Assembly: GCA_001790855.1 (NCBI GenBank)
Contig: MGDH01000018.1
Location: 14,207-78,206 of the forward strand
Source: Candidatus Schekmanbacteria bacterium RIFCSPLOWO2_02_FULL_38_14
GTDB taxonomy: Bacteria > Schekmanbacteria > GWA2-38-11
DNA: 64,000 bases
Direction of reading: 5' to 3'
The notes under the pieces were generated by a model. It ran no database searches and was not told the DNA's origin. It saw nothing but the letters and a program-made list of their open reading frames with translations. Positions 1 to 64,000 of this stretch are shown here, one piece after another; positions within the stretch are counted from its first letter, which is position 1; each line of letters opens with the position of its first letter. The position numbers were made by a program, and so were the translations under genes.

Positions 1-412
1 TTGCTGTGTTTACAATAGGGGATGAAGGATTCCCGAGGCCATGGGAATAGGCAATTGAAGAAGCATCAACTGTGGCAACACTAAAAGAGGAAAGCTGAGG
101 ATAATCATCAGGTTTTTTATGGGTATTAATAAGTATCATGCCGCCTTTTTCCAGTCCCTCTGTTACATCAACGCTTTCAATCAGAGTAGAATGAAGGACT
201 ACTACATAGTCCGGCTCATACACACATGTGCGCAGTCTGATTGGTTCATCATCAATTCTGATAAAGGCTGCGACAGGCGCGCCTCTTCGCTCTATCCCAA
301 AAATGGGGAAGGACTGGACATGTCTTCCCTCATTGAACAAAGCCAATGAGAGGATTTTTGAAGCAACTACTGCTCCCTGTCCTCCCCTGCCATGAAATCT
401 GATTTCAATCAT
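1..412 (-). CDS. porG: 2-oxoacid (pyruvate):ferredoxin oxidoreductase gamma subunit, partial (N-terminal 137 aa; gene runs off left edge)
   Basis: Reverse-strand translation from ATG at 410-412 gives [61 protein letters not shown]...VNTA with no stop to position 2; classic POR gamma-subunit motifs (GRGGQG, ERRGAPV). Not in ORF track because it lacks an in-window stop. Confidence 0.8.
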
Positions 413-413
413 C

Positions 414-584
414 TTTTGTATCCAAATTTTGTTTTCAAAAATAATTATAAGTTCAAATGTCAAAATCCAAATTTCAAATGAAGTTCAAATTATTAAATGC
501 CAAAATATTCAATTTAGGCTTTAAACTTCCCCATTCATTTGAGCTTTGAGCTTTGGCATTTGACATTAGCTCCTCTACTGACCG
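414..584. repeat. AT-rich palindromic intergenic element, family A (caaat/aaatt-rich body, arms containing ttgagctttgagctttggcatttgacatt)
   Basis: Inverted-repeat organisation (aatgtcaaa ... tttgacatt). Related copies at 1927-2050, 15531-15668, 46211-46345, with short variants at 28135-28180 and 48670-48712. Confidence 0.6.
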
Positions 585-1196
585 TTACTCCTTCGGTGTA
601 TACAGCACCACCACTGCCTTGGGCTTAATATTTCCAATGCCGTTGAAAGCGTGAGGAATCTTGGAATCGAAACAAAGGCTGTCTCCTTTTTTCAAAGTAA
701 TTATTTCATTTTCCAGTTTATATTCAAGCTCGCCTTCAAGAAGAAAAAGGAACTCCTCTCCTTCGTGGCTTACAGGAGCAACCTCCTCTTCTATATTAAT
801 ATCAAATTCAACCAGAAAAGGCTGCATATGATTTTCTTTCCTGTGAGATGAAAGCATTTCATAGGAATAACTCAAAGGCATTGCCTTTCTCTGAGGCAGT
901 TTCCGTTCAACCTTTTTTCTCTCATTAACCCTGACTATATCAAATTTCCTGTCAGACCTCTCTTCACTGAAAAAATATACTATTTCAACACCCAAAGCCC
1001 TGGAAATCTTTAAAAGAGCCGGAATCGGAGGAGCAACCGTATCATCTTCTATCTGCGACAGCACAGTCTCTGAAAAACCTGTTTTCTCAGACAGTCCCTT
1101 TAAAGAAACTTCCCTGCTTTTTCTTAGCCCTTTTATTTTTTCTCCAATCTTTAAACCCCTTACCTCCTCTTTAGTATTCTTATTATCTAAAGCCAT
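585..1196 (-). CDS. XRE-family HTH transcriptional regulator with C-terminal cupin domain
   Basis: N-terminal HTH_3-like LKIGEKIKGLRKSREVSLKGLSEKTGFSETVLSQIE; C-terminal cupin-like fold (GDSLCFDSKIPHAFNGIGN). Confidence 0.75.
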   Translation of the reverse strand: MALDNKNTKEEVRGLKIGEKIKGLRKSREVSLKGLSEKTGFSETVLSQIEDDTVAPPIPALLKISRALGVEIVYFFSEERSDRKFDIVRVNERKKVERKLPQRKAMPLSYSYEMLSSHRKENHMQPFLVEFDINIEEEVAPVSHEGEEFLFLLEGELEYKLENEIITLKKGDSLCFDSKIPHAFNGIGNIKPKAVVVLYTPKE

Positions 1197-1359
1197 TTAA
1201 TGACTCCTTTAAGCTATAAGTTGGAGTGCAAAACAGAAAGTTAAAATTATTAGTTTTTTTAAAAAGCTTACAGCTAACAGAATTATTTTGATTTTGTCAT
1301 TTGCCACTTTATTAAGATTACCTTAGTTTTTTTGTCTGTTCAAGGAGTTTTCTTCACTG

Positions 1360-1641
1360 TCAAAATTTAATATCAAAGCCTTTGTACTCCCCTCTGTAAT
1401 CCTCCCATACAACTTCTACATCTGTTACTTTTGACAGCGAAGGGCCCTTTTTTAATCTAAGGATAAACTTTTCAATTTCTTTTTTCTCTCCCTCTGCAAC
1501 AGTTTCCACATTGCCATCGTAAAGGTTTTTTACATGTCCGTTTAATCCAAGGTTTGCTGCCTCTCTTACAGTAAAATAGCGGTAACCTACGCCTTGAACA
1601 AACCCCTTTACTACTGCCTTTATCCTGACCTTATCATTCAT
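1360..1641 (-). CDS. acyP: acylphosphatase
   Basis: 93 aa; VQGVGYRYFT...GHVKNLYDGNVE signature of the acylphosphatase family. Confidence 0.8.
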   Translation of the reverse strand: MNDKVRIKAVVKGFVQGVGYRYFTVREAANLGLNGHVKNLYDGNVETVAEGEKKEIEKFILRLKKGPSLSKVTDVEVVWEDYRGEYKGFDIKF

Positions 1642-1746
1642 AACCCAGAAAACCTTTTGACAAACCTATTGTGTTTAAGATAAAAAACAAAAACTTGATT
1701 AGATAAGAACTTTTTTGCTCTCTAAATTATCATATTTCGCTGTTAT

Positions 1747-1953
1747 ATGCAACTTAAAGAAAAATTTCGGAAAAGAAAAGCAAAATTAGGAGTAATCGGT
1801 CTTGGTTATGTCGGACTGCCTCTGTGCCTTGAAATGGCAAATGCAGGCTTTGATGTAACAGGAATTGATGTTGATAAAGAAAAGGTTAAGAAGATTAACA
1901 AAGGAATCTCATATATCTTAGATGCCAAAGTTCAAAGTCCAAATGCAAAATAA
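1747..1953 (+). pseudogene. N-terminal fragment of UDP-sugar (UDP-GlcNAc/UDP-glucose) 6-dehydrogenase, truncated after ~55 aa by a family-A palindromic element
   Basis: KLGVIGLGYVGLPLCLEMANAGFDVTGIDVDKEKVKKIN is the NAD-binding N-terminus of UDP-glucose/GDP-mannose dehydrogenases, normally ~430 aa. The ORF reads into repeat sequence (SPNAK*) and the epimerase gene starts at 2071, so no room for the body. Confidence 0.65.
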
Positions 1954-2050
1954 ATTTCAAATGATTAAATGCTAAAATGAATTAAAAATTAAATTTTGGA
2001 TTTTAGATTTCATTTGAACTTTGAGCTTTGACATTTGAATTTTTAATTAT
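1927..2050. repeat. AT-rich palindromic element family A copy (disrupts the dehydrogenase gene)
   Basis: caaatgcaaaataaatttcaaatg...tttgaactttgagctttgacatttgaat; same arms as 414-584 and 15531-15668. Confidence 0.6.
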
Positions 2051-2070
2051 TTTTCTTTAGAAGGAACATC

Positions 2071-3021
2071 ATGCAAAATTGTCTTATTGCCGGCGGAGCG
2101 GGTTTTATAGGTTCTAATCTCTGCAAAGAATTACTTGAGAGAGGACACTTTGTAAGGGTTCTTGATAATCTTTCAACAGGAAAGATTGAAAACATAAAGC
2201 CATTTATTAATAAGATCGAATTCATTCAGGGAGATTTAAGATCCGGAGATGATGTCAGAAAAGCCTGCTCGGAGGTTGATTACATATTCCACCAAGGAGC
2301 AATTCCTTCAGTCACAAGGTCTGTTCAGGACCCTATACCATCAAATGATTCCAATATTTCAGGCACATTAAATTTATTAATTGCTGCAAGGGAAGCAAAG
2401 GTAAAAAGATTTATTTTTGCAAGTTCCTCTTCTGTGTATGGTGATTCCCCTTCCCTTCCAAAGAAAGAGGATATGAAACCAAACCCCCTTTCCCCATACG
2501 CAATTACAAAACTCACAGGGGGATATTACTGCAAAGTATTTTTTTCCCTCTACGGGCTTGAAACAGTAGCTCTCAGGTACTTCAATGTCTTTGGTCCAAA
2601 TCAGGAACCAACATCCCCGTATTCAGGAGTCATATCAATATTTATAAAAAAGCTTCTTGAGAAAAATTCTCCCCTTGTTTACGGAAATGGAGAACAGTCA
2701 AGAGACTTCACCTTCGTAAAAAATGTTGTCCAAGCAAATATTTTTGCAGCAACTTCTCCTGATGCAGCAGGAAAAATCATCAATATCTCCTGCGGAGACA
2801 GAATTGATCTCAATAAAATGTTAGGACAGCTTAATAGAATTTTAAACTTGGATATAAAACCAACCTACATCGACCCGAGGCCCGGTGACATAATGCACTC
2901 TCGGGCTGACATCTCTCTTGCCAGAGAAATTTTAGGTTATAAACCCCTGGTCTCATTTGAAGATAGGTTACTTGAAACAGTCAGGTGGTATCAAGAAGAT
3001 AGAAAAGAAATAGACAATTGA
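2071..3021 (+). CDS. NAD-dependent epimerase/dehydratase, WbpP/TviC-like UDP-GlcNAc(A) 4-epimerase
   Basis: GGAGFIGSNLCKEL Rossmann motif; extended SDR with YxxxK; UDP-sugar 4-epimerase fold downstream of a UDP-sugar dehydrogenase remnant (TviB-TviC / WbpA-WbpP type arrangement). Confidence 0.75.
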   Translation: MQNCLIAGGAGFIGSNLCKELLERGHFVRVLDNLSTGKIENIKPFINKIEFIQGDLRSGDDVRKACSEVDYIFHQGAIPSVTRSVQDPIPSNDSNISGTLNLLIAAREAKVKRFIFASSSSVYGDSPSLPKKEDMKPNPLSPYAITKLTGGYYCKVFFSLYGLETVALRYFNVFGPNQEPTSPYSGVISIFIKKLLEKNSPLVYGNGEQSRDFTFVKNVVQANIFAATSPDAAGKIINISCGDRIDLNKMLGQLNRILNLDIKPTYIDPRPGDIMHSRADISLAREILGYKPLVSFEDRLLETVRWYQEDRKEIDN

Positions 3022-3127
3022 AATTCTGGCAGAACAGGCGCCTGCCTGCCGGCAGGCAGGTCTCGCCTGTCTGATAGGCAGGGTTTTCTAACCCTGCCAA
3101 ACTAATTTTCAGAAAAAAGGCAAAAGA

Positions 3128-4486
3128 ATGAATCCACAGATATTCAGGGAATATGACATAAGAGGGTTAGTTGATGTTGACTTGACTGAGGATATTGTTA
3201 CAAAAATAGGAGTTGGATTTGGTACATACATGGCAGTATCAGGTAAAAGAAAATTATCTGTTGGCTATGATATCAGGCTGAGTTCAGAGCGTTTTAAGGA
3301 TGCCCTCATCAAAGGGCTCACATCTGCTGGCTGCGATTGCATTAATATCGGAATGGTGCCAAGCCCTGTTCTTTATTTTTCCCTGTTTCATCTTGATGTT
3401 GACGGAGGTGTGATGATAACAGGCAGCCATAACCCTCCTGAGTTTAATGGACTGAAGCTATGCGATAACAAAACATCTCTTTATGGTGAAGAGATTCAGA
3501 GAGTCAGAAAAATCATCGAAGAAGGGAAATTCAGCAAAGGAAATGGAAATATCACTTCAAGAAATATAACTGAAGACTACATAGAGCTTATAAAAAATAA
3601 AATAAAGCTAAGAAGAAAGCTCAGGGTAGTTTTGGATGCAGGAAACGGAACAGCATCTTTAATAGCTCCAAAACTGATAAAAGGAATAGGCTGTGATGTA
3701 ACAGAGCTTTTCTGTGAACCTGATGGAAGATTCCCGAATCACCATCCTGACCCTACAGTTCCAAAATACCTGGAATCGCTCATTGCAACAGTAAAAAAAG
3801 AAAAAGCAGATGTTGGTATTGGGTATGACGGTGACGCTGATAGAATCGGTGTGATTGACGACAGGGGAGAAATAATATGGGGCGACCAGCTTCTTGTCAT
3901 ATTTTCAAGGGAAGTCCTGAAAAAAGGAAAAGCCCCTATTATCTTTGAAGTAAAATGCTCACAGGTGCTCAATGATGACATATTAAAACACGGAGGAATA
4001 CCAATAATGTGGAAGGCAGGGCATTCTCTTTTAAAGAGCAAGATGAAGGAAGAAAAATCTCCTCTTGGAGGTGAGATGAGCGGACATATGTTCTTTGCAG
4101 ATGGCTACTTTGGGTATGATGATGCAATCTATGCCTCATGCAGGCTTCTTGAAATCCTCTCAAATACAGATTTAAGGCTTTCTGAAATACTTAAAGACCT
4201 TCCAAAGATGTATAATACCCCTGAAATCCGTGTTAACTGCCCTGATGAAACAAAGTTCAGTGTTGTTGAAGATGTAAAAAAATATTTCAAGGAAAAATAT
4301 AAGACCATTGACATTGATGGTGTAAGAATAACCTTTGAAAACGGCTGGGGCCTTGTAAGGGCTTCAAACACACAGCCTGTTCTTGTCCTGAGGTTTGAAG
4401 CTGATTCCCAGAAGGCACTGGAAGAAATAAAAAAAATTGTCTTTGACAAACTGGCTCAGTATCCCGGAGTTTCAATCCCTGAATAA
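3128..4486 (+). CDS. phosphomannomutase/phosphoglucomutase (alpha-D-phosphohexomutase family)
   Basis: Active-site loop TGSHNPPEFNGLK, Mg loop GYDGDADR, sugar-binding GEMSGH; 452 aa. Confidence 0.85.
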   Translation: MNPQIFREYDIRGLVDVDLTEDIVTKIGVGFGTYMAVSGKRKLSVGYDIRLSSERFKDALIKGLTSAGCDCINIGMVPSPVLYFSLFHLDVDGGVMITGSHNPPEFNGLKLCDNKTSLYGEEIQRVRKIIEEGKFSKGNGNITSRNITEDYIELIKNKIKLRRKLRVVLDAGNGTASLIAPKLIKGIGCDVTELFCEPDGRFPNHHPDPTVPKYLESLIATVKKEKADVGIGYDGDADRIGVIDDRGEIIWGDQLLVIFSREVLKKGKAPIIFEVKCSQVLNDDILKHGGIPIMWKAGHSLLKSKMKEEKSPLGGEMSGHMFFADGYFGYDDAIYASCRLLEILSNTDLRLSEILKDLPKMYNTPEIRVNCPDETKFSVVEDVKKYFKEKYKTIDIDGVRITFENGWGLVRASNTQPVLVLRFEADSQKALEEIKKIVFDKLAQYPGVSIPE

Positions 4487-4510
4487 ATCTGATTTCTCTT
4501 ATAATTTTTT

Positions 4511-4585
4511 TCAAATTCCCCCCTTACCCCCCTTTTCCCTGCCTGCCGGTAGGCAAGTAAAAAAAAGGGGGATGGGGGGATTAAT
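4511..4585. repeat. composite palindromic element: family B (C6/G6 hairpin) with a family C core (CCTGCCTGCCGGTAGGCAAG) nested in the loop
   Basis: aaattccccccttaccccccttttccctgcctgccggtaggcaagtaaaaaaaagggggatggggggatt; the 108-aa ORF 4437-4763 is produced by this repeat and is not a gene. Confidence 0.6.
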
Positions 4586-4669
4586 TCCAATATTCCTTTG
4601 TATGGCCCTAAAACTTATGAAACTTACAATAATCCTAATCTCTGTAATCATATTAAACATACACAACAA

Positions 4670-7393
4670 CTATCTGGATTTAGAAAAAAAGGATTTCAAC
4701 AGCTCTGATGCCAAATCTCTGTATATGCTGAATTCAAGCAATTCTGCCACTATTTCCTTATAGGATTTCTCTCCTGAAACAAAGTCATATATCAGCTTAT
4801 ACAGCTTTTCGTTTCTCTGGGATATGTGGATAATTCCATCAATTATATGGTAATTTGTTGATATATTGCAGAGCCTTCTCATTAAAATTCCGTGATAATA
4901 ATCTTCAGTCAAATCCATGCACTTATAGGCATATTCTGAAAAAGCCTTTCTTGAGAATCCGTATCTGTGCATTACCAGGGCAGCCCTTATTCCTGTAATC
5001 ATTGCAACATTAATTCCCTGGCTCTTAAACGGCTTCATCCATCCTGTTGCATCCCCAACAATAACATAGCGGTGGCCATATGTGTTTTTTGCGGCAGAAG
5101 TCGGGAATCTTCCCGCATAGTAATTTAACTGGCTCTTGTCATATTCCGGAAGCAGCGATTTTACCTGCGGCTGGTTTAAAAAAAAGTCCATGTCAAGGGA
5201 TGTCACATTCTTTCCTGCTATGTTAATTATTATGTGGTCACCCTTTGGACCAATAGCACCAAATTCCACTGTTGGAAGAGATGAAAGAAGAAAGGCAAAG
5301 ATTGAGTCATTAAATTTTTTATTGATAAATTCCGGGTCTGTATGAATTTTCGTGATAAAAGTCTTAAGATAACCTTTAGGCCTTTTGTATGGATAAAAGT
5401 TAGCAGTTGCATGTTCAAACTGATTCAGCATTGCCTCATCAAGCCCAAACGCACCAACCACAGCATCTGCCCTGAAATACTGGCTCTCGCAGTAAATCCT
5501 CACTTCATCATTGTTTGCAGTCCTTACAAATTCAACTCCGCTTACCCTGCTGTTAACAACCTCTACGCCAGTCTCCCTTGCCTTATCAAGAAGAAACCGG
5601 TCAAACTCAACCCTGCGGACAGTGTAATACCTCTTATCCCTGTTTTTCTGGTCAAGAAAAATTTCTTTTCTGCCGGAGCGAAGGACATATCCCTTTATAG
5701 TCCGTTTTATAAGCTCTTCAGGAAGGCTTATGCCTAACTCTTTTACGAGACACTCTTCAACCTTAGGAGAAAGAATCCCCATGCACTGATTATAATGAAA
5801 ATTGAAATCCTTTCCTTCAAATATAACAACCCTTATATTCTTGTTCTCTTTCTGTGCTTCAAGAAGCAGTTTTATTGCACAGCTTGCGCCGCTTGGTCCT
5901 CCGCCGATTATTGCAATTGTTGTTCCGTTTTCAATAAATGGAGGTTTCTCTCTTCCTGTTTTTACTGACTTGGGCTGAGTTGCAAAACCCCTTCCGTCAA
6001 AATCATATTCAGAAGCTTTGTCAAAGTCGATTTCCTTAGGTTTTTCTCCGGAAAGTTTCCTTGAAATTTCACTGATTTTTTTTAAAAGCGTCTTTAAAAG
6101 CTGCCAGACAAGTGTAAGCTGAAGCCTCGGGTCTAACCCCTTCCAGAAGATTTTCTTGTAAGGCATTTCTCCTGTAAAGAGATACCACAGGGTTTTGCTG
6201 AAAAACCTGACCTTTGGGGCAAGCTTTTCCTGCTCAAAATTTGCTATTGAGAACTGAAGCTCAGAGAAAAATGGGTGTGATGCTGCAAACTCATTTACTT
6301 TAAAGAGAAATTTCCCAAACCGGTTATCAAAAGAAAACATTTTTCTGCATCTTGGATAATAATATTTCTTAAATGCTTCTTTTGAAACACCATGCCTGAT
6401 TGCACTTTCAGCAGCAAAAAGAGAAGTATAAATCGCAGACTCAATTCCATTCTTTAAATACCTGCTGTCACAGGCATCACCAACCATTACAAGCCGTTTA
6501 TAAAAAGGAACCTTTGCAGCAGTAACAGGAATCTTTGGATGGCAGTGGCAACTTATTCTCCAGCCCTCTGGCAGATAGGCGCGAACCTCCTTGTAATCCA
6601 AGACCTCTTCAAGGGCTTTTATCTTCACATGCTCGCCAATAGCGCTTATTGTAACAAACCTTCCTTTAGGCGTGAAGGCTACAAACTTAACATTCTTCTC
6701 GCCAAGGGTAAATATGTGTATCATATCCCTGTGCCTGTCTTTTATAAATCCGGGCTCCACTTCTATCTCTGCCTGACATGCATGCCATGTTTCAGGAGGG
6801 AAATATCCGAAATCCCATTTCTTTGAAAGCCTGCTGTTCACACCAAAAGCCCCGACAACAAGGTCAACCTCTTCTGTCTTTGTCCCTTCTCTTAATTTAA
6901 TTAATGGCTTTTCACTATCTCTATCAGAAAGAATAATATTTTCTACAAGCTCAGGAACATGGTTGGCTCCTGATTTTATTGCGTTATCAAGCAGATATTT
7001 ATCAAAGCTTACATACTCATCAACACAGGGTTTTGGAGTGATTCCCCTGAAAACAGTATAGATTGGAGAAAAAGGGTCCTGAGGTATTGCAACAACCCTT
7101 TTGTTAGAGTGGAATGCATAACCTTTTACCTCGTGCCTTATGACTTTTGTCCCAAGAGGCATCCCTTCATTTTCAAGCCTTCTGTAAAGGTTGCTTCCAA
7201 TGACTCCGGCACACATATTGCAGTCCTTTGGAAGGTGGGTTGCAAAAGTCTTGCGGTCATAGATGTCAACCTTCAAGGCAATTCCGGTTTCTCTTGCAAA
7301 TTTTAAAATGAAATGAGCAAAAAAGCTTCCTGCGGGTCCCCCTCCGATTACTGCAATCTTAGAGCCGTTTTGAAGTTTTGTGTAAGGTTCCAT
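4670..7393 (-). CDS. large FAD-dependent oxidoreductase with two tandem FAD/NAD(P)-binding domains (geranylgeranyl-reductase/FixC-like)
   Basis: Two dinucleotide-binding motifs (KIAVIGGGPAGSFFA near the N-terminus; TIAIIGGGPSGASCA near residue 485); 907 aa; CNMCAGV in the first domain. Confidence 0.55.
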   Translation of the reverse strand: MEPYTKLQNGSKIAVIGGGPAGSFFAHFILKFARETGIALKVDIYDRKTFATHLPKDCNMCAGVIGSNLYRRLENEGMPLGTKVIRHEVKGYAFHSNKRVVAIPQDPFSPIYTVFRGITPKPCVDEYVSFDKYLLDNAIKSGANHVPELVENIILSDRDSEKPLIKLREGTKTEEVDLVVGAFGVNSRLSKKWDFGYFPPETWHACQAEIEVEPGFIKDRHRDMIHIFTLGEKNVKFVAFTPKGRFVTISAIGEHVKIKALEEVLDYKEVRAYLPEGWRISCHCHPKIPVTAAKVPFYKRLVMVGDACDSRYLKNGIESAIYTSLFAAESAIRHGVSKEAFKKYYYPRCRKMFSFDNRFGKFLFKVNEFAASHPFFSELQFSIANFEQEKLAPKVRFFSKTLWYLFTGEMPYKKIFWKGLDPRLQLTLVWQLLKTLLKKISEISRKLSGEKPKEIDFDKASEYDFDGRGFATQPKSVKTGREKPPFIENGTTIAIIGGGPSGASCAIKLLLEAQKENKNIRVVIFEGKDFNFHYNQCMGILSPKVEECLVKELGISLPEELIKRTIKGYVLRSGRKEIFLDQKNRDKRYYTVRRVEFDRFLLDKARETGVEVVNSRVSGVEFVRTANNDEVRIYCESQYFRADAVVGAFGLDEAMLNQFEHATANFYPYKRPKGYLKTFITKIHTDPEFINKKFNDSIFAFLLSSLPTVEFGAIGPKGDHIIINIAGKNVTSLDMDFFLNQPQVKSLLPEYDKSQLNYYAGRFPTSAAKNTYGHRYVIVGDATGWMKPFKSQGINVAMITGIRAALVMHRYGFSRKAFSEYAYKCMDLTEDYYHGILMRRLCNISTNYHIIDGIIHISQRNEKLYKLIYDFVSGEKSYKEIVAELLEFSIYRDLASELLKSFFSKSR

Positions 7394-7480
7394 AAAAATG
7401 GGTCTTTTATTCTTAATATCTTTGCAAGAAACAGCTCTGTCAAGGGATTTCTATGAGGCTTCTGAAAAACCCGCCTCATG

Positions 7481-7572
7481 GTCATTGCGAGAAGCGTTAA
7501 CGACGTGGCAATCTCAAAAATGTCATTGTTATTAAAGAAATTGCCACCTGCCTGCGGTAGGCAGGCAATGAC
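7481..7572. repeat. palindromic element family D (GTCATTGCGAG ... CAGGCAATGAC termini) with a family C core inside
   Basis: gtcattgcgagaagcg...gtggcaatctcaaa...ccacctgcctgcggtaggcaggcaatgac. Related copies at 26227-26275, 29775-29891, 48509-48659 and 56028-56046 (partial). Confidence 0.55.
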
Positions 7573-7633
7573 AAAAAAGGAATTCTCGGACAGCCTGCTC
7601 TGCTGCGAGTTAGTTCATTTATATAACCATTTA

Positions 7634-8899
7634 TTAGTTCTCTATTCTGAATAACTCTTCTTTTAAGAATAACGAGAGCACTGCTGCCATTAGTGCGCAC
7701 AGGGAGAAGAAGATAAAGGCATTGCCATAAAAAATATTACCATTAGTTTTTGTTATTAGAAAGCCTGCAATTACCGGTGAAAGAAACGCGCCGCACTGGC
7801 CTATGAAATTACTGATTCCTGCAGCAGTTCCTACTATTTCTCTCGGATATCTTAACTGAATGAATGCAATAAAGGGGCCCCAGTTAAGATTTGCGAAGAA
7901 GCCAAGAAGGACAAAGAGTAAAATCAGCATTGATATATTTCCTGTCTGAATTTTTCCTATGGCATAAAGGCACGGTATGCAGCCTAAAAATGAGATAAGG
8001 AGAATCGGCTTTATTTTTCCATGAAAAACCTTGTCCATAAGATAGCCGCCAAGAATCTGTGAGGCTCCTCCTACTATAAAAGGTATGGCAGCTATTACTC
8101 CCATCTCCGCGATTTTAATTTTGTGCTGTTCATAGAGAAAAGATGAAATCCAAGTAGTGTTTCCCCAGAAAACCGCAAGGTTAAAAAAAAAGGCAATAGA
8201 GTAAAGCCAGAAAACAGAATCCTTCAGAATTGCCCCATAAACATTTTTTTTCTCTCCTGCAAGCGCCGGAAGAAGTCCTGAGCTGATATAGTCAAATTCA
8301 TTTTTTTCCAGTCTGCCAAGTTCATATGCCTGTTTTGGAGTGTTTATAATAAAATAATAGAGAAATATTATTCCGATTAGTCCGGGAATTGCCAGAAAGA
8401 AAAAAACATTTCTCCATCCAAATGATGCTGCAATCAGAGTGGCGACAATTGGAGCAACAGCAGGGCCCATGGTGAATGAAGTGCTGTATATCCCTGTAGC
8501 CCGTCCTTTTTCTTTTGTAGGAAACCAATCAGCGCATATTTTTAAGCTTGGAGTCCAGTGCTGACCTTCTCCCAGCCCAAGGGCAACTCTGATAAGAAGG
8601 AATTGTTTAAGGTTCTGAATAAGCCCTGTAACAAAGGTTACAACCGTAAAAGCAGATATGGCAATTGTCATCATTATTTTTGCGCCAAAACGGTCAGCCA
8701 TGTGACCTGCAAAGACCTGAGCAATAGCATAGGCAAGAAAGAAAATTGATGCAGCAAAACCGATTTCTGCATGGGTGAGGTGCAAGTCCTCTCTTATCAG
8801 AGGGAGAAGGGTTAAAACACTTATCCTGTCCCAGTAGTTTATGAAATAAAGAAGCCAGAGGGTAAAAAGTATCTTGTAACGAAATCTGCCGGTTTTCAT
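7634..8899 (-). CDS. MFS transporter
   Basis: 12-TM profile, MFS motif region (AGHMADRFGAKI); 4-nt overlap with upstream MFS gene suggests an operon. Confidence 0.8.
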   Translation of the reverse strand: MKTGRFRYKILFTLWLLYFINYWDRISVLTLLPLIREDLHLTHAEIGFAASIFFLAYAIAQVFAGHMADRFGAKIMMTIAISAFTVVTFVTGLIQNLKQFLLIRVALGLGEGQHWTPSLKICADWFPTKEKGRATGIYSTSFTMGPAVAPIVATLIAASFGWRNVFFFLAIPGLIGIIFLYYFIINTPKQAYELGRLEKNEFDYISSGLLPALAGEKKNVYGAILKDSVFWLYSIAFFFNLAVFWGNTTWISSFLYEQHKIKIAEMGVIAAIPFIVGGASQILGGYLMDKVFHGKIKPILLISFLGCIPCLYAIGKIQTGNISMLILLFVLLGFFANLNWGPFIAFIQLRYPREIVGTAAGISNFIGQCGAFLSPVIAGFLITKTNGNIFYGNAFIFFSLCALMAAVLSLFLKEELFRIEN

Positions 8900-10203
8900 T
8901 TCTTTATTTCCTTGTGATGAGGAATCTTTGACCAGTTTGAAAGTATATATATTATAACAAGAATATCACCTGCCCCTTTAAGCAGAAATGGCGTTGTAAA
9001 TCCTATATTGTCAAATAAGTAGCCTCCTATGAGGGCAAAAAACATTATCCCTATTGCTCCTGTTGTGTTGAATCCCCCAAGAACAGAACCTACAATTTCC
9101 TTTGGTGCCAGGTCTGCTGTCAGGGTTTGTGCGGCAATGGTCATTCCAGAAATTCCGAATCCAAGAAAAGTCATAAAAAGATAAATAAACGGCGAGAAAG
9201 GGGAAGAGAGAAACCCGAGTCCCAAATATGCTATGCCGCTTAGACCAAGGCACAGACAGAGAACGCTTTTCCTGCTCCATCTGTCAGTAAGATAACCAAA
9301 AAGCGGTGATGAGAGCGCTGCAAGAATCACATTGAAACCCATAACAGCAGAAGCAAGCGCTGTTGCAAATGCAGAGGTTTTGCCAAAATTCTGCGCTACC
9401 TTAACAGCCCATGTAATAAGAAAGAGCCCGAGAATTGACTGGTCAGCCCTTGCAGAAAAGGCGGAAACAAAGCATACCCGCAAACCAACGCTTTCCTTTG
9501 CGGCAGTAAGAACTCTTTTCCACTCCTTTTTTTCAAGCGAGTGATGAGGAGCCTTGCTTTTTGAAGTTCTATCTACTATGCCTGCAGCAACAACAGTGAA
9601 TCCAAGAACTCCGAGAATCGGTCCAAGATAGAAAAATTCCATAATTCCAACAAGCTGAGGAAGCCTTGAGAGGAAAATAAGGGAGATTACAGCTCCTAAT
9701 ATTCCAATAAGGTTTACTGCCCCCATCCCTTTCCCCCTGCTTTCAACAGAGGTATAGTCAGCAATCAGGGTTATGAGCTGAGGCCAGAGAAAAAGAAAAG
9801 CCAATGCATTTACCCCGCGCAGAATATATACAATTATTACAGGGTCAATTCCAAGTGATGCTGCTATTGAATTCGAGTATCCATAGACGAAGAACACGCT
9901 TCCAAAAAGGATATATCCTGTTGCCATCAGAATTTTTCTTCCAAACCTGTCTGAAAGGATTCCTATGTAGCCGACAAATGCAATGTTAACTATCTCCATA
10001 ATAATCTGGAGGTTGGCATTTATCTTTCCGTATGATGAAGGGTCAATTTTAATAACCTTCTCAAGCCAGATTGGCTGGATAATATGGAAAAGAGGGAGGA
10101 TTATATTGATAAGAAATGCTGCACAGATAAGGGACCAGAAGTTAACTGGCTTAAGACCTTCAGCAATTCTGACCCAGAGGGTTTTGTAACCAGATTTTGT
10201 CAT
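8896..10203 (-). CDS. MFS transporter (second, tandem)
   Basis: Hydrophobic 435-aa protein with MFS-like loop SDRFGRKILM; co-directional with the kinase and MFS genes. Confidence 0.75.
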   Translation of the reverse strand: MTKSGYKTLWVRIAEGLKPVNFWSLICAAFLINIILPLFHIIQPIWLEKVIKIDPSSYGKINANLQIIMEIVNIAFVGYIGILSDRFGRKILMATGYILFGSVFFVYGYSNSIAASLGIDPVIIVYILRGVNALAFLFLWPQLITLIADYTSVESRGKGMGAVNLIGILGAVISLIFLSRLPQLVGIMEFFYLGPILGVLGFTVVAAGIVDRTSKSKAPHHSLEKKEWKRVLTAAKESVGLRVCFVSAFSARADQSILGLFLITWAVKVAQNFGKTSAFATALASAVMGFNVILAALSSPLFGYLTDRWSRKSVLCLCLGLSGIAYLGLGFLSSPFSPFIYLFMTFLGFGISGMTIAAQTLTADLAPKEIVGSVLGGFNTTGAIGIMFFALIGGYLFDNIGFTTPFLLKGAGDILVIIYILSNWSKIPHHKEIKK

Positions 10204-10212
10204 TTTTAATCC

Positions 10213-11331
10213 TTATATATATTTAACAAAAAAATCTTTTAGCCCTTTCAGCTCTTCATATTTCTCAAGATTCTCCTTCACATATCTCAGTGTATCCGGG
10301 ATATACTGCAAATAGAAATCATTTCCTTTTCCCATTTTTTGAAAAGCAAATGTTCCTATGGCTTTAATGTTTCTCTGGACAGACATAAAATCAAATAATT
10401 TTCTAAACTCTTTTCTGTCTGTGTTGGTGCTGTAATGCTCATCAATCCTGAGAATATAATATTCTATAAGTCCATCCCTTAAAGAATCATCAAGAACCAC
10501 ATAAGAGTCCCTCAGCAGTGACGCAAGGTCATACTGGCAGAGTCCCATCCTTGCATCCTGAAAATCTACCATTGCAAGCTCATTGCCAACAACCATCAGG
10601 TTTCTTGAATGGTAATCCCTATGGGCAAAAACTCGTGGCTCTTGCGCAAGTTTCTGTGAAAGTTTTAAAAATTCATTATTTAAATTTATTAAATCATCAT
10701 TGCTGATTTCTGCCATAAGGAGACCTTCAAGGTAATGCTCTCTGAAAAAATTCAATTCAAACATAAATTTTTCAACATCGAATGACAGGGTAAAGGCTAT
10801 GCTTTTTGGCTTTTTTGGGATGGATGCTTTTACCTGCAAATGAACAAGAAGAGCAACTGCTTTTTCATAGAGGTTTTTTTTTCTTTTACCATCAAGAAAA
10901 GATAACCTCCTTTCCATAGTTTCATCACCCAGGTCCTCAAGCAAGAGGAATTTTTCATCTCCGTCAAAACCATATATCTCAGGAACCCTCAACCCTGATT
11001 TTTTCAGATGTTCCTGCACATCAATAAAGGAAAGATTTTTGCCTGAAAACCCTTCCTGCAGTTCCATTACAATTAATGACTTCTTTGCGCCTCCAGTTTT
11101 GTAGCTGTACCTGTAAAAAGAGCGGTCTGAAGCATCTCCTGGAAGTTTTTCAGTTTTCAGAGTCTCAATTTTCCCCTTATGGAGATTTTCAATAGCAAGC
11201 TTGATTTTCAAACTCATGGAAGGATTTATTTGTCCACAGACTTTTGTATTAATATAATCTTGAAGTTTATCTCTTTCCAATTGTAATTCAACTTGTTTTG
11301 AATTTATAAAAATATTTTTTTTATTATCCAT
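10213..11331 (-). CDS. APH/choline-kinase-family phosphotransferase
   Basis: Brenner motif HRDYHSRNLMV and VDFQDARMG (DFG-like) typical of the aminoglycoside phosphotransferase / ChoK / AmgK family; first gene of a kinase-MFS-MFS operon. Confidence 0.65.
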   Translation of the reverse strand: MDNKKNIFINSKQVELQLERDKLQDYINTKVCGQINPSMSLKIKLAIENLHKGKIETLKTEKLPGDASDRSFYRYSYKTGGAKKSLIVMELQEGFSGKNLSFIDVQEHLKKSGLRVPEIYGFDGDEKFLLLEDLGDETMERRLSFLDGKRKKNLYEKAVALLVHLQVKASIPKKPKSIAFTLSFDVEKFMFELNFFREHYLEGLLMAEISNDDLINLNNEFLKLSQKLAQEPRVFAHRDYHSRNLMVVGNELAMVDFQDARMGLCQYDLASLLRDSYVVLDDSLRDGLIEYYILRIDEHYSTNTDRKEFRKLFDFMSVQRNIKAIGTFAFQKMGKGNDFYLQYIPDTLRYVKENLEKYEELKGLKDFFVKYI

Positions 11332-11416
11332 AACTACACCTAACGACAGACATTACTCGCGAGTGTCCGAAGGGCGCAAGTTAGGTGCATGCCTTTATTA
11401 GATTTGCTTTTACATA

Positions 11417-12427
11417 CTAAATGATGTTGTCACTCTTTTTTCGATTACACTTCTCACACAGAAGTTCTATGTTTCTTGCAGTGTTACTTCCACCTTTTGA
11501 AACAGGTACCATATGGTCAAATTCTAACCTCTCTCGGCTTCCACATTTTACGCATGATCCATCATCACGTTTCCAGACGAATCTCTTTACTTCATCAGGA
11601 ATTCTTTGTCTATCAGGCTTTATACATTTCTCCTGAATAGGAATAGTATCATAGACCCTATCAATTAATTGTTCAGGTCTCCTCTTTATTAATTGTTCAA
11701 GTCTTCTCTTTCCATCTTTTTTTATAGAGAGTCCATGACTTGGCAGGATTGTATCAAAACTATAGTTCAACAACTTTGGTAGATTATCCCATGCCTTTTT
11801 GTAGGAAAAGCAAGACCATTCTGCTGAAAGGTTTAATTCCTCAGGTGCCATTTTAGGATTTAAAAGATTCTTCCCTAAAACTGTATCACCTGTAATAAGT
11901 ACCTTGTTTCGATAGAGCAAGCATATATTTCCTTTTGTATGCCCTTCAATGTGAATTATTCTTAAATCTTCATTAAAGAATTCATCATCTTTTAAACTGA
12001 TATCCACTTTACAGGGCGCAACATCAAAATGTTTTTGAAGCTCTTCAGGAACAAATTGAGGATTTGAAACCTTTTCTCTGCCTTCAATGAATGGTATGTC
12101 AGCGCTGTGTGCAGCAACAGGAACATTTAATTCTTCTTTAAGTTGGGCAAGGTTTCCTGTGTGGTCCCCATGGCAGTGAGTGCATATGATGACATCAACT
12201 TTGAACTTGTTTTTTTTCAAAAAGTTAAGGATTGTATGGTGAGAGCCCTTTTTAAAAAATTCAAATCCTCCTTCGCCAAAATTATATCCGTTTTTTGAAA
12301 GAAAATTCAAGACATCATTGTGCAATGGCTTTAGCCCGGTATCTACCAGTATCTTTTCAGACCCGTCTATATAAAATGCTTTTGTATTTGCCAGCTCAAT
12401 TTCATGGACACCATGAAAACTGTTCAT
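11417..12427 (-). CDS. fusion protein: N-terminal MBL-fold metallo-hydrolase plus C-terminal HNH endonuclease domain
   Basis: HCHGDHTGN (HxHxDH metal motif) near residue 85; C-terminal CVKCGSRERLEFDHMVPVSKGGSNTARNIELLCEKCN (HNH Cys4 and catalytic His). Confidence 0.7.
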   Translation of the reverse strand: MNSFHGVHEIELANTKAFYIDGSEKILVDTGLKPLHNDVLNFLSKNGYNFGEGGFEFFKKGSHHTILNFLKKNKFKVDVIICTHCHGDHTGNLAQLKEELNVPVAAHSADIPFIEGREKVSNPQFVPEELQKHFDVAPCKVDISLKDDEFFNEDLRIIHIEGHTKGNICLLYRNKVLITGDTVLGKNLLNPKMAPEELNLSAEWSCFSYKKAWDNLPKLLNYSFDTILPSHGLSIKKDGKRRLEQLIKRRPEQLIDRVYDTIPIQEKCIKPDRQRIPDEVKRFVWKRDDGSCVKCGSRERLEFDHMVPVSKGGSNTARNIELLCEKCNRKKSDNII

Positions 12428-12440
12428 TGCTCTCCCTCTT

Positions 12441-12478
12441 AAAAAATATCCCGTCCTGCAAAAAAATCAGGACGGGAT
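12441..12478 (-). terminator. rho-independent terminator (perfect 11-bp stem atcccgtcctg/caggacgggat) downstream of the 78-aa gene on the minus strand
   Basis: Stem-loop seen directly in sequence; reverse strand shows a T-run after the stem. Confidence 0.5.
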
Positions 12479-12522
12479 TATGTTTATATTCTTACTCTTA
12501 AATAATTGTTTTTCAACAATCA

Positions 12523-12759
12523 CTATTTTTTAATAAGAGGCTCAATTGATTTCATTGCCATAGCAAGAAAGGGCTTTGGTGTGATTTCCTTTACAACTTC
12601 AACAAGAATTTCAGGTGTTACTTTCCCGCCATCCCCGACTTTAGCAACAAGGGTTTCATTCGCTTTTTTTCTGGTCATTTCCTGAAAAGGTTTTGGTGAG
12701 CCGGAAATGAGTTTATCATAGATTTCTTTTGAGTTTCCTTCCCATGCGAATTCAGCCAT
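12523..12759 (-). CDS. small conserved hypothetical protein (78 aa)
   Basis: Clean ORF with its own terminator, co-directional with tusA-moeB; no confident family assignment. Confidence 0.4.
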   Translation of the reverse strand: MAEFAWEGNSKEIYDKLISGSPKPFQEMTRKKANETLVAKVGDGGKVTPEILVEVVKEITPKPFLAMAMKSIEPLIKK

Positions 12760-12935
12760 TTTTTTCCTCCTGTGTAAGGTTTTTTAATAAGTAATTAATG
12801 AAATTTGTTTTGATTATAATTATTATCAAAAAGTTGTCAAGGATGAAAAAAACATAAAAGCCGCCCTGATAATCAGAACGGCTTTTATGTTTTTATAAAA
12901 ACTCTCTCAGGTGAGAGAGAATGGCCCATAGTGTT

Positions 12936-13172
12936 TTATTGTTTGAGGATTATGAGACGAAAAACATCTCCATTTTGTTCAACTTTTAAAACCTTATGCC
13001 CTTCATCTGTAACTGACCTTGGAACATTTTTGATCGGCTCTCCATCTTTCAGAAAAACCTCTAAAATATCGCCTGCCTGAAGGGATTCAAGCTTAAGCTT
13101 GGTTTTCACAAAGGTCATCGGGCATGTTTCTCTGGTTATATCCAATGTTGCTGTAATGGAATATTCGTTCAT
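12936..13172 (-). CDS. tusA: TusA-like sulfur-carrier protein
   Basis: 78 aa with conserved CPxP motif (ETCPMTFVK) at the expected N-terminal position. Confidence 0.75.
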   Translation of the reverse strand: MNEYSITATLDITRETCPMTFVKTKLKLESLQAGDILEVFLKDGEPIKNVPRSVTDEGHKVLKVEQNGDVFRLIILKQ

Positions 13173-13292
13173 TGCTCTTTAAGATAACCCTCCTTTTCTG
13201 CTTTCCAGATATAATCTCTCTTTAAGTTTGTCAATTAGAATTTATCTGAGGGCTTAAAGGAACTCTACTTTAGAGACTTTTTCAAAGACATA

Positions 13293-14096
13293 TTATCTAA
13301 TCCCACAGAACTGTTCGTAGTCAATCAGCTCTTTTATTGATGGGTTTTCACCACAAATAGGGCAGGCAGGGTCTTTTCTTATCTTTAATTCTCTAAATTC
13401 CATATCCAAAGCATCATACATTAAAAGCCTTCCTGTTAAAGGCTCTCCGATTCCAAGTATGATTTTTATGGCTTCTATTGCCTGTATAATTCCAATTATT
13501 CCGGGAAGTACTCCTAATACCCCTGCTTCCTGGCAGCTTGGGACTGCTCCCGGAGGAGGTGGTTGAGGGTAAAGGCACCTGTAGCAAGGGCCATCAAAGG
13601 GTTTAAAGACTGTTGCCTGCCCTTCAAACCTGAAAATACTGCCGTGCACATTTGTCTTTTTTGCAAATACACAGGCATCATTCACAAGATAACGGGTTGG
13701 AAAGTTATCGCATCCGTCTAAAATCACATCATAGTCTTTAATAATTCCCATTATGTTTTTGGAATCTATTCTCTCTTTATATGTTATTACCTTAACATCG
13801 CTGTTTAGTTTGTTTATTGTTTCTTTTGCAGATTCTACTTTTGGTCTTCCCAAGTCAGTGGTGCTGTGGATTATTTGCCTCTGAAGATTGCTCAACTCAA
13901 CAACATCTCCGTCTATTATACCAATTTTTCCTATTCCTGCAGCTCCAAGATAATATGCTGACGGAGAGCCAAGCCCTCCTGCCCCGATAATCAGAACACT
14001 TGACTCAAGAAGCTTTTTCTGTCCCTTTCCGCCAACTTCAGGCAGGATTATATGACGGCTGTATCTTTCTATCTGTTCTTCAGAAAAATCAAACAT
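13293..14096 (-). CDS. moeB: MoeB/ThiF-family E1-like adenylyltransferase (molybdopterin/thiamine sulfur-carrier activation)
   Basis: GAGGLGSPSAYYLGAAGIGKIGIIDGDVVELSNLQRQ nucleotide-binding motif; C-terminal CxxC...CxxC zinc motif (CYRC ... CPIC). Confidence 0.8.
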   Translation of the reverse strand: MFDFSEEQIERYSRHIILPEVGGKGQKKLLESSVLIIGAGGLGSPSAYYLGAAGIGKIGIIDGDVVELSNLQRQIIHSTTDLGRPKVESAKETINKLNSDVKVITYKERIDSKNIMGIIKDYDVILDGCDNFPTRYLVNDACVFAKKTNVHGSIFRFEGQATVFKPFDGPCYRCLYPQPPPPGAVPSCQEAGVLGVLPGIIGIIQAIEAIKIILGIGEPLTGRLLMYDALDMEFRELKIRKDPACPICGENPSIKELIDYEQFCGIR

Positions 14097-14157
14097 TAAA
14101 AACTTACTCCAATAATTAGTCTATAGACCCACGCAACACAATATTATAAAGTAAAAA

Positions 14158-14206
14158 TCAAATCCCCCCTCGCCCCCCTTTAGCAAAGGGGGGTTGGGGG
14201 GATTTG
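14158..14206. repeat. palindromic element family B (AATCCCCCC-TCG-CCCCCC-TTTAGCAAA-GGGGGG-TTG-GGGGGATT)
   Basis: Perfect hairpin with palindromic loop; identical in sequence (reverse orientation) to the copy embedded in ppx at 15989-16033. Confidence 0.65.
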
Positions 14207-14472
14207 AACATTCAATTTATTTAACCTTTGACTTCTTTAAATTCATAAAAAATTGTTTTTGTCAAGGGCTTTTAACTCAATAAAAAAATAGGTCAAGCAA
14301 AGAAATTGAAAATGTATAGTAAGTGCAATTCCCACAGGTTGCTGCAGGGTTGGCAGGGTTGGCAAACGAATCTATAAAAACTGTTACTTGCATTTTGAGA
14401 TTTTCTGCAGTTTATTGGAGGAGCTTCAATTTATTTGACAATTGGATATTTTTCTGATAGCAAAATCTGAAT

Positions 14473-15528
14473 ATGGAAATGGTAGAAATGATAAAAGTTG
14501 GAATCATCGGAACATCGAGCCTGACATCAGGCGAGATTTTAAAAATTTTAATAAACCATCCAAAAGCAAAGCTTGCCTATCTTGAATCAGAACATTTTAC
14601 CGGGAAAAAGGTCTGGGAAGTCCATAAATTCTTAAAAGGAATTCTGGATTTGACTCTTAAGGCTTTTTCTGAAGAAGAGATTATTGAAAACTGCTCTGTG
14701 GTTTTTATTTCAAAGCAACATGACTATGCCTCAAAGATTTCAAGAAAATTGATTGAAAATGGAGTGAAAGTCATAGACCTTGGCGCTGATTTCAGGCTCA
14801 AGGATTGTAAGGAATATCAGAAATGGTATGGGGTTGACCACAAAGACCACGCTCTTGTTAAAATTGCAATTTACGGACTTCCTGAAATATATGGAAATAA
14901 AATCAAAAAGGCAATGCTTGTTGCAAATCCCGGGTGCTATCCAACAAGCATAATACTTGGCTGCAATCCTTTGGTTAAAAATGAATGGATTGACTTGAAG
15001 GATATAATTGTCAGTTCTTATTCTGGAATTTCAGGCGCAGGAAGGTTTGCAAAACCCGGAATGAATCTTTTTATGGACAACTACCGCAATCTTTTTCCTT
15101 ACAATGTGGCTTCTCACCGCCATACCCCTGAGATTGAACAGGAGCTTTCCGTAATTTCCGGAAGTTCAGTTAATCTGACATTTGTTCCCCATGTTGCACC
15201 TCTTGATAAGGGAATTTTAAGCACAATTTACTTGAAACCTGAAAAAAAATGCTCTGAGGATGAAATCAGGGAACTTTATAATGAAGCCTACAGGAAATGT
15301 CATTTTGTAAGGGTATATGGCAAAGGTGAATACCCTTCAACACTGAATGTGGTTGATACCAATTTCTGCGATATAGGGATAAAATATGACGAGCGCAGTA
15401 ATAGAATTATTGTAATTTCTGCAATTGATAATCTTGTAAAGGGAGCTGCAGGACAGGCTGTTCAGAATATGAATATTATGATGGGTATTGATGAAACAGA
15501 GGGATTGCCTGTTGGCAAAAAAATTTAA
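14473..15528 (+). CDS. argC: N-acetyl-gamma-glutamyl-phosphate reductase
   Basis: VGIIGTSSLTSGEIL N-terminus and catalytic MLVANPGCYPTS motif. Confidence 0.85.
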   Translation: MEMVEMIKVGIIGTSSLTSGEILKILINHPKAKLAYLESEHFTGKKVWEVHKFLKGILDLTLKAFSEEEIIENCSVVFISKQHDYASKISRKLIENGVKVIDLGADFRLKDCKEYQKWYGVDHKDHALVKIAIYGLPEIYGNKIKKAMLVANPGCYPTSIILGCNPLVKNEWIDLKDIIVSSYSGISGAGRFAKPGMNLFMDNYRNLFPYNVASHRHTPEIEQELSVISGSSVNLTFVPHVAPLDKGILSTIYLKPEKKCSEDEIRELYNEAYRKCHFVRVYGKGEYPSTLNVVDTNFCDIGIKYDERSNRIIVISAIDNLVKGAAGQAVQNMNIMMGIDETEGLPVGKKI

Positions 15529-15530
15529 AT

Positions 15531-15668
15531 AATAAGTTCAAATTTCAAAATCCAAAATTCAAAATCAAATAAGAGCTTCAAGTGATTATTTTTTCACTTA
15601 AACCTTTGAATCCCTGACACTCTGAACCCTTTTTTATTTGAACTTTGAGCTTTGGCATTTGACATTTT
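15531..15668. repeat. AT-rich palindromic element family A copy
   Basis: aataagttcaaatttcaaaatccaaaattcaaaatc ... ctttgaatccctgacactctgaaccc ... tttgaactttgagctttggcatttgacatttt. Confidence 0.6.
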
Positions 15669-16611
15669 ATATCATCTCCATCATTACACCATAGCGCAGC
15701 CCTCTTGTGCTCACATGTAGCTCATAGAATTTCAGATAGTTTATTATCTCTTCAAGAATAATAGCTCCAGCAATAATAACATCTGCTCTATCAGGTTCAA
15801 GACCTATTATCTTTTTCCTCTCATCCATGTCCTTTTTCTTCAAAACAGAAATAATTCTTTTTAAATTTTCACTTTTCAATTTCCAATTTTCAATTTTCAA
15901 CCTGTCATATCCTGGGATTTTCAGGTCTATCTGCGCAAGGGTGGTGACTGTTCCTGCAACTCCGATTAGAAGATTATCCTTGTTAGGCAAATCCCCCCAA
16001 CCCCCCTTTGCTAAAGGGGGGCGAGGGGGGATTTGCTTGAGATTATTTTTTATTGCTTCCCTTATATTTCTAACCTCATTTTCTTCTACAGGGTCTGATT
16101 TCAAGAACTTTTCTGTCAGTCTCACTGAGCCGATTTCAAGGCTTTTAGAATATTGAATTTTATCATCTGCTCCAAAAATTATTTCAGTGCTTCCTCCTCC
16201 AATATCTATGATTGTTGTATTAATACCTTTATCTTCTATTCCTGAAACTGCTCCAAGAAAAGAAAGCTCAGCTTCTTTTTTCCCTGATATTACTTCAACT
16301 ATTATATCTGTTTCATTTTTTACAAGATTTAAGAAGGCTGATGAGTTTTCTGCCATTCTTAAAGCGCTTGTTCCCACTACCTTGATATTTTCTGCTCCTG
16401 ATTTTTTGCACTTATCAATATAGTCCTTCAGAACGCTGAGGGTTTTTGTCATCGCTTCGTTTTTTATCAGTTTTGTATCATAAACCCCTTTGCCGATTCT
16501 TGTAACTTTTAAATCTTCGTGGATGGGTTCAATGTGTTTATTTTTATCAATTCTTCCTATTAATAATAAAACTGAGTTTGTTCCTATATCTATTGCACCA
16601 TAAGTTTTCAT
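15667..16611 (-). CDS. ppx: Ppx/GppA-family exopolyphosphatase / guanosine pentaphosphate phosphohydrolase
   Basis: MKTYGAIDIGTNSVLLLIG N-terminus and IGGGSTEII actin-like ATPase motifs; carries an in-frame family-B repeat insertion. Confidence 0.8.
   Translation of the reverse strand: MKTYGAIDIGTNSVLLLIGRIDKNKHIEPIHEDLKVTRIGKGVYDTKLIKNEAMTKTLSVLKDYIDKCKKSGAENIKVVGTSALRMAENSSAFLNLVKNETDIIVEVISGKKEAELSFLGAVSGIEDKGINTTIIDIGGGSTEIIFGADDKIQYSKSLEIGSVRLTEKFLKSDPVEENEVRNIREAIKNNLKQIPPRPPLAKGGWGDLPNKDNLLIGVAGTVTTLAQIDLKIPGYDRLKIENWKLKSENLKRIISVLKKKDMDERKKIIGLEPDRADVIIAGAIILEEIINYLKFYELHVSTRGLRYGVMMEMI
15989..16033. repeat. family-B palindromic element embedded in-frame inside ppx (encodes IPPRPPLAKGGWGDLP)
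   Basis: Reverse-complement translation checked by hand: atc ccc cct cgc ccc cct tta gca aag ggg ggt tgg ggg gat ttg cct gives IPPRPPLAKGGWGDLP inside the Ppx ORF. Confidence 0.7.
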
Positions 16612-16848
16612 AAGGTTACTTCAAAAATTAGTTTAATTATTTTTATTCTTGACTCTTGACTATCTTTTAGCTTGCATATATCAAATATGTTTTAAAAGAT
16701 TAAAGCAAAAAAGGATTTGTAGAAACAGACCTTAAGGTCTGTTGTCAACAGGTCTAAAGACCTGTTTCTACATTTTAAAAAACTTACTACTTACAGCTCA
16801 ATGCTTATAGCTTACAGCCATTAAAAGTCTTAAATCAAGGAGAAGTTT

Positions 16849-17904
16849 ATGAGTGAAGTTTTGAATAATAATAGTTTCATAAGCTCTATTGACAAAAGTA
16901 ACATGTACAGGGAACTGGATAATTTTCCAACAACTCTTTCTGAAAAAGTAGCTCTCTCACTTCCTAAAGAATACTCATCTGTTAAAAATATAATGATTGG
17001 CGGAATGGGTGGTTCAGGAATCTGTGGAGATATAATTCAGTCCCTTTTTCTTGAAAAAGCAGATGTGCCGGTTGAAGTAGTAAAAGACTACACCCTTCCA
17101 AAACATATAGGGCCAGACTCTTTGGTTATAGCAATCAGTTATTCAGGAAACACAGAAGAAACTCTTTCGCTTTATGATGAAGCCCGCAGGAGAAAATCAA
17201 AAATCATTGCTATCTCAAATGGCGGGGAATTAGAAGAAAAGGCAAGAAAAAATAAATGCCCTTTTATGAAAGTCAGGGACAGCCTTATGCCAAGGACAGC
17301 CCTCGGGCACCTTCTCAATCCGCTTTTTAACATAATCCTTAAACTTTTTCCAAAAGCATTACCTTACAAGGATATCCTTGAAGCTGAGAAAATCTTAAAA
17401 AAGCTTCAAGAAAAATATACCCTTTCATCTCTGGTTTCTGGAAACAGGGCAAAGGAGATTGCAAAGAGGGTTGAAGGTAAGAATATAATGATTTTTGGTT
17501 CTGAACAAATAACAAAGCCCGCAGTATTCCGTTTAAAGACTCAATTTAATGAGAATTCAAAACTTTCGGTCTATTATAACTTCTTTCCCGAACTTGGGCA
17601 TAATGAAATTATAGGGCTTGCAGATGACCCTGAGTCAAAAAAGAGTACAATAGTTGTATGTCTGCGTTCTTCTATGGAAAATCCTGAGCTTAAGAAATGT
17701 ATTGATGTAGCTCTGGAAATTATAAAACCAAAGGTTGGAAGCATTATAGAATTATGCGGAGAGGGGAAATCAAAACTGGCTCAGATGCTTTCTCTTATCT
17801 GTCTTGGTGACTGGACAAGCTATTATTTTGCAATTCTCAGAAAAGTTGACCCTACACCAGTGCCGTCAATCAATCAATTCAAGAGAATGAAGAAAGAGAG
17901 ATAA
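16849..17904 (+). CDS. bifunctional phosphoglucose/phosphomannose isomerase (SIS-domain, archaeal-type PGI/PMI)
   Basis: 351 aa; SIS motifs GGMGGSGICGDI and ISYSGNTEET; size and architecture of the PGI/PMI family. Confidence 0.7.
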   Translation: MSEVLNNNSFISSIDKSNMYRELDNFPTTLSEKVALSLPKEYSSVKNIMIGGMGGSGICGDIIQSLFLEKADVPVEVVKDYTLPKHIGPDSLVIAISYSGNTEETLSLYDEARRRKSKIIAISNGGELEEKARKNKCPFMKVRDSLMPRTALGHLLNPLFNIILKLFPKALPYKDILEAEKILKKLQEKYTLSSLVSGNRAKEIAKRVEGKNIMIFGSEQITKPAVFRLKTQFNENSKLSVYYNFFPELGHNEIIGLADDPESKKSTIVVCLRSSMENPELKKCIDVALEIIKPKVGSIIELCGEGKSKLAQMLSLICLGDWTSYYFAILRKVDPTPVPSINQFKRMKKER

Positions 17905-17923
17905 TTGGAAATTGAAAATTTAT

Positions 17924-18364
17924 TTACTTCTTTAATCTTTTGTACTTAATAACATCTCCAGATGGTGTACCGCCGATTGCATCTAAATACTGCATTTTAA
18001 TTCTGTTTTTCCCATTGCTTATAAGTGTTATTCTTACAAAATCACTTGGCGAACCAATTTGAGTGGCTCCTAAAATGGTAATATCAGCAGTTTTTTTGTT
18101 TTCGTTAACAGTTCCTGATGCATTTATTGTGGGAAGATCTACGCCATTATAATTTGTGTCTACTGTTCCTGAAATGTTATTTCCTTCCATTTTCAGAATG
18201 TAAACTATAATAATAGGCACTTGTTGATACTCAATGCTTGCTTCAAATTTTCCTGCAAAAGGTTTTTTTGGTTTGAATTTAAAATTTCCTCCTGCAAAGG
18301 CACTGCTGCAAACCAGAAACATTGGGATAAGAAAGATTAAGATTAGTAAACGCGACTTTTTCAT
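17924..18364 (-). CDS. secreted hypothetical protein (signal peptide)
   Basis: N-terminal signal MKKSRLLILIFLIPMFLVCSSAFAGG; no recognisable domain. Confidence 0.4.
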   Translation of the reverse strand: MKKSRLLILIFLIPMFLVCSSAFAGGNFKFKPKKPFAGKFEASIEYQQVPIIIVYILKMEGNNISGTVDTNYNGVDLPTINASGTVNENKKTADITILGATQIGSPSDFVRITLISNGKNRIKMQYLDAIGGTPSGDVIKYKRLKK

Positions 18365-18552
18365 TTTGAAAAACCTCCTTCTAAAAAGATTGTTGTAGAA
18401 TATTATGCAAAAATTATGCCAGAGTAATCTTGGAAATATTTAAGTTGCTAACTTCTTGAAAAAATAGAGTATGATCTCTTAAAACATTTCAATTGAGAAA
18501 ATAACTGAGATTGTAATGGTACAAAAATGAACATATCCGTTATATAACTAAC

Positions 18553-19857
18553 TTAAAATTTGTAACCAACACTCATTGAAACTATATTTGCATAGCTGTT
18601 GTATTTTGCATTGAACCTGAACATGTTATTGAATCCGACCCTTGCAGTCCGGGTTGAGGCTTCTTCAAAGAAGATAGCCATATTGGAAATATCAAACTTC
18701 CATTTTCCAAGCTTGTAGCCGAGTCCAAGGGTTACAGCGTGTTTGTCAGCATCAGGTACCATCGGGTCAAGACGGTTGTTAGGAACAGTGCTTGGGTCAT
18801 AAGCGTAACCTCCCCTTAGTGCCAGATTATTGTTTAACCTGTATTCAAGTCCTGCCCTGTAGGTTACTGTATCCTTCCACTGCTGGGAAATCTTTACGTT
18901 TTTCATCCTTTTATTCCTGAACTGAATTCTAAGTGTATCACTCCGCGACCAGCCTCTCCAGTCAATGTCAAACTCAGCAGTAAGATTTTTAGAGATATTG
19001 TAGGATACGCCTGCTAAAAGCTGCGGAGGCATTGTTATCTTTGTTCTTGCCCTGCTGTTAAATAATGTTGCATTTATAAGAGCTACTGTTGGACTGTTTG
19101 CACTGTTAGCTTTATTGAACTCTGTCCTTCCTGAATATCTTATTCTTATTGGAGACCTGTAGGACAGACCGATTTTTAGATTATCAGTAACGCTGTATAA
19201 CCCTCCGGCATTTATTCCTGCGCCACCCCCATCCCCTTTAAGTTTTGAATGTCCTTCTATTCCGGTCAAAGTTCCTGGAGTAAAGCCGGGTATGCTGGCT
19301 GCGGCAAGATTTTCATAAACAAGCCTGCTGTTCAATACTACGTCTGAGTATACTCCAATACCTCCAACTCCAATTGATAGATTTTTTGTTGGTTGCCATG
19401 CGATGACAGGATTAAAGAAAAAGGTTTTGAGCATCGCGTAAGTAACAATGTGTCTTCCGGGCCAGCCACTCTGCCAGTCTGATGCAAGGCCAAATGGCTG
19501 GTAAAAACCAAAACCTGTTGCAAACTTGTCATTTATTTTTCCTGTTACATAGAAATAACTTGGAGTGTCTAACCTGTCTTTTGTTGAGCTTTTATCACCG
19601 CCTCCGGATTTATTGTATGTAGTTTTTACAGTTACCAGATTAGTTCCCAAAGTCATATTGATTCCATCAAGCTGTGTGATTCCTGCCGGATTGTAGAATA
19701 TTGCAGATGGGTTGCTTGCCCTTGCAGCAAAGGCGCTTGCCCCACCCATTGCCTCTGCATCCTGCTCGCCAATAATAAAGCCATTGCCAAAGGAGGCAGA
19801 AGGGTGCAGAAATATAATGATTGCTAAAACAAAGAAACTTATCAGATATTTTTTCAT
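18553..19857 (-). CDS. outer-membrane transport protein, FadL/OmpP1/TodX family (hydrophobic-compound channel)
   Basis: Signal peptide; NPAGIT motif near N-terminus characteristic of FadL family; alternating beta-strand pattern; C-terminal aromatic residue (VGYKF). Confidence 0.7.
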   Translation of the reverse strand: MKKYLISFFVLAIIIFLHPSASFGNGFIIGEQDAEAMGGASAFAARASNPSAIFYNPAGITQLDGINMTLGTNLVTVKTTYNKSGGGDKSSTKDRLDTPSYFYVTGKINDKFATGFGFYQPFGLASDWQSGWPGRHIVTYAMLKTFFFNPVIAWQPTKNLSIGVGGIGVYSDVVLNSRLVYENLAAASIPGFTPGTLTGIEGHSKLKGDGGGAGINAGGLYSVTDNLKIGLSYRSPIRIRYSGRTEFNKANSANSPTVALINATLFNSRARTKITMPPQLLAGVSYNISKNLTAEFDIDWRGWSRSDTLRIQFRNKRMKNVKISQQWKDTVTYRAGLEYRLNNNLALRGGYAYDPSTVPNNRLDPMVPDADKHAVTLGLGYKLGKWKFDISNMAIFFEEASTRTARVGFNNMFRFNAKYNSYANIVSMSVGYKF

Positions 19858-20057
19858 GCTATTCCTTTCTTTTAGAATTCAAGTAAAGCAAACTTAATTC
19901 TTTATCTATGCAATTATTATGCCAACTCTTCCAATCCATTAAACTCTTGAAACCACAATAATAATACACTGTAAATTCTCATAGAGAAAGAAATATGTTA
20001 ATTTTATGTCGCTTTAATGTTCTTAGTGTACAGAAATGTAATGTTACTAATGATAGC

Positions 20058-23000
20058 TTAAAATGGCTGGATGATTTCCTTTTTCTTTTCCGCAAACCAT
20101 TTATATATGGTTGGCAGAACAAGCAATGTTAAAAGTGTTGATGATACCAGTCCGCCTACCACCACCGTTGCCAAAGGTCTCTGAATTTCAGAGCCTGGAC
20201 CTTGAGCAAAGAGCATGGGAATAAGTCCCATAATGGCTACAAAAGCTGTCATAAGCACAGGCCTTAAGCGTTTCTCACACCCTAAAGTTATAGCCTCTTC
20301 AATATTCAAACCTTCTTCCCTCAGCTTATTGATGTAAGAAACAAGGACTACGCCATTTAGAACTGCCACACCAAAAAGGGCAATGAAGCCAACTGATGCG
20401 GGGACACTTAAGTATTGTCCAGAAATAAAAAGACTTAGAATACCGCCTATCAGAGCAAGTGGGAGGTTTAAGATTATCAAAAGAGCGTATCTCATGGAGT
20501 TAAAAGTCGAGAATAGCAGAAAGAAGATAAGACCAATTGTCAGGGGAACAATAATCAAAAGCCTCTTCATAGCCCTCTGCTGATTTTCAAAAGTACCTCC
20601 CCATGTAATGTAATATTCAGGTGGAAGTTTTACCTGTTCTCTTATTTTCTCCTTTCCCTCCTGCACAAAACTCCCTATGTCTCTTCCTTCAACATTGCAT
20701 TCAATCACAACTCTCCTTTTGCTGTTTTCCCTACTTATTTGGACAGGACCTTCAGTAATTGAGATTTTGGCAAGCTGGGCAAGAGGAATATTAGCTCCAT
20801 TAGAAGCCTTCACCCCGTTAGAACGCCCCATCACTTGGGATGGGGATGAATCTAAAGCCCCGTCCTTTCTAACGGGGTTCACAAAAATATTACCAATCGC
20901 TTTAATGCTATTTCTTTTCTCTTCAGGAAACCTTAACACCACTGAAAACCTTTTATCTCCTTCAAAGACTTCTGTGGCAGCTTTTCCACCAATAGCAGTC
21001 TCAATTATTTCTTGAATATTTGCTACATTGATTCCATATCTTGCAATTTTCCTCCTATCTATATCTATTGTCAGGTAAGGCTGGCCAGCCACCTGTTCAA
21101 CTCTCAAGTCCCTAACTCCATCAACTTTAGCCATCACTCTTGCTATCTCCTCAGCTTTTTCTTTTAAAACTTCCATATCATCTCCAAAGAGTTTTATGGC
21201 AATCTGGGACTTTACTCCGGATATAAGCTCATCAACTCTCATTGCTATGGGCTGAGTGATATTAAGACCTATACCCGGAATCTTCTCAAGTTCTTCTCTA
21301 ATCTTTTCTATGAGTTCATTCTTAGTCCTTGCTGTTTTCCACTTCTCCCTTGGTTTAAGCCTTACAAAGGGGTCGCTCAAATTCGGCCCCATGGGGTCTG
21401 TGGCAATCTCAGGCGTTCCTATCCTTGATACAACTCCTTCAACTTCGGGAATATTGAGAAGCGCTTTCTGCACCTTTTTTTCTATCTCCACAGATTCTGT
21501 AAGAGAAATACTTGGAAGCCTTATAATCTGTGGCATGATAGTTCCTTCATCAAGGCTTGGTATGAATTCAGTGCCAAGAAAAGGGAATAGAGCAATGCTT
21601 CCTATCAGAAGAATCAAAGCAGCGGTTATAACCACCTTGGGATGTTTCATAACCCAACGGAGGAGAATAGTATAAGGTTTCTTTACCCAATGGATAATAA
21701 AACTTTCCTTCTCCTTCCCCGGTTTTAAGAATAAAAAACAGAGAACCGGTATTACAAAGATAGAAAGGATGAGGGATGAGAGAATAGCTATGACTACTGT
21801 AAAGGCTAAGGGTGAAAATATCTTTCCCTCCATTCCCTGAAGTGTCATGATGGGGATAAAGGTTAAGGCTATTATAAGTTCCCCAAAAAAACTGGGTTTC
21901 CTCACTTCAATCACAGCATTTAAAACTGTATGCAACTTATGTTTTGATGCCCCGGTTTCTGACAAATGCCTGTGGACATTTTCCACCTGGATGATGGCTG
22001 CATCCGCAATCATGCCTAAGGATATGGCAAGGCCTCCTAAAGACATAAGGTTTGCAGAAAGACCGAGCCTCTCCATTACGATAAAGGTTGCAAGAGTTGC
22101 AAGGGGCAAACTTAAGGCCACAACAAAGGCACCTCTTATGTCTCTCAAGAAGAGATATAGAACTATGATAATGAGAATACCACCCTCCTCAATGGCCCTT
22201 GTTACGGTTCCAATACATTTTTCAACAAGCTCAGTCCTGTCATAATAAGGCTTAATCTTTATCCCTCTCGGAAGAATACTGCTCTCATTTATTTCCTTTA
22301 CCTTTTCCTTAACCTTCGCTACTACATCCCTGCCGCTTCCTCCCTTTATCATCATGACAATCCCAGCAACAACCTCTCCCTTACCATCCTTCACAGTAGC
22401 ACCCTGCCTCGTCTCTGGACCAATCTTTACTTCAGCTACATCCTTAACAAAAATAGGTGTTCCTGCTTCTTCCCTGACAATGATATTTTCAATATCCTGA
22501 ATAGATTTGATAAGGCCAAAACCTTGAACTATATATCGCTCTGATGAGTGCTCGAGAATATTGCCTGCTGCATTTGTATTATTTTGAAGGACGGACTCAA
22601 AAATTTCCCTCAAGCTCAAGTCATATTTTCTCAGTTTGTCTGGATGGACAAGCACCTGATACTGCTTAACAAATCCTCCAAAAGCATTGACCTCTACAAC
22701 TTCTGGGATGGTTTTTAAGATGGGTCTTATAACCCAATCTTGAAGAGTTCTTAATCCCATAAGATCTTTTTCTGTGAAGTTGGGATTGCCTTCCTTTTCA
22801 AAGGTATACTGATAAATTTCTCCAAGAGCTGTCGATATTGGACCTAAGCTTGCCTCTATACCTTCAGGTAACTTCTCCTTAGCTTCAATTAATCTCTCAA
22901 GAACCAACTGCCTTGCAAAATAAATATCTACATCATCTTCAAAAACAATTGTTACGAGAGAGAGCCCGAATTTTGATAGGGAGCGAAGTTCGACAAGTCT

Positions 23001-23231
23001 TGGAAGTCCGCTCATTTGAACTTCTATAGGGAATGTTACAAATTTTTCAACTTCAATGGGAGAACGACCAGGAGATTCTGCTATGACCACAACCTGGATA
23101 TTTGTCACATCTGGGAAGGCATCAATGGGAAGCCTTTGGAAAGAATATATTCCAAAAACGGCTAACAAGATGACTCCGATTATTATAAGAAGCCTTTGCT
23201 CAAGGGCAAAAATGATTAACTTTTCAATCAT
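20058..23231 (-). CDS. czcA: heavy-metal efflux RND transporter, CzcA/CusA family
   Basis: 1057 aa, 12-TM RND architecture; N-terminus LPIDAFPDVTNIQVVVIAESPGRSPIEVEKFVTFPIE typical of HME-RND pumps. Confidence 0.85.
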   Translation of the reverse strand: MIEKLIIFALEQRLLIIIGVILLAVFGIYSFQRLPIDAFPDVTNIQVVVIAESPGRSPIEVEKFVTFPIEVQMSGLPRLVELRSLSKFGLSLVTIVFEDDVDIYFARQLVLERLIEAKEKLPEGIEASLGPISTALGEIYQYTFEKEGNPNFTEKDLMGLRTLQDWVIRPILKTIPEVVEVNAFGGFVKQYQVLVHPDKLRKYDLSLREIFESVLQNNTNAAGNILEHSSERYIVQGFGLIKSIQDIENIIVREEAGTPIFVKDVAEVKIGPETRQGATVKDGKGEVVAGIVMMIKGGSGRDVVAKVKEKVKEINESSILPRGIKIKPYYDRTELVEKCIGTVTRAIEEGGILIIIVLYLFLRDIRGAFVVALSLPLATLATFIVMERLGLSANLMSLGGLAISLGMIADAAIIQVENVHRHLSETGASKHKLHTVLNAVIEVRKPSFFGELIIALTFIPIMTLQGMEGKIFSPLAFTVVIAILSSLILSIFVIPVLCFLFLKPGKEKESFIIHWVKKPYTILLRWVMKHPKVVITAALILLIGSIALFPFLGTEFIPSLDEGTIMPQIIRLPSISLTESVEIEKKVQKALLNIPEVEGVVSRIGTPEIATDPMGPNLSDPFVRLKPREKWKTARTKNELIEKIREELEKIPGIGLNITQPIAMRVDELISGVKSQIAIKLFGDDMEVLKEKAEEIARVMAKVDGVRDLRVEQVAGQPYLTIDIDRRKIARYGINVANIQEIIETAIGGKAATEVFEGDKRFSVVLRFPEEKRNSIKAIGNIFVNPVRKDGALDSSPSQVMGRSNGVKASNGANIPLAQLAKISITEGPVQISRENSKRRVVIECNVEGRDIGSFVQEGKEKIREQVKLPPEYYITWGGTFENQQRAMKRLLIIVPLTIGLIFFLLFSTFNSMRYALLIILNLPLALIGGILSLFISGQYLSVPASVGFIALFGVAVLNGVVLVSYINKLREEGLNIEEAITLGCEKRLRPVLMTAFVAIMGLIPMLFAQGPGSEIQRPLATVVVGGLVSSTLLTLLVLPTIYKWFAEKKKEIIQPF

Positions 23232-23232
23232 C

Positions 23233-24474
23233 TTATTCTTCCTCCAATTCCGCTTTGAGAAGTTCTGATTTTAGATAAAAAGCTCCATCAGTGACCACAC
23301 TATCTCCGGCTTTAAGCCCTTTTAGAACTTGATAAAAACCATTTATTTCTTCTCCTACTTCTATTTCTCTTTTTTCAAAGGTATTGTTGCTCTTTGCAAT
23401 AAAGATAATTTTCTTTCCATCCTCCATCTGAATTGCTTTTTCAGACACAACCAACAACTCTGGGGACGATTTAGTTATAATCTGTACATCAGCAAACATT
23501 TCGGGTTTCAGAATCCCCCCATTCCCCCCTTTAAAATCCCCCTCAGCCCCCCTTTTCCAAAGGGGGGTGTGGGGGGATTCAGGGGGATTATCAATCTCAA
23601 TCCTTACTTTTGCCATACGGGTTGAAGCATCTACAATATCACTAATATAAGTGACTTTTCCTTTAAACTCTTCTTTAGGATAAGTTGAGACTTTAATATT
23701 TGCTTCCAACCCCTTTTCAACTGATGATATATCCTTCTCAGGAACATCAGCTATAACCCATAATCTTGATAAATCTATAATAGTAAAAAGCTGACTTGAA
23801 GACTCAATTACTTCTCCTAAAGTCAAGTTCCTTTCAACCACTGTTCCAGAAAACGGAGATCTTATTGACATTTGAGGATTGATTATGTGGGTTGAGGTCA
23901 ATCTTTCTATATCTTTATCACTTATTCCAAAAAGGTATAATTTCTCTTTAGAGGCTTGAAACTCTGCTTTGACATTTAAATACTCTGCCTCTCTCCGTTG
24001 AAACTCACCAAGTCCGATTGCTTTACCGTCAAAAAGCCTTTTTGCACGCTCATACCCCTTTTCAGCTACCCTCAAATTCGCTTCAAGTTTTAGAAAATTT
24101 GACTCTGCTTCTCCAAGTTCAGGACTGTCTATTGTGGCAAGGGCTTCACCTTTTTTAACCTCGTCACCAAGATTTACTTTTATCTCAATAACCCTTCCAG
24201 GTATTCTGCTTCCTATACGGGCAACTCTGTTTTCATCAGGCATTATTTTGCCAGGAAAATTATGAGAAAGGCTTAGTTTTTTTAATGTTACCTCTTCAAC
24301 TTTTATCCCTGCTATTTTTATAGAGGAAGGATCAAAATGAACTATATTTAGATTGGTATCTTGCTTGGTTACATTTTCTTTGTTCTCTTTTTTTGGAGAA
24401 CATGCGTTGAAAGTAAAAACACCAATTTGTAAAATTAAAATCATTAAAAGTAAATTAATCAGATTTTTTTTCAT
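23233..24474 (-). CDS. czcB: RND efflux membrane fusion protein (CzcB/HlyD family), with in-frame repeat insertion
   Basis: Lipoprotein-like N-terminus, coiled-coil hairpin, beta-barrel motif ...IEIDNP[insert]LKPEMFADVQI; family-B repeat at 23506-23583 encodes NPPESPHTPLWKRGAEGDFKGGNGGI in-frame. Confidence 0.8.
   Translation of the reverse strand: MKKNLINLLLMILILQIGVFTFNACSPKKENKENVTKQDTNLNIVHFDPSSIKIAGIKVEEVTLKKLSLSHNFPGKIMPDENRVARIGSRIPGRVIEIKVNLGDEVKKGEALATIDSPELGEAESNFLKLEANLRVAEKGYERAKRLFDGKAIGLGEFQRREAEYLNVKAEFQASKEKLYLFGISDKDIERLTSTHIINPQMSIRSPFSGTVVERNLTLGEVIESSSQLFTIIDLSRLWVIADVPEKDISSVEKGLEANIKVSTYPKEEFKGKVTYISDIVDASTRMAKVRIEIDNPPESPHTPLWKRGAEGDFKGGNGGILKPEMFADVQIITKSSPELLVVSEKAIQMEDGKKIIFIAKSNNTFEKREIEVGEEINGFYQVLKGLKAGDSVVTDGAFYLKSELLKAELEEE
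23506..23583. repeat. tandem family-B palindromic element embedded in-frame in czcB
   Basis: aatccccccattcccccctttaaaatccccctcagccccccttttccaaaggggggtgtggggggattc; hand translation of the reverse strand matches the ORF-track protein. Confidence 0.7.
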
Positions 24475-25712
24475 CTCAACTCTCCTCCAGCAAGTCTTTC
24501 CAAACGTGCTTTGCTTGAATTTCCCTCGAAGAGGGTCTGGTAATATTCAAAAGATACCTGCCTGTAAACTCGTTGGGCATCTAAGAAATCAATCAAACCG
24601 GATTCCCCTTCCACATATCTTAATTTTGCAATTCTCAAAGCCTCTTCCGCTTGTTTGAGAAGCCCTTTTTCAAAGATTTCTATCTGTTCAGAGGATATTT
24701 GATAGTTTTTAAGTTCTTCTGTGATAAGCCTTGAAAGCTCAATTTTAATTTGATTTAATTCCTCTTGTGCTTTTCTTTCCTCTGCAGAAGCTCTTGCTAT
24801 TGCTCCCTGATTTCTATTCCAGAGAGGAAGTGGTAGTGAGAAGCCAAAACCAAAAGACCTTTTATCTATTTCTCTTGCAAAAATAGTTTTTAGGGAAATG
24901 TCAGGAAAACGGTTATTCTTTTGAAAAGAAATATTATATTGCTGTTTCTGTAAGCCACTCTCCTTCTGGAGTAACAAAGGTTGTTTTTTATATGCAATGT
25001 TCAGAAGTGGATTAATTTCATATATTTCATAAGGTGCTTTTAGTTCACCTGAAACATCAAAGCCTTCTGGAAGAAATTTTCCTAAGAGGCTATTTAAATT
25101 TGATTTTGCAATAATAATTTTATTCTCTGCTTTCTTTAACTCTTTCTCAGCACGCAGAACTTCAACTTGGGCTTTTATCAATTCAAACTCTGGTGCCTCA
25201 CCTGACTCAACCCTTACCTTTACAGAAGTCAAAATTTTCTCTGAATCTGAAAGGTTTTCTTTTGTTAAAGTAAGCTCTTTTTCAAGTTTTAAAATTTCAT
25301 AGAAAGATGTTTTAACTTGAGAGGTCAAATCTAATTTGAACTCTTCCAGTTCAAGGGTTGCTATATCTACATCTTTTCCTGCAACTTTTTTTCTATAAAA
25401 CCTTTTTAAAGGCCATTCAAAGGGCTGGCTTAAGGTGAAGTTGTACTCCTTTCCTCTCTTACTTTCTCCTCCAAGTGCCCTTCCTCGCAAACCCTCTCCC
25501 TCTATTTCAGGATTTGGATATAGAGAGGCTTGAATTAAATCGCCCTGACTTGCGTCTACTCCTGCTTTAAAGGCTTTTAGCTGAGGATTTTCTTTAATGG
25601 CTATTTCAATCACTTCTTCAATGGGATAAAAATGGCTTTCTTCAAATGCATGAAGAAGGAAATTAAAAAGAGAAATTAAAACAACAAAGGTAATGATTAA
25701 AAAATTTTTCAC
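24471..25712 (-). CDS. czcC: outer-membrane efflux protein (TolC/CzcC family)
   Basis: Signal peptide, two-repeat OEP architecture, 4-nt overlap with czcB giving a czcCBA operon. Confidence 0.75.
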   Translation of the reverse strand: MKNFLIITFVVLISLFNFLLHAFEESHFYPIEEVIEIAIKENPQLKAFKAGVDASQGDLIQASLYPNPEIEGEGLRGRALGGESKRGKEYNFTLSQPFEWPLKRFYRKKVAGKDVDIATLELEEFKLDLTSQVKTSFYEILKLEKELTLTKENLSDSEKILTSVKVRVESGEAPEFELIKAQVEVLRAEKELKKAENKIIIAKSNLNSLLGKFLPEGFDVSGELKAPYEIYEINPLLNIAYKKQPLLLQKESGLQKQQYNISFQKNNRFPDISLKTIFAREIDKRSFGFGFSLPLPLWNRNQGAIARASAEERKAQEELNQIKIELSRLITEELKNYQISSEQIEIFEKGLLKQAEEALRIAKLRYVEGESGLIDFLDAQRVYRQVSFEYYQTLFEGNSSKARLERLAGGELR

Positions 25713-26316
25713 ACCTATTCCTTTCGCTACGAAAAATTAAAAGAAATTATTTGAAATTAAAAAATAGAATAGAAATTTAGAATTTTGGAGGTCTGTAAAG
25801 TAGATTGATTGAAATTGAAGGGATGAAGATGCAGTAGTAAATCGTAATTAATGAAATAAACAAATACAAGACAATTCCATTAGATAAAGGGATAAAACTT
25901 AAATTCAAACAGAAAGAACAGATATGGGAGTTAATATCAATTCCATATGGGCTTCCACATTCATCGCACAGAAAAAAGTCCACACAATATGCAAATAGAT
26001 ATAGAACTAGAAAAATTATTATCACTAAAAAATAAATCTTTTTCATATTGCTTTTTATAAATTATTAATTTTCTTTTTTGTCAAGACAAAAAATTGTGAG
26101 TGTAGTAAAATATTGCTTATGAAAGTCAATTCCTATATACTTCATTTGTACATCTCCTTTATTGTTTTTAATCAAGCAGTAGTTTATTCCATCTACTACT
26201 TCGAGGATCACAACTTTTTTATGTTATCATTGCGAGCTATGAGCTTGCCGCGTTGCTACTTTTCCCGCAACGACTAAGAGTAGTTTTTTCAGAGACTAAT
26301 ATATAAGGCATTAACA

Positions 26317-26880
26317 TTGAAGAAGCAGTCATGGAATGAAAAATATAGTGAAGATGAATATGCGTTAGGAATTGAGCCTGCGGAATTTCTTGTTGAGCAT
26401 ATTGGAAGGCTTACAAAAGGAAAAGCACTTGATATTGCAATGGGCGAGGGGAGGAATGCAGTTTATTTAACAAAGAAGGGTTATGAGGTAGACGGTGTTG
26501 AATTTTCAGAGGAGGGGATAAAAAAGGCATTAGCCCTTGCCCAAAAAAACAATGTTACTATCAATGCTATAAGGGCTGACCTTGAAAAACACGAGCATAG
26601 AATAGAAAAAGAGAAATATGATTTAATCTCCTGCTTTTATTATTTGCAGAGAGACTTGTTTCCGGAGATTAAGGAAGGATTAAAAAAAGGAGGGATGGTA
26701 ATCTGCCAGACCTTTACAACAGACAACCTGAAATACCAGCCCCACCCCAAAAACCCTGACCATGTATTGCAGCCAAATGAGCTTTTCAGGTATTTTCTTG
26801 ATTTGAGAATTATTTTTTACAGGGAATGTGTTTTGAATAACGAGACTGCTGTTGCAAGCATTATTGCGCAGAAGATATAG
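26317..26880 (+). CDS. class I SAM-dependent methyltransferase (TehB/TPMT-like)
   Basis: Motif I LDIAMGEGRNAVYL, acidic residue after beta-2 (VDGVEFSE); 187 aa. Confidence 0.6.
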   Translation: MKKQSWNEKYSEDEYALGIEPAEFLVEHIGRLTKGKALDIAMGEGRNAVYLTKKGYEVDGVEFSEEGIKKALALAQKNNVTINAIRADLEKHEHRIEKEKYDLISCFYYLQRDLFPEIKEGLKKGGMVICQTFTTDNLKYQPHPKNPDHVLQPNELFRYFLDLRIIFYRECVLNNETAVASIIAQKI

Positions 26881-26918
26881 TAAAAAGGTCTTAGGGTCAA
26901 GGGTCAAGGATGAAAAAT

Positions 26919-26966
26919 TAAATCCCTCCAGCCCCCCTTTGATAAAGGGGGGTAAGGGGGGATTTT
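26919..26966. repeat. family-B palindromic element (intergenic)
   Basis: aaatccctccagccccctttgataaaggggggtaaggggggattttt. Confidence 0.6.
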
Positions 26967-26993
26967 TCATAAAAGTAAAAGAGGTAAATTAAA

Positions 26994-27638
26994 ATGCAGA
27001 ATCTGAAATACTTAATAATTGATCTTGATAACACTATTTATCCTGAATCAGCAGGTGTGTTCAAGAAAGTTGACCAGAAGATAAATCGCTATCTTGAGGA
27101 AAAAATGGGGTTTTCAAGAGAAGAGGTTAATCCGCTGAGGCTTAGATATTATAAAGAATACGGCACAACACTCAGAGGACTTATGATTAACTATAAAATT
27201 GCTCCTGAAGACTATCTTGAATATGTACACAATATCAATATGAAAGAGCTTCTTTCAAAGGATACAAAACTTGATAAGGTATTGAAAGGCATTTCCATAG
27301 AAAAAGTTATTTTTACAAATGCCTCTAAGGCTCATGCTGAAAATGTTCTTAATACACTGGAAATCACGGATAATTTTGTTCGTATATTTGATATTGTTGC
27401 TATGGATTATCTGGCAAAACCTCACCCCGTAACATATGAAAAACTTCTAAATACGCTTGGGGTAAAAGGGGAAAGGTGTCTTTATTCTGATGATATTGAA
27501 ATAAACTTACAGCCGGCAAAAGAACTTGGCATGAAAACGGTTTTTGTCAGCAACAACGGATATGAGAAAAAGCCTTTTGTTGATTTTGTGATAAAAGAGA
27601 TTAGCGAGATTGGAAAGTTTTTTAGCTGTAAGCTATAA
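26994..27638 (+). CDS. HAD-superfamily hydrolase (pyrimidine 5'-nucleotidase-like)
   Basis: HAD motif I IIDLDNTIY at N-terminus; motif IV region SDD. Confidence 0.65.
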   Translation: MQNLKYLIIDLDNTIYPESAGVFKKVDQKINRYLEEKMGFSREEVNPLRLRYYKEYGTTLRGLMINYKIAPEDYLEYVHNINMKELLSKDTKLDKVLKGISIEKVIFTNASKAHAENVLNTLEITDNFVRIFDIVAMDYLAKPHPVTYEKLLNTLGVKGERCLYSDDIEINLQPAKELGMKTVFVSNNGYEKKPFVDFVIKEISEIGKFFSCKL

Positions 27639-28124
27639 GCTCTCTAATCCCTCAAACATCTTTTTGAGTGTCTTATATGTCTTGCTTATATGTTCAGGAA
27701 TGACTCTTACATCAGCAAGAACAGGCATAAAGTTAGTGTCGCCTTCCCATCTTGGTACTATATGGAGATGGACATGGTCTTTGATTCCGGCTCCTGCAAC
27801 TTTGCCAAGGTTTATTCCGACATTGAATCCATCAGGCTTAAAGGTTTTTTCAAGAATCTTTAAGCAGACTTGCATTGTTTCAAATATCTCCAGGCTTTCT
27901 TCCTTATTTGCTTCAGTAACATTACCAAAGTGTCTGTATGGGGCAATCATAATATGACCGTTGTTATATGGATAGAGATTCATGATTGCAAAACAGAGGT
28001 TTTTCCTCAGAAGAATCAGATTGTTTTCATCTTTATTTTCTTTTGATTTGTTGCAGAAAATGCATCCATTTTCTTTATTGTTCAGGATATAATCCATTCT
28101 CCACGGCGCCCATATGTTCTCCAA
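27633..28124 (-). CDS. HIT-family hydrolase
   Basis: Histidine-triad motif DHVHLHIVPRW; N-terminal Cys pair (CIFC). Confidence 0.75.
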   Translation of the reverse strand: MENIWAPWRMDYILNNKENGCIFCNKSKENKDENNLILLRKNLCFAIMNLYPYNNGHIMIAPYRHFGNVTEANKEESLEIFETMQVCLKILEKTFKPDGFNVGINLGKVAGAGIKDHVHLHIVPRWEGDTNFMPVLADVRVIPEHISKTYKTLKKMFEGLESL

Positions 28125-28176
28125 TACCAGTCTCCTTTTTTCTGAAAATTCTAAATTCTAATTTGGATTTAGAATT

Positions 28177-28626
28177 TTAATTTTTATGTTTATAATATTT
28201 CTCCATAAGCTCTTTCTGGAGGGAGTTCATTTTTTCTTCATCTTTCTTGTTATGATGGTCATAACCTAAAAGGTGAAGAACCCCATGGGTCAGCAGAAGC
28301 GTTACTTCTTTTTCAAGTGAATTCTTAAAGATTTTTGACTGAAGTTTAGCCATTTCCAAAGAGATTGCTATATCTCCCATTTCTTTTTCATTGCCTTCCT
28401 TTAGCTCTTTTTCCTGGTCTGCAGTAAATGCCAAAATATCAGTAGCACGGTTTATCTTGCGGTATCTTAGATTTAATTCTTTGATATATTCATTATTTAC
28501 AAGAACAATATTGAGGCTTGCCTTTTTTTCTCCAAGCTCGGCAAGAATATCATTTAAATGTTTTTTTAGTTTATTTGTATCTATTTTAAGATCAGTCTTG
28601 GAAATATTCTGGATGGTAATTTTCAT
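28177..28626 (-). CDS. ybeY: rRNA maturation endoribonuclease YbeY
   Basis: HGVLHLLGYDH zinc-binding motif; 149 aa; downstream of phoH as in many bacteria. Confidence 0.85.
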   Translation of the reverse strand: MKITIQNISKTDLKIDTNKLKKHLNDILAELGEKKASLNIVLVNNEYIKELNLRYRKINRATDILAFTADQEKELKEGNEKEMGDIAISLEMAKLQSKIFKNSLEKEVTLLLTHGVLHLLGYDHHNKKDEEKMNSLQKELMEKYYKHKN

Positions 28627-28667
28627 TTGGGTAATTCAAAATCCTATTCTTAACAGCCCATCAAACC

Positions 28668-29693
28668 CTAAAGTCCTTTTCCATTCTTGTTGTTTTCATA
28701 AGCCTTGATTATTTTTTTTATCAAATCGTGCCGTACCACGTCTTTTTCATCAAAGTAGACGAATTTAATATCCTCTATATCAGAAAGGATTTTCTGTGTT
28801 TCAATCAAACCAGAAGATTTTCCTTCTGGCAAATCAATTTGTGTAATATCTCCGGTAATTACTGCTTTTGAATTAGACCCTAACCTGGTTAAAAACATTT
28901 TCATCTGCTCAGAAGTAGTATTCTGAGCTTCATCAAGAATTACAAATGAATCGTTCAATGTTCTGCCTCTCATAAAAGCCAGAGGTGCAATCTCAATTGA
29001 ACCCCTCTCAACCAGATTTTCTATTTTTTCTTTATCAATCATTTCATATAAGGCATCATAAAGAGGACGCAGATAGGGGTGTACTTTTTCATACATATCC
29101 CCTGGCAGGAATCCGAGCCGTTCTCCTGCCTCTACTGCAGGTCTTGCTAAAATCAGACGGTTTACTTTTTTATTCATTAAAGCTGAAATAGCCATTGCCA
29201 TTGCAAGATAGGTTTTCCCTGTTCCTGCAGGACCTATTCCTATTACTATATCATAATTTTTGATTGCGTCTATGTATCTTTTCTGGTTGCTGCTTTTTGG
29301 TGAGATAGATTTCCTTAATGCCAAATGTATTTTTTCAAGAAAAACATCGTCTAAATCATCTTTAATGCTATCAGTGGCGGTGTGTGCAATGTGCCTGATG
29401 TTGGATTTGTTGATTTCTAAACCTTTTTCTGAAAGGTTATGCAGTTTTTTCAATGTATTGTATGCTCCATTGACAGGTTCCTCTTTTCCTCTTAGTAAAA
29501 CAGTCCTGCCTCTTGCAAATATTTTTATCTTATAGGTATCTTCCAGAAATCTGAGATGCTCATCAAGAATTCCGTAAAGAACTTTTAGATTGGTGCTTTC
29601 TCCAAAATTTATCTTCTTTTCAAAATCCACTATTTTACTTAGATTGCCTCCTTGAACCACTATTAATTTACAGAGATTTTCAATGTTTGTCAA
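28668..29693 (-). CDS. phoH: PhoH-family ATPase (PhoH/YbeZ)
   Basis: Walker A GPAGTGKTYLAMAMA; conserved phoH-ybeY gene order. Confidence 0.85.
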   Translation of the reverse strand: MTNIENLCKLIVVQGGNLSKIVDFEKKINFGESTNLKVLYGILDEHLRFLEDTYKIKIFARGRTVLLRGKEEPVNGAYNTLKKLHNLSEKGLEINKSNIRHIAHTATDSIKDDLDDVFLEKIHLALRKSISPKSSNQKRYIDAIKNYDIVIGIGPAGTGKTYLAMAMAISALMNKKVNRLILARPAVEAGERLGFLPGDMYEKVHPYLRPLYDALYEMIDKEKIENLVERGSIEIAPLAFMRGRTLNDSFVILDEAQNTTSEQMKMFLTRLGSNSKAVITGDITQIDLPEGKSSGLIETQKILSDIEDIKFVYFDEKDVVRHDLIKKIIKAYENNKNGKGL

Positions 29694-29774
29694 TTGGTAT
29701 TTAGGAGCTTTGGATTACACAGATTTCTATCAGTTTGCCGAAAAAGTGCCTTTTTGACCGGGATTGCGGAGTAA

Positions 29775-29891
29775 TGTCATTGCGAGCGAAGCGAAGCAAT
29801 CCAGACGAGATTACCACGAGCCGATAAATCGGCTCTAGTGAAATGACCCTTTGGGTCAGATTGCTTCAGGGCTAAAGCCCTTCGCAATGAC
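29775..29891. repeat. palindromic element family D (GTCATTGCGAGCGAAGCGAAGCAATCC ... GGCTAAAGCCCTTCGCAATGAC)
   Basis: 117-nt element with inverted termini and internal sub-hairpins (gagccgataaatcggctc; gaccctttgggtc). Confidence 0.55.
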
Positions 29892-30036
29892 GGGCGAGGA
29901 AACAGATATTTTTAAAAGGATTCCTTTCAAAAATCATTAGGTCTTGACACTGGATTGCCTTGTAAATATTATTAAAAAATCATAGGGTAAAAAAATTTAA
30001 GTATTCAAACCACATTAACCCCTTGAAGCAACTGAC

Positions 30037-31035
30037 ATGAAAGCAATGGTTTTAAAGTCTTGCAGTCCAATTGAGCAAAACCCATTGGTAGAAGCAGAAG
30101 TTTCTGTTCCTGTGCCAAATGAGAATGAGGTTCTTATTAATATTAAAGCCTGCGGGATATGCCATACTGACCTGCATATAATAGAGGGGGAACTCCCCTC
30201 AAGAAAGCTTCCATTGATTCCAGGGCATCAGATAGTTGGCGTTGTTGAAGGGATGGGTGAAAGGATTTCAAGATTTAAAAAAGGTGACAGGGTTGGTATT
30301 CCGTGGTTAAACTCTGTATGTGGAAAATGCAGTTTTTGCAAAAAAGGAAAGGAAAACCTCTGCGACAATATCAGCTTTACCGGCTACAATGTGAATGGAG
30401 GCTTTGCCCAGTATATTAGCATGAATGAAAGGTTTGCTTACCATATCCCTCAGGGATTTTCTGACCTTCAGGCAGCTCCTTTGCTCTGTGCAGGAGTAAT
30501 AGGGTATAGAGCATTTAGATTAAGCGAAATTAAAGAGGGTGAGCGACTTGCCCTTTATGGGTTTGGCGCTTCAGCGCATATTGTAATCCAGATGGCTGTT
30601 TTTGATGGAATTGAAGTTTATGTTTTTACAAGAAACAGGGAACACCAGAGGCTTGCAGAAAAATTAGGGGCATCATGGGTCGGAACTGCAAAGGATAAAC
30701 CTCCTTCATTTTTTGACAGCGCTATAATATTTGCTCCAGCAGGAGAACTGGTAACTGAGGCTCTATGGTATTTGCAGAAAGGCGGAACTATTGCGCTTGC
30801 AGGAATACATATGTCTCCAATCCCTGAGATGGATTATAATCTGGTCTATAATGAAAGAACTATAAGAAGCGTTGCAAACAGTACAAGGCAGGATGCTGAA
30901 GAACTTTTGAAAATTGCAGCAAAAATTCCAATTAAAACTGAGGTCGAGGTATTTCCTCTAAAAGATGCAAACCAAGCACTCCAGCACCTGAAGTACAGCA
31001 AAATTCAGGGCGCCGGAGTGTTGGAAATCCCTTAA
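30037..31035 (+). CDS. zinc-dependent alcohol dehydrogenase (MDR family)
   Basis: Catalytic Zn motif GICHTDLH, structural Zn Cys4 (CGKCSFCKKGKENLC), GxGxxG (GFGASAHI). Confidence 0.8.
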   Translation: MKAMVLKSCSPIEQNPLVEAEVSVPVPNENEVLINIKACGICHTDLHIIEGELPSRKLPLIPGHQIVGVVEGMGERISRFKKGDRVGIPWLNSVCGKCSFCKKGKENLCDNISFTGYNVNGGFAQYISMNERFAYHIPQGFSDLQAAPLLCAGVIGYRAFRLSEIKEGERLALYGFGASAHIVIQMAVFDGIEVYVFTRNREHQRLAEKLGASWVGTAKDKPPSFFDSAIIFAPAGELVTEALWYLQKGGTIALAGIHMSPIPEMDYNLVYNERTIRSVANSTRQDAEELLKIAAKIPIKTEVEVFPLKDANQALQHLKYSKIQGAGVLEIP

Positions 31036-31248
31036 CCCAAAAGTTATTGAGATATTGTAATTATAAATGATATCAAAATCTTTAATTCAATAACATATTG
31101 ACATATCATTATTATAAATTAAGATTCATATCAGAAATTTATACCTAATTATTATTATTAGAAAATTCTAACTAAAAAAGTAAAAGTAGCTAACAGATAC
31201 TCTCCTTAAATATAGGAAATTTACCTAAAAGTTTAAAACTATCAATAT

Positions 31249-32178
31249 ATGAATCGTAAAATCATTTTATTTATCATCCTGTTTCCATTTATCTTGGGGT
31301 TGATATTCTCCGGGTGTAAAAAAGAGGAAGAAACTTATAAAAAAGTTCGCCTTAATGTTAAAGAAACAGAAGAAAATAGTCCTGCTGCTAAACCTCAAAA
31401 AAAACCGCTTCGTATAGCAATAGCGCCTGTAATCTCGCCAAAAGAAAGTTTTAATGTTTATAGTGACTTAATAGAATATATTTCCAAAAAAGTTGGAAGG
31501 TTGCCGGTTTTTATTCAGGGCAGTAATTACGCTGAGATAAATAATTTAGTCAGATACAGGCATTGTGACGTTGCCTTTGTATGCGATTATGCTTATCTGC
31601 AAGGAAAAAAAGATTTTGGAATGGAAATATTAGTGGTTCCACAAGTGAATGGGAAGGCAAAATATCAATCTTATATTATAGTGCCAGAAAAAAGCACTAT
31701 TAAAAGTTTTTGGGAATTAGAAGGAAAAAGTTTTGCTTTTGCTGACCCTTTATCAAGTTCTGGATATCTGTATCCCAAATACTTACTAAAAAAGAATGGA
31801 AAAACGCCTGAAACTTTTTTCAGCAAGACTATTTTTACATATGGACATGATAATTCCATTGAAGCTGTTTCTCAAGGGCTTGTAGACGGAGCTGCTGTAG
31901 ATAGTTTGGTATACGACTTTATGGTTGCAAATAAAAAGACTTATAGAGTTAATGCAAAGATAGTTCATAAATCTCCTTTCTGGGCTTCACCACCAATAGT
32001 TATTCATCCTGCAATTAATCCTGAAACTCGCTCAATGTTGAAAAATGTTTTCCTCTCAATGCATGAGGATAAGGAAGGTAAATTAATTCTCCGCAGGCTT
32101 ATGATTGACAGATTTGTGGCACAGAAGGATAAAGCATACGATTCAATTAGAAAAATGGCAAACGAGATAGGTTACTAA
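31249..32178 (+). CDS. PhnD/SsuA-like periplasmic substrate-binding lipoprotein (sensor-associated)
   Basis: Lipoprotein signal (ILGLIFSGC); type-2 periplasmic-binding fold resembling phosphonate-binding PhnD; immediately upstream of a sensor kinase, a common arrangement for sensory PBPs. Confidence 0.6.
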   Translation: MNRKIILFIILFPFILGLIFSGCKKEEETYKKVRLNVKETEENSPAAKPQKKPLRIAIAPVISPKESFNVYSDLIEYISKKVGRLPVFIQGSNYAEINNLVRYRHCDVAFVCDYAYLQGKKDFGMEILVVPQVNGKAKYQSYIIVPEKSTIKSFWELEGKSFAFADPLSSSGYLYPKYLLKKNGKTPETFFSKTIFTYGHDNSIEAVSQGLVDGAAVDSLVYDFMVANKKTYRVNAKIVHKSPFWASPPIVIHPAINPETRSMLKNVFLSMHEDKEGKLILRRLMIDRFVAQKDKAYDSIRKMANEIGY

Positions 32179-32185
32179 AACGAAA

Positions 32186-33643
32186 GTGAAAAAAAATATA
32201 CTTTGGCTAAGGGAAAGAGTTCTCTCCGTTAGTATACGTATAAAAGTTATGGGGATTGCTTTAGGGATTGTTTTCCTTTTTGCATTAACCATTATTTTCC
32301 AAATAAGAGAGAGTTTTGAAAAAGAGTTAAGAGAGGAATTGAAAACAAGTGGCATTTTTATTGCTAAAGAAATGACTTCAAGAAGTTCAGGTTTTATCTT
32401 AACTCCCAACCAGTTTGCTCTTAATCTGCTAATAAAAAACATATTTGAAAATAATGAAAATGTAGAGTATGCTTTTATTTTGTCCTCTTCAAATGAAATC
32501 TTAGTCCATTCTTTTGAAAATGGTTTTCCAAAGGAACTCTTGGCAGTTAACAGGGTATCTCCTGGCAGTAAATTCCGTGTAGAGATGTTGGATACTGAAG
32601 AGGGAATTATAACTGACGTAGCTGTTCCTCTCTTTGGAGGAAAACTTGGAACTGTAAGAGTTGGGATGAATGAAAAACATTTGCGGAATAAGCTTAATGC
32701 CATCACTTTACAGATTTTAATCGTTACAGCCATAGTTTCCTTGTTAAGTATTGGCGCAGCCTCTCTCTTAACCATAGTATTAACAAGGCCAATTACTAAT
32801 CTTGTTAGTTTTGTAAATGCACTTGGGAAAGGTGATTTCGAACAGAGAGCGAGAATATGGGCTGATGATGAAATAGGAAAGCTAAGTAATGCTTTTAACG
32901 ATATGATTCAGAAATTGAAAAACTTCAAAACTGAATTAGAATTTAAAGAGGAAATGACGTCACAGCTTTTAAAAAAGGTTATTAATGCCCAGGAAGAAGA
33001 ACGTAAAAGGATTGCCCGGGAATTGCACGACCAAACCAGTCAGTCACTCACATCATTAATGATAGGATTAAAGATATTGAAGTCAGCTAAAACTCTGGAT
33101 GAAGTGACCAAGCGGTCTGATGATTTGCGGGAATTGACATCAAAGACACTGGAAGAAGTCCACGACCTTGCTATCCAATTAAGGCCTACAGTGCTGGATG
33201 ATATAGGACTGGATATTGCTTTACAAAAATATGTTGCAGACTATTCCATGAAATTCAATATAAAAGTGGATTATCATTCCATTGGTTTTGACTCTTTTCG
33301 TCTTCCAACTGAAATAGAGATAGTCATCTATAGAGTTGTTCAGGAAGCACTCGCCAACATTTTAAAACATTCAGAAGCAAGGAATGCGTGCCTGCTTTTG
33401 GAAAACAGAGGTAACTTACTGAAAGTAATCGTTGAAGATAACGGAAAAGGATTTGATGTAAGAAAAGTAATGAGTTCAGAGATTGATGGAAAACTTGGTT
33501 TGTTTGGAATGCAGGAAAGAATTAACTTAATAAGTGGAGATATTACTATTGAATCAACTCCGGGGAATGGAACTAATATATATATTACAGTTCCAATTGA
33601 TAAAAAACTATCATATGAAAAAGATAAAAATACTTTTAGTTGA
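32186..33643 (+). CDS. sensor histidine kinase (2 TM, periplasmic loop, HAMP, HisKA_3, HATPase_c; NarX/LiaS-like)
   Basis: HAMP segment after TM2; H-box RIARELHDQTSQSL; ATPase motifs (NG...GNGTNIY). Confidence 0.8.
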   Translation: MKKNILWLRERVLSVSIRIKVMGIALGIVFLFALTIIFQIRESFEKELREELKTSGIFIAKEMTSRSSGFILTPNQFALNLLIKNIFENNENVEYAFILSSSNEILVHSFENGFPKELLAVNRVSPGSKFRVEMLDTEEGIITDVAVPLFGGKLGTVRVGMNEKHLRNKLNAITLQILIVTAIVSLLSIGAASLLTIVLTRPITNLVSFVNALGKGDFEQRARIWADDEIGKLSNAFNDMIQKLKNFKTELEFKEEMTSQLLKKVINAQEEERKRIARELHDQTSQSLTSLMIGLKILKSAKTLDEVTKRSDDLRELTSKTLEEVHDLAIQLRPTVLDDIGLDIALQKYVADYSMKFNIKVDYHSIGFDSFRLPTEIEIVIYRVVQEALANILKHSEARNACLLLENRGNLLKVIVEDNGKGFDVRKVMSSEIDGKLGLFGMQERINLISGDITIESTPGNGTNIYITVPIDKKLSYEKDKNTFS

Positions 33644-34274
33644 TGACCATGCTGTTCTTCGCTCGGGATTAAAGCTTTTATTAAACGCACAACCAGATAT
33701 GGAAGTTTTAGACGAAGCAACAGATGGGTTGGAAGCAATAAATAAAGCTGTAAAACTCTTTCCAGACATTGTTTTAATGGATATATCTATGCCTGGTATC
33801 GGAGGTCTTGAAGCTGCAAAGCGAATCAAGGCAAAATGCCCTAAAACAAAGATTCTGGTTTTAACCATGCATGATGATGAAAAATATCTGGATGAGTTCC
33901 TGAGACATGGCGCTTCAGGGTATGTTGTAAAAAAGGCTGCAGATACAGAACTTACGGCTGCTATACGCGCTGTTAATAGAGGCGAAATAGCACTACACCC
34001 CGCTGTAACCAAAAAACTTATTAATAATTATCTAAATATTTCCTCGCCTTCCAAAAAGAAAAATGGACAGCATGACCATTTAAGTGAACGGGAGCAGCAG
34101 GTATTAAAACTTATAGTTCTCGGCCATACCAACAAGGAAATATCAGAAGCCCTGTTTATAAGCATAAAAACTGTAGAGACTCACAGAACAAGAATCTTGC
34201 AAAAGCTAAACCTGAACACAAGGGCTCAGCTTGTCCAGTATGCAATGGGAAAAGGTATTTTTAAAAAATCCTGA
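33615..34274 (+). CDS. response regulator, NarL/FixJ family (REC + LuxR-type HTH)
   Basis: MKKIKILLVDDH receiver start (I place the start at the internal Met, 29-nt overlap with the kinase); C-terminal LuxR HTH EISEALFISIKTVETHRTRILQKL. Confidence 0.8.
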   Translation: MKKIKILLVDDHAVLRSGLKLLLNAQPDMEVLDEATDGLEAINKAVKLFPDIVLMDISMPGIGGLEAAKRIKAKCPKTKILVLTMHDDEKYLDEFLRHGASGYVVKKAADTELTAAIRAVNRGEIALHPAVTKKLINNYLNISSPSKKKNGQHDHLSEREQQVLKLIVLGHTNKEISEALFISIKTVETHRTRILQKLNLNTRAQLVQYAMGKGIFKKS

Positions 34275-34445
34275 CAAACTCTTAAAACTTATTCTTTCAA
34301 AAACCAAGCCTGCTTTATCATGTTGTAAGGTTTTCCCCTACACAAAAATCAATGTTTTCCCCGATTGTAAATCTTCTGGTTCTCATATTATAAGTAATAA
34401 ATATGAAATAAAAAATCTCACTTTTCTTTTTATAAGGAATAAATT

Positions 34446-34949
34446 GTGGGGAAAATCCTATCTACTTTCTTTATTCTTGTTTTTATAGCTTCATTATTTT
34501 CATGCTTGAAAAGCTCAGAAGAATTACAACAGCCAATCAATTTTAATCACAAGAAACATATTGAGCAGGGAATTGAATGTGAAACCTGCCACATATACAT
34601 AAAAGAAGAAAGCTTTGCAGGACTTCCAGAGCTTCAAACCTGCCTCGACTGTCATGGGAGTCCTATAACAAAAAGCACTGAAGAGGAGAAGATAAGGAAT
34701 TTTGCAAAAAAGGGAATAAGTTTAGAATGGAAAAGAATATATAGGCTTCCTCAGCATGTATATTTCTCCCATAGAAGGCATGTAGCTTTTGCAAACTTAG
34801 AATGTCAAGTTTGTCATGGCGCAATTGGAGATGCTGTGAAGCCTCCAACAAAGCCTTTAAAGATTTTGATAATGAATGATTGCATAGATTGCCACAAGAG
34901 TTCCAAGAAAAGTAAGATAAGCGCTGATTGTATTGATTGTCATAAATAA
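34446..34949 (+). CDS. pentaheme c-type cytochrome (QrcA/ActA-like small periplasmic cytochrome)
   Basis: Signal peptide; five CxxCH (CETCH, CLDCH, CQVCH, CIDCH, CIDCH) in 167 aa. Confidence 0.8.
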   Translation: MGKILSTFFILVFIASLFSCLKSSEELQQPINFNHKKHIEQGIECETCHIYIKEESFAGLPELQTCLDCHGSPITKSTEEEKIRNFAKKGISLEWKRIYRLPQHVYFSHRRHVAFANLECQVCHGAIGDAVKPPTKPLKILIMNDCIDCHKSSKKSKISADCIDCHK

Positions 34950-34991
34950 AAAGATGATTACACAGATTATTTAGGAAGATTATACAGATTT

Positions 34992-37451
34992 ATGAAGAGA
35001 AGAAGATTTTTAAAGACATTGGGTGGAACATCAGCAGGGGTAGCACTCTCTTCTTGCACCAAGATAGAGAGTTTAAACAAAAAAATTGTAACTATAATTC
35101 CTGCAAAAGAAGAAGTAGTAGTTCCTAAAGGAGTAGAGAAATGGGTGATTTCATCATGTGGGCAATGCTCTGGAGGTTGCGGAATTAAGGTAAGACTTAT
35201 AAATGAAAGAGCTGTAAAAATTGATGGTAATCCACTGCATCCTGTAAACCAGGGAACCCTTTGTCCTAAAGGACAGTCAGGGTTACAGCTCCTTTATAAT
35301 CCAGACAGATTAAAAAGTCCTCTGAAAAGAAAAGGAAATAGGGGAGCAAATCAATGGAAAAAAATTAGCTGGGATGAGGCTGCTAAATTAGTGGTTGAAA
35401 AACTAAAAGAGATTCGAACAAATGGAAAAGCTCACCAACTAACTTTTCTATCAGGCGAATGTGGTGGTCTGATGAAAAGTTTGAGCAAAAGATTTTTAGA
35501 ATCATTCGGCTCCCCAAATTATTTTGATATTTCTGGTTCAATGGATGGTAATGACCAGGGGCCCTCAGACAGTCTTTTTGCAACTCAGGGTATCAGAAAA
35601 AATCCAGTCTATAATCTGGAAAAAACTAAATTAATTCTTTCCTTCGGCTCTAATTTTTTGGAATCTTTTTCATCTCCTGTACAGATTTCCCAGGCATATG
35701 GCTATTTCAGGAGAGAAAGGACAGGCTCAAGAGCCAAACTTATCCAAATAGACTCCAGGCTTTCAGTCACTGGCGCAAAAGCTGACGAATGGATTCCAAC
35801 AAACCCGGGCACATTAGGCGCTCTTGCACTGGGACTCGCTTATATAATTATAAAAGAGGACCTTTATGACAAGGATTTTATAGATGAAGACAGTTTTGGT
35901 TTTGAAGATTTCAAAGATGATAATGGCACATTACATCAAGGTTTTAAAAGAATGGTGCTTGATGAATATACATCCGGTGTAGTCTCCAAAATCACAGGAG
36001 TCTCAACAAATAATATAATAAGGCTTGCCAGAGAATTTGCCACAAATAAACCTGCTATTGCCATAAGTGATAAAATAGGAATATATGATCAGATAGCAAT
36101 TCATTGCCTCAATGCTTTATGCGGGAATATTGATGTTGAAGGAGGGGTTTTAGTACCTAGGGATGTCCCTCTTAAGAGCTTGCCTCCTTTTAAGCTTGAT
36201 GAGATCTCAAAAAAAGGCTTGTCAATGACAAGGGTCGACGGAAGTAACCCGGAGCAATCTTCTGTTTTTTTTAACCCTTTTAAATTTATTATAGAAGCAA
36301 ATGCAACAGGCAATCCCTATAAAATAGATGCCATTTTTATTTACAACTCAAATCCTTTATTTACTTATCCTGATAAAGAAAATTTGAAAAAATTCTTTGC
36401 AGAAATACCTTTCATCTTAAGTTTTTCCTCTTATCTTGATGAAACTTCAGAAATGGCTGATTTAATCTTACCAGATCACACCTATCTGGAAAAATGGGAA
36501 GATGTCCAGACAAACACCCTGAACGGATACCCTGTTTTAGGAATAAGACAACCTGTAGTCAGCAAAATTAATGATACCATGCACACTGGTGACTTTTTAC
36601 TGAAGGTTTCAAAAGAGATAGGGGGTCCGGTGGCGCAGGCTTTACCTTGGAATGATTTTAAAGATTTTCTTTCCTATAGCATTGAAGGAATTTACGAAAA
36701 TCAGAGTGGTAATATATTTGGACCAAAATTTGAAGAAGCATGGGTCCGCCTCCTTGAAAAAGGGGGATGGAGTATTCCTTTGCATTCATCTTTTGAAGAG
36801 TTCTGGAAAAAGGTATTAGAAAAGGGCGGCTGGTGGGATTCGATGTACTATTTTAATGAATGGAGCAGAATTTTTAATACCTTATCAGGAAAATTTGAAT
36901 TCTATTTTCAAACCCTGAAGAATGAGGTTGATAAAACAAAGGATGAAAGAAGAAAAGAGATATTTAAAATGTTAGGAGGGACTAAAGACAAAGGAAAAGA
37001 GGATAAAATATATATGCCCCATTATGAGGCAAAAGCAGAAACAAATGGAAAGAGTTATCCCTTTTATCTTAACGTCTATAAACTTATGTCGCTTTCAGGT
37101 TTAAATGTAACGAATCAGCCATGGCTTCAAGGAATTCTGGCAGTCAATGTTCCAATTAAATGGAATACATGGGTTGAAATAAATCCAGAAACTGCAAAGA
37201 AAATGGCTATATCTGAAGGAGACTTGGTTGTTGTAGAATCAATAAAAAGGAAAATAATTGTTTATGCTCATTTATATGAAGGTGCAATGCCTGAGGTAGT
37301 AAATATTCCTTTTGGGTTAGGGCATTCAGCAAATGGACGGTGGGCTAAAGATATAGGTAAGAATCCAGTTTCTATCCTGGAAGAATTTTCAGATCCGTTA
37401 ACTGGAAACTTCTTCAAAGATTACACACGGGTAAAAATCTATAAGGCTTAA
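34992..37451 (+). CDS. molybdopterin-oxidoreductase-family subunit, TAT-exported (PsrA/QrcB/ActB1-like)
   Basis: Twin-arginine signal MKRRRFLKTLGG; N-terminal CxxCxxxC...C FeS-0 motif (CGQCSGGCG...CPKG); 819 aa MopB fold. Confidence 0.8.
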   Translation: MKRRRFLKTLGGTSAGVALSSCTKIESLNKKIVTIIPAKEEVVVPKGVEKWVISSCGQCSGGCGIKVRLINERAVKIDGNPLHPVNQGTLCPKGQSGLQLLYNPDRLKSPLKRKGNRGANQWKKISWDEAAKLVVEKLKEIRTNGKAHQLTFLSGECGGLMKSLSKRFLESFGSPNYFDISGSMDGNDQGPSDSLFATQGIRKNPVYNLEKTKLILSFGSNFLESFSSPVQISQAYGYFRRERTGSRAKLIQIDSRLSVTGAKADEWIPTNPGTLGALALGLAYIIIKEDLYDKDFIDEDSFGFEDFKDDNGTLHQGFKRMVLDEYTSGVVSKITGVSTNNIIRLAREFATNKPAIAISDKIGIYDQIAIHCLNALCGNIDVEGGVLVPRDVPLKSLPPFKLDEISKKGLSMTRVDGSNPEQSSVFFNPFKFIIEANATGNPYKIDAIFIYNSNPLFTYPDKENLKKFFAEIPFILSFSSYLDETSEMADLILPDHTYLEKWEDVQTNTLNGYPVLGIRQPVVSKINDTMHTGDFLLKVSKEIGGPVAQALPWNDFKDFLSYSIEGIYENQSGNIFGPKFEEAWVRLLEKGGWSIPLHSSFEEFWKKVLEKGGWWDSMYYFNEWSRIFNTLSGKFEFYFQTLKNEVDKTKDERRKEIFKMLGGTKDKGKEDKIYMPHYEAKAETNGKSYPFYLNVYKLMSLSGLNVTNQPWLQGILAVNVPIKWNTWVEINPETAKKMAISEGDLVVVESIKRKIIVYAHLYEGAMPEVVNIPFGLGHSANGRWAKDIGKNPVSILEEFSDPLTGNFFKDYTRVKIYKA

Positions 37452-37465
37452 TCAAGAGGTATTTT

Positions 37466-38152
37466 ATGGCAAAATGGGGAATGGTTATAGATTTGGATAA
37501 ATGTACAGCCTGTCAAGCCTGCGTAGTTGCATGCCAGGCTGAAAACAACATTCCTATAGCAGGACCAAAAGAGACCCAGATGGGTAGGGCAATCCACTGG
37601 ATAGAACTAATATCTCATATAGAGGGGGAGTATCCTAACACCAAAATCAAGCTTATACCCAGACCCTGTTTCCATTGCGATGAACCCCCATGTATCAAGG
37701 TTTGTCCTGTAAGGGCTACTTATAAAAGCGAGGAAGAGGGAATAGTTGGACAGATATTCCCCAGGTGTATAGGCTGTCGTTACTGTACCACAGCATGTCC
37801 TTATACGGTACGGTATTTTAACTGGGAAAAACCCGAATGGCCGGAAATGATGAAAAACCTTCTTAATCCTGATGTATCAGTGAGGCCAAAAGGTGTTGTT
37901 GAGAAATGCAGTTTCTGCTATCACAGGCTGGTAAAGGCAAGAGAAAAAGCAAAAGCAGAAGGAAGAGATTTCTCTCCTGATGAATATATACCAGCATGTG
38001 TCCAAACATGTCCAAGCAAGGCAATGTATTTTGGTGATTTAAGCAATCCCAACAGTAAAGTCTCAATTCTGGCAAGAACCAACAGAGCTTTCAGAATTCT
38101 GGAAGATTTGGGAACAGAACCAAAGGTTATTTATCTCTCGGAAGGGGAATAG
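37466..38152 (+). CDS. 4Fe-4S ferredoxin-type electron-transfer subunit (PsrB/NrfC/QrcC-like)
   Basis: Four Cys clusters (CTACQACVVAC, CFHCDEPPCIKVCP, CIGCRYCTTACP, CSFC...C). Confidence 0.85.
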   Translation: MAKWGMVIDLDKCTACQACVVACQAENNIPIAGPKETQMGRAIHWIELISHIEGEYPNTKIKLIPRPCFHCDEPPCIKVCPVRATYKSEEEGIVGQIFPRCIGCRYCTTACPYTVRYFNWEKPEWPEMMKNLLNPDVSVRPKGVVEKCSFCYHRLVKAREKAKAEGRDFSPDEYIPACVQTCPSKAMYFGDLSNPNSKVSILARTNRAFRILEDLGTEPKVIYLSEGE

Positions 38153-38153
38153 G

Positions 38154-39488
38154 ATGGAGTTAAAGAACGCTAAAGTAAAAGATGAAGATCATATCCTCTT
38201 AGATCCAATCCTCAAAATAGGAAAGGGTTTTTATCTGACGGTAGTTATATTAGGGTCCTTTGTCCTGTTAGCAATTTATGCCTATATTACTCAATTCCAG
38301 AAAGGACTGGGGGTAACCGGATTAAATAGACCAACCTTCTGGGGAGTTTATATTACTAATTTTGTATTTTTCATAGGAATAAGCCATGCCGGCACTTTAA
38401 TATCAGCTATCCTGAGAATTGCTCAGGCTGAATGGAGAAGAGCAATTACAAGGTCTGCAGAAGTAATAACTGTTCTTGTTCTTTTCTTTGGAGTTGGGAA
38501 TATTCTGATTGATTTAGGAAGACCTGATAGGCTTTTTAATATGCTACTGTACGGCAGGTTTCAGTCACCACTCCTGTGGGATTTTGTTAGCATTTCAACC
38601 TATCTAACAGCAAGTACAATATACCTTTATCTTCCTTTAATTCCGGATATAGCCATTTTAAGAGATACTTCCGGCAAAAGAAAATGGCTATATAGTGTAT
38701 TAGCTTTAGGCTGGAAAGGAACAGAAAAGCAGCATCAAATTTTAGAAAAAGCCATAGCCATAATGGCAATATTAGTAATACCTATAGCAATTTCAGTTCA
38801 TACAGTGGTCTCTTTTGTTTTTGCAATGACAATTCAACCTATGTGGCATAGCGCAATTTTTGGCCCTTATTTTGTAGCAGGGGCGATATTTTCAGGTATT
38901 GCTGCTCTTATCATCGCCATGGCAATTATTAGAAAAGTTTATAAACTTGATAATTATCTGAAGGATATACATTTCAATAATCTGAGTCTCCTTTTGCTGG
39001 TAATGAGCTGTCTCTGGTTCTATTTTACATTCTGTGAATATATAACTGTCTTTTACGGCAGTGAACCAGTTCATTTAGCTGTCTTGTACTCTAAATTCAG
39101 CGGTGAATATGCCCTATATTTCTGGACTATGGTCGCAACCTGTTTTGTAATACCATTTTCTATCCTGTCAAACAGCAAGACCAGAACAATTACAGGTAGT
39201 GTAATAGCATCAATATCTGTAACCATTGGTATGTGGCTTGAACGTTTTACAATAGTTGTTCCAACCCTTGTTAATCCCAGACTCCCCTATGAGCGAGGCA
39301 TTTATCACCCAACATGGGTTGAGGCAGCTATAACAGCAGGCTCTCTCTCATTGTTCATTCTTCTATATATGATATTTACTAAGTTTTTCCCTATTGTATC
39401 TATCTGGGAAATAAAAGAGGGGAGAGAAAAAGGTGTAGCTGAGGTACAGGAGAGGATTAAAACTTACCTCCCTGGGTCTGAGACTTGA
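38154..39488 (+). CDS. NrfD/PsrC-family quinone-interacting integral membrane subunit (QrcD/ActC-like)
   Basis: 444 aa, ~10 TM helices; start overlaps upstream stop (translational coupling). Confidence 0.8.
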   Translation: MELKNAKVKDEDHILLDPILKIGKGFYLTVVILGSFVLLAIYAYITQFQKGLGVTGLNRPTFWGVYITNFVFFIGISHAGTLISAILRIAQAEWRRAITRSAEVITVLVLFFGVGNILIDLGRPDRLFNMLLYGRFQSPLLWDFVSISTYLTASTIYLYLPLIPDIAILRDTSGKRKWLYSVLALGWKGTEKQHQILEKAIAIMAILVIPIAISVHTVVSFVFAMTIQPMWHSAIFGPYFVAGAIFSGIAALIIAMAIIRKVYKLDNYLKDIHFNNLSLLLLVMSCLWFYFTFCEYITVFYGSEPVHLAVLYSKFSGEYALYFWTMVATCFVIPFSILSNSKTRTITGSVIASISVTIGMWLERFTIVVPTLVNPRLPYERGIYHPTWVEAAITAGSLSLFILLYMIFTKFFPIVSIWEIKEGREKGVAEVQERIKTYLPGSET

Positions 39489-39501
39489 AAAATATAAGGA
39501 G

Positions 39502-40731
39502 ATGTTTCAAATGGGATTTTTGAAATTAGTCTTTAGAAAATGGCGAATGAACTACAAGGTGTTCTTTTTAATATTAATCATATTTTCTTTTCTGCCATTA
39601 AATATTCATTCTGAGAAGAATACTAATCTTTTCCCTGAAAACCCTCTGGAAGGCTCGAAGATATTTGTGATTAAAGGTTGTGTAAAGTGTCATGCCATTA
39701 AGGGAGAGGGAGGAAATATAGGGGCAGATCTAGGCAAAGTCACCTTTAAAGATACATTGCTTGATATGGCAGGAATTATGTGGAACCATTTTCCGTTTAT
39801 GAGTGAAAAAATGGAGGAGGAGAAGATTGACTGGCCAAAGTTTTTAAGTGGGGAAATGGCAAGTCTAATAGGCTACCTTTATTATATAAATTATTTTGAT
39901 GAGCCAGGCAATACTAAAAAGGGAGAAAATTTATTTTCAGTAAAAGGGTGCGCGCAATGCCATGGCATAGAAAAAAAAGGTGGCAAACCAGGACCAAGTT
40001 TAAGTAAGTTTAAACGTGACTACTCACCAATCTTCATGGCACAAGCTATGTGGAATCATGGTTCTGAAATGGAGGCATCCATGAAGAAATTAGGGATTAA
40101 GAGACCTCAGTTTAATGATAAAGAGATGGCTGACCTATCTGCTTATATTAGAAAAGAAGCAAGAGGGGAAAAGAAGGGATATGGTTTTATGTTGCCTGGA
40201 AATCCAAAAGAGGGGAAACAACTTTTTAACAAAAAAGGATGCATACACTGTCATGCCATTTCAAATGAAGGTGGAAACATAGGGCCAGACCTTGGCAAAA
40301 AGGCAGAAGAGCTGCACAGGAGTCTAAATGAAGTAGCAGGCATTATGTGGAATCACTGGCCTAATATGTATAGAAAAATGATAGAGATGAGAATAGAGGT
40401 TCCAAGTTTTTCAGATAAAGAGATGGCAGACATAATAGCATATCTCTATTTTCTTGGATACTTTGATGAAAAAGGAGATATGAAAAAGGGGTCTATAATT
40501 TTCAATGAGAAGGGGTGTATTAAATGTCATTTTTTTGATGGAAAACAAATGATAGGGCCTGATTTGAGAAAATTATCTAATACTACTTCTTCCATAGAAG
40601 TTGTTACAGAGATGTGGAACCATGCCTCAAAGATGAAAAATAAAATGGCAGAGCTTAAAATCCAATGGCCCAAATTCAAAAAAGGCGAGGTAGCAGACCT
40701 TATGCAATATCTCAGGTCTTTAAAAAAATAA
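39502..40731 (+). CDS. tetra-domain c-type cytochrome (four class-I monoheme repeats, each with CxxCH...GG...MWNH)
   Basis: CVKCH, CAQCH, CIHCH, CIKCH each followed by GEGG/KGG and an MWNH motif ~25 residues later; N-terminal membrane anchor or signal. Confidence 0.75.
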   Translation: MFQMGFLKLVFRKWRMNYKVFFLILIIFSFLPLNIHSEKNTNLFPENPLEGSKIFVIKGCVKCHAIKGEGGNIGADLGKVTFKDTLLDMAGIMWNHFPFMSEKMEEEKIDWPKFLSGEMASLIGYLYYINYFDEPGNTKKGENLFSVKGCAQCHGIEKKGGKPGPSLSKFKRDYSPIFMAQAMWNHGSEMEASMKKLGIKRPQFNDKEMADLSAYIRKEARGEKKGYGFMLPGNPKEGKQLFNKKGCIHCHAISNEGGNIGPDLGKKAEELHRSLNEVAGIMWNHWPNMYRKMIEMRIEVPSFSDKEMADIIAYLYFLGYFDEKGDMKKGSIIFNEKGCIKCHFFDGKQMIGPDLRKLSNTTSSIEVVTEMWNHASKMKNKMAELKIQWPKFKKGEVADLMQYLRSLKK

Positions 40732-40854
40732 CAGGCTGCTTAATGTCATTTCTGCCTGCCTGTCGGCACCTGTCTGCCGCCTGACTGCCGTCAGGCAGGT
40801 CAGGCTGGGACAGGTAAGAGCAGGAATCCAAAAGCAAAGGAGGTTAATAATCTT

Positions 40855-41115
40855 TTGAATCAGCAGAGAGAAGTAATAAAAAATAAATCTGTAAATATTT
40901 TTCAATTACTGATGCTATTTGCTTTCTACTTGTTTGTTGGATCCATAATTGCCTTTGTTGTCAATGGAATTTATAATGCATTGGAAAATAATGATGCTTT
41001 TATGTATTCTATAGTTATAGGAGCAATAGTTATTCCTGTATTTTTGACTTTAACTATTCTGGTTACATTAGTTTTCTGGGTCATCGTGAGAGAAGGCAGG
41101 AAGGATATGAGGTAG
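40855..41115 (+). CDS. small 2-TM membrane protein (possible complex-associated subunit)
   Basis: 86-aa ORF with two hydrophobic helices between the two paralogous cytochrome genes; weak evidence only. Confidence 0.3.
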   Translation: MNQQREVIKNKSVNIFQLLMLFAFYLFVGSIIAFVVNGIYNALENNDAFMYSIVIGAIVIPVFLTLTILVTLVFWVIVREGRKDMR

Positions 41116-41120
41116 AGTTT

Positions 41121-42347
41121 ATGAAGAATCTAAAGAAAATTACCATCTATATGTTTTCAGTTTTTTTGATAGTAGGGTCATTATTAACCGTAGGAATAAA
41201 TGTTGTTTGCAGCACAGAAAAATACCTTTTGCCTGGAGATGCTAAAAAAGGGTGGCAGAGTTTTTTCACCAAAGGGTGCATCAAATGCCATTCTGTTTGG
41301 GGAGAGGGAGGTACAGCCGGTCCTAATCTTGGCATTACACCCTCTAAGCATTTGACTGAAGCAGAGCTTACAGCAGCCATGTGGAACCATGCTCCGGCAA
41401 TGTGGGAGAAAATGTTAGCAAAAGGGATAGATTTTAAAGCCATAAGCCAGGAAGAAATGGCTGATATATTCGCATTTCTCTACTTTATTAGATATATGGA
41501 TGAGCCAGGTAATAAGGAAAATGGAAAAGAGTTGCTGGCCACAAAAAAATGCACTAATTGCCATGCAATTCATGGAAAAGGAGGCAGAGTAGGGCCCGAG
41601 CTGACAAAATGGGGAACATATACTAATCCAATTCTGTGGGCGCAGATGATGTGGAATCATGCACCCCAGATGGAAGAGGAAATGAGGAACAGAGGAATAA
41701 CCTGGCCAATATTTGGTGAAAACGAGATGGTTGATATTATTGTTTATGTAAAGAGTGTCAGTAAATCGGGAGATAAAATTTTTATTTCACCAGGTGACTC
41801 AAAAGACGGTAAAATACTGTTTTCTAAAAAGGGTTGCAGCCATTGCCATTCTACCGAGACAGGTAGCAAAAAGGATGGACCAAATCTTGGAAGGGATTTA
41901 AGAAAAAAAGAATCTTTCCCAAGGACTATTACTCAGGTTGCAGGCCTTATGTGGAACCATTCTCCTGAAATGTGGAAAGAGATGAAAGAAAAGGGAATGA
42001 AGAGGCCAGAGCTCAATCCTCAAGAGATGGCAGATTTAATCGCATATCTTTTTTCTCTCCAATATTTTGATGAGCAAGGAAACAGAGAAAAAGGAGAAAA
42101 GGTATTTAAAGAAAAATATTGCATAAAGTGTCATACAGTGAATGGCAAAGGCGGTCTGAAAGGTCCTGACCTTAAGGAATGGCGCAGGCAGGTTTCGCCA
42201 ATTTCCATGGCGCAAGCTATGTGGAACCATGGTCCTTCAATGTTGGGAGAAATGAAAAAAATGGGCTTTAAATGGCCAAAGTTTGAAGGAAATGAGATAG
42301 TGGATTTGATGGAATATTTAAGAGAACTGGCTAATAAAACACTTTAA
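41121..42347 (+). CDS. tetra-domain c-type cytochrome, paralog of 39502-40731
   Basis: CIKCH, CTNCH, CSHCH, CIKCH with the same four-repeat layout and MWNH motifs; 408 vs 409 aa. Confidence 0.75.
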   Translation: MKNLKKITIYMFSVFLIVGSLLTVGINVVCSTEKYLLPGDAKKGWQSFFTKGCIKCHSVWGEGGTAGPNLGITPSKHLTEAELTAAMWNHAPAMWEKMLAKGIDFKAISQEEMADIFAFLYFIRYMDEPGNKENGKELLATKKCTNCHAIHGKGGRVGPELTKWGTYTNPILWAQMMWNHAPQMEEEMRNRGITWPIFGENEMVDIIVYVKSVSKSGDKIFISPGDSKDGKILFSKKGCSHCHSTETGSKKDGPNLGRDLRKKESFPRTITQVAGLMWNHSPEMWKEMKEKGMKRPELNPQEMADLIAYLFSLQYFDEQGNREKGEKVFKEKYCIKCHTVNGKGGLKGPDLKEWRRQVSPISMAQAMWNHGPSMLGEMKKMGFKWPKFEGNEIVDLMEYLRELANKTL

Positions 42348-42379
42348 GTTATATTATGTGAAAAAGGGAGGTTATTAAA

Positions 42380-43549
42380 ATGAAATATAAAAAACATTTT
42401 ATTTTCCTTATTTTTTTTCTCCTGCTTTATATTAATGTAATTTATGGATTTTCCAAGGATTGGCTGGAAAAGTTAAGTTCTGAATTTAAAGGACAAGAAT
42501 TTATCTCATCCAATATCTGTGGCAAATGTCATGTTGATATTTTCAAGTATTGGAAGAATTCTATGCATTCCCTCTCTTATCAAGACCCGATTTTTATGAA
42601 TGCGTATAAACAGGCTTTTTTCGATACTGACGGGAAGGCAAAAGAGTTTTGCCTTAGATGCCATGCCCCTATTGCTTACTATAGTAAAGACTTTGGATTC
42701 AAAAATGAAGTGAGCAAAGAGGGTATTACATGTGACTTCTGTCATTCTGTTTCTGGAATAGACCTGGATAATTTTAATCAACCTTATAAAGTTGAACCTA
42801 GTAAGACAAAATATGGTCCGCATAAGAATATGGAATCTCCGGTTCATATTACCAAGGCAACAAATTATTTTAGAAGATCTGAATTCTGTGCCGGCTGCCA
42901 TGAGCTTAAAGGAAAGAACGGAGTCAACATCATAAGTACTTACTCAGAGTGGAAAGAAGGGCCTTATTCCAAAAAAGGAATCCAATGTCAAAACTGCCAT
43001 ATGCCTTACGGTCCAGGCTCCATCGTTGACCAGAACCTAAAAAAGAGTGTGGTTAGAATGAATTTGCATGATGTCTCCGGAGGTCATTCAGTGGAACTTC
43101 TTGGTAAAGTAGCAAAGGTAGAAATTATAGAGCTTAAAAAGGGGGATGGAACTATTTCTGCCAAAGTTAAAGTAACAAATGTCAAATCCGGACACAAAAT
43201 ACCTACAGGCACCCCTACAAGAGAGTTGATTCTCAAAGTAACAGTAAAAAATTCCAAAGGGAATACACTGTGTCAAGACTCCAAAGTTATTAAAAAAACC
43301 TTGGCAGATGAGCAAAATAAAGAGCTCCTGACTGACAGCGATATTATTCTGAATGCAAATAGTATCTTGAGTGATAACCGGATTCCCCCAGGAGGCTCAA
43401 GAGAGTTTCTCTTTTCATTAGACTGCAATTTAAAAGGTGAATTTTTTGTTGAAGCATCGCTGATTTATATGTATAGACCTGAAATCACTACCTACGGGGA
43501 AATGTCAATTGATATGTCTAAGGATAGTAAAAAATTAGGTGTTAAATAG
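42380..43549 (+). CDS. pentaheme c-type cytochrome, periplasmic (389 aa)
   Basis: Signal peptide; CGKCH, CLRCH, CDFCH, CAGCH, CQNCH; C-terminal ~150 aa heme-free beta-rich region. Confidence 0.75.
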   Translation: MKYKKHFIFLIFFLLLYINVIYGFSKDWLEKLSSEFKGQEFISSNICGKCHVDIFKYWKNSMHSLSYQDPIFMNAYKQAFFDTDGKAKEFCLRCHAPIAYYSKDFGFKNEVSKEGITCDFCHSVSGIDLDNFNQPYKVEPSKTKYGPHKNMESPVHITKATNYFRRSEFCAGCHELKGKNGVNIISTYSEWKEGPYSKKGIQCQNCHMPYGPGSIVDQNLKKSVVRMNLHDVSGGHSVELLGKVAKVEIIELKKGDGTISAKVKVTNVKSGHKIPTGTPTRELILKVTVKNSKGNTLCQDSKVIKKTLADEQNKELLTDSDIILNANSILSDNRIPPGGSREFLFSLDCNLKGEFFVEASLIYMYRPEITTYGEMSIDMSKDSKKLGVK

Positions 43550-43672
43550 AAAAGATTTAATATTTTTTTAAAAATTTGATTTATAAAAGAAGTTTAATAA
43601 AGATAAAGACATCAGGCAATAATAGGAATAAAGTTCTTATTTTAACAATATAAAAAATAAAAGGAGGAGATT

Positions 43673-44245
43673 ATGAGAAAAAGAACAGCCTTGGTTTTTG
43701 TGTTTATATTTTTCTCTTTAATTTTAATTAGTAAAGTTCCAGGCGAAGAGACAAAATATAATTACATGGGTGTATTTAAATGCAAGACCTGCCATGCAAA
43801 TGTAAAGCTTGGTGGAACTGAGCATCAGGTATGGGAAAAAAGTGCCCATTCAAAGGCATACCAGACTTTGGCAAGTGAAAAAGCTAAAGCAAAGGCAAAG
43901 GAGCGGGGCATTGATGATCCTCAGAAGAGTGAGAAATGCTATAAGTGTCATGTGACAGGCTATGGGGTTGATAAAAGCAGATTTGATAAAAAGTTTAAAA
44001 TTGAAGATGGTATTCAGTGTGAAGAGTGCCATGGTCCTGGAGAGGGTTATTATCCCCGGTTTGTGATGCAGAAAAGAGATGAGTCAATAAAGAAGGGTTT
44101 GATAATTCCAGATGAAAAGGTATGTGTTAAGTGCCATAATGAAGAGAGCCCTTTTTATAAAAAATTTAATTTCAAAGAATTTTTTGCAAAGATGGATCAC
44201 AAGGGCCTTGGAACAAGTAAAGTAGGAGGAGGGAGTAAGAAGTAG
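43673..44245 (+). CDS. tetraheme c-type cytochrome (190 aa)
   Basis: Signal peptide; CKTCH, CYKCH, CEECH, CVKCH; own RBS aggagg upstream. Confidence 0.75.
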   Translation: MRKRTALVFVFIFFSLILISKVPGEETKYNYMGVFKCKTCHANVKLGGTEHQVWEKSAHSKAYQTLASEKAKAKAKERGIDDPQKSEKCYKCHVTGYGVDKSRFDKKFKIEDGIQCEECHGPGEGYYPRFVMQKRDESIKKGLIIPDEKVCVKCHNEESPFYKKFNFKEFFAKMDHKGLGTSKVGGGSKK

Positions 44246-44298
44246 GGTAGAGGCAGGTCTCCTGACCTGCCATTTTCAAAGCAAAAAAATTTAATTCT

Positions 44299-46203
44299 AT
44301 GAATGAAAAGAAATACAAAGTAGAGATTCCAGATTTAGAATATTACCAGCGTGTAATTAATTGCCAGTATGCCTGTCCAGTTAAAACTGCTGCTGGAAGC
44401 TATGTTACTGCAATTACAGATAGGGAATATGAAAAGGCTTATGATTTTGCAAGAATGCCAAATCCCTTTGTTTATGTCTGTGGAAGGATATGTGACCATC
44501 CATGTGAAACAGCCTGCAGGCGTGGTGCTATTGATGAGCCAATAGCAATATGCGCCCTTAAGAGAACAGCCACTGACCACCATAATTTGAGTTTAGGTCA
44601 TTGGCTAGGCTTGCCTCTTGAAAAGAAAAGAGAGGAAAAGGTAGCTGTTATTGGCGCAGGACCAGCAGGTTTATCAGCAGCCAATGATTTAGCAAGGCTC
44701 GGTTATCAGGTTACTGTTTTTGAAGCATCACCTGTCGCTAGTGGAATGTTATATCTTGGTCTGCCAGGTTATCGCCTGCCAAGAGATATAATCAAATTAG
44801 AGGTTGATTCCATATTAAACCTTGGGGTTGAGCTTAAGACAAATACTCCTTTGGGTGAAGGGTTGAATTTAGAGGATTTAAAGAGGCAAAAATATAAGGC
44901 AATTTTTATTGCTACAGGATGCACAAAAAGCAGGGATTTAAATATAGAAGGAGCTAATCTTGACGGGGTCTTAAAGGGTGTTGATTTTCTCTTAAACATT
45001 AACCTCGGTTATAGGGTTGAACTTGGGAAGAGGGTCATTGTAATTGGTGGTGGAAATGTGGCAATGGATGTGGCTCGTTCAGCTATCAGAAAAGGAACAG
45101 AGCTTGAATCTTTAAGCCCTGAGGAGATGAAAGATGCTTTGGAAAAGGCAAGAAAGGCATTACAGCAATTGGTTGAGAGTGAAGAGGAGAGAGAAAAGGA
45201 GATGCACATTGCAATGGATGTTGCAAGGTTAGCTCTGAGAAAAGGGGCAAAGGATGTGCATTTAGTCTGCCTTGAATCAAGAGAAGAGATGCCTGCCCAT
45301 GCTTGGGAGACAGAAGAAGCATTCGCAGAGGGGATTGTGTTTCATAATAGACTCGGGCCAAAAAGGATTTTAGGAAGAGATGGAAAGGTTACAGGCATTG
45401 AGACCATTAGATGCTCGTCGGTTTTTGATAGTGAGCATAGATTTAATCCAACCTTTATCAAAGGGACAGAAGAATTTATTGAGGCTGATTCAATTATTTT
45501 GGCTATTGGCCAGGCAGCAGATATCTCTTTTTTCAAGAAAGAGGATGGCATTTCAATAACTCGCCAGGGTTTGATAGAAGTTAATCCTGACACCCTCGCA
45601 ACAACAGCAGATGGAATTTATGCAGGTGGAGATATAGCTTTTGGGCCAAGAAATGTTATTGCAGCAATTGCAGATGGACAGAAGGCTGCAAGGTCAATTG
45701 ACTCTTATTTAAGAGGAGAGAGCAAGAAAAGGATTCGGGCAAGAATGGCAGTGATTAAGGATCATAAGATGCATGAAGGATATGAGAGAATCAAAAGGCA
45801 GAAAATGCCTACATTGCCACTTAATAGAAGGATTGGCATTGCTGAGGTAGAATTAGGTTTTTCTGATGAACAGGCAATAGAAGAAGGGAAGCGATGCCTC
45901 AGATGCAATATAAATACAGTCTTTAATGGTAATAAATGTATCCTGTGTGGTGGGTGTGTAGATATATGTCCTGAATATTGCTACAGAATGGCAAAAATTG
46001 AAGAGTTAGAAGAGAATGAGGTTCTTGAAAAGTTAGTTGAAGCAAGATATGGCATTTCTTTTGAAAAATTAAAAAGTGAAAGTGGTTTAAACAGGGCTAT
46101 GATAAAGGATGAAGAGAAATGCATTAGATGCGGCCTATGTGCTGAGCGCTGCCCTACTGGTGCTATTACTATGGAGCTTTTTGAATATAGTGAAAGGATT
46201 TAA
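44299..46203 (+). CDS. NfnB/GltD/SudA-like FAD- and NAD(P)-binding iron-sulfur oxidoreductase with C-terminal 2x[4Fe-4S] ferredoxin domain
   Basis: N-terminal Cys cluster (CQYACP...C), FAD motif VAVIGAGPAGLSAANDLARLGYQVTVFE, second Rossmann VIVIGGGNVAMDVA, C-terminal CILCGGCVDICP and CIRCGLCAERCP. Confidence 0.75.
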   Translation: MNEKKYKVEIPDLEYYQRVINCQYACPVKTAAGSYVTAITDREYEKAYDFARMPNPFVYVCGRICDHPCETACRRGAIDEPIAICALKRTATDHHNLSLGHWLGLPLEKKREEKVAVIGAGPAGLSAANDLARLGYQVTVFEASPVASGMLYLGLPGYRLPRDIIKLEVDSILNLGVELKTNTPLGEGLNLEDLKRQKYKAIFIATGCTKSRDLNIEGANLDGVLKGVDFLLNINLGYRVELGKRVIVIGGGNVAMDVARSAIRKGTELESLSPEEMKDALEKARKALQQLVESEEEREKEMHIAMDVARLALRKGAKDVHLVCLESREEMPAHAWETEEAFAEGIVFHNRLGPKRILGRDGKVTGIETIRCSSVFDSEHRFNPTFIKGTEEFIEADSIILAIGQAADISFFKKEDGISITRQGLIEVNPDTLATTADGIYAGGDIAFGPRNVIAAIADGQKAARSIDSYLRGESKKRIRARMAVIKDHKMHEGYERIKRQKMPTLPLNRRIGIAEVELGFSDEQAIEEGKRCLRCNINTVFNGNKCILCGGCVDICPEYCYRMAKIEELEENEVLEKLVEARYGISFEKLKSESGLNRAMIKDEEKCIRCGLCAERCPTGAITMELFEYSERI

Positions 46204-46210
46204 GCAGAAG

Positions 46211-46345
46211 GGTTCGAGGATTCGAGGGTTCAAATGAAAATCAAAGTTTAAAAATAAAAAATTAAAATTTTGGTATTTGAATTTTGATATTTGATTTTTA
46301 TTTCACTTGAACCCTTGACACCTAGACCCCTTGAACCCTTTTTTG
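46211..46345. repeat. palindromic element, family A variant with GC-rich arms (gggttcgagg...cttgaaccc)
   Basis: gggttcgaggattcgagggttcaaatg...ttcacttgaacccttgacacctagaccccttgaaccc; arms match those of 15531-15668. Confidence 0.55.
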
Positions 46346-46355
46346 AGGTTAACTA

Positions 46356-46829
46356 ATGTCTAAAGACGAAAAAATAGAGGAAATTTCACGTAGATATTTT
46401 TTAGCAGCAGGATGGTCATCTCTTGGCATTATTATGGCTGGCTCAGCCGGTGCAAGCATTCGCTTCTTGCTCCCCAATGTTCTTTTTGAGCCTCCAACTT
46501 CTTTTAGAATTGGAAAGCCTGAAGACTATGCTGATGGTTCAGTAAATTTTTTTCCTGAGAGAAAGATCTTTGTAATTAAAAAAGAGAATGGAATTTTTCA
46601 AACTATCTCTGCAGTATGCACTCATCTACGTTGTATTGTGAAATGGTCAGAGACAAACAAGAATTTTGAGTGCCCCTGCCATGGAAGTATATTTGATGGG
46701 AAAGGCAGAATTATTGGTGGACCTGCTCCAACACCACTTGACTGGTATGAGATAACACTTGGAGAGGATGGTAAATTGTTCATAGATACTATGAAAGTTG
46801 TGGATAGCGGATATTATTTAAAGGTATAA
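46356..46829 (+). CDS. Rieske [2Fe-2S] iron-sulfur subunit of a cytochrome bc-type complex
   Basis: TAT-like RRYFLAAG; CTHLRC...CPCHGS Rieske boxes. Confidence 0.85.
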   Translation: MSKDEKIEEISRRYFLAAGWSSLGIIMAGSAGASIRFLLPNVLFEPPTSFRIGKPEDYADGSVNFFPERKIFVIKKENGIFQTISAVCTHLRCIVKWSETNKNFECPCHGSIFDGKGRIIGGPAPTPLDWYEITLGEDGKLFIDTMKVVDSGYYLKV

Positions 46830-46987
46830 AACATTTCTCCTCATCCTTTATCCTTCTCCCCATAGGGGAGAAGGCAGGTTGAGGGGGAGAAGAAAAACAT
46901 TCAACCCCAGAAGGGGTTTCCCACAGGAAATTGTGGGAGAGAATAAGAGGGACGACAGAGACGTCGTTCCCTACATGATAGGATAAT

Positions 46988-48472
46988 ATGGGGAATATAT
47001 TAAGCAAGTGGACTGAAAGAATTACACAAAACAGAATCTGGAAATCAATTTTCAGACATGGCTATCCTGATACAGAGCTTAATCAATCCCTTGTCATGTA
47101 TACCAATCTTTTTCTTCATATTCAACCTGTAAAGGTTCATAAAAATGTTTTAAGACCATCATATACCTTAAGCCTTGGTTTGATCTCTTTTATACTATTT
47201 CTTGTCCTTGTAATAACAGGGATATATTTAATGTTCTATTATGTCCCTTCAGTTGACAGGGCTTACAATGATATGAAGGAGCTTCAATTTGTTGTCTCCT
47301 TTGGCATATTTTTGAGAAACCTGCACCGATGGTCAGCTCATGGAATGGTGGCTGCAGTATTTTTACATATGTGCAGGGTTTTCTATACGGCTTCTTATAA
47401 ACCTCCAAGAGAATTTAACTGGGTCTTAGGAGTTATACTTTTAATAGTGACATTTGGTTTAAGTTTTACAGGCTATCTTCTTCCCTGGGACCAGCTTGCT
47501 TTCTGGGCAATTACAGTGGGTACAAGCATTGCCAGCTATGCACCAATTATTGGGCAGAAACTACGCTATTTTCTGTTAGGTGGGAATATTGTTGGGCAGA
47601 ATGCTCTTTTGCGGTTTTACGTTCTCCACTGCGTTGTTCTGCCATCAGTTGCTGCTGTCTTAATAGGAATACATTTCTGGCGGATAAGAAAGGATGGAGG
47701 GTTATCAAAGCCTGCAGAAAAATTAAAACAAGAAGAAAAGTTTGAAGAGCTGCAGGAAGAAGGGCTTTCCCCAAAAGGAACAAGTAAGACTTATGGTTTA
47801 ATGGAACTTGTAAAAGGTGCTACTATTCCTGTAGAACAGGAGCCCGAGAATGAGATAATGTCATGGCCACATTTGATCTTTAGAGAGTTCCTTGTCGCCA
47901 TAGTTGTTTTAGTAGTGCTTATTGCTATTTCCTTATTTTTTAATGCACCTCTTGAGGAGCTTGCAAATCCTTCAGAGCCTCCGAATCCAGCAAAGGCTCC
48001 ATGGTATTTCTTAGGACTTCAGGAGCTTGTATCTTATTCAGCCTTTATAGGAGGTGTAATTACACCTTTTCTTGTTGTTTTTGCGCTCCTGATGGCAATA
48101 CCTTATATAGATTACAGAGCAGAAGATGTGGGGATATGGTTTTCCTCTAAGAAGGGTCGTTTAATAGCATTAATTACAGCAACCCTGACATTAATAAGTA
48201 TTCCTGTCTTGATTTTTCTTAATATGAAATACGGGATTAGAGTTTTCTACCCTGATGCTCCTTCAATTCTTGTGGATTTGATAAATCCTGGAACAATTCT
48301 GATTGGAGTTACAGCAGTTATCTCAATTATTATAGGGGTCCGCACTAAGTCATGGAGGTTAGCTGCCATGATGATATTTACCTCCTTTGTAACTGGTTTT
48401 ATTGTGTTGACTGTTATTGGAACATTATTCAGGGGTCCTAACTGGGAGTTTGTTTTCCCATGGAAAGGATAA
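46988..48472 (+). CDS. cytochrome b (fused b6 + subunit-IV-like, 494 aa) of bc-type complex
   Basis: Conserved cytochrome b N-terminus ([12 protein letters not shown] ... [10 protein letters not shown]) and C-terminal PEWY-region equivalent ([10 protein letters not shown]); additional C-terminal TM helices. Confidence 0.85.
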
Positions 48473-48508
48473 AAAAATATATAGGAGTCTGTCAGAGAAC
48501 CCTTTTTT

Positions 48509-48659
48509 GTCATTGCGAGCGACTCCCTCGATATTGCTCGGGACAGGCTCCGGGAGCGTGGCAATCTCAAATCCCCCTATATCCCCCTTTTCCCTGCCTG
48601 CCGGTAGGCAAGTAAAGGGGGAGAAAAGAGGGATTGCTTTGGATTCGCCTCGCAATGAC
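48509..48659. repeat. nested palindromic element ~150 nt: family D termini, then GCAATCTC/GAGGGATTGC, then family B C-runs, then family C core
   Basis: gtcattgcgagcgactccc...gtggcaatctcaaatccccctatatcccccttttccctgcctgccggtaggcaagtaaagggggagaaaagagggattgctttggattcgcctcgcaatgac. Confidence 0.6.
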
Positions 48660-48713
48660 AAGAAAACTCATATTATTTAGAATTTCGAATTTAGGATTTT
48701 AGATTTTAAATAC

Positions 48714-49808
48714 ATGGTTAAATATTTTACATTTTTTAGTATTATTCTCCTGGTCTTTTTTTCTCTTGCCATCTTTAAGGATTATGATAGAGAGTGGAAG
48801 GATTTCCAGAAGAGGTTCTACGAGATTGAATCAGAGAGAGGAAAAAACGCTGAAGAGAAAAAAGTGATAAGAAATACTCCTTTGAGAATAAAACAGATAG
48901 TGTTAGAGGATTTGAATAGAGTTGATAGGTGCACAACCTGCCATCTCGGAATGGAATATGAGAAAAAGTCTTACAAAAAGAATCCATATAAGTCTCATCC
49001 CGACCCAACAATGCATCCCTTTGATCAATTTCCCTTTGATAGATTTGGATGCACCATCTGCCATGAAGGGCAGGGAAGAGCTACTACAAAGGATGATGCC
49101 CATGGTGATGTGGATTTCTGGGATAAGACCATGCTAAGGGGTATTTATCTGCAAGCCTCATGTCTAAAATGTCATGATGACCCTGACCTTAAGGGTGCTG
49201 AGATTGCAATGAAAGGGAAAAAACTTTTTGAGGAAAATGACTGCTATGAGTGTCATAAAGTAGGAGATAAAGGAGAAAGTGTAGGACCTGAGCTTACAAA
49301 GGAAGGATTAAAGACAAAACACCATTTTGATTTTACCCGTGTAAAGGGCAAGCACACTATTGCTAACTGGCAATTCGAGCATCTAAAAAATCCGGAAGCA
49401 GTTGTTCCTGATTCAGTGATGCCAAATTTGGAACTCAGTGATGAAGATGCAAGAGCCTTGACTATATATCTCTTAAGCCTTACTGATGAAAAGGTGCCAG
49501 AAGAATACATAGCGTCTCTAAAAAGAGGTCCTATCCTTGCATTAAGTAGAAAAGTTACAAAGCCTGAGATGAGTCCAGGTGAAAAGCTTTATATAGAGAT
49601 GAACTGCTATTACTGCCATAAGATAAAAGGGGAAGGAGGTGATGGAGCACCTGATTTAACTGGAGTTGGCGCAAGGCATGATGAAGATTGGCTTATAAAA
49701 CATTTTGACACTCCGCGGTCAATAAGTCCTCATTCTTTTATGCCTGACTATAAACTTACACCCGAGGAGATAAAGGCTCTGACAGATTTTATGTTGACTT
49801 TGAAATAG
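48714..49808 (+). CDS. pentaheme c-type cytochrome associated with the Rieske/cyt b genes (C-terminal class-I monoheme domain)
   Basis: N-terminal TM anchor; CTTCH, CTICH, CLKCH, CYECH, CYYCH; C-terminal CYYCHKIKGEGGDGAPDL...FMPDY typical class-I cytochrome c. Confidence 0.75.
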   Translation: MVKYFTFFSIILLVFFSLAIFKDYDREWKDFQKRFYEIESERGKNAEEKKVIRNTPLRIKQIVLEDLNRVDRCTTCHLGMEYEKKSYKKNPYKSHPDPTMHPFDQFPFDRFGCTICHEGQGRATTKDDAHGDVDFWDKTMLRGIYLQASCLKCHDDPDLKGAEIAMKGKKLFEENDCYECHKVGDKGESVGPELTKEGLKTKHHFDFTRVKGKHTIANWQFEHLKNPEAVVPDSVMPNLELSDEDARALTIYLLSLTDEKVPEEYIASLKRGPILALSRKVTKPEMSPGEKLYIEMNCYYCHKIKGEGGDGAPDLTGVGARHDEDWLIKHFDTPRSISPHSFMPDYKLTPEEIKALTDFMLTLK

Positions 49809-49840
49809 CTATGAGACAAAGGTTTTCATAAAACAATCAA

Positions 49841-50000
49841 GCCCAGAAGGGCTTTTCCACAGTTTTATGTGGGAGAGCCTTTTTAGGCTCGATAGCGAAG
49901 AAAAAAATAAGGAGGTGATGAGACAAGCTACATAGTAAGGGAAAGAGTTTAGATTTAAATTCTGTTAGCTACCGGATATATTTAAGAAAAAGGAGGAACT
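49841..50000 (+). promoter_or_regulatory. conserved leader/promoter module (copy 1): GCCC-AGAA-GGGC hairpin, CCACAG-TTTTAT-GTGGGAG hairpin, GAGCC-TTTTT-AGGCTC hairpin, A-rich tract, TTTAGATTTAAATTCTGTTAGCTACCGGATATATTTAAG, AGGAGG RBS
   Basis: Near-identical ~140-nt block recurs at 53010-53149 upstream of the next gene; hairpins and a TTGAAT/TTTAAA-17nt-ATATAT promoter-like spacing seen in sequence. Confidence 0.45.
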
Positions 50001-52790
50001 ATGATTGAAGAAGTATTTTTGATACTGAAAAGAAAATGGTTTATATGTGCATTGGCTTTTCTTTTTGCCATTTCAGCATCCTATGTTTTTGAGAAAGAAG
50101 CCAGTGCAGCAAAAACTTATAACATAGTGGTTAAGATAAAGTCAAATAAAGCCACTAACAGAACAGGCGTAGCGGTAGAGGTCACAGGAGGAGATTTAAC
50201 AACACCCAAGACTGCTACAACGAAAAAAACAGGTATTGTAAAGTTTACAAAACTTGCTAAAGGAACTTACACTGTTACTCCTGCAAAGGAAGGCTATACC
50301 TTTGACCCTGAATCAAAGCCTGTTACATTTGCAACAAGGAGAACAGTAAATGTTGTTTTTAAGTCAACAGAGGTTGTAATTCCTGTTACTGAAGAGGCTA
50401 TAACTCTGTCAACATCTGCAAACGGGACTCACTTTGCTGCGGGTGAGAAACCAATAATCACCATTTCTCTGCCCGACCTGTCCAGCCGCAGTGACTATTC
50501 GCAGCTACGCCTGGTGGTTTATGGTCCACAGGAAACGACCAAGACTAAAACAGCGGTGAATCTGCTCAATGCGTCCACTGACCGTTCCTTAGCTAACACG
50601 GGCCCGCATCACTACATTGACCTCGTTACAGACACCAATGTTCAGCTCAATGATAATATTCTGACCTATACGCTCCAGCCAATCACAGATGAAGAAGCAG
50701 GGACATACACAGCAAGTTTGTGGGCTGTTTTGAAAGATGACCCTTCTGTGCAGTCGTTCCCGCTTGCTGATTTCCAGATTGGAACAGCTACTGCTGAGAC
50801 GCAAATAGTAGAGAGGGAAAATTGTTCTGTCTGCCATAAGGGTGCTGATAGCGGGAAATATTACTTCCATCACATAGATCCTCGTACCGCCGGTTCATCT
50901 GGATACCCATCAATTGACTCGTGGGCAGTGAGAACGTGCAAGAGCTGCCATAACACAGATGGCTATGCAGCATACACTGATCCCGCTAATCCCTCTGCCA
51001 CTGATGGCTCTAATAAAATTCCGGATCCGATTGTAAAGCGTGTACATGGTGTTCATATGGGAGAGGAGTTAAAGAACGCGCTCAACACTGACGCGACGAC
51101 AGGTATTTTCAAAAACTACACAAGTGTGGTATTTCCTGCAAATGTCAAGAACTGCACTATGTGTCACGTGGATGATAAATGGAAGACCACACCTTCACGT
51201 CTTGCTTGTGGCGCCTGCCATGATAATATCTGGTTTGGTGATCCGGCAGCCCTTCCTTCAGGACAAGAGGCACATCCTGGTTTACAACAGGATAGCGATA
51301 CCGGATGCTCTACCTGCCACCCTGCAGATGGTTCATGGACCAAGGGTTCGGCACCTGCACCCATTTCAACGGTTCACAAGGTTGATTCGCCAGCTTACAA
51401 GTATACTGTAGAGATTAGCCTAAGCGCACCGGCAAATGAGACTCACTATGTTGCGGGCGAGGCGCCTCAGGTAACAATAACAATCAAAGATGCTACCACT
51501 GGTGCCACAATTGACCCGAACACGCTAACAGAGACCGCCTTCAGCCGTGCCTCTCTCTACGTCTCCGGCCCGCGTGAAAATACAAAACCTGTGCTTACCA
51601 CCTCGGCCAAGGGCCTTGGAGCCGTCCGTGCTTTGGCGACGAACAGCAAGGATGGACCCTGGGATCTGTCAGGCGACCCTACCTTTATCATTGGCATTGA
51701 CGGTACCTCCCGCACGGTAACGGCTGCGGCAAGTAATTTCGCAAATCCGGCAGCTGCGACCCAGGCAGAGGTCATTACATGGCTGAAAAAGGCGCTTCCT
51801 GATGGCATTGGCGATGTGGCGACAGTCTCTGCGTCTGGCACAACAAAAGTCACGATTAAAAGCAATACCAGAGGCTCGACATCCAAGGTCGAGATCTTTG
51901 CAAGTTCAGTTGCAACGGCTATGGGGTGGACCGTTGGTGCGAAAACCCCTACACCTCGTTCCTATGCCAGCAATGACTTCCGCGTCCGCAAAGATTCTTT
52001 TGATGAGGATCCGAAGGTGAGTCGTTCCACCACTGCAGTTACGTACCAGTTAGACGATGTTGCCGGTCTGACCTCAGGCACCTATACTGCTTTTGCCCAG
52101 ATGAGTCCGACATCTGGTTTTGGCGGCTCGGCGGTGGTCAATTTCCAAGTGGGTGGGGCTACAGAAGAAAAGAAGGTTGCTACAAACTGTACCAATTGCC
52201 ATGGTGATACAACAATGCACAGCACCTCCTTATCAGTGCCATTCAATCCAGACATCTGCAAGAACTGCCACGATTACAATCGTGAGGGGACTGGATATGG
52301 TTGGGCCGGCGCTCCCCCGACCGGAACGAACGGGACCTCAACGAGCGGCTGGAGCGGTTTTGGTGCCAAGCCCTTATCAAGCAGAATCCACGGTGTTCAC
52401 CGCGGTCGTTATCTGGAGCATCCTGAGGATGTAAAACCACTGTATAGGCTCGTAAGCGGGGTTGCCACGTATTGGCCTGAATACGATTTCTCTGAAGTGA
52501 TTTTCCCTCAGGATATAAGAAACTGCACCAAGTGTCACAGCGCCGATACGACCGGGACTTGGAAGACAGAACCATCTCGGTTAGCCTGTCTTGCCTGCCA
52601 CGACAACGATGAGGCAACTACCCACGGTAATCTGATGACGTATGATACGACACCTACAGATCCATGGAGCGGTGATGAGATAGAGACATGTGTTGTGTGT
52701 CATGGTTCTGGTAGGGACTTTTCTCCTGACAAGGTGCACAATATCTCGAGTCCCTATAAGCCACCGTATCTACGAGAGCCTGCAGAGTAA
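50001..52790 (+). CDS. large secreted decaheme c-type cytochrome (929 aa), mosaic composition
   Basis: Signal/anchor N-terminus, beta-sandwich N-domain. Ten CxxCH sites: CSVCH, CKSCH, CTMCH, CGACH, CSTCH, CTNCH, CKNCH, CTKCH, CLACH, CVVCH. Internal duplicated module (CxxCH...WKT.PSRLAC.ACHDN occurs twice). Bases ~50420-52790 are ~55% GC vs ~33% elsewhere. Confidence 0.8.
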   Translation: MIEEVFLILKRKWFICALAFLFAISASYVFEKEASAAKTYNIVVKIKSNKATNRTGVAVEVTGGDLTTPKTATTKKTGIVKFTKLAKGTYTVTPAKEGYTFDPESKPVTFATRRTVNVVFKSTEVVIPVTEEAITLSTSANGTHFAAGEKPIITISLPDLSSRSDYSQLRLVVYGPQETTKTKTAVNLLNASTDRSLANTGPHHYIDLVTDTNVQLNDNILTYTLQPITDEEAGTYTASLWAVLKDDPSVQSFPLADFQIGTATAETQIVERENCSVCHKGADSGKYYFHHIDPRTAGSSGYPSIDSWAVRTCKSCHNTDGYAAYTDPANPSATDGSNKIPDPIVKRVHGVHMGEELKNALNTDATTGIFKNYTSVVFPANVKNCTMCHVDDKWKTTPSRLACGACHDNIWFGDPAALPSGQEAHPGLQQDSDTGCSTCHPADGSWTKGSAPAPISTVHKVDSPAYKYTVEISLSAPANETHYVAGEAPQVTITIKDATTGATIDPNTLTETAFSRASLYVSGPRENTKPVLTTSAKGLGAVRALATNSKDGPWDLSGDPTFIIGIDGTSRTVTAAASNFANPAAATQAEVITWLKKALPDGIGDVATVSASGTTKVTIKSNTRGSTSKVEIFASSVATAMGWTVGAKTPTPRSYASNDFRVRKDSFDEDPKVSRSTTAVTYQLDDVAGLTSGTYTAFAQMSPTSGFGGSAVVNFQVGGATEEKKVATNCTNCHGDTTMHSTSLSVPFNPDICKNCHDYNREGTGYGWAGAPPTGTNGTSTSGWSGFGAKPLSSRIHGVHRGRYLEHPEDVKPLYRLVSGVATYWPEYDFSEVIFPQDIRNCTKCHSADTTGTWKTEPSRLACLACHDNDEATTHGNLMTYDTTPTDPWSGDEIETCVVCHGSGRDFSPDKVHNISSPYKPPYLREPAE

Positions 52791-52811
52791 ATAAAGCAAG
52801 GTGGATTCGTT

Positions 52812-52856
52812 AACAAGCCTATTCCCGATGGGGGGGGGTAGGCTTGTTATTTTATC
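52812..52856 (+). terminator. rho-independent terminator after the decaheme gene (aacaagcct...aggcttgtt + T-run)
   Basis: 9-bp stem, G-run loop, followed by attttat. Confidence 0.5.
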
Positions 52857-53009
52857 AAATATTTCTAATTAGCCATATGAGATATTATAGGAGGAAGAGA
52901 TAAAGGTTCTGATTAAATAGAGGTTGACTTTGAAATAGGTATAGGCTAAAAGTTTTTGCAAAATAATCGGCCCCACAGAAGGGGCCTCCCCTGCCTGCGG
53001 TAGGCAGGC

Positions 53010-53149
53010 ACAGTTTTATGTGGGAGCGCCTTTCAAGGCTCGATATAGAAAAGAAAAAAATGGAAAGGGGTGATGCAATAGAATAGATAAAAACTGGAGA
53101 AGGTTAGATTTGAATTCTGTTAGCTACCGAATATATTTAAGGAGGATAT
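53010..53149 (+). promoter_or_regulatory. conserved leader/promoter module (copy 2), paralogous to 49841-50000
   Basis: cacagttttatgtgggagcgcctttcaaggctcgata...ttagatttgaattctgttagctaccgaatatatttaaggagg atg; a family-C palindrome is inserted just upstream (52988-53011). Confidence 0.45.
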
Positions 53150-54679
53150 ATGAAGAGAAATTTATTTTTGACGACAATTTTCGTAGGAGTGTTTATCTCC
53201 TCGATTCTTTCCTTTTCCTATGCCACTGCTAAGGGGAAACCAGGAAAGAAGCCAACGGTTATAAGCATAACCCCGAAAACAGGAGCACAAGGGGAACCCC
53301 TTGATGTAACTATAAAAGGAAAGAATTTTGTTGACACACCTACTGTTAGTTTAGGCGCAGGGATAACTGTGAATGGAGTTGAGTTTGTCTCAGCGACAAA
53401 GTTAACTGCAAACATCACTATTGCCTCAGATGCTAAGATAGGACCAAAACCTGTAACTGTTACTAATCCTGATGGGAAAAAAAGCCAGGCAAAGAAAATT
53501 TTCAAGGTTAAGAAAAGCACATTACCTCAGGCTGATATAATTGCTAAAAAGGTAACAGATGAACCAGGTGAGGCTGATTGGGCAAAAATATCTGGTTCAT
53601 TAATCCAGACAACAGGCAACCCAGCAACTGGAGGACATGGTGCTCTCGGTGAAGAGAATCTCGTTGCAGTAAAGCTTCAGGCATCTCATGACAGCACAAA
53701 TATCTTCATGAGATTTGAATGGGATGACTCAACCCAGAATAACACCCATGAGGTCTGGACATATAGTGCAAGCAGTAGCACATGGTCTAAAGCTGGCAAT
53801 GAGGACAGAATTCTTATTGCATGGCCAATTACAGACGTTGCTGGCAGAGAGGGAAAAACTTTTCAGGAGATTGGATGTGCAATGCTCTGCCACCTGAAGG
53901 ATGCAAATGACCCAACTAAAACTAAGATTGTGCCTAACACCACTGACGCAGTCAATGATTGTTCAGTTTGCCATCCAAATTCTTCAGGTAAAGATACAAC
54001 CTTTGTCCATGTATTACCTACATCAGCTCAAACTTGTATTAGCTGCCATGCTGATAGGGAGATTGAAGAGATTGCTGATATGGGTTCACCTTCTGGTGGT
54101 GCCTTTGACATCTGGCACTGGAAAGCTGGAAGAAGCGATGGTATAGGACTTGCTGAGGACCAGGAAGCATCTGACGGCAAACTTCGAACAAATGATGGTG
54201 CAGGGCTTACAAGCAATAACGATGGTCCTGCTGGATTCACGGACAGGCCAAAATATATCTGGACTGCTGCTTCAGGTAAAGGAGCTTCTCCTGTAACAGA
54301 GATAATAAAGAATAGCGAGATCGCATCCCTTAAGGCTTCAAATTACCTTGCTGAGATAAATGCTACTGATGGGAAATATTATCTTAGCAATGGAACAACT
54401 GAAGAAGTTCTAGGGGATGGTGCGCAAGTGAGGAGAAGAATCCTTAAGGATGGAACCAATATTACAGAGCCTGGCAATGGAGATATCAAGGCATCAAGCG
54501 GCTATTTAGACGGAAAATGGACAGTAGTACTTAAGAGAAAACTCAATACTACTGACACTAAAGACTATGTGTTCAAAACAGGTGAAACTGATATAAACTA
54601 CTTTGGATTTGCTGTCACTGACAACAGCGGGAACAGCCATAAAGCAAAGGCTTTGCTGAAATTGAGGTTTGGGCAGTAA
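53150..54679 (+). CDS. secreted IPT/TIG-domain protein with c-type heme motifs (one CX3CH plus two CxxCH)
   Basis: Signal peptide. N-terminal IPT/TIG-like Ig domain (VISITPKTGAQGEPLDVTIKGKNF). Heme motifs GCAMLCH (verified on DNA: tgt gca atg ctc tgc cac), CSVCH, CISCH. Confidence 0.65.
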   Translation: MKRNLFLTTIFVGVFISSILSFSYATAKGKPGKKPTVISITPKTGAQGEPLDVTIKGKNFVDTPTVSLGAGITVNGVEFVSATKLTANITIASDAKIGPKPVTVTNPDGKKSQAKKIFKVKKSTLPQADIIAKKVTDEPGEADWAKISGSLIQTTGNPATGGHGALGEENLVAVKLQASHDSTNIFMRFEWDDSTQNNTHEVWTYSASSSTWSKAGNEDRILIAWPITDVAGREGKTFQEIGCAMLCHLKDANDPTKTKIVPNTTDAVNDCSVCHPNSSGKDTTFVHVLPTSAQTCISCHADREIEEIADMGSPSGGAFDIWHWKAGRSDGIGLAEDQEASDGKLRTNDGAGLTSNNDGPAGFTDRPKYIWTAASGKGASPVTEIIKNSEIASLKASNYLAEINATDGKYYLSNGTTEEVLGDGAQVRRRILKDGTNITEPGNGDIKASSGYLDGKWTVVLKRKLNTTDTKDYVFKTGETDINYFGFAVTDNSGNSHKAKALLKLRFGQ

Positions 54680-54876
54680 GAACAATCAACTGTGAGAGAG
54701 CCTTTCCCTGCCTACTGCAGGCAGGCTCGATAAATATTTTCTGGATTAAAGCCGTCAGGGAAAAATTCTCTGACGGCTTTAATATTTGCAATGAAAAATA
54801 AATCTGATATATAAAGTAAAATTTTTAAATCTTGTAGGAAAGACTTTTAGACTCGATGAATATTTTTTGATTAAAC

Positions 54877-55803
54877 CTATTTCCCCTGCTGCTTAGCCAT
54901 TGCAGCTTTTACCGCAGGGACTGCTTTTTTAACAAAGTCAGAAACGTGCTGGAATTCTATACCAAAAATATCCTTTATTCCTTTGTGGTCAAGGATTGTG
55001 TCATTCATAAAGTCCTTAATCTGTTCAGCAGTGAAGAATGACTTCTGCGGATTTGCTTTTACCATTTCAATTAACTGCTCCTTTGAAACACCCTCTGTAT
55101 AGTTTGCCTTTATGCCTGCCTCTTTTGCAATCATATTGAGGAGGTCTCCCTGCGTAATGCAGTCTGGTCCGCCAATCTCAAGGCTTTTGTTTGCTGACTT
55201 TGGATTTGTGAGTGCATCTACCATGCATTTTGCAAGGTCAACATGGGAGAGAGGATTCATGTGGAAGGTCACCGGTCCAAAGGGCCATTTGGCTGCTTCA
55301 CCCATTTTCAATACATTTGGGACATGGAAGAACTGGAAATCCTTGAACATTCCTGATGGTTTAAAAATCGTATAACCGATTCCTGAATTTCTGATTGTCT
55401 CCTCAGACTGGTGTTTTGCCATGTACATGTCAGATACGGATTGTGGACCAACTCCGACTGCTGTTACATGAATTATTTTTTTTACTCCATTTTTCTTTGC
55501 CACTTCCACAAGATTATTTACTCCTGTAAGCTCCACATCCTCATATTTCCGTCCTTTTTTAATTTCACCAGGAGTGAGTCTTATTGAAATAATAAGCGCA
55601 TCTATTCCCTTCATGGCAGGTTCAAGAGAAGTCTTGTCAAGAATATCTCCTTCAAAAAATTCTATTTTGCTTTTTGCTTCTCCCAGTTTGTCCCTGTTAG
55701 AAGTGCTTCTTACCAGCGCTCTTACCTTGTGCCCTTTTGCCACAGCAATTTTTGCTGCTTCAGAACCAACATCTCCTGTTGCGCCTATGACTAAAATATT
55801 CAT
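54877..55803 (-). CDS. NmrA-like / atypical SDR NAD(P)-binding protein
   Basis: MNILVIGATGDVGSEAAKIAVAKGHKVRALVRS Rossmann N-terminus; 308 aa. Confidence 0.7.
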   Translation of the reverse strand: MNILVIGATGDVGSEAAKIAVAKGHKVRALVRSTSNRDKLGEAKSKIEFFEGDILDKTSLEPAMKGIDALIISIRLTPGEIKKGRKYEDVELTGVNNLVEVAKKNGVKKIIHVTAVGVGPQSVSDMYMAKHQSEETIRNSGIGYTIFKPSGMFKDFQFFHVPNVLKMGEAAKWPFGPVTFHMNPLSHVDLAKCMVDALTNPKSANKSLEIGGPDCITQGDLLNMIAKEAGIKANYTEGVSKEQLIEMVKANPQKSFFTAEQIKDFMNDTILDHKGIKDIFGIEFQHVSDFVKKAVPAVKAAMAKQQGK

Positions 55804-55917
55804 ATATTAATCCTCCTGAGAATTCGTTGTAATTGTTTTTGATTGATTACCTTAGTAATTTTTGTTTATAGGATAAAGGTATTTTCATGTCAATTGGAAA
55901 GGCATCTTATCAGGTTG

Positions 55918-56046
55918 ACCGAGAATCTCAAATCCCCCTCTATTCCCCTTTTCCCTGCCTGCCGGCAGGCAAGTAATGGGGGAGAAAAGAGAGATTGCTT
56001 TGTCGCCTGCCTGCGGTAGGCAGGCTTTGCTCCTCGCAATGACATT
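55918..56046. repeat. composite palindromic element (family B C-runs + two family C cores + family D right terminus)
   Basis: gaatctcaaatccccctctattccccttttccctgcctgccggcaggcaagtaatgggggagaaaagagagattgctttgtcgcctgcctgcggtaggcaggctttgctcctcgcaatgac; ORF 55885-56127 is produced by it. Confidence 0.6.
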
Positions 56047-56059
56047 GTCGGGGAGATTG

Positions 56060-58267
56060 TTATTCTGGTTTTTCTGTCCAGAAGCAGATTGAATAAGTAT
56101 GCTTTGTGCTTTGTGATGTGACGTCAACTTTGATTTTCTTTTTTTCTGACTGTTGAAGTGAAAAATCTATTGCTATGATTTTTTCTGAATGGGGCAACAC
56201 TTTAACTGAACCTTGTCTGATGCCCAATTCTTCAGGATAAATATTGTAAATATAGTTTTCTTCAATATCAGCATGGTTTTTTATAGAAAAAGAAAATCTG
56301 TTTTTTTCATTTTTAATAATTATTGGAAGGAGAGTGGTTGTTTTATTATTGAAAGTCTCCGCAGGAGAAAGAAAAGAAGAAATATTCTGCCTTGCAGCTT
56401 GAAGCGGTTTTGGAACTGGATTGCTTTTATCAGTTTCAACAAACACTGTATCTTGTAAATCTGTTTTCAGGTATTTCTTGGCTCCTGATATCCGGAAATA
56501 GACTTCTGTTTTGTTAAATGCAAATGATTTGCCTGTCAAAGAGTCCAGAGAAATCTGTTTAAGTCTTAGCGGAAACGGCGAACTCTCTTCGTATGGATAA
56601 AAGAATATAACAATATTGCCATTATCATAAATTCTACTGATTGATTCTGATGATTCAAGTCTTGAATGAAACTCCGGGTCTTTCCCGGTAAACCTGCGGC
56701 TCATCTCCCTGTAAGTGTAATATATCCTGTCATCAGTTTCATGTGAAGGAACAACAAAAAACCTTATAAAATATTTTCTCGCAGTCTCCTCAACATCTCC
56801 CCTTATCATTCTGATTCCATCTGAGAGTTCAAGGTCTCTGAAGTTGTATGCCTCAAATCCCATTAAATTTGCAAATGGGGCGTTTTCATAGACAAGCAGG
56901 GAATCAGGGCTTTCAGGAATAAATTTTATTGCCTGAATATAACTGTTTATCCATCCGGTTAAATCTTTGGTCCTCCAATAGGTGTACCTGATGCTGTAGA
57001 ATATAATCATTAAAATCAGAATTGAGGTTCCTGTATATGAAAATAGATTACTCTGAAATAACGATTTTGAGTTCAATGCCTTTGTTATGAGCAAAGAAGG
57101 GAGTGCCATTAGCAGGTATGATATGGAAACATAAAAGGTCATTTTCAGGATTCCGTCTAAGTTCTCAAGAGGAGTGTTAAAAGGACCTGTGAATTTTAAG
57201 AATAGATAAAATATACTTCCAAGAACAAGAGTTAATATTAAAAAGGGGCTATGATGTTGAGAAGAACTATTGAAAACAGAGTCAATGGCAACAGCCATAA
57301 TAATACACATCATCGGAACTGCAGGCATGAGGATTCTCGGGAAATGATGCCCCGGATTTATTATCGCAAGAATTATGTAGGAAAGAGAAAAAACAAGAAC
57401 CAGCAGGTTTGGGATATAAATTTTTTTATTACTGAATGATATGTAAATAAAAAAAACAAATGACGGGAGAAAAATGAAATAGATTAATGAATAGTAATCA
57501 CAGATATTTGACCACAAACCACGGTAGAAATACTCCATTGATTGAAGCCATGCAGGCATTCCAAAGTCTCTGAAAAAATATATGCCGAGTTTATTTATGC
57601 GGTAGGCAAAGAAGGGAAGAAGGAATAAAACTGAAGAAATTAAAAAAACAGAAAGGTTTTTGCTCAGGAAATCTGTTTTCTCTTTCTTTTTAAGCTTAAT
57701 AATTAAATCTATAAGGAGCCAGACAAAAATTCCAATAACGATTGCCATTGAAAATGTCCTGAAGAAGAAGGCAAGGGACGCAGTAATTCCTGCAAGAACA
57801 GCAAAAGAAAATTTCTCTTTCTCTATGCTTATCAGCAGGAGAAGGGCTGAGGAGATTATTAAAAGAGATGTATATGTGTATCCCTTGCACAGATATGAGA
57901 AGATTACATGGAGAGGGAAGATAGCCAGGAAAGTGGAAGACAGAAATGCTACCCGCGGATTATAAGCTTTTATGCAAAAAATGTAGGTTATAATGATTGT
58001 GATAAGCGCAACAAGGGATTCAAGAATTTTACCAACGACTAAATGCTCACCTGTGAAGCGGTAGATAAAACCCAAAATTATTCCTGCAAGACTCGAGTCT
58101 ATGCTGATCTTTCCTGTATAGGCGAATTGCCGTGCATTTAAAAGAATTACTGCCCCGTCAGTTTCTATCAGGGGTGTGCTTAAGGAATAAAAAAACCTTA
58201 TAATTCCTCCAAGGAGGAGAGGGATAACAAGAGGAAAATAAATATAAGATTTATTTGAAGTCATCAA
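56060..58267 (-). CDS. GT-C superfamily membrane glycosyltransferase (ArnT/PMT-like, GT39/GT83-type) with C-terminal soluble domain
   Basis: 735 aa, ~12 N-terminal TM helices with first periplasmic loop acidic motif region (ETDGAV), large C-terminal extracytoplasmic domain. Confidence 0.5.
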   Translation of the reverse strand: MMTSNKSYIYFPLVIPLLLGGIIRFFYSLSTPLIETDGAVILLNARQFAYTGKISIDSSLAGIILGFIYRFTGEHLVVGKILESLVALITIIITYIFCIKAYNPRVAFLSSTFLAIFPLHVIFSYLCKGYTYTSLLIISSALLLLISIEKEKFSFAVLAGITASLAFFFRTFSMAIVIGIFVWLLIDLIIKLKKKEKTDFLSKNLSVFLISSVLFLLPFFAYRINKLGIYFFRDFGMPAWLQSMEYFYRGLWSNICDYYSLIYFIFLPSFVFFIYISFSNKKIYIPNLLVLVFSLSYIILAIINPGHHFPRILMPAVPMMCIIMAVAIDSVFNSSSQHHSPFLILTLVLGSIFYLFLKFTGPFNTPLENLDGILKMTFYVSISYLLMALPSLLITKALNSKSLFQSNLFSYTGTSILILMIIFYSIRYTYWRTKDLTGWINSYIQAIKFIPESPDSLLVYENAPFANLMGFEAYNFRDLELSDGIRMIRGDVEETARKYFIRFFVVPSHETDDRIYYTYREMSRRFTGKDPEFHSRLESSESISRIYDNGNIVIFFYPYEESSPFPLRLKQISLDSLTGKSFAFNKTEVYFRISGAKKYLKTDLQDTVFVETDKSNPVPKPLQAARQNISSFLSPAETFNNKTTTLLPIIIKNEKNRFSFSIKNHADIEENYIYNIYPEELGIRQGSVKVLPHSEKIIAIDFSLQQSEKKKIKVDVTSQSTKHTYSICFWTEKPE

Positions 58268-59564
58268 ATATCAGTTTAGTCGCTTTTCTGCCAAGGTCAA
58301 TACTGTTTGAGATGGTCCTGTCATCAGGGTGAAGCTGTGATGAGTCTGTCATGTATAAGCCTTTGACAGGAGTTTTTATATCAGGCATAACTTTTGAAAA
58401 ACCGACTTCACATATAGGCTGGGCATATTTGTCCCTGAATACATACGCAGATTTTATATCTTTTTCCTTAAAATCACTCCTTATTGTATGGAGGTATTCT
58501 GTGTACTGAGATATGATTTTTTTATCATCCCATGAGAATCTTTCATCAGTAGAAGGAAGATACTGGGGCAGATATATTATTTTCCCGCCGTTCAGAAAAG
58601 TACAAGGATTCAGATTGGTATATTCTATGACACCTGCAAGACTTATTCTCCTGTCATTGATATTAAGCCAGAAGGTTTCAGTCAGGGGCTTTTCAGTTTT
58701 CATAAGCACACAAACTACTCCTATGGAGTCGATCTTTTTCAGGTTTCCCCAATATGTTCCGGCAAGGGATGGCAGGAGGTTCAAAAAAACAGGGGAAGGC
58801 GCAGTTGATATAACAGCATCAAATTCTGTTATCTGAGAATCTATCTTGATTCCTTTTAGTGATAGAGCAGAGGATAACTCTATTCCGGTTGCTGCAGTTC
58901 CTTTGATTATCTCTCCGCCCTTGTTGATTATTTCTTTCTCAAGCTTATCTATGAGGGTTTTTGTCCCGCCTTCAAGATAACCAAGGGTTTCTTTCTGTGT
59001 AATCCTGCTTCTTGATTTCCCTATGCGGTGTATCCTTGCCCACATCCATGCAGCAGAGAGGTTTGAGGCATAAGCTCCGAATTTAAGTCTTATAAGAGGC
59101 TCATGAAGAATCTCATAAACATTTTTTCCAAATTTTGATATAAGCCATTCAGGGGATGGAATATTTTCAATATCCTTCCAGTCGTCAGCATTTCTACTTT
59201 TTATTTCCATGAGCGCAAACCCAAACTTTAACTTTTCAACCAGTGTAAGGTATGGAAATTTTAAGAGGTCAAATGGACTTCCAAACGGGTAGAGTTTCCC
59301 ATCATAAAAAAGCCCCATCTTTGTTTTTATCCATTTCAGCCTGTTTTTAAGCCCTAATTCTTCAAGCAGAGGAAAAAGAGGGTCATCACCGAGGCAGACA
59401 AAATGGTAATATCTTTCTATAAACCCGTTATCCAACGGAAAAGAACTTGCAAGTCCTCCGAGGACAGGGTTTTTTTCAAAGAGAGTTACTTTAATCCCTT
59501 TTTTCGAAAGCTCATATGCTGATGACAGACCAGCAACTCCTCCGCCAATTATACCTACTTTCAA
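58251..59564 (-). CDS. FAD-dependent oxidoreductase (amine oxidase / phytoene desaturase / protoporphyrinogen oxidase superfamily)
   Basis: MKVGIIGGGVAGLSSAYELSKKGIKVTLFEKNPVLGGLASS dinucleotide-binding motif; 17-nt overlap with downstream GT gene. Confidence 0.65.
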   Translation of the reverse strand: MKVGIIGGGVAGLSSAYELSKKGIKVTLFEKNPVLGGLASSFPLDNGFIERYYHFVCLGDDPLFPLLEELGLKNRLKWIKTKMGLFYDGKLYPFGSPFDLLKFPYLTLVEKLKFGFALMEIKSRNADDWKDIENIPSPEWLISKFGKNVYEILHEPLIRLKFGAYASNLSAAWMWARIHRIGKSRSRITQKETLGYLEGGTKTLIDKLEKEIINKGGEIIKGTAATGIELSSALSLKGIKIDSQITEFDAVISTAPSPVFLNLLPSLAGTYWGNLKKIDSIGVVCVLMKTEKPLTETFWLNINDRRISLAGVIEYTNLNPCTFLNGGKIIYLPQYLPSTDERFSWDDKKIISQYTEYLHTIRSDFKEKDIKSAYVFRDKYAQPICEVGFSKVMPDIKTPVKGLYMTDSSQLHPDDRTISNSIDLGRKATKLIFDDFK

Positions 59565-59654
59565 TTCTGAATAACCTTTACCTTTCGTTTTTTGTCTGAA
59601 AATGCGGGGTTAGAAAGTCCCGCCTATAAATTTAATCTGTGTAATCTTGTCCTA

Positions 59655-61046
59655 TCAATCAACAAACAGATAATCCCATCCTCTTTTCAAGATAGATTTA
59701 AAATGCTTGGGAGTTTTTATCTCAGAAAGCATTTTTAAAAGTATTTTAGGCCTTAGATGAAATGATAAAAAAGCCTTTCTCTGAAATTTTTTAATCTCCT
59801 TTTTTGATATTCCTTTTGGAGAATATGGAACCTTAGAATAAAATAAAGATTCCCATTGGATGTTACCTATTTCTTTGCTTTGCTGCAACTCTTCAGTAGC
59901 TTCAGTTCCCGGAAGAGGCAGAAAATTGGCAAAGTGGGCTCTTTTAAGCTTTAATTTTTTTGCAAATTTAATTGTTGCTTCTATATCCTCTTTTGTTTCT
60001 GCAGGATAGCCTATGATAAAAAAACCGCTCGGCTCAAGCCCCACTTCATTTATCAAATTGACCTTTTCCTCGATTAATTTCAGGCTCAGTTCCTTTTTCA
60101 TGTGGTCAAGGACTCTCTGCGAGCCTGATTCAATCCCGACAGTAAAAGCATATGCTCCTGTTTCTTTCATAAGCATAAGCATTTCACGGTCAAGGGTATT
60201 GAGCCTCAAGCCATTCGGGAAGGTGTAGCTTATATTCATTTTTCTTTCTTTTACTCCGTCACAGAACTCTTTGACTCTGTTTTTGTAGAGATTGAACATA
60301 TCGTCAATTATGTGGAATTCTCTGATTCCATAGTCATTATACAAAAGTTCCATCTCGTCCAGCACATTTTTAATATTCCTCAACCTTAATTTCCTTCCCA
60401 TATTGGTATATGAGGCACAGAAGGTGCAGTGGTACGGGCAACCCCTTGATGTGCTGATAGGTGCTATTGGAAAATTTTTATAAAAAGCCCCCTGAGGGTT
60501 GTCAGGATAGGTGTCTGGCTTCAGTAAATCCCATGCAGGGAACTCAAGGGAGTCCAAATCCTCTATGAATTTTCTTTCATTAACCTGTATTTTATTCCCG
60601 TCTTTCCAGATTAAACCCGGAATGTCTTTGAATGCAATATCTTCACTATTTAAAGTTTTTTTCAGCAAGAGCGGAAGATTTTCTTCTCCCTCTCCCCAAA
60701 CTCCGTAATCTGCCTTATCAAGCTCTTTCAGAACTTTTTCTCTTGTTGTTGAGACATGAGCGCCCCCAATGATTATAATAGTGTCAGGATTTGATTTCCT
60801 GACAATTTCTATTGATTGCTTAACTCTGCCAAAATCAAAGGAGAAGACCTGAAACCCTACGATTTTTGGTTTTTCTTTTCTTATAAAATTTTCAAAATCT
60901 TTAAAACTGAATTTTTCCTTTATGCAATCAAGGATTGAAATATCAGAGAAACCATTTTTTCTGAGAGCACTGGCTAAATATCCCAGCCCGATTGGCGGGA
61001 CAACATAATGAGTGTTGCTTATAGGGGTTACAAGCAGAATCTGCAT
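59655..61046 (-). CDS. B12-binding-domain radical SAM protein
   Basis: N-terminal cobalamin-binding Rossmann-like region; CPYHCTFCA (CxxxCxxC) radical SAM cluster motif. Confidence 0.8.
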   Translation of the reverse strand: MQILLVTPISNTHYVVPPIGLGYLASALRKNGFSDISILDCIKEKFSFKDFENFIRKEKPKIVGFQVFSFDFGRVKQSIEIVRKSNPDTIIIIGGAHVSTTREKVLKELDKADYGVWGEGEENLPLLLKKTLNSEDIAFKDIPGLIWKDGNKIQVNERKFIEDLDSLEFPAWDLLKPDTYPDNPQGAFYKNFPIAPISTSRGCPYHCTFCASYTNMGRKLRLRNIKNVLDEMELLYNDYGIREFHIIDDMFNLYKNRVKEFCDGVKERKMNISYTFPNGLRLNTLDREMLMLMKETGAYAFTVGIESGSQRVLDHMKKELSLKLIEEKVNLINEVGLEPSGFFIIGYPAETKEDIEATIKFAKKLKLKRAHFANFLPLPGTEATEELQQSKEIGNIQWESLFYSKVPYSPKGISKKEIKKFQRKAFLSFHLRPKILLKMLSEIKTPKHFKSILKRGWDYLFVD

Positions 61047-61312
61047 TTATTTGATTTATTAAATTATATCTTTCTTGTTTTTAATTAGTTTTCTTTTTCA
61101 ATTTTTTTTATTGCTTTGCTTAGAGTTGCTTAGAGTAGTATAATGAGTGTGTAAACAATCTGCAATAACTTTTGGTGAGTATTAAGAACCGGCACCTTTA
61201 TTTGAGGTTTAAACTATATAAGAGCTTTTGATAAGCTCCGAAAAGTTACCGAATTAGTGAGCATTAACAACCGTCCCCTTTGAAATTCTTTTAAAACTTC
61301 CAGATTATTGCC

Positions 61313-61993
61313 CTACTGAGAGACTGTGGTAAAATGTATAACCCGGCTAGTAATCATATCATTACCATTGCCGTCAGTATCTTTTGTTTCCAGACGCAGC
61401 TCATATTCAGTACCTGACTGAAGCGGGCTATCTAAAAAATCCAGCGATGTATCGCCTGTTGACAGCTCAAATTTCTCCTCCTCCAGACCCTCAGCTTTGA
61501 TATAGAGAATCAAGCCATCTATGCCACTCAAAGAACTCCATTTAATCTCAGGAGTTAAAGAAACATCTGTGTCATTGTCCTGAGGGGAGGTGATGTCAGG
61601 GGTAGGTGGAAAATCGTGGATGACACCTACCTGAAGATTTCCATACTGCTTTGGATAGAGAATAATCTGATATTTCCCTTCAGGATACTTTCGCACAAAT
61701 TCTTCCTTGCTCAGCCCATCAGCTTTCAGATTGATAGCGAAGTCATTAAAATTAAATGTATTTTTTAAAACCATTGTTTTACCGGTTGGAAGCCTCAACA
61801 GGGCTTTTTGCAGTTTCTTCGTATCCTCAGTAGCAAGCTGGAACTCAATTGCATATTCCTCTTTTGTGGGGTAAACATATTTGTAATGGTCAATACCCCA
61901 TTTTATCTCTTCTTTAGCTACAAGCTCAGTATTTAAAAGACCTGTCAGGAAAAGAAAAACCACGACAAAAGCTATTACAAAATTTTTTCTCAT
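61313..61993 (-). CDS. secreted hypothetical protein with C-terminal Ig/FN3-like region
   Basis: Signal peptide MRKNFVIAFVVVFLFLTGLLNTELVA; no catalytic motifs. Confidence 0.4.
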   Translation of the reverse strand: MRKNFVIAFVVVFLFLTGLLNTELVAKEEIKWGIDHYKYVYPTKEEYAIEFQLATEDTKKLQKALLRLPTGKTMVLKNTFNFNDFAINLKADGLSKEEFVRKYPEGKYQIILYPKQYGNLQVGVIHDFPPTPDITSPQDNDTDVSLTPEIKWSSLSGIDGLILYIKAEGLEEEKFELSTGDTSLDFLDSPLQSGTEYELRLETKDTDGNGNDMITSRVIHFTTVSQ

Positions 61994-62307
61994 AATTTTT
62001 CTCTCTCCTATTATAATTAAGATATAAACTTAGTTTCAGATATATTCCTTTCAAAGGGTTTGATTACAGTCATAATTTAATTTAGTATAATCCTAAAAAA
62101 AAGTGTAAGTCAATAATTAATTAAAGGGGACTAAGGGGACGGTTCTCTTTTTCAGTTGATATGGCTATGATATGATGATAATTAGAAACTCATAAAAAAA
62201 AGAGAACCGTCCCCTTTAGTCCTAAGTTTACAATTAATATGGTCCTCTTCATGAAATATTCTTTAATTAGGTAGGAAAACGGTCCTCTTATTTAAACCAC
62301 ATAATTA

Positions 62308-62565
62308 TTAAGAGACTTGGCTTTCTTTTATTTTTTCCATGTAGGAATAAAGAAAATCAGGACAAAAATCTGCACCTGTATCCCAAACTATTGTTCCAAG
62401 TTGTTTGTCTATACGAAAATTTTTAAATTTTTTTAAACTATTTAAAGGTTCGAAAACTTCTCCATAGAGAAATTTTTTGAAATCAATCCTTTTTTTCTTA
62501 CCATTTTCAAATTCTATTTCTATGATGTATTCTTTTATATAAAGTGCATTTTTTACTTCATGCAT
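62308..62565 (-). CDS. DUF2442-family small protein
   Basis: 85 aa; sequence pattern typical of DUF2442, encoded directly downstream of a DUF4160 gene as in the known paired arrangement. Confidence 0.6.
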   Translation of the reverse strand: MHEVKNALYIKEYIIEIEFENGKKKRIDFKKFLYGEVFEPLNSLKKFKNFRIDKQLGTIVWDTGADFCPDFLYSYMEKIKESQVS

Positions 62566-62577
62566 TTTACTCCTCCC

Positions 62578-62838
62578 TTATTCTAAAGGTTCTATACGGA
62601 ATAAAGGTTTGTGTTCCTGAGCAAGTTTCCATTCTTTCCTTAACTCATTTCGATGTAGAAATGCCCACTCAAGGACAAGAGAGATTACCCTTCTTGACAA
62701 TTTCCCTTCTAATATCTGCAAATCTTCAATAGAAAATTTTGCTTTATATTTTCCATATATTGCATGGAAATGTGGTGGATGATGATCATCATAAAACATT
62801 GCAATAATTATCCCAAAGAACTCACTTATTTTAGGCAT
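62578..62838 (-). CDS. DUF4160-family small protein
   Basis: 86 aa, MPKISEFFGIIIAMFYDDHHPPHFHAIYG is the hallmark N-terminus of DUF4160. Confidence 0.6.
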   Translation of the reverse strand: MPKISEFFGIIIAMFYDDHHPPHFHAIYGKYKAKFSIEDLQILEGKLSRRVISLVLEWAFLHRNELRKEWKLAQEHKPLFRIEPLE

Positions 62839-63579
62839 TGTGAATTAGTTTTGTATAAATTGCAGAGAATCTTTTCAAAACGGAATTTTATAAAAATTTT
62901 TATTTGAAATATATTTTACTTAAAAACTTTATAATGTAAAGGAAAAGATGACTTACTATTCATTCCTTTAATTCAAAGCCAAGATTGAATCCTGTTGTAG
63001 AATCATCAAAAGGAATTGCTGAGGGGTTTTTTACTTATGCACATGGTATTATCTTGCCGGTACATTTCCGACAAATTTCCGATAAAATATACGCCCCCCC
63101 ACGGTTGGAAGTATCAGCCACAATCAGCCAACCGTCATCTGTCCATTTCTTGCTTAACCCCGAAGGGGTGACATAAACCCTATTTCTTTCTCAGTGTTCT
63201 CTGTCTGCCTGCCGGCAGGCAGGTGTCTCTGTGGTGAAAAATTATTTGGTTCTAAGCAAGACCTTATTATGATTCCTGGGAACTTTTTATTTGAGGTAGT
63301 TGCTGAAAGAAGCATGGTGAATTGAAGTGAAAAGTAACTTTTGAGAAGAAGCAAAAAGAGACGGGATTAGTGAGGGAGGACGACCCTTCCTTTATTCTCT
63401 TCTTGATTTCGCTTGTCGCGGTATAAAAACCTCTAATCTTAACTCGTCATCAATTGTAAAGTGTTCTTATTCAACAACGTCCCTCTTCTTTCCAACTTTC
63501 AATCTAATCGGTTTTGTCTTCGCTATATAATAAGTGCGCGTCGTGCTTTTGCGTGTTAGGCGAAGTGCCGTTGATGTAA

Positions 63580-64000
63580 TCATTTCACTTTCTTGAACAG
63601 ACAGTAAACAAATTCCTGTATCGTATTAAATGGTGTTGTGTGATGTTCAACCTGACTTGACATGAGACTAAAGGCGTCTCCAAGAGTCCGTTGAAGGGAA
63701 GTCGGATCGTAGCGTACAATCTCAAGACCGCTGCACTTAAGCGGGCCATTAGGGCCAAAGGTCGCGATGATGACAAAACCACCCCGGCGAACGCTGGTCT
63801 CCATTGACTTGCAGTATCCTTTGCGCTCATTTTCCCGTACCAGAAAGTGAAATACTGCTCGGTCATGCCAAACATCAAAACTGGATTCCGATAGATCAAC
63901 CGCAGTAATATCGCCAAGAACCCATTTGACGGAATCGGCTCGGGAAGCGAGTCGGTTTTTAGAGTACTCTAATGCTTGCGCTGAAATGTCCAAAACAGTG
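63580..64000 (-). CDS. class I SAM-dependent methyltransferase, partial (C-terminal part; gene start beyond right edge)
   Basis: Protein fragment has post-motif-I features (VLGDITAVDL, DVWHDRAVFHFL, FVIIATFG); region is ~50% GC, unlike most of the window. Confidence 0.5.
   Translation of the reverse strand, partial: TVLDISAQALEYSKNRLASRADSVKWVLGDITAVDLSESSFDVWHDRAVFHFLVRENERKGYCKSMETSVRRGGFVIIATFGPNGPLKCSGLEIVRYDPTSLQRTLGDAFSLMSSQVEHHTTPFNTIQEFVYCLFKKVK

Follow-up and report, generated by a model that had tools for sequence, protein, structure and literature searches.

Ten CxxCH motifs set as five plus five, on a barrel-pentaheme-barrel-pentaheme plan with a two-fold duplication, characterize the Shewanella proteins MtrC, MtrF and OmcA (beside which stands the undecaheme UndA), and MtrC-type decahemes are usually discussed within the proteobacterial MtrCAB conduit. 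In this article, I discuss a gene in a 64-kb stretch of Schekmanbacteria DNA (the window) whose product has the same arrangement and whose body has significant sequence matches to the Shewanella proteins, although identity in structural alignment is 15-21%, the score lies below the TIGR03507 cut-off and there is no lipoprotein signal. Furthermore, the window protein adds an N-terminal beta-sandwich and an alpha/beta insert of ~115 aa in domain III, and lacks the CX8C disulfide of that domain, the flavin-binding switch of the Shewanella proteins, since the mature window protein has no non-heme cysteines. The gene is also without a nearby mtrA or mtrB and lies behind a Rieske/cytochrome b/cytochrome c operon. 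The mosaic penA and pbp2x genes of Neisseria and Streptococcus, products of interspecies homologous replacement between orthologs, offer another comparison; like the window gene, they combine one reading frame with blocks of differing ancestry and composition and tract-wise similarity to different donors, but the window's main junction joins non-homologous modules at a domain boundary, and homologous block exchange is seen in the body only.

The mtrCAB cluster spreads horizontally among Bacteria, leaving recombination footprints and presence/absence differences between close relatives (Baker et al., 2022, mBio, PMC8805035). That study concerns whole clusters, whereas the window holds a stand-alone mtrC-like body in frame on a host leader, and domains would also have been exchanged within the gene; a term search of its text returned no mention of Chloroflexi, Planctomycetes or Verrucomicrobia. 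Stand-alone MtrC-type decaheme genes are found in Chloroflexota, Planctomycetota, Verrucomicrobiota, Myxococcota and Schekmanbacteria, and they appear to exchange domains across those lineages; the literature on Schekmanbacteria cytochromes, or on MtrC in Chloroflexota, Planctomycetota or Verrucomicrobiota, gave generic metagenome surveys only, none of which deals with the gene. The locus would offer a clean, base-resolved instance of a respiratory protein in which a multiheme wire of foreign origin has been spliced to the export leader of the host, and the comparison set includes a pre-fusion-like state (contig L089), several descendants and, in L087, an empty site. In terms of groundwater biogeochemistry, the suggestion is that access to electron acceptors or donors outside the cytoplasm is accessory in these uncultured bacteria, being gained and lost.

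The reading that I consider probable, drawn from the observed composition, junction, homologies, synteny and fold, is that the gene is a chimera of a lineage-native leader and a GC-richer MtrC/OmcA-family body, with later patchwork and exchange at the site. Codons 1 to ~121 would be the leader, in which a prealbumin/CnaB-like beta-sandwich follows a Sec signal peptide, and codons ~131-929 a four-domain decaheme body from a GC-richer lineage. A single join, non-homologous but in frame and placed at a domain boundary, would have united the two in an ancestor shared by several Schekmanbacteria-like lineages. Since then the body would have ameliorated only in part towards host composition and recombined with other family members, domain III being replaced, whether together with its insert or not, and domain IV coming to group with a Pirellulales allele.

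Reading frame, leader and junction

The first-pass annotation had described a continuous 929-aa reading frame with ten CxxCH motifs in its GC-rich part and a clean rho-independent terminator behind it, and both are borne out (Table 1). The product is identical to NCBI A3C43_03765 from the Candidatus Schekmanbacteria bacterium RIFCSPHIGHO2_02 genome and has exactly ten CxxCH (aa 275, 313, 385, 403, 436, 730, 753, 842, 863 and 897) in two pentaheme groups (aa 275-440 and 730-901), with twelve further conserved histidines as candidate distal ligands. An internal module duplication had also been reported, and the motif NCT.CH..D..WKT.PSRLAC.ACHDN does recur at aa 384-409 and 841-869; it does not stand as a local event, since it belongs to a duplication of half the gene (E 5e-23, with 32% identity across 220 aa) that is the family's old two-fold architecture. 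The sole cysteine outside the heme motifs, C16, sits in WFIC within the hydrophobic core of the signal peptide, and no L-x-[GAS]-C lipobox is found at the N-terminus, a lipobox-like motif being present in 23 of the 121 members of the MtrC/OmcA-type family set. Cleavage probably falls within E-A-S-A/A, a motif also kept in P0002, P0016, P0121 and P0185.

Table 1. Coordinates of features in and around the decaheme gene (positions in the window)
Feature	Position	Strand	Remarks
Rieske gene	46356-46829		Rieske/cytochrome b complex
Cytochrome b gene	46988-48472		Rieske/cytochrome b complex
Five-CxxCH cytochrome c gene	48714..49808	+	Last subunit gene of Rieske/cytochrome b complex; Pfam
Direct-repeat copy U1	49764..50002	+	Repeat search, alignments, promoter scan
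Decaheme cytochrome ORF, probably chimeric	50001..52790	+	929 aa, ATG start
Signal peptide, aa 1-36	50001..50108	+	KRK, 18-residue hydrophobic core, then conserved E-A-S-A/A; sequence and model helix 2-34
Prealbumin/CnaB-like beta-sandwich of leader, aa 37-121	50109..50363	+	AT-rich, GC3 ~0.25
Fusion junction/linker, aa 122-139, STEVVIPVTEEAITLSTS	50364..50417	+	Flanked by the last leader homology and the first DNA homology to GC-rich family members
GC-rich MtrC/OmcA-family body	50418..52787	+	Domains I-IV
Domain I, beta-barrel	50400-50795	+	
Domain II, five hemes	50796-51386	+	
Domain III, beta-barrel	51387-52175	+	
Alpha/beta insertion in domain III, aa 530-645	51588..51935	+	55.5% GC, highest in gene
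Domain IV, five hemes	52176-52787	+	
Domain IV tract, aa 745-825	52233..52475	+	85-91% nt identical to Pirellulales gene (L004/L038, 55% GC host)
Intrinsic terminator hairpin	52811..52849	+	16-bp stem, then TTTTAT
Direct-repeat copy U2	52894..53152	+	73-84% identical to U1
Downstream gene	53150..54679	+	Signal peptide, TIG domain, ethylbenzene-dehydrogenase-like heme domain with CxxCH sites

The leader is recognizable both by Pfam match and by fold, aa 37-125 corresponding to a prealbumin/CnaB-like (SpaA, CarboxypepD_reg) beta-sandwich. The window ceases to be homologous to the syntenic contig L089 at nt 50363 and DNA homology to the GC-rich homologs (L024, L028, L030, L038, L003) begins at 50418-50421, which places the junction within the linker, VV(I/N)P(V/P)VTEE of which is common to L002 and L008. 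Between the window and L089, leader dS is 0.61 (a noisy estimate from ~120 codons) and that of the cytochrome b, cytochrome c and Rieske genes 0.61-0.73, and from these rates the leader is taken to have co-diverged with the flanking operon. In addition, genomes of ~40% GC carry the same leader on other passengers, namely an eight-heme cytochrome (L089) and a subtilase-like protein (L007). A leader-only word-indexed search returned two short proteins and missed known full-length carriers, P0185 being retrieved by exhaustive HMMER search; a second, paralogous leader was sought elsewhere in the 64-kb window and not found.

The site behind the Rieske/cytochrome b operon

The decaheme gene is flanked by U1 and U2, direct repeats of ~240 nt. 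U1 comprises the 3'-terminal 45 nt of the cytochrome c gene, a small hairpin repeat of the intergenic region, the ribosome-binding site AAGGAGG and the ATG, with a promoter-like TTTAAA-17-TATATT at 49954-49982, and U2 holds a decayed cytochrome c 3' remnant with in-frame stops (52894-52938), hairpins and the next gene's ribosome-binding site and ATG, with a promoter-like TTGAAT-16-TATATT at 53110-53137. The similarity of the two stems partly from the small hairpin repeat, which also occurs elsewhere in related contigs, and an Rfam scan of 49600-53300 gave sub-threshold chance matches only, which sets the repeated 5' region outside the described RNA families. U2 is orthologous to the intergenic region of L087, an empty site where the ethylbenzene-dehydrogenase-like gene directly follows the cytochrome c gene, and L002 has the same cytochrome c remnant behind the terminator; the repeats, the empty site and the remnant may together be read as insertion scars.

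The relative on L089 is 79-86% identical in nucleotides over the whole Rieske/cytochrome b/cytochrome c operon and carries a leader-octaheme gene (P0185) in the same operon, position and promoter region, leader identity being 71% for protein and 81% for DNA; unlike the window gene, it has past codon 121 another beta-sandwich and then an unrelated body with eight CxxCH sites and a host-like composition, and no counterpart of this body was found in the window. Synteny here is taken from exact-protein look-ups of contigs, and the upstream cytochrome c protein had no relative among the JGI metagenome contigs scanned with it. The gene would then occupy a variable position behind the operon, where the flanking repeats bring promoter and ribosome-binding site and where the insert of relatives is an eight-heme cytochrome that follows the same leader, or is absent altogether.

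There is a considerable, if not prevailing, probability that the chimera was built elsewhere in the lineage and later recombined in behind the cytochrome c gene, which differs from the best explanation solely in the place of the join; the shared leader and promoter would have been the left homology arm, and an L089-like leader-octaheme would have been displaced or an L087-like empty site entered. The chimera does relocate, lying after polA in L008 and beside NrfD/Fe-S genes in L003, and its terminator moves together with it (kept 3' of the gene in L002 and at the different locus in L008), while U1/U2 and the displaced cytochrome c remnant resemble a recombination scar, the window's mid-leader is nearer to L089 (71-82% nt) than to L002 (51-64%), and its mature leader is 69% identical to that of L007 as against 59% for L002. 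However, leader dS equals flanking-gene dS for both window-L002 and window-L089, as expected under in-place descent, and nucleotide comparison with L089 and L002 resolves no crossover point within the leader. The L003 host has 51% GC, so that there the body looks host-like and the leader is the odd part, and therefore the chimera has moved as a unit at least once; given L003, a 'native' leader is one native to the lineage.

Composition, ancestry and age of the body

In a window of 38.1% GC, codons 1-133 have 36.6% GC and a GC3 of 0.25, and codons 141-929 have 51.2% GC and a GC3 of 0.49 with local peaks of 57-61% GC, so that the direction of the contrast given in the first-pass annotation (~33% against ~55%) holds and its figures were slightly exaggerated. 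Its break near 50420 is matched by a maximum-likelihood change-point after codon 140 (nt 50421, adjoining the junction), where GC3 passes from 0.24 to 0.49 with a log-likelihood ratio of 15.2, whereas 500 codon shuffles reached no more than 8.7. The difference in GC3 between the rest of the gene and its first 140 codons is +0.245, compared with +0.012 +/- 0.055 in 31 host genes (z = 4.2), the 45 other window ORFs having a GC3 of 0.334 +/- 0.041. Codon usage gives the same picture, since the leader scores a host-like +0.33 per codon and every body domain between -0.02 and -0.22, with +0.137 for the lowest-scoring host gene, and the cumulative score peaks at codon 146. Composition returns to the host level downstream of the terminator. 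Alternate-frame ORFs of at least 60 aa, described earlier as spurious, occur only inside the GC-rich part of the gene. Two kinds of codon bias were considered and rejected, one confined to the 5' end, since no gradient of this kind is seen in host genes, and one due to high expression, since the first 140 codons would not escape it.

It is highly unlikely that the gene is native and owes the shift to its protein composition or to codon selection, even though GC1/GC2 rise as well (0.42/0.43 to 0.52/0.52 from leader to body), the body is rich in Gly, Ala, Pro, Cys and His, and a few host genes make short GC3 excursions to 0.44-0.52. The strongest signal is synonymous and is kept up over 790 codons, the body's conditional codon usage lies beyond all 36 host genes used, the adjacent multiheme genes have a normal GC3 of 0.31-0.35, and the eight-heme gene of L089 is uniformly host-like (0.23-0.50 in 40-codon windows).

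The body had been thought OmcA/MtrC-like 'in layout but not in sequence', and that view does not survive Pfam PF22113 (MtrC/MtrF domains II/IV; 92.8 bits in two stretches, cut-off 30), NCBIfam TIGR03507 (OmcA/MtrC; decahem_SO1788; 183.6 bits, E 5.9e-54, curated cut-off 209.3) and the match of the family profile to MtrF (E 4.9e-13); by these scores the body is a clear homolog of TIGR03507 that falls outside the curated subfamily. Its best fold matches are MtrF, MtrC and OmcA, and it has the four-domain fold of the solved structures (beta-barrel I, pentaheme II, beta-barrel III, pentaheme IV).

To judge from its alignments, the body is itself a patchwork, with domain III swapped and domain IV grouping with a Pirellulales gene. 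The proteins P0001, P0002, L008p and P0016 have leader and linker in common and are reciprocal best matches in domains I-II, which speaks for a single fusion, and domain IV divides them into two groups. The insertion in domain III is missing from the closest ortholog, P0002, and has its nearest matches in P0003, P0004, P0029 and P0030 (~50-60%), and dS between window and L002 is 1.41 in domain III and ~0.5 elsewhere. In the domain IV tract, the fraction of identical codons at conserved residues is 0.71, compared with 0.51 in the remaining gene (Fisher p = 0.0016).

The closest relatives of the body are in Planctomycetota and further ones in Chloroflexota and Verrucomicrobiota, the best GC-rich relatives having just 60-62% protein and ~70% DNA identity to it, and no single donor was identified among them, which leaves composition and taxonomic distribution as the grounds for the direction of transfer. 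Across 40 loci of other phyla, whose hosts span 0.485-0.731 in GC, gene minus flank GC is -0.005 +/- 0.027, and body minus flank GC is +0.136 in the window and +0.095 in L008. I infer that the body was acquired horizontally from a GC-richer lineage, and as a rough estimate a dS of 0.25-0.4 per lineage implies an original body GC3 of ~0.6-0.7. Transfer in reverse, the family having arisen in an AT-rich lineage and spread to GC-rich phyla, is more improbable still: the leader-bearing forms are indeed reciprocal nearest neighbours in domains I-II, but relatives are encoded in at least 558 candidate stretches of GTDB species-representative genomes and Schekmanbacteria account for just 1 among the 79 loci listed, gene GC equals host GC in the relatives' genomes and not in the window, and only a GC-rich source would account for a GC excess in a host that is AT-rich.

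Three other contigs show the same junction and composition contrast, significant in L002 and weaker in L008 and L003. The first-pass annotation had proposed that a multiheme body was acquired horizontally and fused in frame to a native export leader, which is upheld by leader dS, the other passengers and the GC excess of the body, and it had called the mosaicism recent, which is not, since the junction is neither recent nor private in view of these carriers and of a window-L002 dS that is uniform over it (cytochrome c 0.52, leader 0.48, domains I-II 0.55, domain IV 0.53). Least probable of all is an assembly chimera. The source is a short-read metagenome-assembled genome, and composition breaks are a classic sign of chimeric contigs, but the reading frame is unbroken and composition is host-level again after the terminator, an independent MEGAHIT contig (132-kb, ENA assembly) matches the window without a difference for 8790 nt, 5 contigs are on record for the protein cluster with the exact protein on the 4 looked up, the junction recurs in L002, L008 and L003 from other samples and studies, and dS is even across it. 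For gene finders and binning tools, a sharp composition break within an ORF can be real.

Export, electron transfer and exchangeable modules

The protein would be exported by Sec and then loaded with ten c-type hemes, and its electron partner is likely the cytochrome c of the Rieske/cytochrome b complex, which has an apparent N-terminal hydrophobic segment by sequence and is syntenic in L002, L087 and L089. Electrons would pass from this membrane-anchored cytochrome c along the MtrC-type heme chain to an extracytoplasmic acceptor, or in reverse, and the beta-sandwich may be a spacer or attachment domain. The anchoring and the extracellular, outer-surface location of the first-pass annotation were overstated and are at most a suggestion, the protein having no lipobox and no mtrA/mtrB in the 64-kb window although the host is a diderm (with FadL, TolC-like and AcrB genes there); in the window 45 ORFs (nearly all of at least 150 aa) gave no above-cut-off Pfam match of MtrB/PioB-type porin or MtrA/DmsE-type; the neighbour genes of L003 and L004 likewise had no mtrA/mtrB-type in precomputed Pfam annotation.

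I would propose only tentatively that the position behind the operon is a plug-in site, where a conserved promoter/ribosome-binding-site block and a portable leader dock terminal redox modules exchanged by recombination (the eight-heme cytochrome, an MtrC-type decaheme from a cross-phylum gene pool, or the ethylbenzene-dehydrogenase-like heme protein); if true, the end of the respiratory chain could be re-tooled with the core complex untouched.

A host-like leader in front of an MtrC/OmcA-family body

The 929-aa ORF with ten CxxCH sites described in the first-pass annotation is present, with exactly ten such motifs (five at aa 275-436 and five at aa 730-897) and C16, in the signal peptide, as the sole cysteine beyond them. 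The window has an overall GC of 38.1%, and within this gene codons 1-133 stand at 36.6% GC with a GC3 of 0.25, and codons 141-929 at 51.2% GC with a GC3 of 0.49 and local GC maxima of 57-61% near 51.5-51.8 kb and 52.25-52.45 kb; the contrast claimed earlier (~33% against ~55%) was thus right in direction and slightly too extreme in its figures, and the alternate-frame ORFs claimed for the GC-rich part are real. The break that had been put near 50420 was recovered by likelihood as a GC3 change-point after codon 140, or nt 50421 (LLR 15.2 vs at most 8.7 in 500 codon shuffles), and by a synonymous codon score, comparing a host table from 36 genes with one built from Planctomycetota homologs, whose cumulative value is maximal at codon 146. 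Per codon, the leader (signal peptide plus beta-sandwich) scores +0.33 and each body domain -0.02 to -0.22; the 36 host genes, the same ones used for the table, average +0.195 with a minimum not below +0.137. GC3 in 45 other window ORFs is 0.334 +/- 0.041, and the within-gene contrast is +0.245 here vs +0.012 +/- 0.055 in 31 host genes (z = 4.2). The only other GC3 excursions of note in the window are a local 140-codon stretch at GC3 0.52 in a B12-binding radical SAM gene (59655-61046, minus strand) and a partial ORF at the window end (63580-63993, minus strand; GC 0.47, GC3 0.45).

By sequence and by fold, the body is a member of the MtrC/OmcA family, and the MtrC/MtrF/OmcA family is the closest known kind of the gene. 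Pfam PF22113 (MtrC/MtrF domains II/IV) matches at 92.8 bits vs a cut-off of 30, NCBIfam TIGR03507 (OmcA/MtrC family) at 183.6 bits, under its cut-off of 209.3, and a profile from 122 homologs matches MtrF (3pmq) with E 4.9e-13, so the earlier view that the likeness lay in layout but not in sequence has to be given up. An AlphaFold model made from the 122-homolog alignment (pLDDT 85.4, pTM 0.78) delimits the domains listed in the table. The repeat of NCT.CH...WKT.PSRLAC.ACHDN, reported earlier as a module duplication, is there, and is the family's old two-fold architecture, because the two body halves share 32% identity across 220 aa (E 5e-23). The N-terminal sandwich reaches 25.6 bits against Pfam SpaA (cut-off 23.1), and its fold resembles pilin CnaB, SpaA and carboxypeptidase-D transthyretin-like domains. 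Unlike the Shewanella MtrC/OmcA proteins, the window protein has no lipobox and no non-heme cysteines in its mature part, hence no CX8C disulfide in domain III, and it carries an additional N-terminal domain and a domain III insert; neither mtrA nor mtrB lies within the 64-kb window. The insert, a small alpha/beta unit found in about half of the family and missing from the rest, had no Pfam match (aa 530-645).

Features of the decaheme cytochrome gene and its surroundings (window coordinates, or residues where marked aa)
Feature	Position	Strand	Remarks
Respiratory cluster	34446-54679	same strand	20 kb; c7-like cytochrome, molybdopterin-type subunit, Fe-S subunit, NrfD (alternative-complex-III-like or Psr-like); two cytochromes c, two c554-like multihemes, GltD-like FAD/Fe-S oxidoreductase; Rieske, cytochrome b, five-CxxCH cytochrome c, decaheme, EB_dh-like protein
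Direct repeat U1	49764-50002		~240 nt, 5' of gene
Decaheme cytochrome ORF	50001-52790	+	ATG start, 929 aa
N-terminal helix	aa 2-34		AlphaFold model
Beta-sandwich	aa 40-124		AlphaFold model
Beta-barrel domain I	aa 134-260		AlphaFold model
Pentaheme domain II	aa 270-460		AlphaFold model
Beta-barrel domain III	aa 468-717		AlphaFold model; contains alpha/beta insert
Alpha/beta insert	about aa 535-650 in the model; aa 530-645 (51588-51935) by sequence		~115 aa
Pentaheme domain IV	aa 728-929		AlphaFold model; disordered Gly/Thr/Ser loop 760-789
Intrinsic terminator	52811-52849		16-bp stem, then TTTTAT; as claimed earlier
Direct repeat U2	52894-53152		~240 nt, 3' of gene; 73-84% identity to U1

Probable separate origins of leader and body

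Homologs of the body, from Chloroflexota, Planctomycetota, Verrucomicrobiota, Myxococcota, Gemmatimonadota, Gallionellales and others, lack the leader and align from about residue 112-134 onward. Across 40 of these homolog loci, host GC ranges from 0.485 to 0.731 (median 0.614) and gene GC follows it, with gene minus flank GC at -0.005 +/- 0.027 and a maximum of +0.055; the body exceeds its flanks by +0.136 in the window and by +0.095 in L008, another Schekmanbacteria contig. An exhaustive HMMER search found the whole leader in one representative, P0185 (71% identity over aa 1-126; signal peptide MIEEVFLILKKKWFI), which continues with a second beta-sandwich and an unrelated eight-CxxCH body, at uniform, near-host composition (GC3 0.23-0.50 in 40-codon windows; gene GC 0.429 vs 0.392 outside). 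Its contig L089 (GC 0.397) is syntenic to window 41133-50363 at 79-86% nucleotide identity, sharing the cytochrome c, c554-like cytochrome, GltD-like oxidoreductase, Rieske, cytochrome b and cytochrome c genes plus the promoter region and leader, and dS between the two is equal in leader and cytochrome b (0.61 each) and amounts to 0.67 in cytochrome c and 0.73 in Rieske; the leader has thus descended together with the operon. Homology to L089 ends at nt 50363, and DNA alignments to Planctomycetota L024, L028, L030 and L038 and to L003, a leader-bearing contig from an unrelated run, all start at 50418-50421, which places the junction within the 54 nt of 50364-50417 (aa 122-139), in agreement with the composition change-point and the model boundary of domain I. 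The core idea of the first-pass annotation, a foreign multiheme body joined in frame to a native leader, was right.

The leader's beta-sandwich is one of a very large domain family that forms tandem repeats in giant surface proteins (3115 library matches, up to 29 copies per protein). A third passenger of the leader, in L007 (GC 0.396), is a protein with a fervidolysin-type subtilase prodomain (Pfam PF22148); this long-read assembly is frameshifted, the leader-subtilase-like gene (9949-12000) being broken into at least three frames and the adjacent MurJ split too, and its gene calls are unreliable.

Other carriers, age and patchwork of the body

The window protein is identical to NCBI A3C43_03765 of a Candidatus Schekmanbacteria MAG from the Rifle aquifer. 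The leader-body architecture recurs in L002 (another Rifle sample; 70-74% protein identity; flank GC 0.40), L008 (Candidatus Schekmanbacteria GWA2_38_11; 51%; flank GC 0.37) and L003 (50%; flank GC 0.51), and an assembly chimera is excluded by this recurrence and by an independent 132-kb MEGAHIT contig (ENA) that equals the window across 8790 nt with no differences. Of these three contigs, L002 alone has a significant GC3 step, from 0.27 to 0.47 after codon 131; L008 climbs more gradually (gene GC 0.47, best change-point at codon 622) and L003 stays below significance for GC3. In L003 (9500-13000, in a contig of 51-55% GC) the contrast is reversed, the leader being the AT-rich outlier at 0.33-0.42 GC and the body near host level, and it seems that the completed chimera moved into another host, one of higher GC.

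All four leader-bearing proteins have the linker VVIPVTEE or variants of it and are reciprocal best matches in domains I-II, which argues for one fusion event. Since dS between the window and L002 is similar in cytochrome c (0.52), leader (0.48), domains I-II (0.55) and domain IV (0.53), the fusion predates their split and is neither recent, as had been implied, nor private to the window genome. By a rough amelioration estimate, with an equilibrium GC3 of 0.33 and 0.25-0.4 synonymous substitutions in each lineage, about 40-60% of the original GC3 excess would be erased, so that the body GC3 of 0.49 would back-project to roughly 0.6-0.7, normal for GC-rich carriers, and the lasting contrast would require no special explanation.

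The body is a patchwork in its own right. Domain III has a window-L002 dS of 1.41, and its ~115-aa insert is missing from L002 and closest to the GC-rich homologs P0003, P0004, P0029 and P0030. For domain IV, the window and L002 cluster with the Pirellulales protein P0005, and L008 and L003 cluster together and with another homolog set; aa 745-825 show 85-91% nucleotide identity to the Pirellulales gene vs ~68% elsewhere, with identical codons at conserved residues at 0.71 vs 0.51 (Fisher p = 0.0016).

The gene's locus and its operon

Both repeats flanking the gene carry the 3'-terminal 45 nt of the cytochrome c gene along with small hairpins, a promoter-like element, AAGGAGG and an ATG, the cytochrome c piece in U2 being decayed with in-frame stops; two long repeat motifs tested are confined, within the window, to U1 and U2. 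In L087 the cytochrome c gene is followed directly by an ortholog of the TIG/EB_dh gene and the intergenic region matches U2, making L087 the empty site. The same remnant lies right behind the terminator in L002, so the scar is older than the window-L002 split; in L008, where the gene lies after polA at an unrelated locus, it is followed by this terminator as well. One operon position therefore exists in three states: leader-octaheme (L089), leader-decaheme with U2 and the EB_dh gene (window, L002), and the EB_dh gene alone (L087). The join may have arisen at this position, or an already fused gene may have recombined in via the shared leader and promoter.

A small repeated intergenic element, TGTGGGA plus a hairpin (GAGCCT-loop-AGGCTC) plus GATA, occurs at window 49858-49900 and 53009-53050, L088 1875-2275 (several tandem copies), L087 1000-1060, and L089 7755-7790 and 11854-11878, often paired with AGCCC....GGGCTTTCCACAG; in a variant, AAGCCC/GGGCTT, changes on both sides keep the stem. 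In appearance it is a REP-type repeat of this lineage, and rearrangements at this locus may use it as their substrate. Within both repeats (49908-49935 and 53062-53085) a stop comes nearly directly after a strong Shine-Dalgarno-like AAGGAGGTGATG, the reading being M-R-Q-A-T* in U1, M-Q* in U2 and M* in L002. Lying upstream of the promoter-like element, this may represent a 'start-stop' or a leader mini-ORF; Rfam gave no match for this region.

Baker et al. 2022 (PMC8805035) have already documented that mtrCAB spreads horizontally. What is new here is a stand-alone member of the MtrC/OmcA family joined in frame to a host leader, a junction placed within 54 nt and backed by an empty site and by a syntenic relative with another body, and evidence for cross-phylum domain exchange in the body.

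The gene is the eleventh of its cluster, in a host that is diderm, given its FadL, TolC-like and AcrB genes; no porin partner occurs within the 64-kb window. Most likely, the protein would be exported by Sec using the conserved E-A-S-A|A site and acquire ten hemes, with the beta-sandwich serving as a putative spacer or attachment module. The Rieske/cytochrome b complex would donate electrons to it through its cytochrome c, and these would run along the MtrC-type heme chain towards an extracytoplasmic acceptor, or the flow could be the opposite. The five-CxxCH cytochrome c of the cluster has an apparent N-terminal hydrophobic segment, as read from its sequence. The downstream gene (53150-54679, plus strand), which has few close homologs and a variable placement (directly after cytochrome c in L087), encodes a signal peptide, a TIG/'choice-of-anchor Z' type Ig domain and an ethylbenzene-dehydrogenase-like heme-b domain, also with CxxCH sites.

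Follow-up and report, generated by a model that had tools for sequence, protein, structure and literature searches.

A 509-residue protein encoded in the window (the whole 64-kb stretch of DNA analysed here) carries a CX3CH motif within a beta-sandwich haem domain of the EB_dh/DOMON-like type, and this motif is a conserved signature of a large, unstudied branch of the EB_dh domain family. The domain accounts for two thirds of the protein and was missed by the initial annotation, as was the fact that the two CXXCH motifs of the protein belong to a clade-specific insertion. The protein is probably an extracytoplasmic, soluble electron-transfer cytochrome that operates between quinone-linked complexes and multihaem cytochromes, with three c haems and possibly one haem b in addition.

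Protein architecture and the fold of the haem domain

The gene and its product are made up as follows.

53150-54679, + strand: CDS of 509 aa, with signal peptide, TIG domain, and EB_dh domain with CX3CH and a di-CXXCH insertion
53150-53230, + strand: predicted Sec signal peptide, residues 1-27 (by inspection)
53252-53485, + strand: IPT/TIG Ig-like domain, residues 35-112
53573-54634, + strand: EB_dh/DOMON-like haem domain, residues 142-495
53876-53893, + strand: CX3CH motif C243-AML-C247-H248, codons TGT GCA ATG CTC TGC CAC
53894-54073, + strand: insertion of ~60 residues with two CXXCH, residues 249-308
53960-53974, + strand: CSVCH, in the insertion
54008-54010, + strand: codon of His287 in a conserved F-x-H, in the insertion
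54035-54049, + strand: CISCH, in the insertion
54080-54082, + strand: Met311, at the site of the haem b axial Met of EbdC (Met108) and NxrC (Met155), from alignments
54113-54127, + strand: W322-H-W-K-A326 strand motif, common to NxrC (WHWKA) and EbdC (WYWKA)
54638-54640, + strand: His497, where the last strand begins, close to the axial-Lys site of EbdC (Lys201) and NxrC (Lys305), with an alignment uncertain by up to ~4 residues

An AGGAGG ribosome-binding site (53140-53145) lies 5 nt upstream of the ATG, and the product matches a hypothetical protein from a Candidatus Schekmanbacteria MAG at 100% identity. The N terminus begins with MKR, continues into a hydrophobic core and ends in A25-T-A27 ahead of a Lys, a make-up that by inspection predicts a Sec-type signal peptide. 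Residues 3-22 form a helix in the AlphaFold2 model, and homologues have equivalent N termini in the alignment. The protein had earlier been called secreted, with the lack of a signal peptide named as grounds for giving that view up; the predicted peptide is in keeping with secretion. The TIG domain proposed at the same time is confirmed by a Pfam TIG match over residues 35-112 (27 bits, cut-off 20.9) and an Ig-like fold, and residues 34-115 also match the NCBIfam ‘choice-of-anchor Z’ repeat (50.3, cut-off 30).

The remainder of the mature protein is dominated by the EB_dh domain, matched by Pfam PF09459 across residues 142-495 (96.2 bits, cut-off 33.3; E 4.1e-27). It has the beta-sandwich fold of EbdC and NxrC, which are also its nearest structures in a PDB fold search. 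The CX3CH motif is located in the loop that provides the Met haem ligand in these two proteins, and a Met is found where the axial Met is expected: Met311 stands 11 residues before W322, compared with 10 residues in both EbdC (2ivf_C) and NxrC (7b04_C). A Met occupies this column in ~70-90% of single-domain representatives, depending on how they are counted. The ligands of NxrC are Met155 and Lys305, ‘as in EBDH’ (PMC8387239). An equivalent axial Lys is not conserved here, within an alignment uncertainty of ~4 residues: K498 and K500 vary, and His497 is conserved instead. Of the 82 single-domain representatives without a gap at this position, 74 have a His, and several of the others have a Lys close by. 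The core has three or four conserved candidate ligands (H248, M311, H323 and H497).

Sequence and fold searches of the PDB returned haem b relatives only, with no solved structure of a CX3CH-type EB_dh domain among them. No description of this motif in an EB_dh/DOMON domain was found in the freely accessible literature. InterPro calls the domain ‘cytochrome c-552/DMSO reductase-like haem-binding domain’, a name that may reflect an earlier encounter with a c-type member.

Conservation of the haem motifs

The protein contains six cysteines in total, all of them within three haem motifs, CAMLCH (residues 243-248), CSVCH (271-275) and CISCH (296-300), in agreement with the three haem-c-type motifs originally reported. 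One CX3CH and two CXXCH, all conserved, together with predicted Sec export to the compartment in which haem is attached, are the marks of a c-type cytochrome. CX3CH itself is a recognised but rare attachment motif for haem c (PMC11492766; bioRxiv 2025.05.29.656830).

The spacing of this motif is fixed across the family. Among the 150 best cluster representatives at 50% identity, CX3CH is present in 136, giving 161 motifs, or about one per domain in multi-domain proteins, compared with zero occurrences of the reversed control HC...C. The returned sequences show no drift towards CX2C or CX4C. In 17 homologues with identities down to 25%, the C247 and H248 columns are invariant, although the His match in two of them (P0055 and P0060, which read VCGH) depends on an alignment gap; these two are also the ones that lack C243, which is kept in 15 of 17. 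The 96 single-domain representatives have the two cysteines in 85 and 93 cases and the His in 93, a count that includes ~7 C-G/V-H variants placed in that column by gaps. Conservation of CX3CH in an alignment of homologues had been proposed as a check, and the spacing is indeed kept in homologues of 25-80% identity and throughout the family; a sequencing indel as the source of the motif is thereby ruled out.

The branch is large, with about 1,900 clusters at 50% identity from bacteria and archaea, and its clusters are named solely ‘ethylbenzene dehydrogenase-related protein’ or ‘hypothetical’. Contig scans of genomes and metagenomes with the family alignment, which rested on the one narrow pattern [FY]DIWHWK, gave five Thorarchaeota loci from genomes and seven mostly short loci from metagenomes. 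Relatives of the Thorarchaeota type lack the first Cys and have C-G-H instead, which is not a haem c motif, and they retain the His, the Met and the C-terminal His, so these residues matter even without covalent attachment. In minimal family members the His and Met of the loop are only four residues apart (His-x3-Met), and by our own geometric estimate it is unlikely that both serve one haem.

The two CXXCH motifs have a narrower distribution. The insertion that houses them is present in only 16 of the 150 best representatives, and 100 of the 136 CX3CH carriers have no CXXCH whatever; in six representatives the protein is extended by fused stretches carrying four or more CXXCH. In a set of 27 domains of the trihaem type (identity 34-81%), all six cysteines and H163, H248, H275, H287 and H300 are invariant, M311 and H323 are each kept in 26 of 27, and H497 is found in all 24 domains that have a residue at that column. 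The insertion looks like a c7-type di-haem module. It shares the pattern C-x2-C-H ... F-x-H ... C-x2-C-H with the c7/GSU1996-type domains of 3ouq_A; the profile match is marginal (E 0.015), those domains have three haem motifs rather than two, and the module here sits in a loop of another domain. In the AlphaFold2 model the insertion has a pLDDT below 50, which is no surprise for a fold that depends on haem and was modelled in its absence, and the region around CX3CH reaches ~57-68, a moderate confidence.

Gene neighbourhoods and the proposed electron route

The EB_dh gene follows a series of genes for quinone-linked complexes and multihaem cytochromes.

34446-40731, + strand: Qrc-like module and tetrahaem cytochrome c
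46356-49808, + strand: Rieske protein, fused cytochrome b (ExtP plus ExtQ-like) and pentahaem cytochrome c, forming a bc-type complex
49764-50000, + strand: paralogous leader copy upstream of the decahaem gene, beginning within the 3' end of the pentahaem gene (48714-49808)
50001-52790, + strand: MtrC/OmcA-like decahaem cytochrome, 929 aa with 10 CXXCH, between the leader copies
52811-52849: terminator-like hairpin 3' of the decahaem gene
52894-53149, + strand: leader of the EB_dh gene
within 52894-53149, + strand: remnant of the pentahaem gene's 3' end
52990-53008: REP-like palindrome in the leader
53110-53137: promoter-like site TTGAAT-N16-TATATT in the leader
53118-53132: invariant box TGTTAGCTACCGAAT in the leader

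The Qrc-like module, 12 kb from the EB_dh gene, encodes a pentahaem QrcA-like protein, a Mo-subunit-like protein, a 4Fe-4S protein and NrfD, followed by the tetrahaem cytochrome c. The reading frames at 34446-39488 are best described as QrcA, B, C and D-like, with every score below the equivalog cut-off. The likeness to the menaquinone reductase QrcABCD is one of context and not of the protein itself, in that the module of the window is Qrc-like and recurs beside family members; Qrc is not known to have an EB_dh subunit. The decahaem protein has MtrC/MtrF domains (PF22113, E 2.4e-26) and scores 183.6 with TIGR03507 against a cut-off of 209.3.

Similar genes recur next to relatives, namely the Qrc-like FeS/NrfD module and the Rieske/cytochrome b complex. 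In the contig of the closest relative (L010), a pentahaem gene of 87% identity leads directly through the leader into the EB_dh gene, and its 4.6 kb hold no decahaem gene, either between these two genes or elsewhere. In two other loci (L011 and L013) a module orthologous to that of the window, with QrcA-like, Mo, FeS, NrfD and tetrahaem c genes, is followed directly by the TIG-EB_dh gene and then by multihaem cytochromes. In two more (L016 and L017) a single-domain CX3CH EB_dh gene directly precedes FeS and NrfD genes, whose products are 40% and 44-47% identical to those of the window. A further family gene (L012) lies within a multihaem cluster with ResB/CcsA. Four of the ten distinct family contexts examined, counting the window as one, have no cytochromes or quinone modules nearby.

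The two leader copies (49764-50000 and 52894-53149) are direct repeats of 73-84% identity, and within the window they are unique to the decahaem and EB_dh genes. The initial annotation held that the two genes share a leader; this is correct for the upstream DNA and wrong for the signal peptides, as the N-terminal peptides of the two proteins are unrelated and a shared signal peptide is ruled out. Searches of the leader for a riboswitch or other known RNA gave only noise in Rfam at E <= 1. The duplicated, promoter-like leader suggests that the EB_dh and decahaem genes are co-regulated.

The 64-kb window contains no cytochrome c maturation gene, and a maturation system elsewhere in the genome is implied by the many other CXXCH proteins of the window. 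The dedicated System I lyase that had been envisaged was likewise not found in these 64 kb, and the maturation genes close to homologues in two loci (L012 and L014) are of System II (ResB/CcsA).

From these observations the following route can be proposed. After Sec export, the protein would be a soluble cytochrome that is at least periplasmic and possibly released further. Its core would be a beta-sandwich of the EB_dh/DOMON-like type, the fold in whose pocket EbdC and NxrC ligate haem b with a Met and a Lys. The G-C-x3-C-H of the Met-bearing loop would attach a haem covalently at or beside this ancestral pocket, with His248 as one axial ligand, and the former Met and Lys sites would be occupied by the conserved Met311 and His497. 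The insertion in the same loop would add two further c-type haems at C271-H275 and C296-H300, with distal ligation probably by His287 and by His163, a residue specific to the clade, resulting in a short haem chain. The N-terminal TIG domain may act as a spacer or docking module. Judging from the gene neighbourhood, electrons would be exchanged with quinone-linked complexes, i.e. the Qrc-like FeS/NrfD module and the Rieske/cytochrome b/pentahaem complex, and then with multihaem cytochromes such as the co-regulated decahaem protein.

Alternative readings and relation to known systems

Met311 and His497, the latter replaced by Lys in some members, are conserved at the ligand positions of haem b, and the protein could accordingly hold four haems: a non-covalent haem b at these residues, a separate c haem at CX3CH, in contact with the first and ligated by His248 and possibly His323, and the two haems of the insertion, i.e. 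one b and three c. The eight potential axial residues conserved in the trihaem clade (H163, H248, H275, H287, H300, M311, H323 and H497) equal four times two, the His-x3-Met spacing fits two adjacent haems better than one, and NxrC-like proteins combine a ‘haem b-binding domain’ with one to three haem c sites (Lucker et al., PMC3578206). NxrC, however, has WHWKA and a single haem, so that the His of this motif can be present without ligating a haem, as may hold for His323; an equivalent of His163 occurs in EbdC (GHG), so that this residue, too, may be structural; and a single-domain member of ~300 aa would have to bury two haems. We therefore regard four haems as somewhat unlikely. It is quite doubtful, on the other hand, that CX3CH binds no haem at all and serves as a disulfide or non-haem metal site, with haem c confined to the two CXXCH motifs and the domain itself binding haem b only, or a sugar or other ligand. 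The C-G-H of the Thorarchaeota type does keep Cys and His in an arrangement foreign to haem c, and haem b could be bound by the Met and His at its ligand positions alone. Against this stand the His directly after the second Cys in 93 of 96 single-domain representatives (the ~7 gap-placed variants included), the fixed C-x3-C spacing, held through the top 150 and never met in reverse, and the bona fide CXXCH modules that are repeatedly fused to the domain or interrupt it.

The location and partners of the protein allow two further readings. The initial annotation saw a surface haem adhesin or terminal contact of an extracellular conduit, working with the decahaem MtrC/OmcA-like cytochrome. The gene does adjoin that of the decahaem MtrC/MtrF-domain protein with a common upstream region, TIG or ‘choice-of-anchor’ domains are typical of surface proteins, close homologues have poly-Thr linkers, the cluster includes Geobacter Ext-like components, and for Borgs an EBDH-like haem protein outside the cell has been suggested (PMC9605863). 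No anchor was identified, however, as the signal peptide has no Cys (no lipobox) and the C terminus no sorting signal, and MtrA/MtrB-like or other porin-cytochrome genes are absent from the 64 kb. Outer-membrane proteins resembling TolC and FadL suggest a diderm host, in which Sec export by itself would lead no further than the periplasm. The closest relative has no decahaem gene in its contig, several homologues have no cytochrome neighbours, and the genes of single-domain relatives share operons with those of FeS/NrfD, modules of the inner membrane that face the periplasm. A surface contact of this kind is improbable. The nearest structures, NxrC and EbdC, together with weak EB_dh matches to TIGR03477 and NF042980, would also agree with a gamma subunit of a type II DMSO-reductase-family molybdoenzyme of the Nxr, Nar, Ebd, Ser or Clr type. 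This is scarcely credible, given scores of 38.6 against a cut-off of 169.85 (TIGR03477) and 18 against 400 (NF042980), the absence of type II alpha and beta subunits from the window and of a NarG/NarH-type pair from the homologue loci, and a sole Mo-type subunit in the window that is best described as QrcB, PhsA or ArrA type and is paired with NrfD.

The soluble electron-transfer cytochrome remains the preferred reading, and it can be extended, tentatively, to the family. The branch may be a widespread, unstudied class of c-type cytochromes with the beta-sandwich EB_dh/DOMON fold and the signature G-C-x3-C-H-(x3)-M in the haem b loop of EbdC and NxrC. Its members would act as haem subunit or electron shuttle of FeS/NrfD quinone modules, as in the three-gene unit EB_dh - FeS - NrfD, maybe with haem b and c side by side in one small domain, and clade-specific insertions and fusions would turn them into haem wires. 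If CX3CH does tether a haem in or beside the EB_dh/DOMON pocket, a known haem b domain would have a large c-type sister branch, and the family would be a clear natural example of a beta-sandwich fold converted from haem b to haem c. Qrc/NrfCD-like quinone modules and bc-type complexes of uncultured groundwater and sediment bacteria, for which schemes usually leave a blank between quinol and the multihaem cytochromes, would also gain a candidate partner. Counts based on CXXCH alone miss such proteins (100 of the 150 representatives), and the cytochrome content of many metagenome-assembled genomes is therefore probably underestimated.

[quoted passage not shown] The 509-residue protein differs from both in the CX3CH of its Met loop, two extra CXXCH, a His in place of the Lys, its TIG domain and the lack of a type II alpha/beta partner nearby. 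The cytochrome domain of fungal cellobiose dehydrogenase, of the DOMON family (1d7c, 4qi3), binds haem b with His/Met ligation; it lacks a motif for covalent attachment, comes from eukaryotes and is joined to a flavodehydrogenase.

The literature search for a CX3CH EB_dh domain gave three nearest cases, all compared here by description. The ‘alternative NxrC’ proteins of Nitrospina, Nitrospira and Kuenenia have a DMSO-reductase-like haem b-binding domain with one to three haem c sites; some are predicted to be soluble periplasmic electron carriers, and they are uncharacterised (Lucker et al. 2013, PMC3578206). They resemble the present protein in having an exported EB_dh domain with one to three haem c sites. 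Their genes belong to NXR clusters, whereas the window has no nxrA- or nxrB-like genes and the protein instead has a TIG domain and a Qrc-like, bc-type and multihaem context. The other two cases are the EBDH-like extracellular protein of the Lilac Borg (Al-Shayeb et al. 2022, PMC9605863) and an MtrA-DOMON fusion that adjoins mtrCAB (Baker et al. 2022, PMC8805035), for both of which a part in extracytoplasmic electron transfer is proposed. Both combine domains of the DOMON/EB_dh type with haem-binding and adhesion-type modules, as does the protein described here; the Borg protein differs in its cohesin domain, and the MtrA-DOMON protein in being a fusion with a nonahaem MtrA.

Domain and motif organisation of the EB_dh protein

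The protein encoded at 53150..54679 carries an EB_dh domain, which the initial annotation had overlooked and which is found by Pfam. Its features are as follows.

53150..54679, + strand: EB_dh protein, 509 aa; AGGAGG lies 5 nt before the ATG
Residues 35-112: TIG domain (Pfam)
Residues 142-495: EB_dh domain (PF09459; Pfam, E 4.1e-27)
53876-53893, + strand: CX3CH motif C243-A-M-L-C247-H248 (codons TGT GCA ATG CTC TGC CAC)
Residues 271-275: CSVCH
Residues 296-300: CISCH
Between H248 and M311: insertion of ~60 residues with both CXXCH motifs

The protein has six cysteines, all inside the three haem motifs. By inspection, a Sec signal peptide is predicted at the N terminus (MKR, hydrophobic core, A25-T-A27/K), and residues 3-22 form a helix in the AlphaFold2 model. 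The secretion claimed at the outset is upheld as a prediction, and the N-terminal TIG domain is upheld by Pfam. The EB_dh profile has only 236 positions, and the domain must therefore contain ~120 inserted residues. An identical protein is deposited as hypothetical, from a Candidatus Schekmanbacteria MAG of the Rifle aquifer series. In P0002, P0003 and P0004 (homologues 73-76% identical) and in L018 752-2356, TIG and EB_dh are joined by 15-20 residues of poly-Thr/Ser, a kind of linker characteristic of secreted proteins with several domains; the window protein does not have it.

The CX3CH signature and the predicted haem pocket

The columns of G242, C247 and H248 are invariant across 17 homologues, with identity down to 25%. 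C243 is lost in only two of them, both Thorarchaeota-type with the sequence VCGH, whose match to the His hinges on an alignment gap. Searching 1.84 billion cluster representatives with a profile recovers 1,919 members of the family at E <= 1e-3, of which 137 reach E <= 1e-30. Among the best 150 of these 1,919, 136 have CX3CH (161 motifs in total), with about one motif per EB_dh domain in multi-domain proteins; CXXCH is wholly missing from 100, six are joined to segments bearing four or more CXXCH, and the reversed control HC...C is never found. The three motif columns in the 96 single-domain representatives read C (85), C (93) and H (93), the last count taking in ~7 C-G/V-H variants aligned to that column via a gap. 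This conservation means that the motif is neither an indel nor chance, nor peculiar to the window protein: the initial annotation was right to take it as real, and the sequencing error that would have undone it is ruled out.

Archaeal relatives with C-G-H for C-H and no first Cys (L005-L009, from Thorarchaeota MAGs, and P0055, P0060, P0081, P0089, P0092 and P0164) retain the Met and the C-terminal His. They may represent a form with haem b, in organisms not known to have cytochrome c maturation. Two further groups of relatives appear circularly permuted. In P0046, P0091, P0101, P0111, P0127, P0157, P0174, P0195 and P0029 the last strand, which bears the His/Lys position (..S-D-N-S-G-x-H/K-N-G..), is N-terminal and the protein stops where others go on; in P0135, P0155 and P0171 the last three strands come first.

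CX3CH is a rare but recognised haem c attachment motif (PMC11492766), also seen in MtrA variants (bioRxiv 2025.05.29.656830). In NxrC, the gamma subunit of Kuenenia nitrite oxidoreductase, haem b is held by Met155 and Lys305, 'as in EBDH' (PMC8387239). In HMMER alignments the first Trp of the W-x-W-K-A strand follows the Met by 10 residues in the structures of NxrC and of EbdC, its ethylbenzene dehydrogenase counterpart, and W322 follows M311 by 11 residues in the window protein. M311 is kept in 26 of 27 trihaem-type domains (CX3CH plus two CXXCH); for single-domain members the figure is roughly 70-90%, a range set by the counting method. His497 opens the last strand, ~4 residues or less from the Lys position of EbdC/NxrC; its column is His in all 24 trihaem domains and in 74 of the 82 single-domain members with a residue there, with Lys nearby in several others. 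CX3CH and Met share one loop, which in minimal members reads G-C-x3-C-H-x3-M-x-T-N-x-P..D-x-W-H-W-K, the His-to-Met offset being most often 4. The conserved CX3CH, Met and His positions thus give the core four potential axial residues: H248, M311, H323 and H497. A single haem in the core would be c-type and lie in the old EbdC/NxrC pocket; two would be haem b on Met/His and haem c on CX3CH.

The di-CXXCH insertion occurs in only 16 of the best 150 representatives. Across 27 domains of this kind (34-81% identity) its motif residues do not vary, nor do H287 (F-x-H) and H163 (GGHG), and its C-x2-C-H..F-x-H..C-x2-C-H pattern weakly matches the GSU1996 c7-type domains (3ouq_A, E 0.015). Model confidence is low here, which is no surprise for a segment that depends on haem and was modelled in its absence. 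The clade-specific His, two proximal and two distal, would suffice for two bis-His haems.

Gene neighbourhoods and the repeated leader

The EB_dh gene is the last of a long respiratory cluster.

34446-39488: Qrc-like module (pentahaem QrcA-like protein, Mo-subunit-like protein with Tat signal, 4Fe-4S protein, NrfD)
39502-40731 and 41121-42347: two tandem paralogous tetrahaem cytochromes, each with four class I cytochrome c domains
42380-44245: pentahaem and tetrahaem cytochromes
44299-46203: NAD(P)-binding FeS flavoprotein, GltD-like, 634 aa, preceding the Rieske/cytochrome b complex
46356-49808: Rieske protein, fused ExtP+ExtQ-like cytochrome b, pentahaem cytochrome
49963-49977 and 53118-53132: box TGTTAGCTACCG(A/G)AT, overlapping a promoter-like site
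50001-52790: MtrC/MtrF-domain decahaem protein, 929 aa
52811-52849: strong terminator-like hairpin 3' of the decahaem gene

The ExtP-like/ExtQ-like fusion scores 272.9 bits against a cut-off of 290, and the gene order at 44299-48472 recalls unusual anammox bc complexes and the ext cluster of Geobacter. The genes immediately upstream of the Qrc-like module (31249-34274) encode a phosphonate-type substrate-binding protein, a HisKA_3 sensor kinase and a response regulator of the LuxR/NarL type, all three possibly regulating the module. TolC-like and FadL-like outer-membrane proteins in the window indicate a diderm cell. A 735-aa protein (56060-58267, - strand), whose first ~450 residues look multi-pass hydrophobic by inspection, and a 226-aa protein (61313-61993, - strand) have no Pfam match at E <= 1e-6.

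Relatives are found in the following settings.

L011 and L013 (loci of relatives 42-44% identical): QrcA-like, Mo, FeS, NrfD and tetrahaem c genes, TIG-EB_dh, then multihaem cytochromes
L016 and L017 (single-domain, CX3CH only): EB_dh, then directly FeS protein and NrfD
L016 3730-7252 and L017 1080-4584: three-gene unit EB_dh - 4Fe-4S protein - NrfD
L012: multihaem cluster with ResB/CcsA
L014: ResB/CcsA ~5 kb from the EB_dh homologue
L010 900-1176: copy of the leader/junction

An FeS/NrfD quinone module facing the periplasm is the partner that recurs. Its Qrc-like proteins in L011 and L013 are 38-71% identical to their window counterparts; in L016 and L017 the FeS protein shares 40% identity with 37466-38152 and NrfD 44-47% with 38154-39488. 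The three-gene unit resembles a small complex linked to quinone, with EB_dh in place of the Qrc cytochrome and Mo-like subunits. L011 and L013 have one tetrahaem copy, nearer the second window paralogue, and a NarL/NarX-type two-component pair lies upstream of the unit in L016. L001, L003 and L015 have no redox genes beside the homologue. The initial annotation tied CX3CH to specific System I maturation, which is not supported: the maturation genes seen near relatives are System II only, and the 64-kb window has no cytochrome c maturation genes. These System II genes lie a few kb from the homologues, at L012 3212-6339 (ResB and a long CcsA-like protein of 650 aa) and L014 11280-13834.

A leader shared by the decahaem and EB_dh genes had also been proposed, and the upstream DNA agrees: 49764-50000 and 52894-53149 form a direct repeat, 73-84% identical, that occurs nowhere else in the window. 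The repeat starts within the final ~45 nt of the pentahaem gene; the EB_dh leader consequently holds a defunct remnant of the 3' end of that gene. The promoter-like site has the same place in both leaders (decahaem copy TTTAAA-N17-TATATT, EB_dh copy TTGAAT-N16-TATATT). The 15-nt box is invariant in all five leaders compared (two in the window, L010, L018, L019) although its surroundings diverge, and could be an operator. A REP-like palindrome, CCTGCCTGCGGTAGGCAGG, has four intergenic copies (7547-7565, 52990-53008, 54707-54725, 56006-56024; 0 expected by chance) and a degenerate one near 48590; the copy in the EB_dh leader is an insertion relative to the decahaem leader.

In the window the decahaem gene is flanked by the two copies of the ~250-nt leader/junction repeat, whereas in L010, whose EB_dh protein is 76% identical, the pentahaem gene (87% identical) runs directly into one leader and the EB_dh gene, and there is no decahaem gene. 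The two arrangements point to insertion of the decahaem gene in the window lineage, or its loss by recombination between repeats in the L010 lineage.

Proposed role and known systems

The window protein is probably an exported, EB_dh-based electron-transfer cytochrome. The CX3CH-bound haem would sit at or beside the old pocket, the insertion would carry two c7-like haems, and the protein would connect quinone-dependent membrane complexes with multihaem cytochromes. The main variant of this reading, in which haem b is also retained in the pocket, draws on the same potential axial residues and is a tentative, rather unlikely option. The surface contact first proposed for this three-haem TIG protein is more doubtful: the protein has neither lipobox nor C-terminal anchor, the 64-kb window contains no porin-cytochrome genes to provide a conduit, and synteny is not conserved. 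A non-haem role for CX3CH is quite improbable because the spacing is fixed and a His is adjacent. The classical gamma-subunit role is not supported and most improbable; the protein scores far under the cut-offs of the gamma-subunit families proper.

No solved structure of a c-type EB_dh member is found in PDB sequence and fold searches, and the searched literature, covering few subscription journals, yields no description of the CX3CH signature, the Met-loop position, the di-haem insertion or the EB_dh-FeS-NrfD unit. The domain family is already annotated, its members being named 'ethylbenzene dehydrogenase-related protein' by NCBI. Proteins with this domain and 1-3 haem c sites have been described as 'alternative NxrC' in nitrite oxidisers and left uncharacterised (PMC3578206); an extracellular EBDH-like haem protein has been noted in a Borg (PMC9605863), and an MtrA-DOMON fusion beside mtrCAB (PMC8805035). 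EbdC and NxrC bind the FeS beta subunit of their own enzymes, an arrangement echoed by the FeS/NrfD neighbours of the EB_dh relatives.
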